Below are positions 1-64,000 of a stretch of DNA of 64,000 nt, in pieces. The translations under genes were made by a program, and so were the position numbers. The stretch's first letter is position 1. The number at the start of each line of letters is the position of its first letter. Origin of the DNA: Synechococcales cyanobacterium VAR_4_metabat_354 (GTDB lineage Bacteria > Cyanobacteriota > Cyanobacteriia > Cyanobacteriales > Chamaesiphonaceae); NCBI GenBank assembly GCA_031414775.1, contig JANOQI010000036.1:1-64000 (forward strand). The letters are read 5' to 3'. The notes below the pieces were generated by a model. It ran no database searches. It was given only the letters and a program-made list of their open reading frames with translations, and had not been told where the DNA came from.

Positions 1-134
1 CCGCTTTTGTAAGGAGGGTCTGTATAATATCGTTCATACGGCGATTCTTCTGGTACTTTGTTGATACTTGTACCTTACGCGATGAATCGCTTTTCGTCGA
101 TATTTGGTACTTTGTCGTTGTAAATCTGTCTGGA

Positions 135-221
135 CTATTGACTAATAGAACACCAGTTACCTTTCCCGCAAATAGGGCAGGGATTTTCCTTACTGACGGG
201 TATCCATTCGCGCTTAGCCAT
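135..221 (-). pseudogene. Truncated zinc-finger N-terminus of a mobile-element primase-like protein (28 aa then TAG)
   Basis: Manual translation MAKREWIPVSKENPCPICGKGNWCSISQ*; CPICGK..WC motif; GGAGG upstream. Confidence 0.5.
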
Positions 222-564
222 GGGCGACCCTCCCGAAAGCGATATGCTTGTCAGTGGTAGGAATACTGTCTTTCTTCATGGTTTTGTCTTTGTTGTGATT
301 GAACAATGCCGGATTAGTAAGGCTGAAGCCAGCCAAGTTGGAGTGTTGGTAGTAAAGCTTTCCGGCTAAACTCCACACCAAAACCCCTAGCCGCTTTCCT
401 TAGCAGCTAGGGGTTTCTCTTTAAGGTGGCGGCGCTACCAATGACAAGCAAGCCGTATAAACAGCAGGTAGAACGCCTGAATTAATCTCAGAGAGTAGAA
501 TCAGCATAGGATTAGGACATGTTATTTGTTTTGCCATCCCCAGAAGACTGGAGAGGGCTTTTTT

Positions 565-840
565 TTATGCACATTTGGAGCTGGGTAGACTGATGAGAAA
601 ATTCTCTATCGCTTTTTGGTGAACTGGAGAGTCCGGACCATTCACGAGCCAGTCAATCACCAGCGGGACGTTCCATAAAATGCTGGGTGATCCTGGGACT
701 CTCACCCAGTAAATCCGCTCCGTCAGAATGCCATCTTGTCTTAGCTGCCTCAACTTGTCGAAGCTTAATCCAGTAGCAGCCGTGGTATCCCTCAAAGGGG
801 AAAACGTCCTGGGCCAAGGTTTTTGTTTGGCGGGTGCCAT
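565..840 (-). CDS. Excisionase-like / HTH DNA-binding protein (~91 aa)
   Basis: AGGAG before ATG at 840 (MAPAKQKP...); short basic HTH-like protein downstream of the integrase. Confidence 0.6.
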   Translation of the reverse strand: MAPAKQKPWPRTFSPLRDTTAATGLSFDKLRQLRQDGILTERIYWVRVPGSPSILWNVPLVIDWLVNGPDSPVHQKAIENFLISLPSSKCA

Positions 841-973
841 AGTTTCTCCTGTAGGTATTAGTTTGGTTGGAAAGGGTGGGTTCAAGGGGGTGAGGATACG
901 ATATCTGATGTCAAAATTAAAATCCAGGCAAATTTGTTGATCTTTCATTTATCACCTCAGGTTGAACCTTTCT

Positions 974-1035
974 TCAGCAATCCTTTACGGAGTGAGTGTT
1001 GAACTCAGCAATCCTTTACGGAGTGAGTGTTGAAC
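974..1035. repeat. Perfect 31-bp tandem duplication
   Basis: TCAGCAATCCTTTACGGAGTGAGTGTTGAAC at 974-1004 and 1005-1035. Confidence 0.95.
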
Positions 1036-1986
1036 ATTGAAAAAAGCTTCCATGCACTCCTTGTATGTTCCAGAAACATCCGAACCAATCTGCCTATCAC
1101 GAAGTGCAAACCAGAAAATCACATCCTTTCTGAGGTTGTTGATCTCATCATTGAAATCAAATCCACGTTTATTTTGCGTTAGAGCTTCTGGATTCTCGAC
1201 GGACTCCATAAGCTCTTTCAATATGTTGGATCGAGTGCGGCTTTTTCTTTTCTGGACTTGCTTTTTTAACTCCACCCGCTCAAGAAAATCAAGTATGTGG
1301 GCATTCACAAACATTGATGTAAAAAGAGAGTTGTGATCAGCGAATAGTGAACTCATCCCAAGCTTTGTTTTAAGATCTAAAAGCTCAGTAGTTGCTGTTT
1401 TGCAAAGTTTATACTGACAAGCAAAAAAGTTGATTTTATTGCAAAAAGAATCTCTCTGAATGAAGCCGTATTTTCGACTGAAGCCATTATTTTGACCTCT
1501 TGAAACTTTGATACTTGCTCCAAATTCTTCAAAAACCCGATCTAAATCTCCTCCAAAAAGGTTATGGGCGTAAAAGGCACTGACATACATTCTCTCCAAA
1601 AGTAAGGCTTCAGCCCATTCTGATTCTAGATATACGATCCATTTCAAAGTTTTTGGATAGGATTCGATGATAAAGCTTAGATCTGATTTTTCAAATGGAG
1701 AATAGGTGAAAAAATTTTTGTCGAAAATTTCTTGATGATAGGGATATTCTTGTGAAATCATTTTAATTCTGTATCCAGTACTATTTACATGGCCTTTCGT
1801 AACTCGTGCATGTTTATTGATGACAACTAGACGCATTAGATTCTTACAGTCTTGAGCCTTTACATTTATTTTCTGTCCTCGTTTGTATTTTTGTTGTACC
1901 ATTCGAGACTGGATTTCATTTGTTTCATCTTTAAAGTTTTCGATAAACCAATTAATATCACTTTCATTCCACTGAAAATTAGCCAT
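985..1986 (-). CDS. Hypothetical AT-rich cargo protein (333 aa)
   Basis: Long ORF starting 2 bp after the integrase stop; no recognisable motif. Confidence 0.75.
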   Translation of the reverse strand: MANFQWNESDINWFIENFKDETNEIQSRMVQQKYKRGQKINVKAQDCKNLMRLVVINKHARVTKGHVNSTGYRIKMISQEYPYHQEIFDKNFFTYSPFEKSDLSFIIESYPKTLKWIVYLESEWAEALLLERMYVSAFYAHNLFGGDLDRVFEEFGASIKVSRGQNNGFSRKYGFIQRDSFCNKINFFACQYKLCKTATTELLDLKTKLGMSSLFADHNSLFTSMFVNAHILDFLERVELKKQVQKRKSRTRSNILKELMESVENPEALTQNKRGFDFNDEINNLRKDVIFWFALRDRQIGSDVSGTYKECMEAFFNVQHSLRKGLLSSTLTP

Positions 1987-1988
1987 CT

Positions 1989-3092
1989 TTAAACCTCTAC
2001 AAATAGATATTTTCGGTCAATTACATGAGCATAGGTTTCGAGCAAAACCCGCTTGTCATGTCCAGTTTGTTCAGCCAAAGCGATCGGATTTGCCCCAGCA
2101 GCCAAAGCATGGCTAATAGCTGAATGTCTAATTGCGTAGGGCTTGCGATACTCGATCGAACACCCCACCAGAATGCTTTTCCACACCCGCGATCGAAAAT
2201 TTTGATCATCGATCGCTATCCCCTTGGGACTGGGAAACACCAAATCATCGGGCTGTGGCTGCATCCGCTCAAATCGAGCCATTAACATAGCTTGGGTGGT
2301 GGGCGATAACAGAACTGTTCGAGCCTTACCCGTCTTGGTACTGCGCCGCGTTCCTCGGCTCACACTCTCCCCAATCCAAGCGGTTGTATACTCCGCCCCA
2401 AGATGCTTCCATTTCAACCCAGCAGCCTCACCAAATCGGCAAGCCGTGTTCATCAGAAAGGAAACGAACCCAGCGTAATGACAGTAATAAAGATGATGAT
2501 TAAAAGCCCTCAAAATCGCCTGTAACTCTTTAGTAGTGAAAGGCTTAACCCGCTGCGTTGGAAATGCTTTAAACCTTTGAGAAATAGTCTGCCAAGAATT
2601 ATCAGTAGTCAACTGATACTTATCCTGCCCCCAGTCCCAACAGTTTTTTAGTAATCTGATTCTTTCCTTAGAAGTCAGTCCCGTCAAGGTTTCCGCACAG
2701 ATGGCAGCGAAGTTCTCGACCTGGTGCTTCCCGATAGTGTGAGCTGGTTTGTTCAGATACTTTTTCAGCATCACCGAAATCGGCTGATACCTCGACTTGA
2801 TAGAAGACTTGGCTAGACCCCTACTCTTGAGTTCATAGGCAGTGAAACGATTGAACAGCTCGAAAGTTGATATTTCAGTGGGATTCTTGCCCAGAATGCG
2901 TGATCGATATTTCAGCAGCGTTCCATCGTAGTGACCCGTCTGAAAATCTAGCTCGATCTCACTTTTCTTCTTTAGGGCTAGCGATCGACAAGGTGACGTA
3001 TCAGGTAAACCCAGTGCTAAGGTCTGGCGTTTGATGCCGTCGTGCCATCGCAGGCGCAGGCGACCATTATGACTCTCAATTGTTACTTTCAT
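1989..3092 (-). CDS. Tyrosine recombinase/integrase with N-terminal Arm DNA-binding domain
   Basis: N-term GRLRLRW; catalytic-type motifs TACRFGE, TKT, YAIRHS, TGH, ETYAH. Confidence 0.92.
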   Translation of the reverse strand: MKVTIESHNGRLRLRWHDGIKRQTLALGLPDTSPCRSLALKKKSEIELDFQTGHYDGTLLKYRSRILGKNPTEISTFELFNRFTAYELKSRGLAKSSIKSRYQPISVMLKKYLNKPAHTIGKHQVENFAAICAETLTGLTSKERIRLLKNCWDWGQDKYQLTTDNSWQTISQRFKAFPTQRVKPFTTKELQAILRAFNHHLYYCHYAGFVSFLMNTACRFGEAAGLKWKHLGAEYTTAWIGESVSRGTRRSTKTGKARTVLLSPTTQAMLMARFERMQPQPDDLVFPSPKGIAIDDQNFRSRVWKSILVGCSIEYRKPYAIRHSAISHALAAGANPIALAEQTGHDKRVLLETYAHVIDRKYLFVEV

Positions 3093-3237
3093 TTTTGGCG
3101 GGGTAATGAGCGGGGTATTTTTTCAACCCGTTAGCCCCCCTTAACCCACTTGTCAAAAAGCTTATTGACAAAACAAAGGTCTCTAGAAAGTAGTATTACT
3201 TCCCGGAAACCCTTATTGTGGAACCCCTTCCAACCAA

Positions 3238-3311
3238 TGGACACAACAGAACTCGAATCTGTGACCTCTACAATGTCAATGTAGCGCTCTAACCAACTGA
3301 GCTATGCGTCC
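3238..3311 (-). tRNA. trnV: tRNA-Val(GAC)
   Basis: Cloverleaf GGACGCA..TGTGTCC A; D arm GCTC/GAGC; anticodon stem CTACA/TGTAG with GAC; T loop TTCGAGT. Confidence 0.95.
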
Positions 3312-3497
3312 TCACGGCTATCCACTAGCCAGCACTACCATTGTACAAAAAGTTGTCCTTACTGTAAACAAACTAGATCGAACGATACAATGTCCTGGGG
3401 TATCGATCGACTGATAGCGAAAGGTCAGCAATAGGTTAAAATGCCCGTACCCAATTCCTGGGAATTTTGCTCACCGAGCAGTCCCTAGCTTACCAGC

Positions 3498-4577
3498 ATG
3501 AACAATTACATCGTTTCTCTCACTCTGTTCGCGGCCACCTATGCTATTTTCAGCCTGGGCTTGAACCTGCAATGGGGTTACACCGGACTAATTAACTTTG
3601 GTCATGTCGCATTTTTAACGATCGGAGCCTACACCACCGTATTACTGAGCACCAATGGCGTACCGCTATTACTAGCAGTATTAGCAGGCGGGGGATTAGC
3701 GGCTTTATTGGGACTATTGGTGGGAATTTCCACGCTGCGGTTGCGGGAAGATTATTTAGGGATTGTGACGATCGGCATTTCCGAGCTAATTAGATTGATT
3801 GCCCAAAATGAAAGCTGGCTGACAAAAGGATCTTTTGGCATTCAGGGCTACCCACTGCCTCTAGATTTTACGCCCACCTATCCAACTAAAATTGCCTACA
3901 TTGCTTTATTGACGATTATTTTTGGTGGTACTAGCTGGAGCTTGTGGAAATGGTCGCGGCGGGCACCGCAACGCTGGTGGCAAGCGTTACTGGCGATCGG
4001 TAGCGCATTGGTAGTCTATATTGCTGGTGCTATGTCTCTCTACGAATACACCAGTGGGGCAGGGTTAATGCTGTTAGCGATTGTCACCCTGGCAGTAATA
4101 TTTGTCGGCTTAGAAAAGTTAGTGGTTTCACCCTGGGGAAGAGTACTTAAAGCTATTCGAGAAGATGAAGAAGTACCTAAAGCATTGGGTAAAAATGTCT
4201 TCTGGTATAAGTTGCAAGCACTAATGCTGGGGGGAGGCATTGCCGGTATTGCGGGGGCTTTTTATGCTTGGCAGATTACCAGTGTCTACCCCACTAACTT
4301 CGAGCCAATGATGACTTTTAACGCCTGGACAATTGTGATGTTAGGCGGTGCTGGTAATAATGTGGGCGTAATTTTAGGGGCGGTAATTTTTTGGACTTAC
4401 GATACGATTACCCGTAATGATGCTGTCATCAACTGGCTGGGTGGGAGCTTACATTTAACCAGTGACAAAATTGGTGCGTTGCGTGTAATGATTATCGGTT
4501 TAATTTTGATGATTATTATGATGTGGCGACCTCAGGGCTTGCTGGGCAACCGGAACGAATTAACTCTCGGGAAGTAA
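3498..4577 (+). CDS. natC: Branched-chain/neutral amino acid ABC permease (LivM/NatC type)
   Basis: LGLNLQWGYTGLINFGH, LRLREDYL, RVLKAIREDE motifs. Confidence 0.88.
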   Translation: MNNYIVSLTLFAATYAIFSLGLNLQWGYTGLINFGHVAFLTIGAYTTVLLSTNGVPLLLAVLAGGGLAALLGLLVGISTLRLREDYLGIVTIGISELIRLIAQNESWLTKGSFGIQGYPLPLDFTPTYPTKIAYIALLTIIFGGTSWSLWKWSRRAPQRWWQALLAIGSALVVYIAGAMSLYEYTSGAGLMLLAIVTLAVIFVGLEKLVVSPWGRVLKAIREDEEVPKALGKNVFWYKLQALMLGGGIAGIAGAFYAWQITSVYPTNFEPMMTFNAWTIVMLGGAGNNVGVILGAVIFWTYDTITRNDAVINWLGGSLHLTSDKIGALRVMIIGLILMIIMMWRPQGLLGNRNELTLGK

Positions 4578-4592
4578 TCAGGAACAACAGTT

Positions 4593-5351
4593 ATGACAGA
4601 TTTATTACAAGCTCGGGGTCTGTGTAAAAGTTTTGGGGGGATTAAAGCCGTCACCAAAGCTAATATCACAGTGCAAACAGGAAGCATTACTGGCTTGATT
4701 GGCCCGAATGGCGCGGGCAAAACTACTTTTTTTAATCTGCTGTCTAACTTTATTACTCCTGACCAAGGCCAGGTAGTTTTCAATGGTAAGTCGGTGCAAA
4801 ATTTGCCTTCTTATCGGATTACGCAGTTGGGGATGGTGAGAACTTTTCAGGTGGCGAAGGCGCTGTCGCGGTTATCGGTATTAGAGAATGTGATGTTGGG
4901 TGCTCAAAAGCAGACTGGGGAACAGTTTTGGCAGGTATGGTTGCAGTCTCAATCGGTTACCAAGGAGCAGCGGCAGTTGACTGATAAGGCGCTGGCGATT
5001 CTGAATGATATTGGGTTGGGGGCGAAGGTGCATGATTATGCAGGAGGCTTGTCGGGGGGTCAACGGAAGCTATTGGAAATGGGACGGGCGTTGATGAGTG
5101 ATCCGAAACTGATTTTGTTGGATGAACCGGCAGCGGGGGTTAATCCGAGGTTAATTGATGATATTTGTGGTCATATTCAAAATTGGCGGCAGCAGGGGTT
5201 GTCGTTTTTGATTATTGAGCACAATATGGATGTGATTATGAGTTTGTGCGATCGGGTGTGGGTGTTGGCGGAGGGGCAGAATTTGGTAGATGGGTTGCCG
5301 AAGGAGGTGCAGGGGAATCCGCAAGTGTTGGAGGCTTATTTGGGGAATTAA
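4593..5351 (+). CDS. natA: Branched-chain amino acid ABC ATPase (LivG/NatA type)
   Basis: GPNGAGKTT, LSGGQRK, LLDEPAAG, IEHNMD. Confidence 0.88.
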   Translation: MTDLLQARGLCKSFGGIKAVTKANITVQTGSITGLIGPNGAGKTTFFNLLSNFITPDQGQVVFNGKSVQNLPSYRITQLGMVRTFQVAKALSRLSVLENVMLGAQKQTGEQFWQVWLQSQSVTKEQRQLTDKALAILNDIGLGAKVHDYAGGLSGGQRKLLEMGRALMSDPKLILLDEPAAGVNPRLIDDICGHIQNWRQQGLSFLIIEHNMDVIMSLCDRVWVLAEGQNLVDGLPKEVQGNPQVLEAYLGN

Positions 5352-5355
5352 TTGT

Positions 5356-5376
5356 TTTTCGCTTGCTTGAACTAGC
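5356..5376. repeat. 21-bp direct repeat, left copy
   Basis: TTTTCGCTTGCTTGAACTAGC, identical to 8420-8440. Confidence 0.92.
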
Positions 5377-5424
5377 GAAACGTAGATTATATTATCTAGA
5401 TTAGTATCGAAATTTCTAAATAAA

Positions 5425-5463
5425 ATTTACCAATGTGGTAAATTGTTTACCGAAATGGTAAAC
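5425..5463. promoter_or_regulatory. Two tandem palindromic operators TTTACC-N5-GGTAAA upstream of higBA
   Basis: ATTTACCAATGTGGTAAAT (5425-5443) and GTTTACCGAAATGGTAAAC (5445-5463). Confidence 0.75.
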
Positions 5464-5474
5464 TGTGATTATCA

Positions 5475-5804
5475 GTGGAAATTAATTTTAAAACCGAAAC
5501 TTGTAAAGACCTGTGCGAACAGGAAAAGTTAGCTCAACGCAAGTTGGGACCAAAAATGGCTAAAAAGTTACGGAGCCGATTAGCTGACTTGATGGCAGCT
5601 TCATCAGTCACTGAGCTTTGTGCAGGCCGTCCTCACCCTCTTACGGGAGACCGAGCAGGGCAATTTGCCCTGGATTTGGTGCATCCAAATCGATTGGTAT
5701 TTGAACCAGACCACGACCCAGTGCCATGCACAAAGGATGGTGGCATCGATTGGAGTCAAGTAACACAAGTTTGTATTATTTGGATAGGGGATTATCATGA
5801 CTGA
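5475..5804 (+). CDS. higB: HigB-like (RelE superfamily) toxin
   Basis: MEINF...HPLTGDRAGQFALDL..NRLVF...IGDYH pattern; overlaps downstream HTH gene. Confidence 0.8.
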   Translation: MEINFKTETCKDLCEQEKLAQRKLGPKMAKKLRSRLADLMAASSVTELCAGRPHPLTGDRAGQFALDLVHPNRLVFEPDHDPVPCTKDGGIDWSQVTQVCIIWIGDYHD

Positions 5805-6939
5805 CCTTTTACAAACATTTACCCCAGACTGGATCTCACCTCCTGGTGAAACGATCGCCGATTTAATAGAAGAACGTGAGTGGAGCCAAGCGGAATTAGC
5901 GAAACGATTGGGCTATACCACCAAACACATAAGCCAATTGATCAACGGAAAGGCATCCATTACAGAAGAAACGGCACTTAGGTTAGAAAACGTACTGGGT
6001 AGCAGTACGAGCTTTTGGCTAAGTAGGGAGGCACAGTATCGCGCCAAACTTGCTCAACAAGAATCTGAGGCTGATTTTCAGCAATGGGTGCCTTGGTTAG
6101 AAGAGCTACCTGTTAAAGAGCTAATGAATCAAGGCGCAATCCCCAAGCGCCGCAAAGATGCCAAAAACAAACCAAGCATTGTTAGAGACTTACTTCGTTT
6201 TTTTGGGGTAGCCTCTCCAGATGATTGGAGAAATTGGTATGCCCAAAAAGAGGTGGCTTTTCGTCGGACTCGAGCAGAACAAAACAATGTCGGAGCGATA
6301 TCAGCGTGGTTACGCCAAGGAGAAATTGAAACCGAAAAACTGAGCTGTCCAAAATACAACAGAATCAAATTTGAAAGTGCAGTTCAAGAAATCAGGAAGC
6401 TCACAATACTGTCTCCAGAAGAATTCTTACCCCAAATGAAGAAATTATGTAAGGAGGCAGGAGTCGTATTTTTATTAGTTCCATCAATTCCAAGGGCACA
6501 TACTAGCGGAGTAGCAAGATGGCTAAATCCTAACAAAGCGCTGATTCAACTTTCGCTGTACGGCAAAACTAATGATCGATTCTGGTTCACGTTCTTCCAT
6601 GAAGCGGCACATATCTTATTGCATGATAAAAAAAATATATTTCTAGATGAGTGGGACGGAGGACAACTAATAGAATCTTTTCAAGAAAAGGAAGCCAATA
6701 TCTGGGCAAATGAATTTTTAGTTCCGCTAAAATACAAAGCTGAATTGTCTGAACTAGGGTCAAAGGAGTGTGTCCAAACTTTTGCCCACCGAATCGGCAT
6801 CCACCCTGGAATCATCGTTGGACGACTACAACATGAGAAGATAATTCAAATGAGTTGGATGAATGATCTAAAAGATCGTTTTAATTCTAAGTTTCTGTTT
6901 CCCCATTCAGAACAGCCACCTGAAGATGATTTTGAGTAA
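5797..6939 (+). CDS. higA: HigA-type XRE HTH antitoxin fused to ImmA/IrrE metallopeptidase
   Basis: PPGETIADL..SQAELAKRLG HTH; FWFTFFHEAAH (HExxH) and EKEANIWA. Confidence 0.85.
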   Translation: MTDLLQTFTPDWISPPGETIADLIEEREWSQAELAKRLGYTTKHISQLINGKASITEETALRLENVLGSSTSFWLSREAQYRAKLAQQESEADFQQWVPWLEELPVKELMNQGAIPKRRKDAKNKPSIVRDLLRFFGVASPDDWRNWYAQKEVAFRRTRAEQNNVGAISAWLRQGEIETEKLSCPKYNRIKFESAVQEIRKLTILSPEEFLPQMKKLCKEAGVVFLLVPSIPRAHTSGVARWLNPNKALIQLSLYGKTNDRFWFTFFHEAAHILLHDKKNIFLDEWDGGQLIESFQEKEANIWANEFLVPLKYKAELSELGSKECVQTFAHRIGIHPGIIVGRLQHEKIIQMSWMNDLKDRFNSKFLFPHSEQPPEDDFE

Positions 6940-7046
6940 TCAGTAAACTAGAAGCTCAAAAGTATAACTATGGAAAAGCATATTTGCATCATCCCAGCAA
7001 ACACGGAGCAGATGGGATTCTCCCTAGTTCTATCAACACTTTCAAA

Positions 7047-8111
7047 ATGAATAGAAAACAACATTATGTCCCACAAAGCTTACTCAGAAAATTCTTGATC
7101 TCACCTCAAAAAGACCAATTGTATTGGTATAGGAAAGAAAAAACTATCCTCAGTTCAATTAAAGATGTTTTCTCGGAAAGAGATTATTATGGCGAAAAAG
7201 AATCTGAATATTTTGCCGACAACGTAATATCTGATAAAGAGGACAAAATTGTCAATAAATTACTTCCAAATCTTGTCATGATAGAAGGCTTGTTGAATAA
7301 ACAAGATAGCAAGCAAGCTTGCGATTTTATAGCTCACTTTGCATTGAGAAGATCCCTTAACAGAAATCTTTTTTTCACGATTGCAGAAGAATACTGCGTG
7401 GATGATGATAATCTATCCTTGGACACAATCTTGAATTCTTTTAAGCCTATATCTCTGAAGATGCCATCTCCAAGAATGCTTCAGCATAACTATTTTTTTC
7501 GTATTTATCTTACTTCATTCATAATAAATAGCTGTATAAATTTCCTCAGGGGGATCTTAGCAAACAATACTGGGAATAGTCATACTGATTTTAAATCTCA
7601 GTCTAGAGATATTCACAATAAAATAATTATTACTGAGAACAACTATCAACTAGTAGCCAAATATCTAAATGATTTTCAATGGATTGTACTTAAATCGCAA
7701 AATTGCCTAATACTAGGTGATACAATATGCTTTTTTGAAAATCAAGGCGGTGGATTTTCTCCTTTCGATGATAATTCAATCAAAAATATCTACATGCCAA
7801 TATCTTCTCATAAATTATTAGTTGGCTTCAAGGGAAACCTCTCTCCTACAATTAATTTCCTCGAAATTAATAGTCAAAATGCTCGTTGTTGTTATAATTC
7901 ATTTGTTTGCTCTCAGAAATCAGATGAAATTCAGAGCTTAGTAAACTTGATTGGAGAAAACTTTAAGCCTATACAAGAAAAGATTTTTAGGGCTAATAAT
8001 TTGTTAATAAATCGTTCTTTTTTCTCGCAATTTTCTGCATATTTTGTAGCAAATCCTTATGCCAAGCAAATGCTCGGTTATTTGCGTGTCAAGATGAATG
8101 TAGCAAAATGA
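7047..8111 (+). CDS. DUF4238-family protein
   Basis: ATG at 7047 gives MNRKQHYVPQSLLRKF; later LILGD and YMPISS motifs; AT-rich. Confidence 0.72.
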   Translation: MNRKQHYVPQSLLRKFLISPQKDQLYWYRKEKTILSSIKDVFSERDYYGEKESEYFADNVISDKEDKIVNKLLPNLVMIEGLLNKQDSKQACDFIAHFALRRSLNRNLFFTIAEEYCVDDDNLSLDTILNSFKPISLKMPSPRMLQHNYFFRIYLTSFIINSCINFLRGILANNTGNSHTDFKSQSRDIHNKIIITENNYQLVAKYLNDFQWIVLKSQNCLILGDTICFFENQGGGFSPFDDNSIKNIYMPISSHKLLVGFKGNLSPTINFLEINSQNARCCYNSFVCSQKSDEIQSLVNLIGENFKPIQEKIFRANNLLINRSFFSQFSAYFVANPYAKQMLGYLRVKMNVAK

Positions 8112-8419
8112 AATCGTTAGACTTCAAAAAGATTAATCTTGATACTCTTGTTGCCTTGCCAAGTGTATTGAGAGTCATTAAAGTATCACCAGGATTTAGC
8201 AGCCGATCAACTAGTCCTAGTCCTCATCTCCTTTGCTAAAACCTACATTCCGCTATTTTGATCGCCTAAAAAATAATTAAAACAAGAATTCTTGGCTAGT
8301 AGCACTTCTGTTTGATCGATTCGTTTTCAGCACCCGATCGCTTACTATCATCAACCTTGGCTTATTAAGAATTGATTAAGAAGAGGTTGCTAAAATACCT
8401 ATCTCCTCGTTTTAATTAC

Positions 8420-8440
8420 TTTTCGCTTGCTTGAACTAGC
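8420..8440. repeat. 21-bp direct repeat, right copy
   Basis: Identical to 5356-5376; similarity extends to about 40 bp with mismatches. Confidence 0.92.
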
Positions 8441-8506
8441 AGAATGTGGAGTTGACTTCCCTTAGTCTGGATAACACTAACAGCTCTAAATTAAACTACT
8501 GGCAAT

Positions 8507-9499
8507 CTAATTGACTTGGGCTAATAAGGCTTGGGTCTCGGCTTTAGGTAGTCGGGAACCTAGGACTGTTACTAATTTGGAGGAGGCCATTGAACCCAAT
8601 TTTCCGGCGGCGGCATGACTCATGTTATGGGTGAGGCCGTAGAGAACAGCACCAGCGTAGATATCCCCAGCTCCGACGGTATCGATCGCCTTCACCGGAT
8701 AGGGAGCAATTTCGATCAAGTTTTCGCCGTCAAAAATCAGTGAACCGGCGGAGCCACGGGTAATGGCAAAGCCTTTCGCTAGAGTTTTGAAGTGTTCGAT
8801 CGCTACTTTTAGATCAGTAGTTTCGGCCATTTGGAAGGCTTCACTTTCGTTGGCAAACAAGAAGTCTACGCCTGAGCCAATAATTTCTAGCAAACTAGAT
8901 TTGAAGAATTTGACCATGTTGGGGTCAGCGAGGGTGAATGCTACTTTTTTGCCGGCTGCTTGGGCGATTTCTCTGGCTCTGATGGCGGCTTTTTTACTAT
9001 TTTCACCGGTTACTAAATAGCCTTCGATGTAGGTATAGGCCGAATTCTCGATCGCTTCTGGGACTAGTTCTACATCTGATAAATTGGCCGAAATCCCTAA
9101 AAAGGTGTTCATGGTGCGATCAGCATCGGGGGTCACAAAGACCAGACACTTACCGGTAATTCCTGACTCTGGCTGGTGTTGTTCTAGATTGGTTGCTACG
9201 CCACATTCGCGTAAATCGGCGAAATAGAACTGGCCTGGTTCATCGTTGGCAACTTTGCAGGAGTAAAAGGATCTGCCGCCAAATTGACTAATTGAGATTA
9301 AGGTATTAGCTGCGGAACCACCGCAGGCGCGTTTGGTGGGCGGGACGGCTAAATTACTCAAGATCTTGTTTTGAGCTGCTTCATCGAGCAGGGTCATCAC
9401 TCCTTTCTCAATGCCTAAGTCCTGAAGGATTTGGGGCGATACCTCGCATTCAATATCTAAGAGGGCGTTGCCGAGACCGTAGACATCGTATTGGGTCAT
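8507..9499 (-). CDS. PfkB-family sugar/adenosine kinase
   Basis: GGSAANT, DTVGAGD. Confidence 0.88.
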   Translation of the reverse strand: MTQYDVYGLGNALLDIECEVSPQILQDLGIEKGVMTLLDEAAQNKILSNLAVPPTKRACGGSAANTLISISQFGGRSFYSCKVANDEPGQFYFADLRECGVATNLEQHQPESGITGKCLVFVTPDADRTMNTFLGISANLSDVELVPEAIENSAYTYIEGYLVTGENSKKAAIRAREIAQAAGKKVAFTLADPNMVKFFKSSLLEIIGSGVDFLFANESEAFQMAETTDLKVAIEHFKTLAKGFAITRGSAGSLIFDGENLIEIAPYPVKAIDTVGAGDIYAGAVLYGLTHNMSHAAAGKLGSMASSKLVTVLGSRLPKAETQALLAQVN

Positions 9500-9640
9500 A
9501 AATTTCCTTGAGCGAGCTATTTAGCTGATAAATTTACATCAATTTGATCAACATTGACTATAGCTTTTTTCGCCAGTCTAGTTTGTTTGAAGTGGATTGC
9601 CGCTACGCTCCAGTCAATTGAGGCTAGCTTCAGTATCTTC

Positions 9641-10246
9641 TCACTCCTTCCAGCGCTTCAGTGCCACGCAGTCAATTCCTACCTGATCCAAGACGCGAGC
9701 AATCACAAAATCTACCAAATCCTCGATCGATCGGGGCTGATGATACCAAGCTGGGATCGCGGGCACAATCCGGGCACCAGCTTCCGCTAGGCTGGTCAGA
9801 TTGCGTAAATGAATCAAACTAAAGGGCGTTTCTCGTGGCACCACTACTAGTTTGCGGCCTTCCTTGAGTTGCACATCAGCAGCCCGTTCCAATAGTCCGC
9901 CACTCAACCCGGTGGCAATTTTGGCTACCGTGCTCATACTGCATGGAATAACCACCATTCCCGCTGTCCGAAAAGAGCCACTGGCAATATTGGCACCCAC
10001 GTCACTCCAGCGGTGACAGCGCAGTTTACCAGAGGTAGGCACGTCAGCTTGTTCTCGCCAAAAAATGGTTTGCAGATCTGGTTCGATCGGCATCTTTACC
10101 TGAAATTCTTCTTGCCACACCATATAGGTAGATTTAGAAGCCACCAGTTCGATGTGGTAATCGGCGGTGAGGAGGTGCTTGATTGATCGAACTGCATAGA
10201 TCAGGCCAGAAGCACCAGTCACACCGAGAATCAGAGGTAAAGTCAT
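9641..10246 (-). CDS. ubiX: Flavin prenyltransferase UbiX
   Basis: GVTGASG, IASGS, PCSMST, VPRETP; probable start ATG 10246. Confidence 0.92.
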   Translation of the reverse strand: MTLPLILGVTGASGLIYAVRSIKHLLTADYHIELVASKSTYMVWQEEFQVKMPIEPDLQTIFWREQADVPTSGKLRCHRWSDVGANIASGSFRTAGMVVIPCSMSTVAKIATGLSGGLLERAADVQLKEGRKLVVVPRETPFSLIHLRNLTSLAEAGARIVPAIPAWYHQPRSIEDLVDFVIARVLDQVGIDCVALKRWKE

Positions 10247-10338
10247 GGAATTAAAAAAGGTATCCTCTACACCATAACGCTTGAGAGATCCCCGGTGGAG
10301 TAAAATAACAGACTGCACTTCCTCTTCATAATTTGCTC

Positions 10339-11685
10339 ATGGCCACCGCCCCAGTTTTGAGCCTGCACGCCCAAGGCACCAATCAAACATTACAGGTTAA
10401 TCCACCCGCCGAACTATGTCTGCGCGGTAGCCTCTCGGTACCGGGGGATAAGTCAATTTCCCACCGGGCGTTGATGTTGGGAGCGATGGCCACAGGCGAA
10501 ACTACCATTCAAGGATTGCTACTGGGCGAAGATCCGCGCCGCACAGCGGCTTGCTTCACGGCGATGGGAGCTACGATCAATGAATTGAATACCGAGCTGG
10601 TCACGGTGCAAGGTGTTGGTTTAGGAAATTTGCAGGAACCCGCCGATATTTTAGATGCTGGTAACTCTGGCACCACGATTAGATTAATGATGGGGCTGTT
10701 AGCTGGTCATACGGGGAAGTTTTTTGCGGTTACGGGCGATGATTCCTTGCGATCGCGTCCGATGTCGCGGGTGATTAAACCCCTGAGCCTGATGGGGGCA
10801 AAAATTTGGGGCAAGCAAGATAACTCCCGTGCGCCGCTAGCTATTCAAGGACAACAGCTTCAACCGATTCATTACCACTCTCCGATCGCCTCGGCCCAGG
10901 TTAAATCTGCCGTGTTACTGGCTGGACTGTTGGCCGATGGTCAAACCACTGTCACCGAACCAGCCTTATCCAGAGATCACAGTGAACGGATGTTGCGGGC
11001 TTTTGGCGCCGAAGTAGTGGTCGATGCGACCACCCATAGTGCCACTGTCACAGGCTGGCCAAAACTGCATGGCCAAAAAGTTATCGTTCCCGGTGATATT
11101 AGTTCGGCAGCTTTTTGGCTGGTGGCTGCCGCCATTATTCCCAATTCAGAATTGCTGCTGACCAATGTGGGCGTAAATCCCACTCGTACCGGTATTTTAG
11201 AAGCTCTGAACTTGATGCAGGCGGATGTGGAGTTGTTAAATCAGCGCGAGGTAGCTGGCGAACCAGTGACCGATATTCGAGTTCGATCGAGTCAACTCCA
11301 AGCCTGTGAAATCGGTGGTGATTTAATTCCGCGCCTGGTGGACGAAATCCCAATTTTAGCCGTAGCAGCGTTGTTTGCCGAAGGCACCACCATTATTAAA
11401 GATGCTGCCGAACTACGGGTCAAAGAAAGCGATCGGTTAGCTGTCATGGCCACCCAGCTCGGCAAAATGGGTGCGATCATCACCGAATTGCCCGATGGCT
11501 TAGAAATTAATGGTGGTCAACATTTGACCGGAGCGGAACTTGATAGCTTTACCGACCATCGAATTGCTATGAGTCTAGCGATCGCGGCCCTCACCGCCAC
11601 CGGCTCCAGTCACATTCAGCGGGCTGATGCCGCTGCCGTCTCCTATCCCAGCTTTTTTGACTCGCTCACCGCTGTGATCAACTAA
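10339..11685 (+). CDS. aroA: EPSP synthase
   Basis: [34 protein letters not shown]. Confidence 0.96.
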
Positions 11686-11705
11686 CCCCCAGATCCTAGA
11701 GTTCC

Positions 11706-12506
11706 ATGAAAATTCATCCTTCGGCAGTTATTGAACCCGGTGCCCAGATTGGCACTGATGTAGAAATCGGACCATTTTGCTATGTTTGCAATGATGTGGA
11801 AATTGGCGATGGCTGTAAATTATCAGCCCACGTCACCATTTTGCCCCACACCAAAGTTGGGAATAACTGCAATATCCACAGCAATGCGGTCTTAGGAGAT
11901 TTGCCTCAGGACATGGCTTTCCAGGATGGCATTAGCTATGTGATCATCGGCAATAACTGCCAAATCCGAGAAGGTGTCACCATCCATCGCGGCACCAAAG
12001 CAGGGACAGTCACCAAAGTTGGTGACAATTGCATGTTAATGGCTAATAGCCATTTAGCTCATAATGTTCAGCTCGGCAACCAAGTCATTGTGGCCAATGG
12101 AGCCTTGTTAGCGGGCTATGTACAAGTAGGCGATCGAGCTTTTATCAGTGGCAACTGCTTGGTGCACCAATTTGCCCGAGTCGGCAAACTAGTAATGATG
12201 TCCGGTGGATCGGCCACTCAGCGCGACATTCCACCTTTTTGTATGACTCGTAATCAGTCGGCAGATAGTGTGATGGGGTTGAATTCGATCGGGATGCGAC
12301 GAGCTGGTATTAGCAGCGCAGACCGGTTGGAATTGAAACGCGCTTTTAAGGTTTTATATAAATCCGGTTTATTGATTCCCGAAGCAATAGTCAGACTAAA
12401 AAGTGAATTTGATAATGCTTTAGTGAAAGAAATGTATGAATTTATACAAGAGTCACAGCGCGGGATTTGTCGGCACATTCGGGCTAGCCTAGAAGATAGT
12501 GAGTGA
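11706..12506 (+). CDS. lpxA: UDP-N-acetylglucosamine O-acyltransferase
   Basis: Hexapeptide repeats, IREGVTIHRGT, HLAHN, VHQF. Confidence 0.9.
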   Translation: MKIHPSAVIEPGAQIGTDVEIGPFCYVCNDVEIGDGCKLSAHVTILPHTKVGNNCNIHSNAVLGDLPQDMAFQDGISYVIIGNNCQIREGVTIHRGTKAGTVTKVGDNCMLMANSHLAHNVQLGNQVIVANGALLAGYVQVGDRAFISGNCLVHQFARVGKLVMMSGGSATQRDIPPFCMTRNQSADSVMGLNSIGMRRAGISSADRLELKRAFKVLYKSGLLIPEAIVRLKSEFDNALVKEMYEFIQESQRGICRHIRASLEDSE

Positions 12507-12837
12507 TAATATTTCCTCTTAAGGTAATAGAATAAAATGAGTTTAAATCATCTCCATGAAGTAAATTATTTTTAATATCTTACAACTACTAATTTTTAGT
12601 AGAAAAAGCCTAGAACCCTTGCTATCAAGTAAGCTTAGAGCCGATGCTAATTGCCATTATATCAAGCTTATCGGATAATTCTTGACTAGATGATAAGGCT
12701 AATTAGCTTCGATTACATCACCTAATTTTCCTCTTAAAAGATAAAGAAAATACAAAACGACTACTAATTTAGACAATCAAAACTTTAAAAATTCAGAGAT
12801 TTCGACTATCATGCTCTCAAGGTAATATGTTTAAATT

Positions 12838-13047
12838 ATGCACACCAATTTAATAAGAAGCCGCACAGGCGTTGGTAAAAGAAAAATAACCCGCCAACAA
12901 CAATGCCCTTATTGTCGTGGCCAGGCATACGAAAGAACTCATCGGCGAGATTGGCTAGAGAAGCTACTGTACTGGTTCGATTTCCATCCGTTTTATTGTC
13001 GTAATTTTGAATGTGGTGCTCGCTTTCTGAAGAAAGGACGCAGGTAA
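12838..13047 (+). CDS. Small zinc-ribbon-like hypothetical protein
   Basis: CPYC...R.RR.WLE...PFYCRNFEC..RF; ATG after an AT-rich intergenic region. Confidence 0.55.
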   Translation: MHTNLIRSRTGVGKRKITRQQQCPYCRGQAYERTHRRDWLEKLLYWFDFHPFYCRNFECGARFLKKGRR

Positions 13048-13928
13048 GCTAGTTCGGCTAATGTCGAGCCATCAATATTCTCAGTATCAAACCAAGTAAT
13101 ATCTGGAATGTTGCGGAACCAAGTACGCTGGCGTTTAGCTAGCTGGCGAGTGTGCAAAATCGTTAGATCGATCGCCTCTGCCCGGCTAATTTCCCCTTTT
13201 AGATATTGGCGCATCTCGGCATAGCCCAAAGTATCCAAACTGGGAAGATCCCAGCCATATTTATCAATTAATCCTCGGACTTCTGCTTCCCAGCCCAGCT
13301 CTAGCATTTGCTCGGTGCGCTGACTAATTCTGGCTGCTAAATTTTCGCAATCGAGACCAATCTGCCAGATGGGATAGGCCGGAGGATTTTCGCCCTGCTG
13401 ACTGGAAATAGAATGACCAGTCACATAAAAAACTTCTAAGGCTCGCATGGTGCGTGACCTGTCATGAGCGTGAATCTTCGTAGTAGGGTCAACCTGGCAC
13501 AATATTTGATGGAGGATCGTCTGATCGTAAGTAGCCAACTGTGATCGCAACTCCGGCTGCGGTGCCACTCGCGGCATCTTCATGCCCCGCACGATCGACT
13601 TAATATACAGTCCAGTGCCTCCCACCAAGATCGGGATAATGCGCTGCTCATGCAGCTGGGCAACTAATTCCTGCACTTGCTGCTGATATTCTGCTACAGT
13701 GAGAGAGTAAGTTGGTTCATGAGTACTAATTAAATAATGTTTGACTAATGCTTGCTCGACAGCGGTGGGCTTGGCTGTCGCGATGTCCATCTCCCGATAA
13801 ACTTGGCGAGAATCAGCACTAATGATCACCCCGCCAATGCATTGAGCAAGATCGATCGCTAGTCGGGTCTTCCCAGTCGCTGTCGCCCCACAGATCACGA
13901 TCAACCCCGGTGAAAATGATTCAGACAT
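12993..13928 (-). CDS. miaA: tRNA dimethylallyltransferase
   Basis: GATATGKT, SADSRQVY, VGGTGLY, AKRQRTWF. Confidence 0.95.
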   Translation of the reverse strand: MSESFSPGLIVICGATATGKTRLAIDLAQCIGGVIISADSRQVYREMDIATAKPTAVEQALVKHYLISTHEPTYSLTVAEYQQQVQELVAQLHEQRIIPILVGGTGLYIKSIVRGMKMPRVAPQPELRSQLATYDQTILHQILCQVDPTTKIHAHDRSRTMRALEVFYVTGHSISSQQGENPPAYPIWQIGLDCENLAARISQRTEQMLELGWEAEVRGLIDKYGWDLPSLDTLGYAEMRQYLKGEISRAEAIDLTILHTRQLAKRQRTWFRNIPDITWFDTENIDGSTLAELAYLRPFFRKRAPHSKLRQ

Positions 13929-14081
13929 TACTACTTTTAAAGTTACATTGCTATAGCTAGTTGAAAATATTCCCTAAGCCTTCTAGATGCGCCCATGACC
14001 CATTCATGGTAAGATGTTATCCGGATTTGATGTTTTACACATTTAAAATAGCTAGAATTTCCTTATTGGAGCGTCTGTCTC

Positions 14082-17000
14082 ATGACCGAAGATTACGGTG
14101 TAGATCAAATTAGAGTCTTAGAAGGACTAGAAGCTGTGCGCGTCCGCCCGGGGATGTACATTGGCTCGACTGGTCCCAAGGGTCTGCATCACTTAGTATA
14201 CGAGGTTGTAGACAACTCCATCGATGAAGCCCTCGCCGGTCATTGTAAAAACATTGATGCCTCGATCAATGCTGATGGTTCGATCACGGTAGTAGATGAT
14301 GGCCGAGGCATTCCCACCGACCCTCACCCGCAAACTGGTAAATCGACCCTGGAGACAGTTCTAACTGTATTACACGCAGGCGGCAAGTTTGGCGATGGCG
14401 GCTACTCGGTATCAGGTGGTCTGCACGGGGTCGGGGTTTCGGTAGTAAATGCCCTCTCTTCTAAAGTAGAAGTGCAAGTTTGGCGGAAGCAACAGCGTCA
14501 TACCCAAAGATTTGAGCGCGGTGCGGCGGTTGGCGGCTTAGAGACAGTGGCTAGTGAAGAGATCGATCGCACGGGCACCGCAGTCACCTTCATGCCAGAC
14601 ACCGAGATCTTTTTGAATGGCATTGAGTTTGACTATGCCACAATCGCTGGTCGGCTGCGAGAGTTGGCTTATTTAAATGCCGGAATTAAAATCTCTTTTG
14701 CCGATCGCCGACCAGCAGCACCCCGCGAGGAAGTGTACCTCTACGAAGGCGGCATTAAAGAATACGTCAGCTATATCAATGCTGATAAGCAGCCTTTGCA
14801 CGAAGAAATCATTTATGTCCAAGGCGAGAAAAACCGAGTCCAGGTGGAAGTAGCCTTGCAGTGGTGCGTGGATGCCTATAGCGATAACGTACTGGGATTT
14901 GCCAATAATATTCGGACGATCGATGGTGGTACCCACTTAGAAGGTTTGAAAGCAGTCCTGACGCGGACGATGAACAGTATTGCTCGCAAACGCAACAAGC
15001 TCAAAGAAGGCGATTCTAACCTGGGCGGCGAAAATATTCGGGAAGGATTGACGGCGATCGTTTCAGTAAAAGTCCCTAATCCAGAGTTTGAAGGCCAGAC
15101 CAAAACTAAACTGGGCAACACCGAAGTACGCGGCATCGTCGAAACCGTAGTTGGTGAGACACTCATTGAGTTTTTGGAGTTTCGCCCCCAGATTGCTGAT
15201 GCAATTTTAGAAAAAGCGATTCAGGCATTTAACGCCGCCGAAGCTGCCCGCCGAGCACGGGAATTGGTACGCCGCAAGTCGGTGTTGGAGTCTTCGCCAC
15301 TGCCCGGGAAGCTAGCAGACTGTAGCTCAAAAGATCCCTCCGAATCAGAAATCTTCATCGTGGAAGGGGATTCGGCAGGGGGCTGTTTTCATGGTGACAC
15401 TCTAGTAGCTTTAGCCGATGGACGCAATCTTAGCTTCAAGGAAATCGTCCAAGAACAGAAAAATGGACAAGAACATTTCTGCTATACCATTCGCTATGAT
15501 GGCACCGTTGGCATCGAACAGATCTTGCATCCTCGGATTACCAAACATCAGGCTCAAGTAATCAAAGTTACTCTAGACAACGGAGAGCAAATAACTTGCA
15601 CACCTGATCATCGGTTCATGTTACGTGACGGTAGCTATAAGCCTGCGGCACAACTAACCCCAGCAGATTCTCTGATGCCTTTGTATCGGAAACTTTCTAA
15701 CAAGCAAGAATCGAACATCACTATTGATGGCTACGAAATGGTCTGGAATCCTAAATCAGACTCTTGGCTATTCACTCACATGTTGTCTGATTGGCATAAC
15801 CGCTGGCAAGGAGCTTACCAAAAGACTGATGGCGCTCACTGTCATCATGTTGACTTCAATAAGTTAAACAATAATCCCAGCAACCTGCAACGGATGAGTG
15901 CAGCAGACCACCTAAGTCTTCACCGAAAACACGTCTCTAAGACATTGCATCGCCCTGAAGTGATCGAAAAATGTCGTCAAATTCGTCGTAGCCAAAAATT
16001 CCGCAAAGCGATGAGTGAGCGGATGACTCAACCAGATACTCGTCAAACTCTTTCAGAGCAGGCTGTCGCTCAATGGCAAAACCCTGAGTATAAAGCTTAC
16101 ATGCTTGCTCAGTGGCAAAAATTCTACGCTCTCAATCATCAGTATCGAGAAGAAAATGCTACTCGCCTAAATCTTGCTCAACAAAAACACTGGCAGGATG
16201 AATCAAATAGACAAAAACAATCTGAGCGTACCAGCACTTACTTTATTCAGCACCCTGAAGCTCGCTTAGAGAAGTCTATACAAGCCCAGCAGCAATGGAA
16301 CGATCCTGTTCTAAAAGAATGGAGAAAGCAGAAGACTAAAGAGCAATGGACACCAGAGTTTCGTGTAAAGAGGAAGGCAGCTTTACATCAAACCTATTAC
16401 CAAAAAACGATTAAAGCACTTAAAGATATTGAACAAACCAATGGTTCGATCGATTTATCTGCTTACTATCAACATCGTTTACATACTCGTGATAAATCGC
16501 TACTGAAGTTTGAAACTTTCTGTGCTCGGTATTTTGATGGTTCATCTGAGCAAGCTCTAGAAGCTGTGGCTCAATACAATCATCGTATCGTTGCAGTAGA
16601 GCCTATAGAAGAATGCTTCGATGTTTATGACATTGAAGTACCCCACACCCATAACTTTGCGTTAGCTAGTGGGGTGTTCGTCCATAACAGCGCCAAACAA
16701 GGCCGTGATCGCAGATTTCAGGCAATTTTGCCTTTGCGCGGCAAAATTTTGAACATCGAAAAAACCGATGACTCCAAAATTTACAAAAACAATGAAGTGC
16801 AATCCTTGATTGCTGCTTTAGGTTTAGGCGTAAAGGGTGAAGAGTTTAATGTCAGCAACCTGCGCTACCACCGCATTTGCTTAATGACCGATGCCGATGT
16901 CGATGGAGCGCATATCCGTACTCTATTGCTGACCTTCTTCTACCGCTATCAACGGGATTTAATCGATCAGGGTTATGTATATGTGGCTTGTCCACCCCTT

Positions 17001-17312
17001 TATAAGTTAGAACGGGGTAAAAACCATTTCTATTGCTATAGCGATCGAGAGTTGCAAGGGAAAATAGCCGAGTTCCCAGCCAACGCCAATTACACCATTC
17101 AGCGTTTTAAAGGTTTAGGCGAAATGATGCCCAAACAACTTTGGGAGACTACGATGGACCCAACCACTCGCACCCTCAAGCGTATCGAAATTCAAGATGC
17201 CGCTGAAGCCGATCGGATCTTTACAATCTTAATGGGCGATCGAGTAGCACCACGCCGCGAGTTTATTGAAACCTATGGTTCTAAGTTAAATATGGCTGAT
17301 TTAGACATCTAG
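14082..17312 (+). CDS. gyrB: DNA gyrase subunit B with intein
   Basis: GLEAVRVRPGMYIG, EGDSAGG, PLRGKILN, TDADVDG, RFKGLGEM. Confidence 0.97.
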   Translation: MTEDYGVDQIRVLEGLEAVRVRPGMYIGSTGPKGLHHLVYEVVDNSIDEALAGHCKNIDASINADGSITVVDDGRGIPTDPHPQTGKSTLETVLTVLHAGGKFGDGGYSVSGGLHGVGVSVVNALSSKVEVQVWRKQQRHTQRFERGAAVGGLETVASEEIDRTGTAVTFMPDTEIFLNGIEFDYATIAGRLRELAYLNAGIKISFADRRPAAPREEVYLYEGGIKEYVSYINADKQPLHEEIIYVQGEKNRVQVEVALQWCVDAYSDNVLGFANNIRTIDGGTHLEGLKAVLTRTMNSIARKRNKLKEGDSNLGGENIREGLTAIVSVKVPNPEFEGQTKTKLGNTEVRGIVETVVGETLIEFLEFRPQIADAILEKAIQAFNAAEAARRARELVRRKSVLESSPLPGKLADCSSKDPSESEIFIVEGDSAGGCFHGDTLVALADGRNLSFKEIVQEQKNGQEHFCYTIRYDGTVGIEQILHPRITKHQAQVIKVTLDNGEQITCTPDHRFMLRDGSYKPAAQLTPADSLMPLYRKLSNKQESNITIDGYEMVWNPKSDSWLFTHMLSDWHNRWQGAYQKTDGAHCHHVDFNKLNNNPSNLQRMSAADHLSLHRKHVSKTLHRPEVIEKCRQIRRSQKFRKAMSERMTQPDTRQTLSEQAVAQWQNPEYKAYMLAQWQKFYALNHQYREENATRLNLAQQKHWQDESNRQKQSERTSTYFIQHPEARLEKSIQAQQQWNDPVLKEWRKQKTKEQWTPEFRVKRKAALHQTYYQKTIKALKDIEQTNGSIDLSAYYQHRLHTRDKSLLKFETFCARYFDGSSEQALEAVAQYNHRIVAVEPIEECFDVYDIEVPHTHNFALASGVFVHNSAKQGRDRRFQAILPLRGKILNIEKTDDSKIYKNNEVQSLIAALGLGVKGEEFNVSNLRYHRICLMTDADVDGAHIRTLLLTFFYRYQRDLIDQGYVYVACPPLYKLERGKNHFYCYSDRELQGKIAEFPANANYTIQRFKGLGEMMPKQLWETTMDPTTRTLKRIEIQDAAEADRIFTILMGDRVAPRREFIETYGSKLNMADLDI
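15384..16688 (+). mobile_element. 435-aa intein with HNH homing endonuclease
   Basis: Starts CFHGDT after EGDSAGG; block B TPDHRF; HHVDFNKLNN..NL; ends HNFALASGVFVHN/S. Confidence 0.93.
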
Positions 17313-17328
17313 CACATACATTTAATTC

Positions 17329-17375
17329 AAAACAGAAAAGGTCTGAAGTTAATAGCTTCAGACCTTTTCTGTTTT
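17329..17375. terminator. Bidirectional intrinsic terminator
   Basis: 20-bp perfect inverted repeat AAAACAGAAAAGGTCTGAAG / CTTCAGACCTTTTCTGTTTT between convergent genes. Confidence 0.88.
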
Positions 17376-17417
17376 CTAAGTATCACTCCGCCGTGAGTAC
17401 ACGCATTAGAACATACT

Positions 17418-18389
17418 TTATTTAGATGGTTTTTCAGCCTCTGGCTGACCCTTCAATTCCTGAATCCGGCGCATGGACTCTTGATATTTAGGCTGTTGGC
17501 CTTTCTCCTGATAGAACTTGGCCGCCTTTTCATAATCCTCGATCGCACCGCCTTTATCACCTAATGCTAACTTCACGGCACCACGCTCCGAGTAAGCACT
17601 CACAGCCTTAGGATTAATGGTAATTGCCTGGTTGTAATCTGCAATAGCACCGTCTTTGTCTCCTGACAATGATTTGGCAACACCACGATTATAGAAAGCA
17701 TTGGCATTCTGGGGACTCACAGTAATTGATTGGCTGTAATCCTCGATCGATCCTTTGTAATCTTTTAGTGCCAATTTGGCATTACCCCGATTGTAGAAAG
17801 CATTGGCATTGCGAGGGTTAAGAGTAATTGATTGAGTGTAATCCTCCGTAGCTCCTTGATGGTCTCCTAAAGCTGATTTGGCATGGGCACGATTATAGTA
17901 AGCACCAGAATTCTGAGGACTGAGATCGATCGCTTTACTATAATCCTCGATCGCACCAGTCTTATCACCTAAATCATAGCTAACGTTAGCGCGGTTGTTG
18001 TGAGTGACAGCATTACTGGGGTCAATGGCAATAGCTTTACTGTAATCTTCCAATGCGCCACTTTTATCGCCTAACGATAACTTAGCATTAGCTCGGTTGT
18101 TATAAGCATTGGCATGTTTGGGATTAGTCGCAATAGCTTGGTTGTATTGTTCGATCGCCGCCTTCTTGTCACCAGCTTCGTAGGCTGTATTGCCCCGATT
18201 GTAGAGATCTTCAGCCGCACTAGAATTAGACGCCGTAATAAGAGGTTCCGGCTCATCCAAAGATTCCACAGAATTGAGACCATCAGCTTCTTGGGCGGCT
18301 GTGGCAGGCTGAGGATGAAGCAGTAATAATACAGTACCGGCAAATACTACAGAAGCTTTAATTGCTTTAATCATGATATTAAACCTCAA
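17418..18389 (-). CDS. Exported TPR-repeat protein
   Basis: Signal-peptide-like N-terminus; about 7 34-aa AY.NRG...AIEDY repeats; alternative start 18374. Confidence 0.88.
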   Translation of the reverse strand: MRFNIMIKAIKASVVFAGTVLLLLHPQPATAAQEADGLNSVESLDEPEPLITASNSSAAEDLYNRGNTAYEAGDKKAAIEQYNQAIATNPKHANAYNNRANAKLSLGDKSGALEDYSKAIAIDPSNAVTHNNRANVSYDLGDKTGAIEDYSKAIDLSPQNSGAYYNRAHAKSALGDHQGATEDYTQSITLNPRNANAFYNRGNAKLALKDYKGSIEDYSQSITVSPQNANAFYNRGVAKSLSGDKDGAIADYNQAITINPKAVSAYSERGAVKLALGDKGGAIEDYEKAAKFYQEKGQQPKYQESMRRIQELKGQPEAEKPSK

Positions 18390-18544
18390 TTGTGGGAAAA
18401 TTTTTTATTCATCTCAGTTAGTAGACAAACCTATCCTGTTATTGTTTCTAAGCGTAGGTGATCGCCAAACTGTATTAATAAGCACAAGTTTTGGGTATTC
18501 CATGCTGTCATCGTACAATTTTACGGAGAAAATACCTATTCTGT

Positions 18545-19975
18545 CTAGCCTTCAGTAACAAACAGTAGAGATAGCAAAGATCCCAACCGGAGCAGACCAG
18601 AAAGCGTAAATAATCCCAGTAAACCACCATAACCAAAATGACTCCACAAACCGCCCACCGTCGCTCCCAGGGTACCGCTAATCCCAGCAAAAGCTGCCGC
18701 TACACCAAAGTAAGTAGATTGATTTTGATAGGGAGCAATTCTGAGTTGCAAGTTATTGGAACAAAGCTCGATCGCAGCCAATGCAGCACCTGAAATTACG
18801 TGTAGTAATGGTAACCACACCCAGATAGACAATAAATTGTTGCAGATTATTAGCCAAAACAGCGGCCAAACAGCAAATACGATCCCCACTCCCAGCAAAA
18901 TGGGACGGTTGCCAATCCGATCGGATAGTTTTCCCCAAAATATCAACATCAGTAGGTTAGCGCCAGCAGAGAAACTGTTATAAAAAGTGACATGGCCAAT
19001 ATCTAGCGCTAAGTCTTGCAACATATAGACAGTGAAAAATGGGGCACTAAGATTGACAGAGAAAGTCCACAGGCTAAAGTAAAGCAAGAATTTGAGAAAG
19101 TTAGAATCCTGCCATAAATTTGTCAGTGGTAAGAGCTGGGGCAGAGATTGGTCAGCTAATTTTATAGTATTTATATCTGCTGTAGTTACTGGAATGAATA
19201 ACTGTTGCTCTATTTGAGGGTTCACATCCACCATAAAATTTTGGAACCACAAGCTAATTAGTCCAAATGAAATACCGAGCAACAGTAGTAAACCATAGCC
19301 TTGCAAGGAACCGCCCCGCCACTTGGACACGGCTAGTCCCATCATCGGTACAGAGAGCAGATTGGTAAGATTAGCGGCACCATTACGAAAACCAAAGTAG
19401 CGCCCCCGCAAAGGACTAGGCACAATTACCGTCATCCAACTCAGCCAAGGGGCACTACCTAACGCCCCTAAACAGCCACTGACAAGAGCAGTTCCTAAGG
19501 TCACCGCAATTAAAATAGTAGGCGCAGCATGAATTCTACCTACCTCAAAAATAGCGATCGCGAGTCCCACCCACAGCGATCGAGAAATACTGTAAATCCA
19601 CAGGCAATAATAATGGCGGCTGGTTGTTTGCTCTGAGAAATAAGCACCGATCGGCTGTATTAAATTAGCCAGCATCGGAATCGCCGCCAAGATCCCGACT
19701 TCAGTCTGACTAGCACCCAGTTCTAACAAAAAACTGGTTAGCAACACTCCACTGGTCACATTCAAAAACAATGCCGCAAAAACCCCATCGATCGTCGAAG
19801 CCTCTAAGCTAGTGCGGATTTCATTCTTAGAAGCTTTGAGAGTTGTAACAAACGTCGATGATATCAACTTGCTCGGCTCGTTTGCGGGTGAGACCAATGG
19901 CAGTAACACCGGTATTAAAACGGGTTCAGCCGCAACTTTTGCGATCGTTGCATCAGTGGGCACCAAATCCATCAT
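18545..19975 (-). CDS. MFS transporter
   Basis: Many TM segments; WGKLSDRIGNR motif; start uncertain (up to 20020). Confidence 0.82.
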   Translation of the reverse strand: MMDLVPTDATIAKVAAEPVLIPVLLPLVSPANEPSKLISSTFVTTLKASKNEIRTSLEASTIDGVFAALFLNVTSGVLLTSFLLELGASQTEVGILAAIPMLANLIQPIGAYFSEQTTSRHYYCLWIYSISRSLWVGLAIAIFEVGRIHAAPTILIAVTLGTALVSGCLGALGSAPWLSWMTVIVPSPLRGRYFGFRNGAANLTNLLSVPMMGLAVSKWRGGSLQGYGLLLLLGISFGLISLWFQNFMVDVNPQIEQQLFIPVTTADINTIKLADQSLPQLLPLTNLWQDSNFLKFLLYFSLWTFSVNLSAPFFTVYMLQDLALDIGHVTFYNSFSAGANLLMLIFWGKLSDRIGNRPILLGVGIVFAVWPLFWLIICNNLLSIWVWLPLLHVISGAALAAIELCSNNLQLRIAPYQNQSTYFGVAAAFAGISGTLGATVGGLWSHFGYGGLLGLFTLSGLLRLGSLLSLLFVTEG

Positions 19976-20055
19976 AAACCTCACGATGATATGACTTCTA
20001 CCAATTAGGCAGATACCCATACCATAATAACGTTCCTATCAATGCAGAATCGTGA

Positions 20056-21183
20056 CTAACCCTGAATATTCAATAGCTGGGAAGTCAGTAATCGATCCAT
20101 CCAACCCTCAAAATAGGTGATGTTGGCAGCTTGTTCTTGCGGATCTAGACTGTCTAAAGCGTGAGGAGCCAGACCCAATATAGTGGCACTAGTCACGCAG
20201 TACATCGACTTTTGGAAACTTTGACAGATCTTGACCAATAGATCATCTTCCTGACGTTTGGTATTTTGATATATCTTATGCAAGTAGGGTGGCAAGTAGT
20301 GGCGCATATCTTGCATCAATAACGTTGGTGGAATGCCCGAGCCACCGACTGGCAAGGGATCGGCATACAAAGCCCCATAAGTAAATTGGTCTTGCACCAC
20401 TGGAATTTGGTGAGCTTGGGCATTGTAAGAAACCGTACCAAAGAAGGGTGTGCCGCGAAAGAAAACTGCTTCTACATAGGGAACAGCTACATCCATCAAA
20501 AAGGTCAGGCCAGCGGACGGCGGCAAAATATCGTAGCTCTGACCATTGATTTGGACACTGTAGTTGATTGGATTAGCGGCAGCAGCTACCAAGCCAGCCT
20601 TGATCCAGTCCACTACCTCTGGAATGGTTTGAACCTTACCCTGTTCATAAGCACAAGCTAGGGTGAGGAAGATTTCGGCCATTACTTGCCAAAACTGACC
20701 AAGAGCATTGTAGTAGACCATTTGGCGGATTTGTTCGGTCATAAACTCTGGAAAGAGTCGATGCAAAAGTTGCATCAGGGGATTGCCTTTGATTTTGACT
20801 TGAATTACTGGCTCAATTAACTGCCGAAACTCTGGTGATTCAATGTATTGTTCTAGTTTGCCGCCGCCGTGCCAGAGCATTACTTTCATGCAATATTCGG
20901 CATATTCAAAATTGATTCGATCGTGCCACCAGTGCCTGACTAACTGGGCGGTGGGTACCCCATCATTAAAATATTTAAAGAAAGGAAATATGTTGAGAAA
21001 CTCTCGATCGGCGATATGCAGCAAATTCTTTTGGTAGGCAGCTAAGACCTGGCCGTAACTATCCAAAATACCGACCACTTCCTGGACATTTTGCGGATTA
21101 TCGGGCAACAGAGATTGGCCATTGTAGAAGCGATCGATAAAAGGAGCCAGCCGATGGCAAGAGTTCGGGGTAGTTAAAGTCAT
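20056..21183 (-). CDS. cupB: CO2 hydration protein CupB (ChpX)
   Basis: HDRINFEYAEYC, GIPPTLLMQDMRHYLP; 375 aa; follows ndhF4/ndhD4. Confidence 0.88.
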   Translation of the reverse strand: MTLTTPNSCHRLAPFIDRFYNGQSLLPDNPQNVQEVVGILDSYGQVLAAYQKNLLHIADREFLNIFPFFKYFNDGVPTAQLVRHWWHDRINFEYAEYCMKVMLWHGGGKLEQYIESPEFRQLIEPVIQVKIKGNPLMQLLHRLFPEFMTEQIRQMVYYNALGQFWQVMAEIFLTLACAYEQGKVQTIPEVVDWIKAGLVAAAANPINYSVQINGQSYDILPPSAGLTFLMDVAVPYVEAVFFRGTPFFGTVSYNAQAHQIPVVQDQFTYGALYADPLPVGGSGIPPTLLMQDMRHYLPPYLHKIYQNTKRQEDDLLVKICQSFQKSMYCVTSATILGLAPHALDSLDPQEQAANITYFEGWMDRLLTSQLLNIQG

Positions 21184-22667
21184 GGTTGCAGAACAGAATG
21201 AGCGGAATTAACAGTAGAGATTAAGGCGGATGGTGGGAAGGTGGCCGTAATGGTGGGTTCACTCCAGCGGGTAATCCAACCTGGTTGCAGCCCAAATATG
21301 ATGATCGAGGCCGTTAGGATCATGGCCGGATAACGTTCTCGCCAAGTAACTGCTTCTAGGTTCTGAACCGGCGTAGACAGCCGACCAAAAAATGCCTTGT
21401 TAATCAACAACAGATAATAAACCGCCGTTAAGCCAGTGCCAATCATACAAAGTAAAGTTTGGACGGGGAAAACTGGAAAACTACCTCGAAAAATCAAGAA
21501 CTCCGCCACAAAGCCCACCATTCCTGGAATTCCGGCACTACCCATCACGGCCAACACCATCAAACTACCAATCACCGGCATCCCTCGTTCAGGATTAAGC
21601 AGACCACACAAAACATCGATATCGCGAGTCTTGGTTTTTTTATAAACTACTCCCACCAACAAAAACAACGCCGCCGAAATCAGGCCATGACTGACCATCT
21701 GAATCATGGCGGCAGACAGACTCAATGCCGTATTAGCCGCCGCTGCTAACAAAATATAACCCATATGGCTCACTGAACTGTAGGCCACCATTTTTTTCAT
21801 ATCTTTTTGGGCGATCGCCATCAAAGCGCCATACAAAACGCTGACAATCGCCCAGATCGACAGCCAGGGAGCCGCAATCGTCCAAGCCTCTGGAAATAAA
21901 CCCACACAGAAGCGCAAAATACCGTAGGTAGCCAGTTTCAGCAATACCCCAGCCAACAGTACCGAAATAGGGGTGGAGGCTTCGACGTGGGCATCTGGCA
22001 ACCAGGTGTGAAAGGGAAACAAAGGCATTTTGATGCCAAAGCCCAACAGCAGTGCACCTAGTAACAGAAACTGCTGGCTCAAGGGCAAAGCATGTGCTAG
22101 AGCTGGGTCATAAGTAAAGCTACCACTACCCCCAAACCAAGCTAGACCCAGAAAAGCAGCAAGAATCAAGGCTCCCGAGAAAGCTGTATAAATTAAAAAC
22201 TTGGTAGCAGCATAGGCGCGTCTTTGACCACCCCAAATGGCAATTAACAAATACAGGGGAATCAACTCCAGCTCGTAGGAGATGAAAAACAGCAATAAAT
22301 CCTGAGCCAGAAAAACGCCAGTCACCGCCGCATTCAATAACAAAATCAAGCTGTAGTAGAGGCGCGGTCGATCGATCTTTTCCTCACTGCTATAAATAGC
22401 CACCCAGGTCAATAAGCTATTCAGGGCGACCAAGGGCAAAGATAGCCCATCTACCCCCAAACGGTAGGACAAACCCAGGGCATCAATCCAGGTATAGTTT
22501 TCTACAAACTGCATCTGTGGATCGCTGAGGTTAAATTGAACCAACAAAAAAACAATCCAGCCGATCACCGCCGCCGCGACCCAAGAAGCGATCGATCGAG
22601 TATTTCCCGGCCACCAAGCAGCTAAAGCCGCACCCAATAGAGGCACTATCAATAAGGTACTAAGCAT
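21180..22667 (-). CDS. ndhD4: NDH-1 subunit D4
   Basis: NuoM motifs FHTWLPDAHVEA, AYSSVSHMG; operon context. Confidence 0.88.
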   Translation of the reverse strand: MLSTLLIVPLLGAALAAWWPGNTRSIASWVAAAVIGWIVFLLVQFNLSDPQMQFVENYTWIDALGLSYRLGVDGLSLPLVALNSLLTWVAIYSSEEKIDRPRLYYSLILLLNAAVTGVFLAQDLLLFFISYELELIPLYLLIAIWGGQRRAYAATKFLIYTAFSGALILAAFLGLAWFGGSGSFTYDPALAHALPLSQQFLLLGALLLGFGIKMPLFPFHTWLPDAHVEASTPISVLLAGVLLKLATYGILRFCVGLFPEAWTIAAPWLSIWAIVSVLYGALMAIAQKDMKKMVAYSSVSHMGYILLAAAANTALSLSAAMIQMVSHGLISAALFLLVGVVYKKTKTRDIDVLCGLLNPERGMPVIGSLMVLAVMGSAGIPGMVGFVAEFLIFRGSFPVFPVQTLLCMIGTGLTAVYYLLLINKAFFGRLSTPVQNLEAVTWRERYPAMILTASIIIFGLQPGWITRWSEPTITATFPPSALISTVNSAHSVLQP

Positions 22668-22683
22668 AATCACACCTAAATCA

Positions 22684-24531
22684 CTAAAACGACCAAAACA
22701 GCCCAGCAATCGTCAAACCGAGGAAGCCCACTCCGATCGCGATCGTCAGAAAATAGCTTTGTACTTGACCAGAAGTGCCATATTTCAAACCTTCACTGCT
22801 AAAAATTGTCGCAAAACCCACCGAGTTGACTAAGCCATCGACTATGTATCGATCGAACCAAGCCACCAACTGCGACATTTGATAAATTGCCCAAACCACT
22901 GTCACATCGTAGAACTTCTCCACATAAAAATCGTAGGTCAGCAGCTCTTGAATCCAAGGGACGGGAAACTTGAAGGGAGTGCGATCGATCAAAACAGCGG
23001 CGCGACAATAAAACCACCAACCACCAATCAAACCCAGCAAACTAGACAAGCTGATAGAGGCATATTCCCACAGACTAATATCATCTAAGTCGGGCAAAAG
23101 CGACAGTTTGGTCATAGCTGCGGGCACCAGCAAGGTAAAGATGGTCAGGAATACCATAGGCACTGCTAAAGGCCAAGGAACTTCCGGTGCTCGCCGGGTC
23201 TTCGGCTGGTTTGCCCCCAAAAATACCAACCCAAACACGCGGGTCAGGTTAAAAGCCGTCAAACCATTAACCACCAGCAAAACAGCAATCAGCCAGGGAT
23301 ACAATCGCAGATCTTCTAGACCCTCCTGGAAAGCCCAAAACCCCCCAAAAGGAAAAATCCCGATCATGGCCAGAGTACCCACGACATAAGCCAGGGTAGT
23401 AGCAGGCATACTCTTGGCCAACCCACCATATTCAGTCAAATCCTGATTGTTGGTGGTCAAAATCACACAGCCCACACTCATGAAAATCAGCGCCTTGGCA
23501 ATGGCATGAGCAAACAACAATAGCAGTGCAAAACTAATCCACTTAGCTCCGATCGCAATAAACACCAAACCCAAGTAGGCACTGGTGGAATAAGAAATAG
23601 AACGCTTAATATCGATTTGGGCGATCGAGACCAATGTTGCCCCCACTGCTGTCACTGTGCCGATCGCAATTAAAGTATTAGTCACCACCGGCGATAAATA
23701 CAAAATCGGGTGTACCTTAATCAGAATGTAGGCACCACCAGTTACCACCACTGAGTTTCGCAAAATTGAAGCCGGACTGGGGCCCTCCATCGCTTCATCC
23801 AGCCACAGATGCAAAGGAAATTGAGCACATTTGCCGATCGGACCTGCAATTAAAGCCAAACCAATCAGAGTCGCCGTCAAAGGCGAGATATCAGTAGTAT
23901 CACTCCAGTCATACAAGTCATTAAAATCCAAACTACCCGCAATACTAGACAGGGCAATGACTCCAGCAAACAGTACAATATCCCCCGCTCGCTTGGTCAA
24001 AAAAGCATCCCGCGCCGCTTTAACTACCAACGGCTGGGCATACCAAAAACCCACCAGCAGGTAGGTAGACAGAGTAAGTAGTTCCAGTAACCCATAGCTC
24101 ACCAGCAACGAATCACTAATGGCGACAGCACTCATCGCCCCTTCAAAAAAGCCCACCAACGCAAAAAATCTGGCTAGAGCCCAATCTTTTTCCATATAAC
24201 CCAAGGCAAAAACCTGAGCAATCAGACTGAGACCAGTCACTGACTCCATCGCCCCGACACTCACCGCCGACAGCTCAAAAGTGAGGTTCAAATCCAAACC
24301 AGCCACCGTCAGCCAATTAACAACAATGTGATGGGGGGCTTGATTCCAAACCAGCCGAAACACAGCAGTACCATGAATAAAAGCAACCACTGTCATCAAA
24401 ATATTCAAATATGCCGCTGGTCTAGGGCCTGTCCGCCGTACTAGCCTTGTCACCCACGGCAGGGTGAGCATAGCCCCGATCAGACCATAGCAAGGTATCA
24501 ACCAACCGGTGTCTAGTAAGAACTGCTCCAT
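22684..24531 (-). CDS. ndhF4: NDH-1 subunit F4
   Basis: RRTGPRPAAY, KCAQFPLHLWLDEAMEGP. Confidence 0.88.
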   Translation of the reverse strand: MEQFLLDTGWLIPCYGLIGAMLTLPWVTRLVRRTGPRPAAYLNILMTVVAFIHGTAVFRLVWNQAPHHIVVNWLTVAGLDLNLTFELSAVSVGAMESVTGLSLIAQVFALGYMEKDWALARFFALVGFFEGAMSAVAISDSLLVSYGLLELLTLSTYLLVGFWYAQPLVVKAARDAFLTKRAGDIVLFAGVIALSSIAGSLDFNDLYDWSDTTDISPLTATLIGLALIAGPIGKCAQFPLHLWLDEAMEGPSPASILRNSVVVTGGAYILIKVHPILYLSPVVTNTLIAIGTVTAVGATLVSIAQIDIKRSISYSTSAYLGLVFIAIGAKWISFALLLLFAHAIAKALIFMSVGCVILTTNNQDLTEYGGLAKSMPATTLAYVVGTLAMIGIFPFGGFWAFQEGLEDLRLYPWLIAVLLVVNGLTAFNLTRVFGLVFLGANQPKTRRAPEVPWPLAVPMVFLTIFTLLVPAAMTKLSLLPDLDDISLWEYASISLSSLLGLIGGWWFYCRAAVLIDRTPFKFPVPWIQELLTYDFYVEKFYDVTVVWAIYQMSQLVAWFDRYIVDGLVNSVGFATIFSSEGLKYGTSGQVQSYFLTIAIGVGFLGLTIAGLFWSF

Positions 24532-24972
24532 AAATCACACCCGATTATTATGTCAAGAAAAAATTTTAAAAATCACTGGCAGCAGCTCAGATAGATGCCG
24601 AAAGCGGACAAAGCATAATATCTTGAAATCTCCAACAGTGTAACTAATATCTCTTTAGCTCTCCCAAGTCAATCCATGATCCGCTCATAATCCGGATGCA
24701 TCATAGCAAGGGTCGTAATTGATTAAGATCTCTGATGACTAGAATTAAAAACAATAATTGTATATTATATTGCCAAACGCAACACCTAAATTGTATTGTT
24801 GAGTTTGACGTTTTATCATCAAAGTCTTGAGCTGACACTGACGGAATGTTAGAGCTTTTCTTGCAAGCAGGGAGAGCGATGCCTCCCATTGTCTGAAAAA
24901 GTTTCTGCGGTGATTAAAAATTTCGCTTATTAAAAAAAATAGCTAGCTAATTAATTTCGGAGAATTCCTCTT

Positions 24973-25281
24973 ATGTCAATTGCAGTTGGAATGATTGAAA
25001 CCAAAGGGTTTCCCGCAGTCGTCGAAGCTGCTGACGCGATGGTGAAAGCTGCTCGTGTTACCTTAGTTGGTTACGAAAAAATCGGTAGCGGTCGCGTAAC
25101 TGTAATTGTGCGCGGTGACGTTTCTGAAGTTCAAGCCTCCGTTGCAGCTGGTGTCGAGAATATCAAGCGCGTCAATGGTGGTGAAGTACTATCTACCCAC
25201 ATTATTGCTCGTCCTCACGAGAACTTGGAATTCGTCCTACCGATTCGTTACACCGAATCTGTCGAACAATTCCGTATGTAA
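24973..25281 (+). CDS. ccmK2: Carboxysome shell protein CcmK2
   Basis: BMC domain [10 protein letters not shown]..., 102 aa. Confidence 0.9.
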
Positions 25282-25341
25282 TCTCTCACCAGAGATTTTT
25301 TCATTAGTATCTTAAATCAAATAAAATCTGGAGCAATTATT

Positions 25342-25674
25342 ATGTCTATTGCAGTTGGAATGATTGAAACCCTGGGGTTTCCCGCAGTTGTAGAAGCAGC
25401 TGACTCGATGGTCAAAGCAGCACGTGTCACCCTAGTTGGCTACGAAAAAATCGGTAGCGGTCGGGTAACTGTAATTGTGCGCGGTGACGTTTCTGAAGTT
25501 CAAGCCTCCGTTGCAGCTGGTGTCGAAAGCGTTAAGCGCGTCAACGGTGGTCAAGTGTTGTCCACTCACATTATCGCGCGTCCACACGAGAACCTCGAAT
25601 TCGTTCTACCTATTCGTTACACCGAAGCCGTAGAAGTATTCCGTGAAAGCTTAAGTGGTACTCGCGGCCGCTAA
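25342..25674 (+). CDS. ccmK1: Carboxysome shell protein CcmK1
   Basis: BMC domain with C-terminal extension, 110 aa. Confidence 0.88.
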
Positions 25675-25974
25675 ATGAAAATCGCTAAAGCATTAGGCAC
25701 GGTCGTCAGCACCCAAAAAGAGCAGAGCCTACAAGGAGTTAAGTTGCTTCTCGTCCAATATCTGAATGAGGAAGGTCAACCGCTCCCAGAATATGAAGTA
25801 GCCGCCGATCTCGTTGGCGCTGGTGTAGGTGAGTGGGTACTGATTAGTATTGGTAGTGGTGCCAGGAAGGTTCCTGGTAACGAAAACCGTGCTTTAGATG
25901 CAGCGGTGGTGGCCATTATCGACACGGTCAATATTAACAACCGCTCCCTGTATAGCAAAAAAGATGGTGGCTAA
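25675..25974 (+). CDS. ccmL: Carboxysome vertex protein CcmL
   Basis: GTVVSTQK, D.VGAGVGEWVL, DAAVVAIID. Confidence 0.94.
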   Translation: MKIAKALGTVVSTQKEQSLQGVKLLLVQYLNEEGQPLPEYEVAADLVGAGVGEWVLISIGSGARKVPGNENRALDAAVVAIIDTVNINNRSLYSKKDGG

Positions 25975-26005
25975 CTAACAGCTAGTCCAAGGAGATTTAA
26001 AATTT

Positions 26006-27697
26006 ATGGTAGTTCGGAGTCGGAAAAGTGCTGCTCCTCCTACACCTTGGTCGAAGAGTCTAGCAGAACCAAAGATTCACCCTACTGCTTACGTTCACGC
26101 CTTTTCCCAGGTGATTGGCGATGTGCATATTGGTGCGAATGTCATGGTCGCGCCAGGCACATCGATTCGGGCAGATGAGGGGAATCCTTTTTTCATCGGC
26201 GAAAGTAGCAATATTCAAGATGGGGTAGTGATTCATGGTCTAGAAAAAGGACGGGTGATCGGCGACGATAACGCTCCTTACTCTGTCTGGATTGGGAATG
26301 ATACTTCTATTACTCACATGGCGCTGATCCACGGCCCAGCTTATGTGGGTAGTAACTGCTTTATTGGCTTTCGATCGACTGTTTTTAATGCCAAGGTTGG
26401 TGATGGCTGTGTAGTGATGCTGCACGCCCTGATTCAGGACGTGACCATTCCTCCCGGTAAGTACGTACCGTCGGGGGCAATTATTACCACCCAACAGCAG
26501 GCCGATCGACTACCAGATGTCCAGGCCGCAGATATGGAATTTACATCCCATATCATTGGTATTAATGAGGCACTAGCTTCTGGTTACCTATGTGCTAGTG
26601 ATGAAGATTGCATCGTACCACTACGCCAAGAATTGAGTGCGCTCCACGTAACCAATCACACGGCTGATATTAATAATTCCTCTAATTCCTCATCTACACC
26701 TATTACAACTATGTATAACAGTAATGTGAAGCTCCACCCTGAAGTCGTCAGCAGCGTCCGTCGCCTCTTATCACAGGGCTACCGCATAGGCACCGAACAT
26801 GCCAGCACTCGCCGCTTCCAAACTAGTTCTTGGGAAAATTGTTCCCCTTTCAATTCCAATCAAGAAAACGAAGTTCTCAATAACTTAGAATCTTGTCTGC
26901 AAGAACACAGCGGTGAATATGTACGCTTAATAGGCATTGACACTCAAGCTAAACGTCGGGTTCTAGAAACCATTATCCAACGTCCTAACGACAAACCCGG
27001 TCAGTCGGAAGTCCGTAGTGTTAGTACTTCTTTCGCCGCTGCTACCAGTAATGGTGGTGGTGCAAACACGGCTGGTGTTGGTTCCGATTTAGTTACCACT
27101 GTCCGCCAGTTGATTAATCAAGGTTGCCAGGTAGCTGTAGAAAGAGCAGATAAGCGCCGCTTCCAGACTAGTTCTTGGAATAGCTGTGGGCGGATTGAAG
27201 CTCAAAGTGAAGGTGCTATCTTAGCAGCAATTTCAGACTGTATTACCAACAATCCCAATGATTACGTGCGGGTAATTGGTGTTGATCCTCATGCTAAGCG
27301 CCGCGTTGCTGAAAAAATCGTCCATCGTCCTGGTCAGCCGCTAAATGCCAATATTACTAGCAGCGGTTCCAGTAGCTACGGTGCTAGCAATAAAACTAGC
27401 AGTTATGGTGGTGGCAGCGCCAGCAGCTCGGTATTACCGATCGATGCCGTAGAGTTAATCTCTCGGCTAGTCGCCCAGGGTTGTTTAATTACTACTGAAA
27501 TCGCTAATGAGCGCCGCTACAAAACCAGTTCTTGGGAAACTGGCGGAGCAATTACGGCGGGTAGTGCCGCAGCAGTAGTCCGGTCACTAGAAGGAATGAT
27601 CAGCAATCACAGCAAGTCTTATATCCGGGTGATTGGGGTTGATAAGAAAGCTAAAAGACGGGTTGCGGAGCAAGTGATCTACCGTCCAGGCAAATAA
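26006..27697 (+). CDS. ccmM: CcmM (gamma-CA domain + three RbcS-like domains)
   Basis: [17 protein letters not shown]; three RRF/YxTSSW...KRRV repeats; in-frame ATG at 26711 could give the short isoform. Confidence 0.95.
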
Positions 27698-27725
27698 CTA
27701 AGTCAGCACATCACCCCCCACCTTC

Positions 27726-28268
27726 ATGAATTTGCTGCCATCTATGCCCCTCAACGATCGACCCACTGCTGTTAGTGGGAATGTGATGGTGCATCCGACA
27801 GCAAATGTGGCTACCGGGGTGATGTTGCACGCTGATGCGGGTAGTCAGTTGGTAATTGGAGCTGGTGCTTGTATTGGTTGGGGGTGTGTTTTGCACGCTC
27901 ACAACGGTACCTTAGTAATTGGAACTGGTGTGATTCTGGGGATGGGCACACTGGTGATCGGCAATAGCCAAGTGGGGGATTATGCTTGTATTGGGCCAGC
28001 CACCAGCGTCATTAATAGTAGTGTTGCAGCGCGAGCCATCGTACCACCTAATTCTTTGATTAATGCTGGTCAGCAATTACCAGTAGCCGAAAAAGTAGAA
28101 ACAAAATCTCAGCCAGTAGCAGCCCCCGGGGAGCCGCCGCTAGCCTCCACACCGGCTAAAACTGAAGCACTAGCCTTAGCAACCCCCATTGGTACTCCCA
28201 TCTATGGAAAGAAAAGTTTAGAGCGACTTCTGGCTACTTTGCGTAATGAAAAACCAGATTTGGAGTAG
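27726..28268 (+). CDS. ccmN: CcmN
   Basis: Hexapeptide repeats, linker, C-terminal IYGK..LERLL peptide. Confidence 0.88.
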   Translation: MNLLPSMPLNDRPTAVSGNVMVHPTANVATGVMLHADAGSQLVIGAGACIGWGCVLHAHNGTLVIGTGVILGMGTLVIGNSQVGDYACIGPATSVINSSVAARAIVPPNSLINAGQQLPVAEKVETKSQPVAAPGEPPLASTPAKTEALALATPIGTPIYGKKSLERLLATLRNEKPDLE

Positions 28269-28352
28269 TTGGGATTGATTCGGGCTAGATCAATTTATGA
28301 CCGATAGCACAGCAATATATACTTCTGATCAGCACTCCATTCGAGGTTCGCA

Positions 28353-29126
28353 ATGGCCGCCGCTAGACAACGTTCTCCTGATGATTTTACCGATCAGGCT
28401 CTCGGCTTGATTTCGACCCAAAGCTTTCCGGCGATCGTGGGAGTGGCCGATATGATGCTAAAGTCTTCTGGCGTAACGCTAGTGGGCTATGAAAAGATTG
28501 GAGCAGGTTATTGTACAGCAGTAGTGCGCGGGACAATTGCCAATGTAAAAATTGCAATCGAAGTCGGCATCGATACCGCCGAAAAGTTTGGTCAAGAAAT
28601 TTCTAGCACGATTATTGCCCGTCCTTTGCCTAATTTAGAATTAGTACTGCCGATCGGCAGCATTCTAGCGTTACTGACCAAGGGGAACGGCTCCAACAAG
28701 CTAGCGGGCAAAGCGATCGGACTCTTAGAGACCAGGGGATTTCCCGCACTGGTCGGGGCTGCTGATATTATGATGAAGGCCGCCGATATTCAAGTGGCCG
28801 CCTACGAAAAAATTGGCGAGGGCTTGTGTACAGTGATCATTAGAGGCGCTGTCACCGATGTGGCGATCGCCGTGGAAGCCGGGATGCAAGAAGCCGAACG
28901 CATTGGGGAACTGAGCGCCGTAATGGTGATTCCTCGCCCCTTGGACGATCTGGAAACAACTCTGCCAGTCAGTCAATACTGGGTTGAGAAACCCTTAATG
29001 CTACCGTTAGCCTCACCAGCCGTAGTAATACCACAGCAGCTAGAGCCAGCGTTAGAATTAGTGGAGTTGCCGCTGGTAGAATTCCCACAGCGGCTACAAT
29101 TGCCCAATGCCGAAGACAATGAGTAA
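28353..29126 (+). CDS. ccmO: CcmO tandem BMC protein
   Basis: Two BMC domains. Confidence 0.9.
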   Translation: MAAARQRSPDDFTDQALGLISTQSFPAIVGVADMMLKSSGVTLVGYEKIGAGYCTAVVRGTIANVKIAIEVGIDTAEKFGQEISSTIIARPLPNLELVLPIGSILALLTKGNGSNKLAGKAIGLLETRGFPALVGAADIMMKAADIQVAAYEKIGEGLCTVIIRGAVTDVAIAVEAGMQEAERIGELSAVMVIPRPLDDLETTLPVSQYWVEKPLMLPLASPAVVIPQQLEPALELVELPLVEFPQRLQLPNAEDNE

Positions 29127-29139
29127 ATAGATCATAAAT

Positions 29140-29382
29140 ATGGACAGTCAACAGTTTTTAACCACCGCAGAAGCAGTCGCTGTCGATCGATCATTGCTTT
29201 CCACCCACGAAAAATTCTTAACGCGCATTACGATTTCTTCGCTGCGCTTGCTGCAAAAGATTTCGGCAGATCAGGATGTGCCGGTAGCCGACTTAACACC
29301 AGAAATCGTCATTGCCTGGTTCGAGGCTGATAGTAAACGACAACTAGAGCAGGGCAAAGATGCTGCGGCTTTGCAATGGTAA
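29140..29382 (+). CDS. Hypothetical protein (80 aa)
   Basis: ATG 13 bp after ccmO; plausible globular sequence. Confidence 0.7.
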   Translation: MDSQQFLTTAEAVAVDRSLLSTHEKFLTRITISSLRLLQKISADQDVPVADLTPEIVIAWFEADSKRQLEQGKDAAALQW

Positions 29383-29412
29383 AGCCGATTCCAAGTAATA
29401 CATATTTTTGCA

Positions 29413-30672
29413 TTAACTACAAAATTTTTCTACACAACGGGCAAACATTTCCACCCCCACCATCAAGGCTGTTTCATCAAAATTAAAGCGGGGATGATGA
29501 TGCGGATAGGCCAAGTCTTGGTCAGGGTTAGCTGAACCCAAGAAAAAGTAACACCCCGGCACCTCCTGCAAAAAGAAGGACATGTCTTCGCCTCCCATCG
29601 TTTGGCATTCGGGCACAACACCCAAGGGTGTATCCACCAGATCGATCGCAATTGATTTCACTAACTCCGTGACCCGCTGATCATTAATTACGGCTGGATA
29701 AGTCGCTGTATAGCTCAACTGATAGGTCGCCTCATAAGCTTCACAAACCCCTTTGATCACAGCTTCGATCCGCTGCTGAAAGAATCCTTCTAGCTTGGGA
29801 TTGAAATAGCGCACGGTGCCACTCAGCTGGGCGGTGTCGGCAATAACATTTCTGGCTGTGCCAGATTTAAATTCCCCGATGGTAATGACGGCTGAATCGA
29901 TCGGATCAACATTGCGAGAGATGATCGACTGAAGAGCATTAACAATCTGCGCTCCCACCAACACCGCGTCCACAGTTTGGTGGGGCATTGCGCCATGACC
30001 ACCCCGCCCTTGAATTGTCAGGTCAAACTTTTCGACTGCCGCCATCAACGCTCCACTGCGGACTCCGATCGTTCCCAAGGGCAGATTATTCCAAAGATGT
30101 AAACCAACGATTGCATCAACTTCCGGGTTTTTCAGCACCCCCGCTGCAATCATCGGCTTCGCTCCACCAGGTCCCTCTTCAGCCGGTTGAAAGATGATTT
30201 TGACAGTACCAGCAAAATCATTTCGATGCTTGGATAAATAATAAGCTGTCATGAGGGCGATCGCGGTGTGGCCATCGTGACCACAGGCGTGCATCACCCC
30301 ATCATGCTGAGACTTGTAATCTACATTATTTTCTTCTTGGATCGGTAAGGCATCCATATCTGCTCGAATTGCTAGCCCCTTCAGATCGAAGCTGGTCTTT
30401 TTGCCTTGCAAAATTGCCACTATCCCAGTTTTGGCAATACCCGCTTGATGTTGAACGCTCCATTCTTGGAGCTTTTTCTGGATTAGATCGGCGGTCATTT
30501 GCTCCCGAAATCCTAGTTCAGGGTGTTGGTGCAGCTGTCGCCGCAAAGCTACAAGCTCTGGTTGCAGAGCTTGAATTTCTGGCCGAATATTGTTCAGATT
30601 GATCGGCTGCACTGGGGCATTGGTAGCAAAGAATGTTCGATCGAACATAGAAAATAGGGGTTGAGATTTCAA
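29413..30672 (-). CDS. M20D-family amidohydrolase
   Basis: HQHPELG, RADMDALP, MHACGHDGH, QPAEE, HHPRF; start may be 30648. Confidence 0.9.
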   Translation of the reverse strand: MKSQPLFSMFDRTFFATNAPVQPINLNNIRPEIQALQPELVALRRQLHQHPELGFREQMTADLIQKKLQEWSVQHQAGIAKTGIVAILQGKKTSFDLKGLAIRADMDALPIQEENNVDYKSQHDGVMHACGHDGHTAIALMTAYYLSKHRNDFAGTVKIIFQPAEEGPGGAKPMIAAGVLKNPEVDAIVGLHLWNNLPLGTIGVRSGALMAAVEKFDLTIQGRGGHGAMPHQTVDAVLVGAQIVNALQSIISRNVDPIDSAVITIGEFKSGTARNVIADTAQLSGTVRYFNPKLEGFFQQRIEAVIKGVCEAYEATYQLSYTATYPAVINDQRVTELVKSIAIDLVDTPLGVVPECQTMGGEDMSFFLQEVPGCYFFLGSANPDQDLAYPHHHPRFNFDETALMVGVEMFARCVEKFCS

Positions 30673-30778
30673 CTATCTTACTGCAACACCACTGACAGCG
30701 TTTGTGGTGGATGATGCTCAGATATCCTGACCGGATTGGGAACTTACATTAAGCTCAAAAATTCTGGAATATTTATCT

Positions 30779-30841
30779 TGATAATCACTTGCAAACTATT
30801 CTCAAAACTTTTACAATGACTATTGAAATATTTTATCAATA
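30779..30841 (+). promoter_or_regulatory. Putative sigma70 promoter overlapped by Fur-family-like boxes
   Basis: TTGCAA(30789)-N17-TACAAT(30812); TGATAATCACTTGCA, TGCAAACTATTCTCA, TATTGAAATATTTTATCAATA. Confidence 0.5.
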
Positions 30842-30871
30842 AATTTAGGTTTTAGGCTTAATATAAAATCA

Positions 30872-31813
30872 ATGAATAAGAAAATCAAACTCGGTATTGC
30901 TTTAACAGCAACGATTATTGGTGGTTTGGCAGTGGTAAATTATCAAAATATCCGTAACATGCTGCCAGTAGATTCAGCACTTGCCCAATCTCAAACACTC
31001 AAAATTGTCTTTCCTAGTCGATCGGGCACTACAGATCTCCAGAATAAAGCTAAAGCCGTAGCCAATTTTCTTAGTAAAGAATTACAGCAGCCGGTCGAAG
31101 CTGTGGTTGGCGATGACACCGCAGCGGTAGAAGCCTTGCGAGCCAATCAGGCTGATGTAGCTTTCTTGAGTAGCCGCCCCGCCCTTAAGGCTCAACAATT
31201 AGCTAATGCCCGGTTATATTTAGCAGAAGTGCGATCCACCTATTCTGGTGGACATACCTATAAATCAATCTTTGTAGTTCCCAAAAATAGCTCTCTCAAA
31301 TCTGGCACAGGGAAAGCCACTCTCAGTCAACTTAAGGGTAAGAGAATGGCCTTTACTTCTCCCACCTCTGGCTCCGGGTTCATTTTCCCAGTAGCTGAGT
31401 TAGTGAAACAGAAACTAGTGCCTGATCGCGATCGGCTAAATGGTTTTTTGGGACAGGTCAGTTATGGTGGCGGCTATGATAAAGCTCTACAAGCTGTATT
31501 GAGAGGTCAAGCCGATGTTGCCACTGTCTCCGAATACGCTTTAGGGTCTCCTTATATTACACCAGCGGAAGCAAGCAGTCTGCGAGTAATGTACAGCATT
31601 CCTGGTGTTCCGGCTCACGGAGTTGCGATCGATGACGACGTTCCAGTTGGCACTCGAAATAAGCTGATTGCCGCTATGCTGAAATTAAATCAACCAGCTA
31701 ATAACCAATTACTGCAATCTCTTTATAACTCCACCAAGCTAGTCAAAGTCGATCATGACCAGCACTTAAAGCCTATCCGGATGGCTCTTCAGAACGCTGG
31801 AATGCAACCATAA
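30872..31813 (+). CDS. phnD: PhnD/PtxB-family ABC substrate-binding protein
   Basis: Signal anchor; LKGKRMAFTSPTSGSGF; operon with phnC/phnE-like genes. Confidence 0.75.
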   Translation: MNKKIKLGIALTATIIGGLAVVNYQNIRNMLPVDSALAQSQTLKIVFPSRSGTTDLQNKAKAVANFLSKELQQPVEAVVGDDTAAVEALRANQADVAFLSSRPALKAQQLANARLYLAEVRSTYSGGHTYKSIFVVPKNSSLKSGTGKATLSQLKGKRMAFTSPTSGSGFIFPVAELVKQKLVPDRDRLNGFLGQVSYGGGYDKALQAVLRGQADVATVSEYALGSPYITPAEASSLRVMYSIPGVPAHGVAIDDDVPVGTRNKLIAAMLKLNQPANNQLLQSLYNSTKLVKVDHDQHLKPIRMALQNAGMQP

Positions 31814-31862
31814 TATTGTTGTTTAAAACCTAGATGGTGGGTAGTGCTCACCTTACACAATA

Positions 31863-32660
31863 GTGAGTAAATTAAATAGCGACATAGTTGCGGCTGGGAC
31901 TGAAACAGATGGACAAATAAACAAAAGTGATTTTGTCCCAGCCATTGTTTGTCAAGAAATCGTCAGCCGGGCAAAAATTGGGACTAGACCAGTCTTAGAC
32001 GGAATTGACTGCCAGATTAAACAGGGTGAATTTGTGGCCATTCTGGGTTTGAATGGTGCGGGTAAATCTAGTTTGTTACGGGCGATCGCCGGATTGTTGC
32101 CACTACAATCGGGGAATATTTTGATTAACGGTATTTCTTTGACACCACGTACTCTGACTCAAGCCCGTCAACACTTGGCGATGCTGTTTCAGGGTGGTGG
32201 CTTAATACCTCAGCTTTGCGCTCTCGATAACGTCTTGTGTGGAAAACTGGGAGCGTTTTCGGGATGGCAAACCCTGACTGGATTTCCGCCGAGTGAGCGG
32301 CGCACGGCCTTAGAATTACTCGATCGATTAGGGTTGGGAGAGTTTGCGAGTCAACCAACTCGTCAACTGAGTGGTGGCCAACAACAACGAGTGGCAATTG
32401 CCAGAGCCTTAATCCGATCGCCGCAAATTTTATTAGCTGACGAGCCAGTGACTGGTCTGGATATTGTGGCCATTCAACAGGTAATGAAAACTTTAGCTCA
32501 TCTGCATCAAGAGGGGATGACCATTGTTACTGTTTTGCACGATTTAGCTTTGGCTAGTACTTACGCCCAGACCGCCATTGTTGTCGATCGGGGTCGGGTA
32601 GTTTATCATGGTGGCACTCAGAATCTGAGTGCAGAATTTGAGCAATTAATTAAAAATTAA
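31863..32660 (+). CDS. phnC: PhnC-like ABC ATPase
   Basis: GLNGAGKS, LSGGQQQRVAIARAL, LADEP. Confidence 0.8.
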   Translation: MSKLNSDIVAAGTETDGQINKSDFVPAIVCQEIVSRAKIGTRPVLDGIDCQIKQGEFVAILGLNGAGKSSLLRAIAGLLPLQSGNILINGISLTPRTLTQARQHLAMLFQGGGLIPQLCALDNVLCGKLGAFSGWQTLTGFPPSERRTALELLDRLGLGEFASQPTRQLSGGQQQRVAIARALIRSPQILLADEPVTGLDIVAIQQVMKTLAHLHQEGMTIVTVLHDLALASTYAQTAIVVDRGRVVYHGGTQNLSAEFEQLIKN

Positions 32661-32691
32661 GTACTGAGGCAAATTAGATATCAAACGTAAT

Positions 32692-33444
32692 TTGACTGTC
32701 AGAATACTTATTTTCCTCGCGGTGATCGGTATTTATAGTTGGGCATGGAATGGCCTGAAGATTGACTTTCAATCTCTAAAAGATAGCGGTGGGTATATTA
32801 CCGACTTCATTTCTCGATTGTTTCCGCCAGATCTGTCGATTCTGGATGTTGCTGGGGAAAGACTACTCGAAACTATTCAAATGTCTCTGTGGGGAACGAC
32901 GATCGGGGCGATTATTTCACTGCCAATTGCTATATTGTCGGCGAGCAATTTAGCCCCTTGGTGGGTGAGGTGGCTGGCTAATTTTGTCCAGAATGCGGTG
33001 CGATCGATCCCCTCAATTATTTTGGGATTAATTTTTGTGGCTGCTACCGGTTTGGGCGCACCAGCTGGAACACTGGCGCTGGGAATTTATACGGTAGGCT
33101 ATTTAGGGAAGTTTTACCAAACTGCAATCGAGTCGGTCGATCGTTATTCGTTAGAAGCTTTGCAAGTTAGTGGCGCTTCCTGGTTGCAAATTGCCCAATA
33201 CGGAGTGATGCCTCAAGTATTGCCACTGTTCTTGGGTTACACCTTGTATATGTTTGAATATAATATTCGCGCTGCCTCGGTGCTGGGCGTCGTTGGTGCT
33301 GGCGGCATTGGCTTTGAATTGGTAAATTATATTCGGGGTTTTGAATATAATAAAGCAACGACTATGATGCTGGTGCTACTAGTAGTGGTGACGGTGATCG
33401 ATATATTGAGCAGTCAATTGCGCCGCCGCCTAGAACATCAATAA
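32692..33444 (+). CDS. phnE: PhnE-like ABC permease
   Basis: FEYNIRAASVLGVVGAGGIG. Confidence 0.85.
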   Translation: MTVRILIFLAVIGIYSWAWNGLKIDFQSLKDSGGYITDFISRLFPPDLSILDVAGERLLETIQMSLWGTTIGAIISLPIAILSASNLAPWWVRWLANFVQNAVRSIPSIILGLIFVAATGLGAPAGTLALGIYTVGYLGKFYQTAIESVDRYSLEALQVSGASWLQIAQYGVMPQVLPLFLGYTLYMFEYNIRAASVLGVVGAGGIGFELVNYIRGFEYNKATTMMLVLLVVVTVIDILSSQLRRRLEHQ

Positions 33445-33502
33445 GTCATAGGATACAATGAATAATACATTACAACTACATGTGTTCTAAGGACTCAATG
33501 AT

Positions 33503-34159
33503 ATGTTGACGACCTCTACCCAATATGATCGATCACTATCAACATTAGAATCAAACGAACAACGCACTGTCTTGCATCATATTAGCTGGCAATTGTTTGA
33601 GCAGCTTCTGACCGAAATTGGCGATGATCGTGCCATCCGATTGGCTTATTACCAAGGAATTCTCGAATTTACGACCCCGCTTTTTGCCCACGAACAGAGT
33701 AATCGTCTGATTGAGCGGGTAGTGAATACCTTAGTAGAAGAGCAAGGGATCGAGTGTACTCCGGCTGGTTCGATGACCATCAAACGTCCCGATCTAGTTG
33801 CCGGAAAAGAGCCTGATTCTTGCTTCTACATTCAAAATGAGCATCTGGTTCGGGATAAGGTGCGTTTGGATTTCAGTCAAGATCCCCCGCCAGACTTGGC
33901 GATCGAAGTAGATATTACACATAGTGCGATCGATCAATTACTGCTGTATGCCGCTTTGGGTGTCCCCGAACTTTGGTGCTACGATGGCCAGATTTTGACT
34001 TTTTATCAGCTAGTCGATGGTGCGTATATGGCAGTAGATCTATCGCCTACTTTTCCTGAGCTAGCCCCAGCCAGGGTTTTAGATTTTTTGGCAGAATGTC
34101 GATCGATTGGGGTGAGTAGTGCTGTTCGATCGTTGCGTCAGTGGATTCAAACGATGTAA
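33503..34159 (+). CDS. Uma2-family (DUF820) PD-(D/E)xK protein
   Basis: ISWQ.FE, EPDSCFY, PPDLAIEVD, YAALGVPELW. Confidence 0.9.
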   Translation: MLTTSTQYDRSLSTLESNEQRTVLHHISWQLFEQLLTEIGDDRAIRLAYYQGILEFTTPLFAHEQSNRLIERVVNTLVEEQGIECTPAGSMTIKRPDLVAGKEPDSCFYIQNEHLVRDKVRLDFSQDPPPDLAIEVDITHSAIDQLLLYAALGVPELWCYDGQILTFYQLVDGAYMAVDLSPTFPELAPARVLDFLAECRSIGVSSAVRSLRQWIQTM

Positions 34160-34250
34160 ATTATATTGCAGCAGGGTCTGAGAAACAAATGGTGATCACT
34201 AAAGCAAGCCTATTTTGAAGTGTAAAGTCATTCTCTGCCAAAAACGAAGA

Positions 34251-34871
34251 CTAACGATTTTGGCCGCGAGGAACAAACCGAATTTCAATTCGCCGCCTTG
34301 CATCGTCAGCAATAACATTCTGTGATGCTAGTTTTCCGGAGGGTAGGTATAGTTGAGCCGCAGAATATGCCCGAAATTTAACCTCGTCCAATTTTTTTGT
34401 TTGCTGCAAAAATTGGACAACTGCTATAGCCCTCATGAGTCCTAGATCAGCATTAGAACCAGCTTTTAAATCAGTGATTTTGCCTTTCCCTGTAGCTGCT
34501 GAGGTGAGTTTCCCATCGAGATTACTGGCATTGCTAATTCCCTGACTATCGGTGTGACCGATTACTTGGATAAAGTCGATATTATCTTTCTTTGTTGCGT
34601 TCTCAATTTCGGGTGCAATGTTAGTCTCTATATACTTTTTCAGATCTGGTGTTAAAGCAGCACTTCCTGATGGGAATTTGAAGTTTCCAGATTTTTCGTC
34701 AATGATGATTGGAGAAGCAGATTTTAGTTTTTGGCTTATGGATAGTGCTTGTACAATATTGACAAGTAGTAGGAAACTAACAATCATAAAAGCATTTGAC
34801 ATTAAATCAGTAAATGCCTGGAATACATTTAAGTCTTCTTCATGGTTATATCGATCAATTTGCCTGGACAT
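34251..34871 (-). CDS. ZorB/MotB-like protein (single TM + OmpA-like peptidoglycan-binding domain)
   Basis: ATG 34871; AFTDLMS with conserved Asp before TM; FPSGSA, VIGHTD, NADLGLMRA, RRRIEI. Confidence 0.82.
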   Translation of the reverse strand: MSRQIDRYNHEEDLNVFQAFTDLMSNAFMIVSFLLLVNIVQALSISQKLKSASPIIIDEKSGNFKFPSGSAALTPDLKKYIETNIAPEIENATKKDNIDFIQVIGHTDSQGISNASNLDGKLTSAATGKGKITDLKAGSNADLGLMRAIAVVQFLQQTKKLDEVKFRAYSAAQLYLPSGKLASQNVIADDARRRIEIRFVPRGQNR

Positions 34872-34893
34872 ATTAGTATTTATTTGAATTTCT

Positions 34894-37074
34894 TTAGTTT
34901 GAGGAGATGTTGAACATACTATTTTTATTTGATCCCAGCTCTGATTTGTCAAGTACTGTTATTAATTTTGTGAAATGCTCTCGATCTCTCAAGCTCATCT
35001 GTGCGAGATGTTCCTTCATTGCAGCGAGTAGCTGCTCGTGAAAAGATCGATCGGCTGTGATTTGCTGATTCAAGATTTTTTGTAACTCCTGCCAACTCGA
35101 TCGATTGACTTCTTTTAGATTTTGTACTAGAGATTGAGTGGTATTTAGTGCTGTTTGGTGCTGTCGATCAAAATTAGCTATAGTAGTCTTGGAAGATTCT
35201 GAAACTTGCAGAGTGTTTTTGCTCAGGTTAGCTACTTCGCCCCCAAACTGTTGAAGAGTGATGGCTGATCTATTAATAGCCGTGATTGCTGGTTCTAAGT
35301 TGGCTACCACTGGTTGGATCTGTTGAGCCGATCGGCTGAAAACATCTGTTGATTTGGCAAAATCAGTTTGAGCTGCTCTCCATATATTTAACCCAGCCTG
35401 AATCTGTTGAGATGATTGACTAAAAGCATCTGTTGATTTAGCAAATTCAGCTTGAGATGTTTGCCATGTATTCACTCCGGCCTGTACATGCGGTAATAAT
35501 TCCACTAAAGTTTGTGTTTGTCCTTCTAAAGATGTAGCTACTTTTTGAAAGAGAGTTGCCCCATTACTAATTGTTTCAGATGCTTTGTCAATCTTACTTG
35601 TAGAAGATTGCCATGTTTTGTATACAGATTGGGCTAACTCTGCTGCTGTTTTGTTACTGCTGGTAATACCTTCAAGTGATATTTCTAAAGTTTTAGTAGA
35701 ATTAGTAAAAGCCTGTTGACTGGTATTCAGCTCTGTTAAAACTCGATCAATATTATGAACGATGTTGTTATTCTCTACCTTGCTTGCACCAGAGACAAAA
35801 CTAGCTACTCCAGTCTGGAGATGGGGTACCAAGCCTGCCATGATCTGGGTTTGAGATTCCAGCAAATTAGCTGCTTGAGAAAAGGTCTTTGCCCCATTTT
35901 CTATAGTTCCAGATGCAGTACCAATTTGTATGATGGATGCATCCCAACTCTGATAAACTTTTTCTGCGAGTTGGGCAGCGTTCTGGTTACTACTAGTGAT
36001 TCCCTCAAGTGAGGTTTCTAAAGTTTTAGTAGAATTAGTAAAAGCCTGTTGGCTTGTGTTCAACTCGGCTAAAGTTCGATCGATATTTTGAACAATATTA
36101 TTTTGTTCAAGTCCATGAGCTGCTGCCTGAAAAGTATGTACACCCGTTTTAAATTCTTGGAGTGAATTGGTAAAAATTTGATTTTGAGCTTGAAGGGAGT
36201 TTGCTGCCAGCTCAAAGGTGGTTGCCCCGGTCGCTATAGTACCAGCTGCATTGGAAAAATTTGTGTACACATTTTCTGCAATCCGATTTATTTTGCTGCA
36301 TTCCGTAGCAATTTGATTTGCCGCCTTGCCGAAAGATGTCTCTAAAGCTCTACCTACGTTCTCATGGAATCTGAGCAAAAATTCTTCTTGTTGTTTAACC
36401 ATGCGATCGATCGCTGTGTCTAGTCGGGTATTTCCTTCAAAAGTTGGTTTGTAAATGTTGTCTAGATAGTCTTCCAAGCCAGCAACTAATTGATGCTTGG
36501 CGACACTTGTATTCCAGATGGTATTAAATATAGTTAGAAGCGAGCCAAATGATAGCCCAAATAGACTGGCTGAAAAGGCAACTCCCATATCCCGTAAAGC
36601 TGGCTGTAGTCCTTGAACTAGTTTTCCGATGTCAGGATTGCTGGTATCCAGGCTAGTTATGACGCTGGAGATATTAGTTAAGTTACTGGTGATCCCTAGG
36701 AAAGTACCAATTAGGCCAAAAGCAATTAGTAAATTCGGTAAAACCCTAGTGATGCTATCTGCCCGATCATATTGGACTTTAATCCCCAAATAAGATAGTT
36801 TTTCATCTTTGTATACACTATCGATGAGAGCGATCGTATTAACATGTTCTAATTTTTGACTGGCTTTTTGGTAACGACTTCTAAGCCGTTCGACAATTGG
36901 TGGTTGAATTCCGTCAGCATGATCACCTGATAATAATCGGGAGATGCGATCGTTCATTATCTGAAGCTTTCGGTGCAGTCTAAACCGCAAGAATCCTACT
37001 ATGATAGCTGGCATAATGACCAAAAATAAGATCGAAAGCTTAGTTTCGGAGGGTATTAATGTAAAAATTTGCAT
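34894..37074 (-). CDS. ZorA/MotA-like membrane protein with ~530-aa repetitive helical tail
   Basis: Three TMs incl. LPNLLIAFGLIGTFLGI and MGVAFSASLFG; long Ala/Gln/Ser/Thr-rich tail. Confidence 0.78.
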   Translation of the reverse strand: MQIFTLIPSETKLSILFLVIMPAIIVGFLRFRLHRKLQIMNDRISRLLSGDHADGIQPPIVERLRSRYQKASQKLEHVNTIALIDSVYKDEKLSYLGIKVQYDRADSITRVLPNLLIAFGLIGTFLGITSNLTNISSVITSLDTSNPDIGKLVQGLQPALRDMGVAFSASLFGLSFGSLLTIFNTIWNTSVAKHQLVAGLEDYLDNIYKPTFEGNTRLDTAIDRMVKQQEEFLLRFHENVGRALETSFGKAANQIATECSKINRIAENVYTNFSNAAGTIATGATTFELAANSLQAQNQIFTNSLQEFKTGVHTFQAAAHGLEQNNIVQNIDRTLAELNTSQQAFTNSTKTLETSLEGITSSNQNAAQLAEKVYQSWDASIIQIGTASGTIENGAKTFSQAANLLESQTQIMAGLVPHLQTGVASFVSGASKVENNNIVHNIDRVLTELNTSQQAFTNSTKTLEISLEGITSSNKTAAELAQSVYKTWQSSTSKIDKASETISNGATLFQKVATSLEGQTQTLVELLPHVQAGVNTWQTSQAEFAKSTDAFSQSSQQIQAGLNIWRAAQTDFAKSTDVFSRSAQQIQPVVANLEPAITAINRSAITLQQFGGEVANLSKNTLQVSESSKTTIANFDRQHQTALNTTQSLVQNLKEVNRSSWQELQKILNQQITADRSFHEQLLAAMKEHLAQMSLRDREHFTKLITVLDKSELGSNKNSMFNISSN

Positions 37075-37130
37075 TTGTTAACTATCAGGTTGTGTTAATG
37101 ACTAGGCTGCTATTTATGGAAATCTAGAGA

Positions 37131-40100
37131 TTATGAAGAACGAGCATCTACTACCTCTGCATCGATCGAATCTCCATCGTTAGTTAATTCACTAACTGGG
37201 CGTTGAGATTGTAAGGTTCTATTGTGGTTAATTGGATTGGCTTGAGCATCTTGTGCTAACTTATCTAAGTAGCTCCATAGCCGCTTCAAAACTCCATTTG
37301 TGGCTGGTCGATCGAGTGTCGCTTCTTCACCCAATACAATATTAATTTCAGGGTAGTTGGGGCTATTTTTAGAGAGCTTATCTACCTGTTGAATGAACGA
37401 TCGAAGTTGACTCAAATAGACTTCTGTCCATTTACTGGGATCGTTTTGAATCTCAGTGATGATACTATTGCGTCGATCTCTCAGGCTCTCAGCAACGCCA
37501 CTAGCTTTAGATATTTGCTCTAGGGCTTCACTCCAAATTAGACTGAGTTGAATCGAGCTACTTCGATCGCGGAAGTCATCATATACTTCGTACAAATAAC
37601 AATTATCCTGTTGCGTTAATATTCCGAAAGCCAAGCAAGCATAGAAAGCGTCTTGCATCTCTTCCATCCGTCGCGCATCAGGTGGAATAATTTCCGAGAA
37701 TATTTGTTGATAGTCATTATGAATTCGCGCTCTATTTTGGGAGCATTCGCGATCGTAATGTTCACGCATTCGATCGATCCCTTGGATTAACCGCAAGGGG
37801 AAAGCGGCATACTCATTGACGATTGTTATTTCACTATCATTTTGACTTGATTTAAGTACTGATTCGGCAATTCCAACATTTCTAGTTAGCAACTCTTGTA
37901 ATTGTTGACTGGCGCGATCATCGGTTTGTTTGAAGGCAATAATTTCAGATTTATTGCCACCATCATCAGAAAAATATCCATCTCTGGTTAATAATGGTAG
38001 TAGTGGCTGGGCTTCACTAATGATTTGTCGCATTCTTCGCTCGGCATTACCAGAAGCCAGTGGATATTTCTGAAGAAATCTTGCCATGACTGGTTGTAAT
38101 GAGCTAATCGCTTGAGTACCAAATAGTTTATCGATCGTGGCAGTAATATTAGTGCCTACCAATCTTTCATCGACATCGCGGGAGCCGACAAGGTAGTGAA
38201 TTGTCGATCCAGTTGATGTCTTTTCCTCATCAGTAACTCGAACTAAGAAGTACATTAATGACTGTTCGACGAATGTGAACTTCTCGGCGAGAATTTGTCC
38301 ACTGATATCAATGAGAATAGATTTCTCATTCTGTTCTGGTAGAAATTCCTGGTAGCAAATATTTGCATCTTCAGGGGAGAATAACGCTTCACCAGTAATT
38401 CCATCCGGATTCAGTCGTTCTAAGTCTTCACACCGCTTCTTGTAATTTAGCTCGACTGCGACTAATAATTGGTCGATCCAGCCAGCTTCTAGGATGAGCG
38501 ATCGAATAAAGCTCGATACTTCACTGGCAATGACTAACGCCGTTTTATAAAGCTGATAATCAAAGTTCTCCTGGATTAACTTTTTAGTGGTGGTGACAAT
38601 CTGTGTAGCTTCAATCTGAAAGTCTTTGTTTTTTTGCTTGTTATTATCTAATACGCCCAGAAAACCCTTTTTCTCCTCAATATCTTGCAATCGACGCTCG
38701 GCATTACGCCATTGAGTATCGAGATCTTCTTGACTAGATAAACCACCTTTGTTTTGGATATAATCTTCCAGCCCACGCTGATATTCATTAATATGTGTCA
38801 AGATCGCTTCGAGCCAACCACGGGCACTATTGAGTGAAAATTCGGGATGAGATGGTGTAAGTAGTTCACCAAAAAAGTGACCGATATCATTTCTAAGCAG
38901 ATTGCTAAGTTGTGGTTGAGTTTTTTGAATCCTGGTTAACCAAGCACCGCGAATATCATCAGTTTCTCCAGGCTGGACTTTCCGAAATTGGGCGCGGGTA
39001 TCGCTGCGGAGTCGTTGGAGTAATTGCGATCGATCATCCGATTTCTGCACCATTCCAATTTCTTGATCGATTTTGGTACCCCAAGCTTTCAGAGCTTGAG
39101 CGAATGTTTTCCCATTATCCTGAACCATTCCTTGTAGACGATGAGGGAATTCTCGATCGATGCTAGAGTCACCCCACTTCGACAAAAAGCGATTGAGTAA
39201 TAGCCCTGGGTCTGGACTTTGCCCAATTCCTCGGAGCCAAAAATTTACTAGTCGCCGACTAACATTAGTCAATGACATTTGCACAATTCGTTCTTGAGGC
39301 GAATAGATCTTGGCTAATCCAAACGTCAGATATCGTTGGACATTGCGGCGAGGATGGCTGTCTAAACGGGTGAGTTTATCGCGGAAATTATCCTTCTGGC
39401 TTTTAATTACCGAAGTCAATTCATCGCCAAAGTCGAGGAAAATTTTGTGAGCGACGACATTGCAGAGCTTGTTTTTATCCAGAATCCGATAATCTGTCGC
39501 CGTGCGATTAGACAACACATAAGTGAAATCAAACGGCGGACGATCTTCATCCACCGAAATTAACTGCTGAGGATCGTAACAGACTTTAAACCGCGTATTA
39601 CTAGCCGCATAATGGTTTAACTCCTTCAATGCTGCATAGACATTGGCATTCATGCTGGGAGTATCGCCATAAAGTTCTGGACTAATTACCCAGTAGCCGA
39701 CTAATTTATTCTCAATATCTCCATAAGCCTTTCGCAGTGCATACGCCACATCCAAAAACATCCCGCTGCCAGTACCACCACAGAGTGAGCCGGCGACAAA
39801 AATGTTTAAACCAGACTCCACACCAAATCCTTGACCCAGCATGGCTTGTTCGTGCCCTCTGGTGCGATTTTCAGCAGTCTCAAATGCAGCTTTAATTTTG
39901 CGATAATTATGGAAGAAAGATAGTCTCCCCACGGGGCGAATCCCCCCAGCACCATCTTCGATCGCTTTCACATTCCGAACCAATTGTGGTGGCAACCAGC
40001 TTCTAATATGATCGTAGGGACTTTGACGCTCGAATTCACCCTGCGACTCCAATCCACCGATCAATTGGTCGATTTCTTGACTGCTCATGGTAGCAATTAC

Positions 40101-40343
40101 CCGTTCAGCAGGTGTGAACAAAATATTCTCACCCCGATAGGTATTCCCCGTACTCAAACCGGAAATGTCACTCGCACCTTTATCGGCATCAATATGGACA
40201 AAACTCACGACTGGCAAGGCATCGAGTTTGCCATAGCGATCAATAATCAACCGCCGAATCTGCATCAAAATATCTCGACCGGTGCCGCCCAAGCCGATGC
40301 AAAGAGTTCTCTGAATAGTTCGTGATTCTGTGGTTGGAGACAT
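37131..40343 (-). CDS. Large tubulin/FtsZ-like GTPase (Tubulin_2/FtsZl1 type) with long helical C-terminal region
   Basis: IGLGGTG, GAGGIRPVGR, GSLCGGTGSG tubulin signature, NVYAALKEL. Confidence 0.85.
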   Translation of the reverse strand: MSPTTESRTIQRTLCIGLGGTGRDILMQIRRLIIDRYGKLDALPVVSFVHIDADKGASDISGLSTGNTYRGENILFTPAERVIATMSSQEIDQLIGGLESQGEFERQSPYDHIRSWLPPQLVRNVKAIEDGAGGIRPVGRLSFFHNYRKIKAAFETAENRTRGHEQAMLGQGFGVESGLNIFVAGSLCGGTGSGMFLDVAYALRKAYGDIENKLVGYWVISPELYGDTPSMNANVYAALKELNHYAASNTRFKVCYDPQQLISVDEDRPPFDFTYVLSNRTATDYRILDKNKLCNVVAHKIFLDFGDELTSVIKSQKDNFRDKLTRLDSHPRRNVQRYLTFGLAKIYSPQERIVQMSLTNVSRRLVNFWLRGIGQSPDPGLLLNRFLSKWGDSSIDREFPHRLQGMVQDNGKTFAQALKAWGTKIDQEIGMVQKSDDRSQLLQRLRSDTRAQFRKVQPGETDDIRGAWLTRIQKTQPQLSNLLRNDIGHFFGELLTPSHPEFSLNSARGWLEAILTHINEYQRGLEDYIQNKGGLSSQEDLDTQWRNAERRLQDIEEKKGFLGVLDNNKQKNKDFQIEATQIVTTTKKLIQENFDYQLYKTALVIASEVSSFIRSLILEAGWIDQLLVAVELNYKKRCEDLERLNPDGITGEALFSPEDANICYQEFLPEQNEKSILIDISGQILAEKFTFVEQSLMYFLVRVTDEEKTSTGSTIHYLVGSRDVDERLVGTNITATIDKLFGTQAISSLQPVMARFLQKYPLASGNAERRMRQIISEAQPLLPLLTRDGYFSDDGGNKSEIIAFKQTDDRASQQLQELLTRNVGIAESVLKSSQNDSEITIVNEYAAFPLRLIQGIDRMREHYDRECSQNRARIHNDYQQIFSEIIPPDARRMEEMQDAFYACLAFGILTQQDNCYLYEVYDDFRDRSSSIQLSLIWSEALEQISKASGVAESLRDRRNSIITEIQNDPSKWTEVYLSQLRSFIQQVDKLSKNSPNYPEINIVLGEEATLDRPATNGVLKRLWSYLDKLAQDAQANPINHNRTLQSQRPVSELTNDGDSIDAEVVDARSS

Positions 40344-40357
40344 GATAAATGGCCTGA

Positions 40358-41479
40358 TTAGTTAATATTGATAGTTAGTTCCAAGTCGCAAGACTGATGG
40401 GGATAATTTAAACGAATACGTTTGCCTGTCAAGATTTGACGTTGAGTGACTTCGCTATTTCGGTAATGAATTGGTAGCTCACCACTTGGCTCTAAGAACA
40501 ACTTATTGCCCTCTCGCCGCAGATAGCCTCGAACATCTTGCCCCCGACATTCGATATCGCTGCCAATGCCCAGCCTTTGCTTATGGCGGAGATAACAAAT
40601 CTGTGGCTCAGAATCATCACCACCCGCAATTGTTAGCTTCCAGGCTTGCTGGAGACTGCGCCAATGTCTAAACGACAAAATGCCAATAGCTAGTGTTGTT
40701 AATATTCCCAGCGAACTTAGTAAAATGGGCAGCCAAAGCTGTTGGAATAAATAACCATTCACTAAACAAGTTTCTTTCCCACCGGGAGCCGGAGTACAAA
40801 ACTCCTGCACTGTTGGCGGAATATCCACAATGCTCAAGTTGTAATTACTGATTTTTTGCGATCGTAATTTTAATGGCAGCGCATTGAGCCATTCTTGCCG
40901 CTCCTTACTAGCCACAGAGTTTTGCTGGCGAAACGGACTATTTGCTGGCGTTTCGACCCAAGTCTGTGACTTAATTCCTGGCTTGGTTAATAACGGCGCA
41001 TCCGTCAACCAAACGACCGATTGAGTTCTTATCCCTTGATTGGCCGTGAGCCGACACTGATTTAATTGAGCTAAATTCTTGTAGATGCTACTTTCAGCTT
41101 GCTGAATATCAGCATTTTGTTGGCCAGAGCGAGATGTCAGCGGCAGTGTTTGCAGAATTCGATCGACATCCTCCGGCTTTCCCTGAAAACGAATACCAGC
41201 AGTAAAAGGATCTACCTGTGGCTGAAGTGGATTCACCTGAGAAGCAAAAGGCACAACATAAACAGAGTCACCTTTCTGCAAACTGTCTTGGATGATTTGT
41301 TTCAGACGCAAACGCCCTTCATCATTCAAACCGACACTTTCAGTTAGATCGATCGCCAGCACCACATCACGACCTTGACCGACAGAAGCTAGCTGAAGAC
41401 CATTTTTTTGCAAGTCAGAGAGTTTTTGCTGGCTAGGGGCAACTTTTTGGCAACTTACTTGCACAAGAGAAATGCTCAT
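40358..41479 (-). CDS. vWA-domain membrane protein with C-terminal TM and small beta-rich domain
   Basis: DVVLAIDLTESV (MIDAS-like), VVPFAS, VVWLTD; TM LWLPILLSSLGILTTLAIGILSF. Confidence 0.78.
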   Translation of the reverse strand: MSISLVQVSCQKVAPSQQKLSDLQKNGLQLASVGQGRDVVLAIDLTESVGLNDEGRLRLKQIIQDSLQKGDSVYVVPFASQVNPLQPQVDPFTAGIRFQGKPEDVDRILQTLPLTSRSGQQNADIQQAESSIYKNLAQLNQCRLTANQGIRTQSVVWLTDAPLLTKPGIKSQTWVETPANSPFRQQNSVASKERQEWLNALPLKLRSQKISNYNLSIVDIPPTVQEFCTPAPGGKETCLVNGYLFQQLWLPILLSSLGILTTLAIGILSFRHWRSLQQAWKLTIAGGDDSEPQICYLRHKQRLGIGSDIECRGQDVRGYLRREGNKLFLEPSGELPIHYRNSEVTQRQILTGKRIRLNYPHQSCDLELTININ

Positions 41480-41510
41480 AAGGAGAGAACAATTCTAGAA
41501 TGCCCATAAT

Positions 41511-41861
41511 TTAGGTGATCGGTTTCACACCATCTTCAAATATTTTATCAGCTTCAGATAGAGTACTTTCTAGATTACGTGCACCATGGAGAACGCGAAT
41601 AATGTCGATCGTATCTTCAGTGAGTTCATAGAGAACCAGGTAGTTCGGGAATCCTTTGACGGTGTATTGACGAACTTGGACAACTTCTGGATTCGTAAAT
41701 CCGCTAAATCTGCCAATTCCAGGAGATTTGGCAATAAGTTGGAATGTGGCTTCGGCAGCATAGATAAAGCGATCTCCTACATCTAGGTTTTCATGGCTGA
41801 TGTAGGTGGAAATATCGATCAGGTCTTGAATGACGATCGGGCGCTTGACCAGTTGTGGCAT
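41511..41861 (-). CDS. parE: ParE/RelE-family toxin
   Basis: DLIDI..YI, PGIGR, YLVLY, IIRVLHGARNL. Confidence 0.85.
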   Translation of the reverse strand: MPQLVKRPIVIQDLIDISTYISHENLDVGDRFIYAAEATFQLIAKSPGIGRFSGFTNPEVVQVRQYTVKGFPNYLVLYELTEDTIDIIRVLHGARNLESTLSEADKIFEDGVKPIT

Positions 41862-41863
41862 GG

Positions 41864-42112
41864 TTATTTGCCTTGGCTGATATTTTGGCGTATGGTAGCA
41901 CGGATGTGCGACCAGTCATCTAGGGTTATGGGAGTGGCAGAGCCAGATTGAACACCTTCAAGAGCGAGGGTTTCAAGGCTGGCTTGGCGAGTCTGATCTT
42001 CTTTGATAAGGGCTTGAATATATTCGCTGGCAGTGGCAAAGTGACCAGAGTCTATTTGGGTTTGGAGATAAGTGGTGACTTCTTCGGGGAGGTTGATGGG
42101 GAGGGTATTCAT
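41864..42112 (-). CDS. parD: ParD-family RHH antitoxin
   Basis: INLPEE..IDSGHFATASEYIQALI..LEGVQSG. Confidence 0.82.
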   Translation of the reverse strand: MNTLPINLPEEVTTYLQTQIDSGHFATASEYIQALIKEDQTRQASLETLALEGVQSGSATPITLDDWSHIRATIRQNISQGK

Positions 42113-42315
42113 GGCGATTTAAAAATTGTGGATGGTTTAGTATTTCAAAAGATGAGGGAGTGGGTGGGTCATCCTTAATTTTAAGCCTTGCCGAGTCTAG
42201 CTGCCTGCATTACTAGAGAGGAATTTTCCCATCAGCCAGTCCACCGTGCGTTTACCCCAAGAGAATGTCAAAATAGACTAACCGGTAAACTTAAAAACAA
42301 CCGAACTTAATATCC

Positions 42316-45300
42316 ATGACAATTTCTACCAAAAGTCCTTTTCACGAGCGGCTTTACCATCCCGATCGACCGATCCTCGTCCTAGATGGAGCGATGGGCA
42401 GTAACTTACAACTCCAAGATCTTACCGCTGAGGACTTTGGCGGGGCGCTTTATGAAGGCTGTAACGAATACCTCGTTTATACCAAGCCCGAAGCTGTAGC
42501 GAAGGTGCATCGGGACTTTTTGGCTGCTGGCGCTGACGTAATTGAAACTAATACCTTTGGCGGTACTCATTTAACCTTGGCCGAGTACGAACTAGCCGAT
42601 CGAGCTTATGAACTCAACAAAACTGCGGCGGAACTAGCCAAAAAAGTTACCGCCGAATTCTCCACGCCCGAAAAACCGCGCTTCGTGGCCGGTTCCATGG
42701 GTCCTGGGACTAAATTGCCTTCGATCGGACATATTGGTTACGACGAATTGGAATCAGCATACGCCGAACAGGCTAGGGGCCTGTTGGACGGCGGTGTCGA
42801 TTTATTTTTAGTCGAAACCTGTATGGACGTACTCCAAATCAAAGCCGCGCTCAACGGCATTGAAACTGTCTTTCAGGAAAGAAATGTCCGGTTACCCTTA
42901 ATGGTATCGGTCACCTTTGAACAGCAGGGGACGATGTTGGCTGGTTCTGACATCAGTGCTGTCGTGACGACATTAGAGCCTTATAAGATTGATATTTTGG
43001 GTCTAAACTGCGCCACCGGACCCGACTTGATGTCGCCCCACATTCGGTATTTGTGTGATCATTCTCCCTTTGTGGTGTCTTGTGTACCGAATGCTGGTTT
43101 GCCCGAAAATGTTGGCGGCCATGCCCACTACAAACTGACTCCGATCGAACTCAAAATGTCGGTAATGCGGTTTGTGGAAGACTGGGGTGTACAGGTGATT
43201 GGTGGCTGTTGTGGTACCAGTCCAGCGCACATTCAAAAATTGGCGGAGTTAGCATCGGAGTTGCAACCCAAAAAACGAGAACCAGTCTATGAACCAGCGG
43301 CTTCGTCGTTAATGACTACTCAAAACTACTTCCAAGAAAATTCTTTCTTGATTGTGGGCGAACGACTCAATGCTAGTGGCTCTAAAAAATGTCGTGATCT
43401 ACTCAACGCCGAAGATTGGGATGGCTTAGTATCTTTGGCTAGAGCGCAGGTCAAGGAAGGTGCCCAGATCCTCGATATCAACGTTGATTATGTGGGACGC
43501 GATGGCGTGCATGATATGCACCAAGTTGTTTCTCGCGTAGTTAATAGCGTTAACTTGCCCCTAATGCTCGACTCTACGGAGTGGGAGAAAATGGAAGCTG
43601 GCCTGAAAGTAGCTGGTGGCAAATGCTTGATCAATTCCACTAACTTTGAAGATGGCGAAGAACGTTTCTTCAAGGTCTTGTCCTTAGCCCGCAAATATGG
43701 GGCGGGGGTCGTGATCGGCACCATCGATGAAGAAGGGATGGCCAGAACCGCCCAGAAGAAATTTGAAATTGCCCAACGGGCTTACCGAGCGGCAGTGGAA
43801 TACGGGATTCCCGGTCGGGAGATCTTCTTTGATACTTTGGCCTTGCCGATTTCTACCGGGATTGAAGAGGATCGCGCTAATGGGCGGGCGACGATCGAAT
43901 CCATTAAGATGATTCGGGAAAATCTGCCAGATTGCCATGTGATTCTGGGGGTTTCTAATATCTCCTTTGGTTTGAATGCGGCGGCGCGGCAGGTGTTGAA
44001 CTCAATGTTCTTGCATGAAGCCATGACTGCGGGTATGGACGCGGCGATCGTCAGTGCCAACAAAATTCTACCGATGGCTAAGATTAGCCCCGAACACCAA
44101 AAGGTCTGTCGGGATTTGATCTTCGATCGACGCGAATTCACTGATGGTTTGTGTTCCTACGATCCTCTCGGGGAGCTGACTACCATCTTTACGGGGGCGA
44201 CGCTCAAGAAAACCAAGGAAGAAAGTGACAAGCTGCCGATCGATGAACGGTTGAAGAACCACATCATTGATGGCGAGCGGCTGGGATTGGAAGACAATCT
44301 GAAGCAAGCGATGGAAAACTATCCGCCGCTGACAATCATTAATAGTTTCTTGCTAGATGGCATGAAAGTCGTCGGCGAGTTATTTGGTTCCGGCCAGATG
44401 CAGCTACCTTTCGTGTTGCAGTCTGCTGAAACCATGAAAGCGGCAGTGGCCTTCTTGGAACCCTTTATGGAGAAATCCGAATCTGGGAATAACTCCAAGG
44501 GCACTTTCTTAATCGCTACCGTCAAGGGCGATGTGCACGACATCGGCAAAAACTTAGTGGATATCATCTTGACCAACAATGGTTACGAGGTGATTAACTT
44601 GGGAATTAAACAGCCGATCGAGAAAATCCTGGAAGCTTACCATAAACAGCCAGTAGACTGTATCGCCATGAGCGGCTTGTTGGTGAAATCCACGGCTTTC
44701 ATGAAAGACAACTTAGAAGCCTTTAATCAAAATGGCATCACAGTGCCGGTAATTCTAGGTGGTGCGGCGCTGACACCGAAGTTTGTCTATAAAGACTGTC
44801 AAGAGGTCTACCAGGGCAAGGTGGTCTATGGCAAAGATGCCTTTGCTGACTTGAACTTTATGGATAAGTTGATGCCTGCCAAGGTGGCTAGTAATTGGGA
44901 TGACCATCATGGCTTCTTAGATGAGGTGGGGACGGACGCAGCAGCGGCATTTACAGAAGAAGCTGTAACTACAGTTGCTAAAGATAAAGAACCCGTGGTG
45001 ATCGACACCGTTCGATCGGAAGCCGTATCATTGGAGATCGATCGACCGACACCACCATTTTGGGGTACCAAAATCCTCAAAGATGAGATAGTCCTCGCAG
45101 ATCTATTTTGGCACATGGATTTACAAGCTCTAATCGCTGGACAATGGCAATTCCGTAAACCCAAAGACCAAACTCGCGAAGAATACGACGCATTCCTCGC
45201 CGCTAAAGTCCACCCGATCCTGGAAGAGTGGAAAGCCAAAATCCTCACCGGAGCATGGCTCGAACCCCAACTCATCTACGGCTACTTCCCCTGTACCGCC

Positions 45301-45867
45301 GAAGGAAACTCCGTCCACGTCTACGATCCCAGCGTCATCGAGCAAGGCTTAACCCCCCACACAGCGACCCCCGTAGTCACCTGGACATTCCCCCGCCAAA
45401 AATCCCTGCGTCGTCTCTGTCTGGCTGATTTCTTCCGCCCCCTGTCAGAGAACAAATTCGACGTATTCCCGATGCAAGCCGTAACGATGGGCGAAGTCGC
45501 CAGCGAGCAGGCCCAAGTGTTATTCAAAGCCGATAACTATGCCAACTATCTCTACTTCCACGGGATGGCTGTCCAAATGGCTGAAGGTTTAGCCGAATGG
45601 GGACATGCCCGCATCCGCAAGGAGTTGGGTTATGGCGATTTAGAGCCAGATAATATTCGCGATATGTTGGCGCAACGCTATCAAGGTTCGCGCTATAGTT
45701 TCGGCTATCCAGCTTGTCCGAATGTAGCGGATCAGTTGCAGCAGTTGAAAATCATGAGTACGGAGCGGATGGGGATGACGATGGATGAGAGCGAGCAGCT
45801 ATATCCTGAGCAGTCTACTACTGCGTTGATTGTCTATCATCCTGTGGCTAAGTACTTTAGTGCTTAG
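42316..45867 (+). CDS. metH: Cobalamin-dependent methionine synthase
   Basis: [31 protein letters not shown]. Confidence 0.97.
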
Positions 45868-45988
45868 GATTGGTTAGGGCAAGGAAAAAATCAGGATATA
45901 TAATCTCGATTATCGCCTTGAAGTGTAGATGGGGACAATGCCCATCTACATCTACCGTTGTACTTCTGAAAGAAATTACCTGACTAAA

Positions 45989-46330
45989 ATGCAAATTGTC
46001 AATCGATCAAACACAGAACATTACTTGTGGGGCGTTGGTTGTGATGGCTGGCATCTTTTAAACAGAGACGAGATTAGCATCATCACAGAACGAGTTCCCG
46101 CAGGTGCTAGCGAACAACGTCATTTTCATGTTAATTCGCGACAATTCTTCTATATATTAACAGGTGAAGCTGTGATCGAAGTTGATGAAACCAGACATAT
46201 GTTGCAAGCACAACAAGGGCTAGAAATACCTCCTGGCGTAATTCATCAATTCTGTAATGAATCGAGTTATGAAGTTACATTCTTAGTAATATCATCTCCG
46301 AAATCTCATGGCGATCGAGTCCTTTTATAA
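45989..46330 (+). CDS. Cupin-domain protein
   Basis: EHYLWG..CDGWHL, HFH..SRQFFYIL.G, IPPGVIH. Confidence 0.82.
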   Translation: MQIVNRSNTEHYLWGVGCDGWHLLNRDEISIITERVPAGASEQRHFHVNSRQFFYILTGEAVIEVDETRHMLQAQQGLEIPPGVIHQFCNESSYEVTFLVISSPKSHGDRVLL

Positions 46331-46455
46331 TCTAATCATAGTAGCCCACCAATTCTAACAATCGAGTTATCGATCGATTATGCCCAATTGTTCGATCAAT
46401 ATTGACACTCGATCGACTCTGATGTTGCCGATGGTATGCCTCGCGATCGATTTAG

Positions 46456-46608
46456 TGGTGGTGGGATCGATCGTTATTTAGATTCGATCGGGTGGTAGGC
46501 TCGATCGTGTTTGGGGTGATGTTCGATCGATATTGATGGTGGTGGGATCGATCGTTATTTAGATTCGATCGGGTGTTGGTAGGCTCGATCGTGTTTGGGG
46601 GATGTGCG
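46456..46608. repeat. Tandem ~81-bp GT-rich repeat punctuated by CGATCG (2 copies)
   Basis: TGGTGGTGGGATCGATCGTTATTTAGATTCGATCGGGT..GGTAGGCTCGATCGTGTTTGGGG at 46456 and 46537. Confidence 0.9.
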
Positions 46609-46611
46609 TAA

Positions 46612-47211
46612 CTATGCCCAAATCGAACTCAAATCCAGTGTGAATCCAGGCAAAACATCCTCACCACTCAGCGTCAAAGGATTTGCCAGTACCTCTACAT
46701 CACAATCTAGTCGATAGATTTCAACCTGACGATCTCGCGGATTTATCAACCAACCCATCCGCACGCCATTATCTCGATATTCCACCATTTTTGCTTGTAG
46801 CGGCGGCAATCGATCAGTTTCAGATCGCAACTCAATTACAAAATCTGGAACAAGTAAGGCAAATTTCTTTCGTTCCTCCTTACTTACAGCTTCCCACCGC
46901 GAGAGTTCTACCCAAGCTGCATCAGGGGATCTTTTACTACCATTCGGCAACGTAAATACAGTCGAAGAGCTAAAAGTCTTACCTAATCGCGTTTGACGGT
47001 TCCAAATGCCTAAATCTATGCCCAATTCAGATTCATAATTACCACTTTCTACGCCTACTGGTGGCATGACAACTAAAACTCCTTGGGCAGTTAACTCAAA
47101 CGATCGATCGGGATTTGCTTCACACACACGCTCGTACTGTTCGGCAGTAAATTTAACCGTACTGAGATCTACTGAAAGAGGATCTAATTCGGCAATCGCA
47201 ACGTTGGTCAT
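46612..47211 (-). CDS. Uma2-family (DUF820) protein
   Basis: RSPDAAWV, PDFVIELRS, EYRDNGVRMGWLINP. Confidence 0.92.
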   Translation of the reverse strand: MTNVAIAELDPLSVDLSTVKFTAEQYERVCEANPDRSFELTAQGVLVVMPPVGVESGNYESELGIDLGIWNRQTRLGKTFSSSTVFTLPNGSKRSPDAAWVELSRWEAVSKEERKKFALLVPDFVIELRSETDRLPPLQAKMVEYRDNGVRMGWLINPRDRQVEIYRLDCDVEVLANPLTLSGEDVLPGFTLDLSSIWA

Positions 47212-47247
47212 AAAACCTCCAACTACTTATCCTGCAAATATTATAGC

Positions 47248-47370
47248 CGATCGCGTTTGGGGTGATGTGCGATTGCCGAAGGCACGCTACGCGAACGATT
47301 TTGATGGTGGTGGTGGGATTCGATCGATTTGGTGATGGTGGGATCGATCGGGTATTGGCAGGCTCGATTA
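47248..47370. repeat. Degenerate, reshuffled copy of the CGATCG-punctuated repeat, containing a short hairpin insert
   Basis: CGATCGCGTTTGGGGTGATGTGCGAT, TGATGGTGGTGG.., GATCGATCGGGTATTGGCAGGCTCGAT match modules at 46456-46608. Confidence 0.8.
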
Positions 47371-47415
47371 AATGTTGGATATAATGTTACTAGAGCTAGG
47401 AAGAATGAATAAATC

Positions 47416-47640
47416 ATGCCAGAGCAGTTAGAAGAACGCATCACCTTATTAGAAGCTGAAGTCGATCGGCTAAGACATAAAATCGATTCAAATCCAGCCG
47501 CTTTACCTTGGTGGGAAACAATAGCTGGTACCTTTGCTGAAAATTCTGCTTATGATGAAGCAATGAAATTAGGGCGTGAGTATCGAGAATCCGATCATGT
47601 AGCTGCTGTAGATGCAATAGATGAAAAATGTATATCTTAG
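47416..47640 (+). CDS. Putative antitoxin upstream of PIN gene
   Basis: LEERITLLEAEV..PWWETIAGTF..YDEAMKLGREYR; overlaps the PIN start. Confidence 0.7.
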   Translation: MPEQLEERITLLEAEVDRLRHKIDSNPAALPWWETIAGTFAENSAYDEAMKLGREYRESDHVAAVDAIDEKCIS

Positions 47641-48068
47641 ATACAGACCATCTTAGCGTTTTAGAGCGTAAAGAAGCTAATGCACAACCTCTTTTACAAC
47701 GACTCAGCGAGATCGATCCAGCTCAGATTTCAACAACTATCATTAGCGATGAAGAGTAAATGCGTGGATGGTTGAGCTATATCGCCAAAGCACAGAAAGA
47801 TGATAAGCAAGTCGAAGCCTATAAACAACTCAAGAACCAACTGATGAATTATTGTGCTATTCCAGTGATTGAATTCGATCTAGATGCAGTTAGAGAGTTC
47901 AATCGTCTTAGAAAGGTTTATCCAAGGTTAGGCACGATGGACTTAAAAATTGCAGCAACAACAATTGTCAATCGATCAATCCTACTAACAAGAAATTCAT
48001 CTGATTTTGGACAAATATCCGATTTGTCAATTGAAGACTGGACAACTCCTGTGGTAAATAAATATTGA
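47628..48068 (+). pseudogene. vapC: VapC/PIN toxin interrupted by in-frame TAA (47757-47759)
   Basis: MYILDTDHLS...TTIISDEE*MRGWL...MDLKIAA...LLTRNSSDF in one frame. Confidence 0.85.
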
Positions 48069-48121
48069 TACTCGATCGATTCTGGTCTAATGCCCGATGA
48101 TATTAATGTCGATTTCTCTAG

Positions 48122-51100
48122 TTAAGCACGATACTTCCCCCAAAACATCGCCTTAAAAACAAGTAAATAAGTAGTAACAGAAATCCGAGTCTCCAGAGTT
48201 TTAATATCTGGTCTTTCGCTATTAATTACGCCCCCTAAAGCTTGTAAAGTTGATTTTTGCGCCTGAGTTAGCCCTTTGATATTGTCAATCTTCATTCCTT
48301 CATAAAGGCGCAAAGATTGCCAGGTAGCCAGACATTTAGCAGCTTCTAAATCCCAAACCTTAATTGTTTCATCTACACTACCCGTAAAGGCAACCAGCTT
48401 AGGCAACTCCATTTCGGGTAGTTGAACGATCGCAACTTCGATCGCATAAATCAAACCACTATGACCAGTGAAAGTTTGTAAACATTGACCACTATTCACA
48501 TCCCACACTTTGAGAGTGCCATCCATTCCACCACTAATAATAAATTGATCGTCAGGACTAAACTGAGCACGGATCACCCATCCGCGATGCCCAGAGAAAG
48601 TTTGTAAACATTCTCCGGTTGCCACCAGCCAGAGTTTAATAGTACCGTCATAGCTGGTACTAATTAACCACTGACCATCAGAACTAAAAGCCACTGACCA
48701 CACACTATTAGTGTGTTCTTGAAGATTGTGATAACATTCACCAGAATTAGAATTGCACAATTTAATTGAGCCGTTAGTGTCACCACTAGCTAGCAGCTGG
48801 CCATCGGGACTAAAAGCCAAAAAAACCACTGAACTGGTGTGTTCTTGGATAGTTTGTAAACATTCACCAGTAGCAACATCCCAGATTTTTACAGTTTGGT
48901 CATAACTACCACTAGCTAACGTTTGACCATCAGGGCTAAAAGCCACTGACCAGACCCAACTGGTGTGTCCTCGGAGGGTTTGGAGACATTTACCCAATCG
49001 CCAATCAGATAACTTGATAGTGTGATCTGAACTACCACTAGCTAACAAATGTCCATTGGGACTGAATTTAACTGACCAGACACGATTGGTATGATCTTGT
49101 AAAACTTGAGTGACAGTACCACGAGCAACATCCCACACTTTGACAGTTTTATTTTCATACCCAGCAGCTAGATATCGACCATCGAAACTCAGAGACAGAG
49201 AGGAAACAGCGTCTGTATATCCGACGATCGTATTAATACAACGTCCCAGTTTTAAATTCCAAATTTTAGTAGTATGGTCATCACTACCACTGGCAAGTTG
49301 CTGACCATTAGGATGAAAGGCTACCGTCCAAATAGGACTACGATGACCCAGTAAAGTTTGTAGGCATTCGCCATTATTCAAGTCCCATAGTTTGATGGTT
49401 TGATCAAAGCTACTACTAACTAATTGCTGACCATCAGGACTAAAAGTAACTTTGCTGATCATGTTTTGGTGTCCGCTCAAGGTTCGCAAACATTCACCAG
49501 TAGCGACATCCCAAATCTTAATCAGACGATCATAACTACCGGTGGCGATCGATCGACCATTGGGATTAAAAGCCACCGAACGAATCCAATCCTCATGGGC
49601 TGTCCAAACAGCTAGGCACGATCCAGTAGCAATATCCCACAACCTTACAACGCAATCTTCGCCACCGCTCACGAGAGTACAGCCATCGGGACTGAAGGCG
49701 ATCGACCATACTCGACTGTCATGGCCAACTAGAGTCTGGATTTCAGGGTTTAACCGCCCCGGAAAAACTCGCCATAAACGAATAGTGCTGTCTTCGGAAG
49801 AACTAGCGATAGTTTCACCATCCGGGCTAAAGATAGCAGCGTTAACAGACAAAGTATGGCCAGTATATGTGCAGAGGCATTCACCCGTGAGCACATTCCA
49901 TAATTTAACCTTATAGTCATCGCCGGCACTGACTAGATATTGTCCATTGGGACTAAAATCAATTGCCCAAGCCCAATGCAAATGTCCTTGACAATAAGAA
50001 ACTTTGGCAAGGGTATCGGCATCCCAAATCTGAACATCACCCTTGGTATCACTGGTAGCTAAATACTTACCATCAGGACTAAAGGCGGTGCCGATGATAC
50101 CGCCAAAGGTTTCCGCAAAAACCGTCTGGCTAACTTGGCTACCGGTAAAATCAACATTATGCAATACAGCATCGATTAAGTAGGCTTGACGAATAGATAA
50201 ACCGGAGAAATCAAAGCCTTGGAGGTCAGTTTTCAAATGACACAATAGATTAAGCAAATTACCACAGGCATAACCAATGGTAGTTGGCGTTTGGTGTCGT
50301 AAGCTCACCAGAATTTGAGCCAGGTGCTTTTGGAGTTGCTCGATGGTGGCAAAATGAGTCAATAATTGATCGGCTAGGGGCTGCAAAATCAATTGAATTT
50401 GGGCATCCCGCAAATAATCTTGGGTTTGAGCTTCGATGAGAGCATGGGTTTTGAACAGGTTTAGGGTGCCAGTAATAACTTCGTTCTCTATCTGCCGGAT
50501 AAACCTTTCCGTGACATACTCCATAATGACCGGCTGTTGAGTGAGTCCCTGTTTGGTAGTCTCCACCAAAGACCTGTCGCGCAGTGTTTCTAATGTTTCT
50601 AATAATTGGGGCACTGGAGCTGGGGGGAATAATTCAGCTTGTAACCGTTTGGGAGTAACGCCTTCTCGATTAATGGCGAGCCAGTACATGACCTGCTGTT
50701 GCAAGATGGATAATCGATCGAACTGTTGGTCTAATAACTCCCAAAGGTGACTAAATACAGCCTTGCCTTCGGCTAAAAACTCTTGGATGTCTCCGTTAAA
50801 AAGGTTTTGAATATTGGTAGCTACCAACTTCAAAGCCAAGGGATTACCATCAACGTATTTAATGAGGTTCTCTTGGTCAGCAAGAGGAGCGGTAATGCCT
50901 TTGTCACTCAGAATACTTTGGGCATCAGCAATCGGTAGGCCAGCCAATTGTAACGACCGGACAGGAAGATTCTGTCCTTCCCGCAGAGTCATGCCGTTGG
51001 GTTTTTCTCGGCTGGTAATCACCAAACAACTCTGATGACTTTCATCACTAATTCGCTTAAAGATTTGACTATAGCCTTCGTATCCCGCCAGGGAACAACC

Positions 51101-51739
51101 GTTTTGATGGCCAGATTGTAAGATCGATTCGACGTTATCCAAAACCAGTAAACAGCGTTTTTGGCGCAACTGTTGCATTAATGAGGCGATTGAACTTTCC
51201 TGCACATCAGAACCGGTCAAAATCGGCAAGATTTCATTTAGCAAGTTGTCAGGAGTAGGGGCATTGCGTAAACTACGCCACACCACATATTCAAACTGAG
51301 ATTCCAACTGTTGAGCAAGTTTGACCGAAAGCGCTGTTTTTCCAATCCCTCCCCAGCCAAAAATGCCCACCATCCGACAATGGCTATCGGTTAACCAATG
51401 ATGCAAAGTCTGTAAAGTAGTTTGTCGGCCATAGAAATAAGAAACATCGATCGCTTCACCCCAATTTGTTTTGGTGAGAGATGCCTGGTAGCGTTGTAGG
51501 ATGGCTTGAAGATTACTCTTAGCAACTTTGATCCCCAAAATGCAAGACAGAGATTGCCATAACTGAGCAGCAATCTGTTTAATGTAGTCCGCATCGTAAC
51601 CTAATTCACCTCCGATCGTGGGGTAAGAATTTCCAGCCCAGACTCGTAACACGATTTCTGATTGGATATCTCGGAGCGTTGCTTGTTGATTTTTTTCAAG
51701 CAAGTGGTCGATGATTATGAGAGCTTCTTGTCCCGTCAT
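48122..51739 (-). CDS. HTH - NB-ARC (STAND NTPase) - WD40 repeat protein
   Basis: N-terminal HTH, FYGR, GWGGIGKT, LLVLDN, ITSRE, GNPLALK, about 14 WD40 repeats. Confidence 0.93.
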   Translation of the reverse strand: MTGQEALIIIDHLLEKNQQATLRDIQSEIVLRVWAGNSYPTIGGELGYDADYIKQIAAQLWQSLSCILGIKVAKSNLQAILQRYQASLTKTNWGEAIDVSYFYGRQTTLQTLHHWLTDSHCRMVGIFGWGGIGKTALSVKLAQQLESQFEYVVWRSLRNAPTPDNLLNEILPILTGSDVQESSIASLMQQLRQKRCLLVLDNVESILQSGHQNGCSLAGYEGYSQIFKRISDESHQSCLVITSREKPNGMTLREGQNLPVRSLQLAGLPIADAQSILSDKGITAPLADQENLIKYVDGNPLALKLVATNIQNLFNGDIQEFLAEGKAVFSHLWELLDQQFDRLSILQQQVMYWLAINREGVTPKRLQAELFPPAPVPQLLETLETLRDRSLVETTKQGLTQQPVIMEYVTERFIRQIENEVITGTLNLFKTHALIEAQTQDYLRDAQIQLILQPLADQLLTHFATIEQLQKHLAQILVSLRHQTPTTIGYACGNLLNLLCHLKTDLQGFDFSGLSIRQAYLIDAVLHNVDFTGSQVSQTVFAETFGGIIGTAFSPDGKYLATSDTKGDVQIWDADTLAKVSYCQGHLHWAWAIDFSPNGQYLVSAGDDYKVKLWNVLTGECLCTYTGHTLSVNAAIFSPDGETIASSSEDSTIRLWRVFPGRLNPEIQTLVGHDSRVWSIAFSPDGCTLVSGGEDCVVRLWDIATGSCLAVWTAHEDWIRSVAFNPNGRSIATGSYDRLIKIWDVATGECLRTLSGHQNMISKVTFSPDGQQLVSSSFDQTIKLWDLNNGECLQTLLGHRSPIWTVAFHPNGQQLASGSDDHTTKIWNLKLGRCINTIVGYTDAVSSLSLSFDGRYLAAGYENKTVKVWDVARGTVTQVLQDHTNRVWSVKFSPNGHLLASGSSDHTIKLSDWRLGKCLQTLRGHTSWVWSVAFSPDGQTLASGSYDQTVKIWDVATGECLQTIQEHTSSVVFLAFSPDGQLLASGDTNGSIKLCNSNSGECYHNLQEHTNSVWSVAFSSDGQWLISTSYDGTIKLWLVATGECLQTFSGHRGWVIRAQFSPDDQFIISGGMDGTLKVWDVNSGQCLQTFTGHSGLIYAIEVAIVQLPEMELPKLVAFTGSVDETIKVWDLEAAKCLATWQSLRLYEGMKIDNIKGLTQAQKSTLQALGGVINSERPDIKTLETRISVTTYLLVFKAMFWGKYRA

Positions 51740-51850
51740 TTTCCCACATTATGTTGTTGGACTAACACCTATTATAAGGCGATCTAGTAGCAGAATCAGT
51801 GAGCTAGGGATTCAAACAGTCATATTTATTAATATTTAGCCACCAAAATT

Positions 51851-51898
51851 ACTGACTTTTTCTCACTGACAAATCGATCAGAGTTAATCTAGACTGAC
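51851..51898 (+). promoter_or_regulatory. ACTGAC direct repeats in 14-bp phase
   Basis: ACTGAC at 51851, 51865 and 51893. Confidence 0.45.
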
Positions 51899-52010
51899 GA
51901 TCAAGCAACAGCATTGATTTTTAGTTGGTGTCGATTTAAGAAGATGGGATTCATCAATATCGATGCACTATAGAAAAATATATTGAATTTTTGTATTCAG
52001 GGAAAATATT

Positions 52011-53417
52011 ATGCCTTCAGATTCTGACAAATCTCAGCCGCAACCCAAAGATATATTTAAATATTTTGGTACTGCTGGTAAAGATATTCCACGTTTTGAT
52101 GCTAGATTACCTCTACCGCGCAGCGTGGAGCCGCCACTACGCTTGCTCGTTAACGGTGGGCTGGCCAAAATTCCGATTGCCTCTGCTGGGCCGCTGGAAT
52201 TGCTGGGAATTGTGGGGGTCACCACCCTAGTGAAAAAGTTACAATCACCATTTGCCATGCCAGCGAACTTTACGCGCTGTCGTCCGGATAAGTTTAGTGA
52301 TGAATTCTTTGTGGAGCGGCGACTCAATGGCTTTAACCCCGGCCAAATGAAGCAGGTGAAAGATCAACCTTGGCAATATGTTATTTGCTATGACGCTAGG
52401 GACTATAATTTCAAGTTTGATAAGCCCGGCACCATCTTTCCTCGGGTTATTGAAGCCCGGTTTGTACTACAAGAGAAATCCTTACAGATTCATTCGATCG
52501 AATACGAACTAGTTCCGGGTGTCAAAAGCTTCAAAACTCCGATCGACACTCGTCAGGAATGGGAATGGGCTAAACAGTTATTCCGCTGTGCAGAGATTGT
52601 ATTTCAAGAAACTCAATCTCACTTAGGACAAGCTCACTTAAATGTGGAGCAATATGCCATGTCCTATTACCGTAATATTGTAAACAACCCGATCAAACTT
52701 TTATTGGAACCCCATTTTACCGGGGTGTTGTACATCAACAAATTAGGTGCGTCAGATATTTTCGGATCTACCGGAATTCTCCCCCAAAATTCAGCCTTAC
52801 ATACTGATGAAGTAGAGACGTTGATTCATGCCAAAATCAAAACATTAAATTATCATCAGTGGCATCCTCAACTGCATACCATGCCTGATGTGGTTGCTAA
52901 TAACTTCTTTGATCGCGCTTCGATAGCTGCGTGGGAAGTCATTACCGAATATGTGACTGATTTCTTTTCCAAGCAAGGATCCGAGATTCAACGATTATGG
53001 CCTGAAATCGCTGCGATGTCCGCAGATTTAGTACAGCATTCTATCTTGGATGAAAATTGCGGGACGCTCGAAATTGCCGATATTGATGATCTGAGAGCAC
53101 TCTGTATCTATGTGATTTACCATAGCTCTTTCATTCACTCCTGGCTAAACTATAAACAATATGATGATGTAGGTGACGTGGAATATGCCGTGATCGGCTT
53201 ATGGGATGAAACCTATGACAAAACAACGCTTGTCCAAAGGCACATTGAACAAGTTTTCTTGGCGTGGAAATTATCTCAAATTCGCTACAATCCAATCGTG
53301 GCTGAAACCGATGTAGATAGCCCGATCGCAATATTCAAAGATTTGCTATGGCAGCGACGGAATGAAATCATCCCCGGCATACCACTAGAACTATTAATGG
53401 GCAGTATTCACGTCTAA
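52011..53417 (+). CDS. Compact lipoxygenase-family protein
   Basis: SDEFFVERRLNGFNP, SHLGQAHL, LLEPHF, HSWLN, C-terminus SIHV. Confidence 0.8.
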   Translation: MPSDSDKSQPQPKDIFKYFGTAGKDIPRFDARLPLPRSVEPPLRLLVNGGLAKIPIASAGPLELLGIVGVTTLVKKLQSPFAMPANFTRCRPDKFSDEFFVERRLNGFNPGQMKQVKDQPWQYVICYDARDYNFKFDKPGTIFPRVIEARFVLQEKSLQIHSIEYELVPGVKSFKTPIDTRQEWEWAKQLFRCAEIVFQETQSHLGQAHLNVEQYAMSYYRNIVNNPIKLLLEPHFTGVLYINKLGASDIFGSTGILPQNSALHTDEVETLIHAKIKTLNYHQWHPQLHTMPDVVANNFFDRASIAAWEVITEYVTDFFSKQGSEIQRLWPEIAAMSADLVQHSILDENCGTLEIADIDDLRALCIYVIYHSSFIHSWLNYKQYDDVGDVEYAVIGLWDETYDKTTLVQRHIEQVFLAWKLSQIRYNPIVAETDVDSPIAIFKDLLWQRRNEIIPGIPLELLMGSIHV

Positions 53418-53631
53418 AATTTGATCTGGCAATATTTTTTACAATGCTGGCATCTTAATACATGCTGGCATTGGTAGTATTTGGAATTACAGCATCATCT
53501 GGAAAAGAACTTGCCACTGTAGAATTGGGTTACTTCTCAACATGATTACTTAATTCTCCGTTAGCCTAAGCAAAGAGTAGCTTGACTTCAGCTCTTGATT
53601 ATCAATATCGTTTTTTCGGGGATTTATCACT

Positions 53632-54264
53632 ATGATTTTCTGGTTGATATGGCTACTATTCACAGGTTATGCATTCTTGCTAGCTCCACCAGACAGCCCA
53701 GAAACATTACAGCTAATTATCAATCTCTCCACTGGCCAATGGACCGGGATCAATCCCCTGATTATTGCACTATTTAATTTGATGGGGATTTGGCCAATGA
53801 TTTATGCAGCCGTAATGTTGTTTGATGGGTCTACCCAAAAATTCCAGCCCGGATTTTTCAATGCGGCCTCTTTTGCGGTGGGGGCATTTATTATTTTGCC
53901 TTATCTAGGACTCCGCCAACCTAGTAAAAATGTGACAGAGACTCCACTCCGGAAGCTTTTAGATGCTCGTTGGTTGGCAGTGGCGATCGGGATAGGATCG
54001 ATCGGACTACTCACCTATGGCTTCACCCAAGGCAACTGGCCAGATTTTGTGCATTCATGGCAGACCCAGCGCTTTATCCATGTAATGAGTTTAGACTTTT
54101 TGATGCTATCGGCTCTGTTTCCAGTCTTAGCCAAAGATGATCTGAGCAGAAGAGGCGGTCAGTCTTGGCTATGGTGGATCTCTTTTGTACCACTAGTGGG
54201 CGCGATCGCCTACCTCTATCTCCGACCCCATCAGGTTTTTACTAATGCTGAGATGATTAATTAA
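53632..54264 (+). CDS. Membrane protein (DUF2834-like)
   Basis: Multiple TMs; [16 protein letters not shown]. Confidence 0.7.
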
Positions 54265-55322
54265 TAAGCGGCACCGACCAACACGCCATCCTGCTGCAAA
54301 CTAGCTAGATTTTTACTCCCGGTGCAAAACAACACCGTTCTCAATTCGGCCAACAGGATTGCCACTTTTTCAGCAACGGCTTCCGGCGAAACCGTTGCTG
54401 CCCGCAAAAATGGCAATGCCAAACCTGCTAAATCGGCTCCCAGAGCGATCGCTTTAGCCACATCCAAACCATGGCGCAAACCACCAGAAGCAATCAGCGG
54501 CAGTTGCGGATAGGCCTGACTAATTCCTTGAATACAGTCAGCGGTGGGTATGCCCCAGTTGGCAAAAGTTTTTCCCAGTTGTTTTTCCAAGGCATTTTCA
54601 GCGCGTTCGCCTTCGACTAATGCCCAGGAAGTACCACCAGCTCCGGCCACGTCAATCGATTGCACCCCAGCATTCATTAATCTGGCAGCCATCGACACCG
54701 AAATACCGTTTCCTACTTCTTTGGCAATTACCGGCACTGGCAAATACTTACAAACTTGCTCAATTTTGGCCAGCAGTCCTTGAAAATTGCGATCGCCACG
54801 CGGTTGAATACATTCTTGCAAGGGATTGATATGCAAAATCAAGGCATCGGCCTGGAGCAAGTCCACAGCTTTCAAACATTCCTCGACCCCATAACCATAA
54901 TTTAATTGCACAGCGCCCAAATTCGCCAATAGCAAAATATCAGGAGCTAGTTGCCGAACATTAAAAGTGGCCGCTGCTTCTGGCTGTTCGATCGCCACTC
55001 GCTGGGAACCGACCCCCATTGCCAATCCGTATTCCTGTGCCGCCAAGGCCAACCGGGTATTAATGGTGCGGGCTTGCTCGGTGCCGCCAGTCATCGAAGA
55101 AATCAACAAAGGGGTGGCTAATTTTTTCCCCAAAAAGCTGGTACTCAGATCGATCGCATCATAATCTAACTCTGGCAAACAGCAATGGGTAAAATGATAT
55201 TTTTCCAGCCCGGTAGTTGTTTGGAACTGGACATCTTCATCTAGACAAATACGGATATGGTCAGCTTTCCGTTGCTGGGTGGGGGGGGTTTCGGTCATGG
55301 CATTTTCGCCTTGCTTGGCCAA
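54261..55322 (-). CDS. fni: Type 2 isopentenyl-diphosphate isomerase
   Basis: RKADHI, SSMTGG, GVGSQR, KEVGNG, GAGGTSW; start may be 55298. Confidence 0.94.
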
Positions 55323-55326
55323 GGTG

Positions 55327-55869
55327 CTAGCTATCTGGTCGAATCAACTCTACCCCATCACGGCCATCAGTTTCTTGGAAATAAACCTTTACTTGTTCTT
55401 CTTGAGAAGTGGGCAAGCGTTTGCCAACAAAATCGGGATGAATGGGCAGCTGGCGATGACCGCGATCGACTAATGTTGCCAACAAAATTGCTTCCGGGCG
55501 GCCATATTCAGCCACAGCATTCAGTGCACCCCGCGCGGTACGGCCTTTGTAAATCACATCGTCCACTAAGACTATTATTTTATGATGGGCATCGAAGTTG
55601 ATTTCGGTTTTGGCGGGGGTGCGCACAGCGATCGAATTCAAATCGTCTCGATAGAAGGTGATATCTACTGACGAAATTGGGACAGAAACATTTTCTAGAA
55701 TGGTGATCTGCTGACCGATCAGCTTGGCCAGGGGTACGCCTCTGGTATGAATACCCACCAAGGCCACCTCCGATAAATCGCGGCAGCGTTCAATAATTTC
55801 GGAAGCCATCCGATTGATGGTGCGGCGCATTTCTTCAGAAGAGAGAATTTCGATAGTTTGCGAGGTCAT
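55327..55869 (-). CDS. pyrR: PyrR / uracil PRTase
   Basis: [29 protein letters not shown]. Confidence 0.92.
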
Positions 55870-55958
55870 AGCGGTTCCAGCGGCAAAGTCTGAATCCTCA
55901 ATTATAAGTTGGCCAGGAAGCATTGCGATCGATCAACTTAGCAATCAAGTTCTTCTTG

Positions 55959-56420
55959 CTACTGGTTTTTCTTGTTGTTAACTAAATGGTTAACAACCGC
56001 CCGCAATCCTAAATAATAGCTATCTGACCCAAATCCGCAGATTTGACCAACGACAACATCAGCCAGATAAGAATGGTGACGAAACTCTTCCCGACGGTAG
56101 ACATTACTGAGATGGACTTCTACTGTGGGAACATTCACTCCAGCTATTGCATCCCGCAACGCAACACTAGTATGGGTATAAGCTCCTGCATTAATCACAA
56201 TCCCTTGATGCTGGGTGCGCGCAGTATGAATAGCATCAACCAAAACACCTTCATGGTTAGATTGAACACAAACGACAATTACCCCCAGTTCTGTAGCTTG
56301 CCGCTGGAGGCGATCATTAATGTCTTGAAGAGTGGTTGCACCGTAAATACTTGGTTCGCGCAAACCTAAAAGATTTAGATTTGGACCATGAAGCACCAAA
56401 ATACTAGGAAAAATAGTCAC
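55959..56420 (-). CDS. aroQ: Type II 3-dehydroquinate dehydratase
   Basis: [33 protein letters not shown]. Confidence 0.95.
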
Positions 56421-56436
56421 TTAAATTCTTAAATAT

Positions 56437-56565
56437 CTAGTTATTGTCCTTGACTGGAACAGGAATCAATTCAGGTTCCACCTGACCAGCCGGACCGAGC
56501 AGTAGATCCATTATTTTATTAGCCCACTCTTCGAGCTTCTCCAAAATTTCTTGAATATAGTTCAT
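56437..56565 (-). CDS. Small protein (42 aa) missing from the ORF track
   Basis: AAGGAG RBS; MNYIQEILEKLEEWANKIMDLLLGPAGQVEPELIPVPVKDNN*. Confidence 0.72.
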   Translation of the reverse strand: MNYIQEILEKLEEWANKIMDLLLGPAGQVEPELIPVPVKDNN

Positions 56566-56675
56566 AGAAACTGCTCCTTTATAAAAATTTTAACAAGATA
56601 AACGGTTATGTAAACTCTTCTTAACGTTATTCTAATGTGAAAATCGATAGAATGGGTAATCCTTAGCAGTACAAA

Positions 56676-57449
56676 TCACCGCTGACCAATCATTTTATGA
56701 GTCTGGGGGATTACTCTAACGATTGTTAAAAATTGCTTAAGAAACTGCTGCCATTGCAATACTTGGTGGGGTTCAGGAGCGACCGGAGCCTTACTGTGCG
56801 GTTGGTCTAAGGGGGTTACTGGTTGTAAAAACAGGGGAATCTGAGAATTGATCGATCGAATGATCTGAGCGGCCTGCTCTAGCTCGGCCAGCACCGTATT
56901 TTTACTCACAACAATTTTAACAAACACCGGACAATTGTGCTGGGCACAGATCTGCAAAAATTCCTGGTGAGCCGTCCAATGTTCTTCGCCACTGGCACTG
57001 GGCAACTTCATATCCATGCCAATTAAATCCAAATGCTCAATGATAGTAGCTAACTGCTGGGGGCGATGGCCGCCAGTTTCCAGATAGATAGGTAATTGAG
57101 TTGCTAAGCGCACAATGGGCAACCAAGTGCCTAAAAAATTGGCATGAAGCAGCGGTTCGCCGCCAGTAATACTAATACTGTCATGGAGATTAGACAAATT
57201 ATGATTAGTTACCCAGGTTAATAACTGCGATCGAGAAACCGGATTGGAATGCAGTTCAAAATCTCGATCACCCGGTGTAATTTCGATTTGACAGGTTGGC
57301 TGTTTTCGCCAAGTATGCTCACTGTCACAGTAGGTACAACGCAGATCACAGCCCCCAAAGCGGACAAAAATTTGCCGGGTACCAACATTGAGACCCTCTC
57401 CTTGAATTGCCGAAAAAATTTCGATTAAATTAGCTGTGGGTTCGGACAT
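56676..57449 (-). CDS. queE: 7-carboxy-7-deazaguanine synthase (radical SAM)
   Basis: EIFSAIQGEG, CDLRCTYCD, ITGGEPL, PQTHK. Confidence 0.88.
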   Translation of the reverse strand: MSEPTANLIEIFSAIQGEGLNVGTRQIFVRFGGCDLRCTYCDSEHTWRKQPTCQIEITPGDRDFELHSNPVSRSQLLTWVTNHNLSNLHDSISITGGEPLLHANFLGTWLPIVRLATQLPIYLETGGHRPQQLATIIEHLDLIGMDMKLPSASGEEHWTAHQEFLQICAQHNCPVFVKIVVSKNTVLAELEQAAQIIRSINSQIPLFLQPVTPLDQPHSKAPVAPEPHQVLQWQQFLKQFLTIVRVIPQTHKMIGQR

Positions 57450-57551
57450 GGTGATGGTTTTCTTCACAGAAACATATTTAGCTTTAAAAAATTTACTTGT
57501 TAGCAGGCAATTTTCTCGATAACATTATAGGCAATTGCATGGAGCAAAACA

Positions 57552-57857
57552 GTGCTGCAAATACTGTTGATTTTAGCCTTCTTGATTGGATTCCTAGCAG
57601 TCATTTTCCAATTGACCAAGCGAGAGTCTGTTCGAGGTCATTACTGCATGGCGAGGGTGATGGAATCAAATAGTCATCTCACCTATAAAAGAATTACCCG
57701 CGATCCAGAGGAATTCTACATCGAAGGAATAGGCTATATTATTGGTGATATCTCCTGTCACTACAATGCCTGTTCTCCTTACATCCGCTGTACGGTTAAT
57801 CCCAGTGGTCTCTGTGAGGGCTGTCGAGAATATCGCGACAAAAATCGCCCCAACTAA
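57552..57857 (+). CDS. Small membrane-anchored Cys-rich protein
   Basis: N-terminal TM; IGDISCHYNACSPYIRCTVNPSGLCEGC. Confidence 0.72.
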   Translation: MLQILLILAFLIGFLAVIFQLTKRESVRGHYCMARVMESNSHLTYKRITRDPEEFYIEGIGYIIGDISCHYNACSPYIRCTVNPSGLCEGCREYRDKNRPN

Positions 57858-57915
57858 AAAAACACTCAATCAAATAGGTAATGAATTCCTCTCCATAAAT
57901 GCCTACTAAATTCTG

Positions 57916-58974
57916 ATGCAGATAAAGATTCAACCATTTACCGTCAACAAGCGTGTACCACTCAAAATTAGCCGGGGTACTACTAGCCACACTACCAATA
58001 TTTGGCTGCGCTTAGAAGCCGATGGCATCGAAGGTTGGGGTGAGGCCACGCCTTTCTCGATCGGATCGCAACAACAGACAACAGCCGAGATCATGTCAGC
58101 ATTGGCAGAAGTTATTCCAGTTCTAGAAAAATTTCATCCCCTCCAGCGCCAAGCTATCCACCAAACCCTCAGTGATTCCACCTGGCAGCGTATTCCTTCC
58201 GCCGCCATCGCCGCCGTGGACATAGCTCTACACGACTGGCTGGGCAAAAGAGCAGGCTTACCCCTGTGGCAATTATGGGGGCTAGATGCAACTAAGTCTG
58301 TACCGATCTCAGTCACAGTTGGCATTAACTCCCCGGCTGGTGCTCAAGAGCGAGTCAAGAAATGGCTCGAAGTATTTGATGCCCAGTTTTTCAAGTTGAA
58401 GATGGGCAGCCCGGAGGGAATTACGGCCGACCGTGCTATGTTCTTGGCGGTGGAACAGCTGGTACCCCAAGCTAAATTCACGGTTGATGCTAACGGTGGT
58501 TGGGAACTGGCCGATGCGATCGAGATGTCGGAATGGCTGGCTGCCAAAGGGGTGACATATATTGAACAGCCCCTGCGCCGAGGCGATGAAGCCAGCTTAC
58601 CAGCTTTGCAACAGGCTTCGCCTTTACCAATCTTTGTCGATGAAAGCTGCTTTGCTAGTGAAGATTTGCCCAGGCTAGTCGATCGAGTGGCCGGAATCAA
58701 TATTAAGCTGATGAAATGTGGTGGTTTGAGTGAAGCCCTGCGGATGATTCATACTGCCCGTGCCTGGGGTTTACAAGTGATGATTGGTTGTTATTCAGAT
58801 AGTTGTCTATCGAACACGGCGGCAGCTCACCTCGGCTCCTTAGTAGATCATCTCGACCTTGATAGTCATCTCAATCTTTTGGAAGATCCCTTTGTGGGAG
58901 CCACTATTCAAAACGGTAGACTAGTTCCTACAGATCTGCCTGGATTGGGCACTAGCCTTAAATCAGTTCTTTAA
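57916..58974 (+). CDS. L-Ala-D/L-Glu epimerase (enolase superfamily)
   Basis: KLK, VDANGGW, IEQP, VDES, DLD. Confidence 0.88.
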   Translation: MQIKIQPFTVNKRVPLKISRGTTSHTTNIWLRLEADGIEGWGEATPFSIGSQQQTTAEIMSALAEVIPVLEKFHPLQRQAIHQTLSDSTWQRIPSAAIAAVDIALHDWLGKRAGLPLWQLWGLDATKSVPISVTVGINSPAGAQERVKKWLEVFDAQFFKLKMGSPEGITADRAMFLAVEQLVPQAKFTVDANGGWELADAIEMSEWLAAKGVTYIEQPLRRGDEASLPALQQASPLPIFVDESCFASEDLPRLVDRVAGINIKLMKCGGLSEALRMIHTARAWGLQVMIGCYSDSCLSNTAAAHLGSLVDHLDLDSHLNLLEDPFVGATIQNGRLVPTDLPGLGTSLKSVL

Positions 58975-59071
58975 TCGGTCTTGCTTTTTGCAGCGATTTT
59001 TTTGTCGCGACTGTTTTTTAGCCAAAAATACCTAAGAGTTTGACCTATTGAAATTCATCAAGTGAGTAATT

Positions 59072-59929
59072 TTGAGTGATTTATTGAAGCCGCAGCTGAT
59101 TGACCAACAACTATTTGATTGGGGCAGTCGCACCTATCTAATGGGGGTAATTAATGTCACACCGGATAGTTTCAGCGATGGCGATCAATTCAACTCGGTA
59201 ACAGCCGCTTGTCAGCAAGCGGCTCAGTTCGTCCAAGCCGGAGCCGATATTTTGGATATTGGCGGCGAATCAACTAGGCCAGGAGCCGCCCCAGTCAGTA
59301 GCATCCAAGAACTCGAAAGAGTAATTCCAGTTATTCAGGGCATTCGTCAGCAAGGATTACAGATTCCGATATCGATCGATACCACTAAAGCCATTGTCGC
59401 TAAAGCAGCTGTCGGGGCTGGCGCAAATATCGTCAACGATGTTTCCGGTGGCATTTTTGACCCCGAAATGCTGCCAACAGTCGCAGCCTTGGGAGTGTCA
59501 ATCGCCTTGATGCACATGCGTGGCACCCCAGCCACCATGCAACAGCTAACCAACTACCAAGATCTGATTACAGAAGTCGGCGATTTTTTAGTAGCACGTA
59601 TCCAGGTAGCCTTAGATTGTGGGATCGATCGATCGAACATCATCATTGACCCGGGCATTGGTTTTGCCAAAACTTATCAGCAGAATATTGATTTACTTAA
59701 AAATCTGCCGATCCTTCGGCAACGCTTGCAACTCCCGTTGCTAGTGGGGGTATCTCGCAAAAGCTTCATTGGCCAAATTTTGCAACAGCCCGATCCACAG
59801 CAACGAGTTTGGGGTACAGCCGCCGCTTGCTGTGCAGCCATTGCCAATAACGCAGACATCCTGCGGGTGCATGATGTAGTCGCGATGCACGACGTTCGGA
59901 AAGTAGCTGATGTGTTGTTACGAAGGTAG
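59072..59929 (+). CDS. folP: Dihydropteroate synthase
   Basis: NVTPDSFSDG, GGESTRPG, DPGIGF, SRKS, RVHDV. Confidence 0.95.
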   Translation: MSDLLKPQLIDQQLFDWGSRTYLMGVINVTPDSFSDGDQFNSVTAACQQAAQFVQAGADILDIGGESTRPGAAPVSSIQELERVIPVIQGIRQQGLQIPISIDTTKAIVAKAAVGAGANIVNDVSGGIFDPEMLPTVAALGVSIALMHMRGTPATMQQLTNYQDLITEVGDFLVARIQVALDCGIDRSNIIIDPGIGFAKTYQQNIDLLKNLPILRQRLQLPLLVGVSRKSFIGQILQQPDPQQRVWGTAAACCAAIANNADILRVHDVVAMHDVRKVADVLLRR

Positions 59930-59948
59930 TAGTTGCAACCAACTTTAT

Positions 59949-61793
59949 TTATTTTTTGGTTCTTTTCACTGCTGCCAACTGAGCCTGGTAGATATGCACC
60001 TGATCGATGAGTCCCGGGATACCAGGAATATTAAAGTTATAGTTACTAAATCCTTTCCCGATCGACTGATCTAAGACATTAGAAGCAAAACCTTGATAAT
60101 AAACTGGTACCGGTCGATTAGTATGATTTCCCCAACCATACTTACCAGTTTCGGCTACTGTTTTTCCTTGGTTGTCTCTCCGAGCCACTGGTTCAGAACC
60201 CCAATAGTGACCAGCTCCAGTACTATCATCAATATCTGTTAGTTTTTTGGCTCCCTGGCGGCGTAGCCGGTCTGGAAAATCTGGATTAAGCGTCAAGTAG
60301 TGATCATGATCGGCAGTAACAATCAGCTGATTACGTTGCCAACCGCCATTTTGTTCAATCCAACGGATCACCTTGCCCACCGCTCGATCAAAATCCAGGA
60401 CAGTTCCAATCAAGTTATCCATATTATTGTCATGAGCAGACCAGTCCACATCACCACCTTCTACCATCAACCAAAAACCTTTGGGATTTTTGTTCAAGAC
60501 GGTGAGGGCGGCGGTGGTCAAATCGCTAAGGGTGGGGTTTTCCGAGCGCTCTTGGCTAATGAATTGGGCGGGAGTTTGTCCAGTAGCTAGTGGTCGATCA
60601 ATATCTGGTTTTAACCCTTGAGTGCCGTGCACTTTAAACATATCCAAACCAGTGGTGCGGTAATTGCCATTAGCCCCACTGACCGGTAAATTACCATTTT
60701 GGCCTTTTGCGCCATAGAGTCCCAGCAATCGTTGGCCACGATCGGGCCTAATCTTGGCGGCGGTGGCTAATAATTTACGGGTGGCTTGAGGGCCACGTTC
60801 TAAAAACGTATACCCATAAATATTGTCGTTAGGTTTGGCTTTCAGGGTTTGATAAGTTTGGTCACTGATGTAAGTGAAATCTGGTTCGACGCCGGATGGC
60901 AAAGGCTTGTTCACATTAGAAAGCGGATGACCGCCGCCCAGTAGCACAGTGGGTTGATAAATTCGCAGTTCTTGCTGCAAAATGTTGTCGAGGGGTGATG
61001 CCTTGGGGGCATTGACATCATATTTAGTGCGACGATTGACGTTAGCAGCCGCCGCTCCCGGGGTGGCATGATCGATCGGCACTGATGTCACTAACCCAGT
61101 AGACTTACCCTGTGCAGTAGCAGTTTTAAGAATGGTGTTTAAAGGTTTTTCATAAACATCCACTCCGATCGCGTTATTGTAGCTTTTAACTCCAGTATAG
61201 AGAGTAGTGGCCGTATTGGCGGAGTCTGGATAGCTATATTTTATATAATTAGGATCACTACCAGGTGTCCAAGGATTGATACCGCCCCGTCGTGGGTTGT
61301 AGCCCACCAAGTTGCCAGTCGTATTAGTGGATCTTGCTCCACCACTAGACTTAGAGCCAGGATTAAAACTGGGATTAAAGCGAAAATTCGGTCTGAGTGG
61401 ACTTTGGCGAGTGCCATCTTGGGAGTCGTCTAAAGCGCTGAGATTATTGCTATATAAGCCATCAGCACCCAGTACAGTTGTCCCGTAAGTAGTAGCTAAG
61501 GCATAGCCTTTCAGCTTTTGCATATTCAGACCAAAGCCTTTTTCTTTGGTGTAAAAATCCTGAAGAGTGTTGCCTTTTTTACCATTTTTGATGAGACTCG
61601 CGATCGCTGCTGCTCTAGTCAATTCCCAACCCATGCCATCCCCAATCATGATAATGGTGTTGCTGCGTGAACCGGCAGTCTTACTTACAAAAGATCGTGC
61701 TCCGCCGCTACCGATAGCTATCAGTAGTGATACTAACGATATTACGATGATGTTACGGATCGATTTATTCCATCGCATAGCGTTAATTAGCAA
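59949..61793 (-). CDS. phoA: Alkaline phosphatase (PhoA family)
   Basis: IGDGMG, PDSANTAT, HATP, VEGGDVDWSAH, TADHDH; signal peptide; start may be 61778. Confidence 0.9.
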   Translation of the reverse strand: MLINAMRWNKSIRNIIVISLVSLLIAIGSGGARSFVSKTAGSRSNTIIMIGDGMGWELTRAAAIASLIKNGKKGNTLQDFYTKEKGFGLNMQKLKGYALATTYGTTVLGADGLYSNNLSALDDSQDGTRQSPLRPNFRFNPSFNPGSKSSGGARSTNTTGNLVGYNPRRGGINPWTPGSDPNYIKYSYPDSANTATTLYTGVKSYNNAIGVDVYEKPLNTILKTATAQGKSTGLVTSVPIDHATPGAAAANVNRRTKYDVNAPKASPLDNILQQELRIYQPTVLLGGGHPLSNVNKPLPSGVEPDFTYISDQTYQTLKAKPNDNIYGYTFLERGPQATRKLLATAAKIRPDRGQRLLGLYGAKGQNGNLPVSGANGNYRTTGLDMFKVHGTQGLKPDIDRPLATGQTPAQFISQERSENPTLSDLTTAALTVLNKNPKGFWLMVEGGDVDWSAHDNNMDNLIGTVLDFDRAVGKVIRWIEQNGGWQRNQLIVTADHDHYLTLNPDFPDRLRRQGAKKLTDIDDSTGAGHYWGSEPVARRDNQGKTVAETGKYGWGNHTNRPVPVYYQGFASNVLDQSIGKGFSNYNFNIPGIPGLIDQVHIYQAQLAAVKRTKK

Positions 61794-62457
61794 TTGCCAC
61801 TAGTGATTTCACTGGGTGGATCACATTGTGGTGCGGCACTGCAACCACCAGGTGACGATTGCTATCAAATTTAATTTTGCCATTTCCTTGCAACTTCCCT
61901 AATATCCGAGTAACCGTTACCCTGGTGGTGCCAATCGTACTTGCTAACTGTTGGTGGGTTAAGCGCGCAGTGATGCGCATTCCGTCTGCCACTGGTTCCC
62001 CAATTTCTCTGCTCAGCAGCAATAAAAAACGATAAAGACGTTCTTGAATATGGCGAGTTCCTAAAACCGATTGGATCGCTTCCGATTGCTGGAGACGTTG
62101 ATCAAGTCCCCTAAGAATTAAACGATTCAGGTCAAAATATTGATCGATTTCTGATGCTGTAAATCGGAGCAGACTTACGTTGGTGAGGGCTGTCGCAATA
62201 TAAGGATCAACAAATGTTAGTGGTAGCCCAAATGGCATTGAGGAAGAAGCCAAAGCTAATAGCATGCTATTCCCCTCATCATCGAAGGTAGAGATATACA
62301 CAATACCTTGCTGCACCAATAGTATATCTTGCTTGAACAGGGGAATTTCCTTACCTTTGGGATAATTTAAAGCTTTTTTATGCTGATAAAGCTCTTCTAA
62401 CTGGCGATCAGCACGAGGGAACCGGAAAACTTCGGGATGAGGAACATTTAAAAGCAT
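61783..62457 (-). CDS. Crp/Fnr-family regulator
   Basis: RLTHQQLASTIGTTRVTVTRILG HTH. Confidence 0.88.
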   Translation of the reverse strand: MLLNVPHPEVFRFPRADRQLEELYQHKKALNYPKGKEIPLFKQDILLVQQGIVYISTFDDEGNSMLLALASSSMPFGLPLTFVDPYIATALTNVSLLRFTASEIDQYFDLNRLILRGLDQRLQQSEAIQSVLGTRHIQERLYRFLLLLSREIGEPVADGMRITARLTHQQLASTIGTTRVTVTRILGKLQGNGKIKFDSNRHLVVAVPHHNVIHPVKSLVAIAN

Positions 62458-62523
62458 AGCAAATGCCTGCTGGCTAGCAACACCATTACCATAGAGGTCT
62501 AAACCAAAGAAAAAGTAATCTTT

Positions 62524-62542
62524 AGGTTAGGGTTTGGTTAAG
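62524..62542 (-). promoter_or_regulatory. Pho box (SphR site)
   Basis: Minus strand CTTAACCA-aac-CCTAACCT, 11-bp period, matches PyTTAAPyPy(T/A) with one mismatch. Confidence 0.7.
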
Positions 62543-62638
62543 GGATATACAGAGTTGTATTAAATCGTGGTACAAGCAAGCATGGGGGCATGACTGTCTC
62601 GGTTTGCATTCAATAATATTTGCTGTTTCGGTAGCTTT

Positions 62639-63388
62639 ATGACGAGGATCAGTTCTAATTTTCAGCAAATTTCTGGGGCGAGAAAATGCATTTTGGTGGT
62701 GGAAGATGAAGCTACGATTCGTGACTCGGTCAGCCAGTTTCTGATCGATGAGGGCTACAATGTGATGACCGCCAGTGATGGTCGAGCCGCGATCGATCTA
62801 ATTGGTCAGATGGTCAGCGATCGCGAGGCCGATAGAATATCGATCAATCTCATTATTCTGGATGTGATGTTGCCCGGTATTAATGGTCTAGACTTGTGCC
62901 AGTTCATTCGCAAGCAGGGCAGCATGGTACCAATTTTGATGCTCAGTGCTAGAGGCAGTGAGGCCGATCGAGTAGTGGGTTTAGAGATTGGGGCTGATGA
63001 TTATTTAGTGAAACCCTTTGGGTTGTCTGAACTGCGGGCGCGTTGTCGAGCGTTGTTTCGTCGATCTGGTGCAGTCGAGACTGATCTAGAAGAGACGATC
63101 GAACATGGCAACATTGTTCTTTACCCCCAGCAATATCGAGTATTGATCAATGAAAAAGAGATTAACTTATCACGGAAAGAATTTGCCCTATTAATTCTGT
63201 TTATGCAGAATCCTCGGCGAGTGTTTTCCCGGGATCTGTTAATTGAAAGAGTTTGGGGAGCAGATTTTATGGGGGATACCAAAACTGTGGATGTGCATAT
63301 TCGCTGGCTGCGTTCTAAGATCGAAGAAGACCCCAGCCGTCCTCAGTATTTAATGACAGTACGTGGTTTTGGGTATCGGTTTGGTTGA
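62639..63388 (+). CDS. sphR: OmpR/PhoB-family response regulator, probably SphR
   Basis: REC + wHTH (GDTKTVDVHIRWLRSKIE); next to phoA and a Pho box. Confidence 0.72.
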   Translation: MTRISSNFQQISGARKCILVVEDEATIRDSVSQFLIDEGYNVMTASDGRAAIDLIGQMVSDREADRISINLIILDVMLPGINGLDLCQFIRKQGSMVPILMLSARGSEADRVVGLEIGADDYLVKPFGLSELRARCRALFRRSGAVETDLEETIEHGNIVLYPQQYRVLINEKEINLSRKEFALLILFMQNPRRVFSRDLLIERVWGADFMGDTKTVDVHIRWLRSKIEEDPSRPQYLMTVRGFGYRFG

Positions 63389-63396
63389 AAGCCATC

Positions 63397-63424
63397 AAAA
63401 AGCCCTCAAAAATTGAGGGCAGTT
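63397..63424. terminator. Hairpin terminator between convergent genes
   Basis: GCCCTCAA-aaa-TTGAGGGC preceded by an A-run. Confidence 0.6.
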
Positions 63425-63450
63425 AGTAGTATCAAAAAAATGGGTAAAAT

Positions 63451-64000
63451 CTAGAACTTAAAGGTAGTGCGGACTGTGCCGACATACTCAGTACCCAGAC
63501 TGCTAGTATCAGGATTGGTAATCAACAACAAACCTGGTGTAACATCAACGTTGTCGTTGAGTTTGACTTTGTAGATGGCTTCCAAATGCAAGGGATTAAC
63601 ACCAGCAGCTTGAGCGACGGTACCACCAGTAACTTTCGGTGGCGCACCAACAGTAAAGCCCAATACGTTGCCCTTGGCTCCAAAGTCAGGGAAAGCAGCC
63701 GAAACAGCGTAGTTAAAAATGTCGGCTGTGCCTGCTCCACCTTCTTCTCTAGCATTAGTTAAACCAGCCCAGCCGGAAATAACCAAGCCCGGGGAAAGCT
63801 TGGCACTGGCCATAGCACTATAGTGATTGGCACTAGTCGGGACACCACCGAAAGGATTATTAGCCAAGGTAGTACCAGTGCTACCAGTAACCCCTGTACC
63901 AGCAACACTATAAGACCGAGCGTAAGCTAAGCCTAAATCAATGCCTGGACTAGCTTCAAAGCGCAGTTGACCAATCAAGGAGTTGGAACCACCAAATACA
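63451..64000 (-). CDS. Cyanobacterial outer-membrane porin (OprB/Som type), 3' part only
   Basis: AFPDFG..G..LG, HLEAIY, VTPG, YVGTVRTTFKF; frame open to the window edge. Confidence 0.85.
   Translation of the reverse strand, partial: VFGGSNSLIGQLRFEASPGIDLGLAYARSYSVAGTGVTGSTGTTLANNPFGGVPTSANHYSAMASAKLSPGLVISGWAGLTNAREEGGAGTADIFNYAVSAAFPDFGAKGNVLGFTVGAPPKVTGGTVAQAAGVNPLHLEAIYKVKLNDNVDVTPGLLLITNPDTSSLGTEYVGTVRTTFKF

Follow-up and report, generated by a model that had tools for sequence, protein, structure and literature searches.

A conserved four-gene operon

The window analyzed here is a 64,000-nucleotide stretch (positions 1 to 64,000 of contig JANOQI010000036.1) from Synechococcales cyanobacterium VAR_4_metabat_354. 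Between positions 34251 and 41479 its minus strand carries four co-oriented genes, g1 to g4, which according to the ORF calls are separated by intergenic gaps of 14, 56 and 22 bp, confirming the tight spacing described in an earlier note made from the sequence alone. The mechanically called ORF of g4 (233 aa) extends to a TTG at 34952, with an ATG as its residue 28; since the homologues in 27 aligned loci use this ATG, g4 is a 206-aa protein and its gap to g3 is the 22 bp given in that note. All four genes recur in the same order and on the same strand in 57 of 79 related cyanobacterial loci, with contig ends cutting 18 of the other 22. Thus, the arrangement lies far beyond chance, and the gene order on which the earlier note had staked its reading is conserved across cyanobacteria. 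At four loci (L029, L035, L036 and L076) at least one partner gene is missing although there is room for it.

The tubulin-like protein g2 and the vWA-TM-FHA protein g1

The g2 gene (37131..40343, minus strand) encodes a 1070-aa FtsZl1 protein with a Tubulin_2 GTPase domain at residues 14-366 (39246..40304), which Pfam recovers at E 7.4e-107, followed by some 700 aa of conserved C-terminal sequence. The tubulin motifs singled out in the earlier note are both present and invariant in 27 sequences, namely GLGGTG at residues 17-22 and GGTGSG, within the loop GSLCGGTGSG, at residues 189-194. Invariant positions in this alignment are spread across the entire length of the protein, and a hydropathy scan found no hydrophobic segment in it. 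By analogy only, this recalls FtsZ and its tethers FtsA and ZipA: the GTP-binding loops of g2 are intact, and the bitopic g1 protein encoded alongside could serve as a tether. Unlike FtsZ, however, g2 belongs to the Tubulin_2 family, lacks an FtsZ_C or Tubulin_C domain and carries the 700-aa extension. The Tubulin_2 family is not known to polymerize.

The g1 gene (40358..41479, minus strand) encodes a 373-aa protein with a single hydrophobic segment, predicted by the hydropathy scan to be a transmembrane (TM) helix (residues 250-268; 40676..40732), between two globular domains. In the AF2 model (pLDDT 86) the N-terminal domain (residues 1-240; 40760..41479) adopts a vWA fold, with Foldseek matches to the vWA domains of ITIH1 and complement C2a (6fpy and 2i6q). 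A MIDAS-like D44-x-T46-x-S48 motif, T123/D124 and D160 are invariant in 28 sequences. Accordingly, the vWA assignment of the earlier note stands on predicted fold and on this motif but not on Pfam, which finds no family in the window protein and reaches VWA_2 in only two of the 28 family members (best E 0.0048). The note had missed a second domain: residues 280-373 (40361..40642), probably cytoplasmic, match FHA domains in Foldseek (2lc1, 3po8 and 3oun), the top matches being those of Rv0020c and FhaA (E 3e-4, prob 1.0, TM-score 0.59-0.64). Pfam FHA was detected in none of the 28 family members, and no GR / SxxH / NG pattern was recognizable when the alignment was read by eye. FHA proteins and Ser/Thr kinases recur next to FtsZl1 in the table of Makarova and Koonin (2010; PMC2875224).

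A 240-aa vWA domain facing outward is hard to reconcile with the absence of a signal peptide from g1. The extracytoplasmic placement suggested in the earlier note is plausible given the mean K+R counts of 1.1 ahead of the TM helix versus 4.2 behind it (28 sequences), and given the signal peptides that a reviewer of the 2010 paper found on all three FtsZl1-linked vWA proteins he checked, each from a Gram-positive genome (PMC2875224).

A ZorA- and ZorB-like stator pair

The g3 gene (34894..37074, minus strand) encodes a 726-aa protein with hydrophobic segments at residues 13-31, 111-129 and 165-183. Its motor part (residues 1-207; 36454..37074; AF2 pLDDT 80-90) comprises TM1, three helices with a beta-hairpin (residues 92-101), TM2 and TM3; T124, S170 and an LEDYLDNI motif at the base of the tail are invariant. 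The tail (residues 218-711; 34942..36423), probably cytoplasmic, is repetitive, including an 84-nt repeat (x1.9), and varies in length among relatives, with family members ranging from 517 to 784 aa in 20 loci. DSSP assigns its roughly 500 residues entirely to helix, at low pLDDT and with helix breaks in the AF2 model, so that for g3 an unbroken pentameric coiled coil would be conjecture. The three-TM, long-tailed MotA-like architecture read from the sequence earlier is thus borne out.

The g4 gene (34251..34871, minus strand), matched by PADLOC ZorB1 at E 1.1e-9, encodes a TM helix (34737..34817) bearing the motif FTDLMS, in which F20, T21, D22, M24 and S25 (206-aa numbering) are invariant in 27 sequences. 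It is followed by an OmpA-like peptidoglycan-binding domain (34272..34709; Pfam OmpA at residues 93-193 of the 233-aa ORF, E 2.3e-6) with invariant GHTD, N..DLGLMR and RRRIE.RF. These features agree with the earlier description of a TM-OmpA protein. In this genome no more than about 10 residues link the two, and some relatives have a coiled-coil insert there.

Several lines of evidence place this pair with ZorA and with ZorB or MotB, rather than with ExbBD/TolQR. The top Foldseek matches of the g3 model are the ZorA chains 8qyk, 8qyd and 8qyh (prob 1.0). A profile of the g3 motor part aligned by hhalign to ZorA from a genuine type I zorABCD locus of the same phylum at Prob 96.3 (E 1.5e-9, 160 columns), against 57 for a MotA-like protein and, for the ExbB/TolQ-like proteins encoded in this genome, only 25 and 5.5. 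Pfam MotA_ExbB (PF01618) does not match g3, and the two real PF01618 genes of the genome lie elsewhere, away from the operon. The g4 profile aligned about equally well to ZorB (hhalign Prob 94.2) and to a MotB-like protein (93.6), and reached 1.2 against an ExbD/TolR-like protein. Hence, the grouping with ExbBD/TolQR that would have spoken against the ZorAB architecture of the earlier note was not observed. Fold alone does not discriminate, with VIA Z scores of 10.3 for ZorA, 10.6 for ExbB and 9.9 for TolQ. PADLOC ZorA1 matches g3 at E 4.8e-13, far below the score of genuine ZorA (E 1e-13 vs 1e-35). The ZorA HMM PDLC00601 is not specific, matching MotA-like ORFs of about 300 aa in 138 of 217 genomes that belong to other families in this phylum, with E values of 1e-16 to 1e-27, stronger than its match to g3 (3e-9).

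The resemblance to type I Zorya extends to the layout of the subunits. ZorA of the E. coli ZorA5B2 complex (PDB 8QYD) has three TM helices, membrane-proximal helices with a beta-hairpin and a long helical tail, and its truncation names imply 729 aa (Hu et al., Nature 2024; PMC11946911); g3 shares the three TM segments, the helices and hairpin before TM2, the tail of about 500 residues and nearly the length. Similarly, g4 resembles ZorB in its essential-type TM Asp, its OmpA-like wall-binding domain and its near lack of a linker (PMC11946911). Unlike Zorya, the operon joins these subunits to a vWA-TM-FHA protein and a GTPase of the Tubulin_2 family instead of ZorC/D, ZorE or ZorF/G, places the A/B genes last rather than first, and in some relatives has the coiled-coil insert in the B subunit. 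A search with PADLOC found no ZorC/D/E-like gene at the locus, as the earlier note had said. MotAB and PomAB likewise combine an A and a B subunit, the latter carrying an OmpA-like domain and an Asp in its TM helix, and the g4 profile fits a MotB-like protein about as well as ZorB; however, MotA crosses the membrane with four helices and lacks a long tail, whereas g3 has three and a tail. To our knowledge, photosynthetic cyanobacteria lack flagella. ExbBD and TolQR share the three-TM A-subunit fold, but differ in profile and in the absence of both the OmpA domain and the long tail.

Relationship to previously tabulated FtsZl1 operons

The earlier note presented this as an undescribed system, but the operon was already tabulated by Makarova and Koonin as vWA (COG2304), FtsZl1, "B7 hypothetical" and a COG1360 "flagellar motor protein" in Anabaena variabilis, Cyanothece PCC 8802, Microcystis NIES-843 and Trichodesmium (PMC2875224, Additional file 5). 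These are the same operons: Tery_1709, Tery_1707, Tery_1706 and Tery_1705 (379, 1090, 563 and 263 aa) fall within our locus L031 with identical lengths. The same table lists a Deinococcus trio, including that of D. radiodurans, of FtsZl1, "MotA/TolQ/ExbB" and OmpA. Since it thus holds both links, those of the tubulin to vWA and to stator genes were not separately known, contrary to the note.

That work predates Zorya. In the parts of it available to us, B7 was left as a "membrane-associated protein", the OmpA-like partner (family representative DR_0536) was said to have beta-stranded transmembrane domains (Additional file 6), the main text discusses OmpA-family partners as beta-barrel porins or adhesins and contains no occurrence of MotA, and the FHA fold of the cyanobacterial vWA protein is not noted (PMC2875224). 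The reading of B7 as a ZorA-like tailed stator appears to be new.

Phyletic distribution

Using a cut-off of E <= 1e-55 for a ZorA-like match, 37 of 40 sampled genomes with such a match have a co-oriented Tubulin_2 gene no more than about 4.5 kb away; the ZorA-like gene of genomes G074, G295 and G335 has no Tubulin_2 neighbor. Across a sample of the phylum, 60 of 401 genomes, representing 41 of 152 genera, carry the ZorA-like gene; no copy was recovered from the one other sampled genome of the same family, nor from any of the 33 of one large family. As the system was not found in 341 of the 401 genomes, it is dispensable, an accessory module rather than part of the core housekeeping complement. 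Beyond cyanobacteria, plasmid 2 of Deinococcus deserti encodes in a row a Tubulin_2 protein (1070 aa), a 411-aa protein positive for the ZorA HMM and an OmpA protein, with other genes in place of the vWA gene; several copies from Deinococcota are plasmid-borne.

A potential trans-envelope machine and alternative interpretations

Taken together, we see an even chance that the cyanobacterial FtsZl1 operon specifies one trans-envelope machine with a Zorya-like, ZorAB-type sensor half and an effector half that is cytoskeletal instead of a nuclease. Here, g3 and g4 would assemble as a ZorAB-type stator, probably in a 5:2 ratio and powered by protons, with g4 supplying the Asp of the channel and, close to the membrane, an OmpA-like domain that would anchor to peptidoglycan, and g3 supplying three TM helices, the membrane-proximal domain with its beta-hairpin and the helical tail reaching into the cytoplasm. 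The g1 protein would cross this membrane too, most likely with its metal-binding vWA domain in the periplasm and its FHA-fold domain in the cytoplasm, and g2 would be a cytoplasmic tubulin-superfamily GTPase. Upon a change in the envelope, which might be phage attack, wall damage or some other event, the stator would engage the wall and conduct ions; its moving tail and the FHA adaptor would then jointly recruit FtsZl1 to the inner membrane at this site, or switch FtsZl1 assembly there. The sequence analysis shows the genes present and their conserved synteny, the folds of the domains, the grouping with ZorAB and, in a second phylum, a tubulin gene beside a ZorAB-like pair; stoichiometry, ion flow, g1 topology, every protein-protein contact and the direction of signaling are what we infer in this scheme; the description of the tubulin-like protein as the output of the motor in the earlier note was overstated for the same reason. 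Such a combination of ZorAB-type motor, tubulin-like GTPase and membrane adaptor would account, in a way open to testing, for an operon that was tabulated in 2010 and left without explanation.

A rather doubtful alternative is that the operon serves genuinely in anti-phage defense, as an additional type of Zorya in which ZorAB would detect the assault of phages on the envelope and the tubulin GTPase and the vWA-FHA protein would replace ZorC/D, ZorE or ZorF/G as effector. This was the view of the earlier note and is a special case of the machine proposed above. The grouping of g3 and g4 with ZorAB is consistent with it, as are the patchy distribution (60/401 genomes, and within genera, e.g., 1/19, 8/9 and 3/8), the fast-evolving tail (identities at locus L002 of 92% for the tubulin, 80% for vWA, 71% for ZorB and 57% for ZorA), the ParDE pair and Uma2 gene flanking the operon in the window, and the plasmid location of several Deinococcota copies. 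A Meiothermus plasmid bears a trio of vWA, Tubulin_2 and an unknown gene amid the HmaC, PDC-S01 and BrxL genes of a defense island, and an Azospirillum Tubulin_2 gene adjoins two caspase-family genes, but both modules lack the stator pair and are thus uninformative on the ZorAB-linked form. PADLOC matches neither g1 nor g2 and finds no Zorya effector; the gene order differs from zorABCD, with A/B at the end; and 50,697 phage records gave only one weak match. Moreover, among 16 cyanobacterial loci just 11 of 124 neighboring ORFs match PADLOC at E <= 1e-10, of which about five were judged plausible defense genes and the rest generic ABC ATPase or methyltransferase cross-matches, while Pfam identifies the neighbors mostly as housekeeping genes (phycobilisome, ATP synthase, PsbO, tRNA synthetases and ribosomal proteins). 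The defense reading thus finds no direct support in cyanobacteria, and we know of no anti-phage activity of this operon, unlike Zorya.

The same housekeeping neighborhoods would suit a constitutive membrane-remodeling or envelope-maintenance apparatus, in which the stator pair acts as a Tol-Pal-like wall anchor and energy source without sensing invaders; membrane remodeling was proposed for FtsZl1 operons in 2010 (PMC2875224). We consider this unlikely. It would accommodate the clade-wise vertical inheritance in cyanobacteria described by the 2010 authors (PMC2875224), the synteny with psbO in two Nostocales loci and the wide spread across Nostocales, Microcystis, Pleurocapsales, Trichodesmium and Chamaesiphon, but it sits poorly with the many sampled genomes in which the system was not found (341/401), with disrupted or insertion-split copies (L076, and the split B7 of Microcystis NIES-843 in the 2010 table; PMC2875224) and with the short TM-to-OmpA linker of most members, which resembles a "normally disengaged" ZorB rather than a permanent anchor (PMC11946911).

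Finally, the trans-envelope machine would dissolve into two independent and merely adjacent modules, vWA with FtsZl1 and the stator pair, if the stator-free vWA and FtsZl1 pairs of Bacillus, actinobacteria and Thermales, and the lack of an adjacent tubulin for ZorA-like paralogs of about 385 aa and in genomes G295 and G335, were taken as the guide; this is highly improbable given the single strand and short gaps, an order kept across distant cyanobacterial orders (57/79 loci), and the adjacency of tubulin, A and B genes also in Deinococcus, where other genes replace the vWA gene (PMC2875224 and D. deserti).

A ZorAB-like unit in a long-known FtsZl1 operon

The window operon is a ZorAB-like stator recruited into a long-known and unexplained FtsZl1 (Tubulin_2 family) operon. 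Four minus-strand ORFs fill positions 34251–41479, in agreement with what the earlier note had observed: g1 (40358–41479, 373 aa), coding for a vWA-TM-FHA-fold protein; g2 (37131–40343, 1070 aa), coding for the Tubulin_2 protein; g3 (34894–37074, 726 aa), coding for the ZorA-like protein; and g4 (from 34251), coding for the ZorB-like protein with an OmpA domain. The mechanically called g4 ORF extends to a TTG at 34952; we instead chose the ATG at 34871 from the starts of its relatives, which yields a 206-aa product and gaps of 14, 56 and 22 bp between the four genes. A consensus scan revealed no convincing internal promoter or terminator in the operon, with promoter-like sites fewer than in shuffled sequences and terminator-like sites about equal to them. 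No zorC/D/E-like gene adjoins the operon, as the earlier note had held: PADLOC assigns no family to g1 or g2, and the flanks carry a ParD/ParE pair and metH upstream and a Uma2 gene and a phosphonate ABC transporter downstream.

The gene set itself is already known, and the claim that the system is undescribed does not hold. FtsZl1 was defined in 2010 by Makarova and Koonin, who suggested that it belongs to a system that remodels membranes together with vWA, GTPase and OmpA-family proteins (PMC2875224). Additional file 5 of that paper tabulates the same operon as Ava_1847-1850, Cyan8802_4287-4290, MAE_58760-58800 and Tery_1709-1705, annotated as vWA / FtsZl1 / ‘B7’ / COG1360, with the vWA gene of the orthologous operons given as COG2304. 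In our Trichodesmium locus L031 (NC_008312.1), which contains Tery_1705-1709, the proteins have the same lengths as in the table (379/1090/563/263), and g3 matches the B7 gene of L031 with an E-value of 3e-83. The window operon thus shares with the 2010 operons the N-terminal Tubulin_2 domain of g2, the adjacent vWA gene (in g1 recognized by fold and MIDAS motif, and weakly by Pfam) and the B7 plus COG1360 pair of the cyanobacterial subtype. In the 2010 paper, B7 is termed a ‘membrane-associated protein’ and nothing more, MotA goes unmentioned in the main text, and the genes DR_0538-0536 and those of D. deserti are tabulated as FtsZl1 / ‘MotA/TolQ/ExbB membrane protein’ / OmpA (PMC2875224). 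Reading B7/COG1360 as a ZorAB-like pair appears to be new, as does the FHA-fold domain of g1. Literature searches, whose scope took in neither subscription papers nor bioRxiv supplements, found no paper linking Zorya or ZorAB with tubulin or vWA proteins, nothing relevant on tubulin-like proteins in defense islands and no paper naming the locus tags of the orthologues.

The g3/g4 pair

By sequence, the g3/g4 pair is ZorAB-like, with scores far below those of genuine Zorya proteins. In PADLOC searches, g3 matches ZorA1 models (best E 4.8e-13) over a span of TM2-TM3 and the base of the tail, and g4 matches ZorB1 (E 1.1e-9), alongside a match to Pfam OmpA. The Pfam MotA_ExbB family (PF01618) was not recovered in g3 at E <= 0.1, nor at E <= 0.01 in a search of its own genome; NCBIfam gave no match for g3 and only sub-threshold matches to MotB, OmpA and PRK09039 for g4. 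The ZorA HMM is unspecific, matching MotA-like ORFs of ~300 aa in 138 of 217 phylum genomes of other families (E 1e-16 to 1e-27). A same-phylum genome, G348, encodes zorABCD in a row with much stronger PADLOC matches (the 702-aa zorA at E 1e-35, zorB at 3e-35, zorC at 2e-19 and zorD at 1e-196). This row (L099, G348:C33:1-12000) is a complete type I Zorya lying beside IetA-like and Cas4-like genes, in a small-genome and probably non-photosynthetic member of the phylum.

We built a motor-domain profile from 23 sequences (residues 1–250 of g3) and compared it with the ZorA of G348 by hhalign. The match has a Prob of 96.3 and an E-value of 1.5e-9, spans 160 columns with 29% identity and takes in the LEDYLDNI motif at the tail base. 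The same profile reached a Prob of 57 against a MotA-like protein, and of 25 and 5.5 against the two PF01618 (ExbB/TolQ-like) proteins of the host genome. The g4 profile scores equally against ZorB (94.2) and a MotB-like protein (93.6), as against 1.2 for an ExbD/TolR-like protein. The two profiles hence group with ZorAB-like proteins and not with ExbBD/TolQR, the latter being the outcome that the earlier note had named as refuting its reading; its identification of a ZorAB-like pair stands. When residues 1–260 of g3 were searched against 1.84 billion representatives, 953 proteins were recovered at E <= 0.001, 84 of them with E <= 1e-30; among 42 distant full-length relatives, 36 match ZorA models (E <= 1e-5) and 14 match PF01618 (E <= 0.001).

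The predicted structure of g3 is consistent with this assignment. TM segments lie at residues 13–31, 111–129 and 165–183, and the AF2 model is confident over residues 1–207, which comprise TM1, three helices, a β-hairpin (92–101), TM2 and TM3, followed by residues 218–711 that are predicted to be helical with low pLDDT. Flagellar MotA has four TM helices and no tail, and its partner MotB a plug and a linker; g3 differs from MotA in its three TM segments and 500-aa tail. Its best Foldseek matches are the ZorA chains 8qyk, 8qyd and 8qyh (prob 1.0, E 5e-3), but VIA returns ExbB (Z 10.6), ZorA (10.3) and TolQ (9.9) in a tie that this fold search could not separate. A full-length g3 profile searched against PDB chains yields noise from coiled coils and apolipoproteins, and reaches ZorA at E 0.53. 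The layout corresponds to that described for ZorA, namely three TM helices, H1-H3 with a β-hairpin and then a tail (Hu et al., PMC11946911): g3 has the three TM helices, the membrane-proximal β-hairpin domain and a predicted long helical tail, with a family length of 517–784 aa. T124 in TM2 and S170 in TM3 are invariant and, judged by eye, seem to occupy the positions of the ZorA Thr/Ser filter. Like ZorB, g4 combines a TM Asp (D22, invariant) with an OmpA-like peptidoglycan-binding domain, which sets it apart from ExbD/TolR; the linker between the TM helix and this domain is short, again as in ZorB (about 10 residues in the window protein), with coiled-coil inserts in a minority of relatives. 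Unlike Zorya, the operon is devoid of the type-defining ZorC+ZorD, ZorE or ZorF+ZorG.

The Tubulin_2 GTPase and the vWA-FHA-fold protein

Residues 14–366 of g2 constitute a Tubulin_2 domain (Pfam PF13809, E 7.4e-107), and g2 is the sole Tubulin_2 gene in the host genome (3.56 Mb, 64 contigs). The motifs GLGGTG (17–22) and GSLCGGTGSG (185–194) are invariant in 27 cyanobacterial sequences, in which conserved positions are spread along all 1070 residues, and E241 may, from inspection by eye, be the catalytic T7-type residue. A hydropathy scan detected no hydrophobic segment. Compared with canonical FtsZ and tubulin, g2 matches PF00091 only below the cut-off (E 0.0033), with no match to a C-terminal family such as FtsZ_C or Tubulin_C. 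For the C-terminal 700 residues, we found no family in Pfam and no solved relative by profile search of PDB chains, in which the g2 profile returned coiled-coil noise only; in the ESM Atlas, residues 380–1070 match only other Tubulin_2 clusters (0.78–0.82), which is a lead only.

The g1 protein of the window has no Pfam family, and Pfam detects vWA traces in just 2 of 28 relatives and the FHA domain in none of the 28. An AF2 model from a 28-sequence alignment (pLDDT 86) nonetheless displays an N-terminal vWA fold (Foldseek: ITIH1, complement C2a) and a C-terminal FHA fold (Rv0020c, FhaA and Rv1747, with TM-scores to target of 0.59–0.64); a profile search of PDB chains with g1 gave no meaningful match. 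The MIDAS-like residues D44-x-T46-x-S48, T123/D124 and D160 are invariant or nearly so. FHA domains are eleven-strand β-sandwiches that bind phosphothreonine through Arg/Ser/His/Asn residues; in g1 this residue pattern is not evident by eye, but R317 and R322 are invariant. A single TM helix spans residues 250–268, and the 15 residues preceding it average 1.1 K+R as against 4.2 in those following it (28 sequences), a bias that puts the vWA domain outside and the FHA-fold domain in the cytoplasm. In favour of an outward vWA domain, signal peptides were noted by a reviewer of the 2010 paper on the three FtsZl1-linked vWA proteins checked, all from Gram-positive genomes (PMC2875224). We grade the topology as only probable, since no signal peptide is present in the cyanobacterial protein. 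Cys228 and Cys238 are invariant, and Cys10 and Cys142 co-vary (of 26 rows, 17 have both Cys, 8 have neither and 1 is mixed). We do not use these residues to argue, by way of disulfides, that the vWA domain is periplasmic, because the 8 rows with neither residue are all Nostocales, a single clade, and conserved Cys residues occur on the FHA side too.

Conservation and spread

A scan of one genome per species recovered 79 cyanobacterial loci, 57 of which retain all four genes in the same order and strand, bearing out a conserved operon. Judging from their coordinates, 18 of the remaining 22 end at a contig edge; the true exceptions are L029, L035, L036 and the disrupted L076. The last, on the chromosome of Microcystis sp. 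BLCC-F210, has only a C-terminal tubulin fragment (9253–9762) upstream of the ZorA-like gene and no vWA gene, and is probably a disrupted copy of the operon. In a 401-genome sample of the phylum, the ZorA-like protein is matched in 60 genomes from 41 of 152 genera and Tubulin_2 in 80 genomes; the former was not found in the other sampled genome of the host's family, and one large family, with 33 genomes, likewise gave no match. In 37 of the 40 genomes with a ZorA-like hit at E <= 1e-55, a Tubulin_2 gene lies within about 4.5 kb on the same strand, the exceptions being G074, G295 and G335. Both G295 and G335, which belong to one genus, have the ZorA-like gene with no Tubulin_2 match at all. The g3 tail is the fastest-evolving part of the system, as seen at locus L002, where identities fall from 92% (Tub) through 80% (vWA) and 71% (ZorB) to 57% (ZorA). 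At 11 Nostocales loci (L063:12533-15043, L040, L042, L043, L045, L056, L061, L069, L072, L074 and L075), a conserved same-strand gene of 421–837 aa, absent from the window, lies about 190 nt downstream of the ZorB-like gene. It has no Pfam or PADLOC family in the two copies scanned (L061 and L063) and may be a lineage-specific fifth component.

Beyond cyanobacteria, we have single examples. Plasmid 2 of D. deserti encodes, in a row, a Tubulin_2 protein of 1070 aa, one of 411 aa matching ZorA models (E 1.6e-7) and an OmpA protein matching ZorB models, so that the tubulin-stator link is not confined to one phylum. A Meiothermus taiwanensis plasmid (L082, 6318–12751) carries a trio of vWA, Tubulin_2 and a 679-aa unknown protein without a stator, located between genes for HmaC (Swt1-HEPN + DUF499), PDC-S01 and BrxL. 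On plasmid p2 of Azospirillum sp. TSA2s (L083), a 1214-aa Tubulin_2 gene adjoins two caspase-family and three OmpA-family genes, with no annotated vWA gene.

A proposed mechanism and its alternatives

FtsZl1/Tubulin_2 proteins form a deep branch within the tubulin superfamily, without a known function, and the literature consulted either sets them aside or uses them as an outgroup root; a 2023 survey of FtsZ and tubulins used the group only as the root of its tree, considering a direct relation between the group's history and that of the FtsZ/tubulin family unlikely. The mechanism of Zorya was solved only in 2024, with the tailed ZorAB motor signalling envelope disturbance to soluble nucleases (PMC11946911). 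FtsZl1 is genomically linked to a ZorAB-like unit in cyanobacteria and Deinococcus; this turns a vague guess at ‘membrane remodelling’ into one that is precisely testable through the channel Asp, tail length, GTP loops and FHA domain, and opens the FtsZl1 question to direct tests. A further suggestion is that tailed stators serve as reusable sensors with varied outputs.

We propose that g3 and g4 would form a ZorAB-type, wall-anchored and ion-driven unit, that g1 would act as a bitopic vWA/FHA adaptor, and that the stator unit and adaptor together would control the assembly of the cytoplasmic FtsZl1 GTPase g2 at the membrane. A complex prediction of full-length g1 with residues 1–620 of g2 scored 0.00, which is no verdict either way. 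In this general form, with the trigger unspecified, we regard the mechanism as evenly poised between right and wrong. In a narrower version, which we consider doubtful, a ZorAB-type proton-driven rotary sensor would control local FtsZl1 assembly via the vWA-FHA adaptor as a form of innate immunity or a response to envelope breach, such that FtsZl1 polymer would be deposited beneath the point at which the wall had been disturbed by a phage or another injury. If true, bacteria would have a first example of such motor-to-cytoskeleton coupling, the 15-year-old FtsZl1 family would have its first function, and Zorya-like sensors would be a portable front end for non-nuclease effectors.

A specifically anti-phage role, as the earlier note's defence reading would have it, stays alive owing to the patchy distribution and the plasmid copies, but is unproven, and we hold it to be somewhat unlikely. 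A survey of 124 ORFs flanking the operon, at most four per side, at 16 cyanobacterial loci drawn from different genera showed no apparent defence island. By Pfam, the neighbours are mostly housekeeping genes, such as those for alanine dehydrogenase, the phycobilisome core, ATP synthase, PsbO, release factors, tRNA synthetases and ribosomal proteins. The others include a MazEF pair, two Uma2 genes, XisH/XisI with helicases, and TnpB. PADLOC matches 11 of the 124 ORFs at E <= 1e-10, as a raw count; 6 were judged to be generic cross-hits to ABC ATPases or methyltransferases, and 5 plausible defence genes (a type II restriction enzyme, a dGTPase, PDC-S44, a PbeA-like helicase and PDC-M42C). Constitutive envelope remodelling, close to the 2010 proposal, is in our estimation unlikely. 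That the four genes are merely unrelated neighbours is highly improbable, with their order kept at most loci. A role in motility or secretion was dropped, as no pilus, gliding or secretion gene is linked to the operon in the 16 neighbourhoods.

Other genes of the window and additional ZorA-like families

Immediately upstream of the operon, and like it on the minus strand, the ParD/ParE pair (41511–42112) codes for a ParE toxin of 116 aa and a ParD antitoxin of 82 aa. Genes of the Uma2 family, with a restriction-endonuclease fold, occur on both sides of the region (33503–34159, plus strand; 46612–47211, minus strand); others are found close to locus L022 of Microcystis, and the 2010 table includes them for Nostoc punctiforme (PMC2875224). 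Farther away, positions 27726–29126 (plus strand) encode a hexapeptide-repeat protein followed by a shell protein with two BMC domains, which looks like part of a carboxysome cluster. The stretch 22001–24000 has an AT skew of 0.31 and a GC skew of -0.15, well outside the rest of the window in the composition profile, and contains a 615-aa minus-strand ORF (22684–24531).

Two further sets of ZorA-like genes were recovered in the phylum. One is a shorter paralogue with open frames of 382–408 aa that is not beside Tubulin_2 (G185:C190, G165:C4, G271:C116 and G097:C62). The other is a second long-tailed, ZorA-HMM-positive family from photosynthetic cyanobacteria, with open frames of 735–749 aa and E-values of about 1e-17 to 1e-18 (G275:C1:79795, G056:C116:12689, G307:C178:43559, G008:C1:2288841 and G299:C52:71924); it is distinct from the tubulin-linked ZorA-like family, and G056 carries both.
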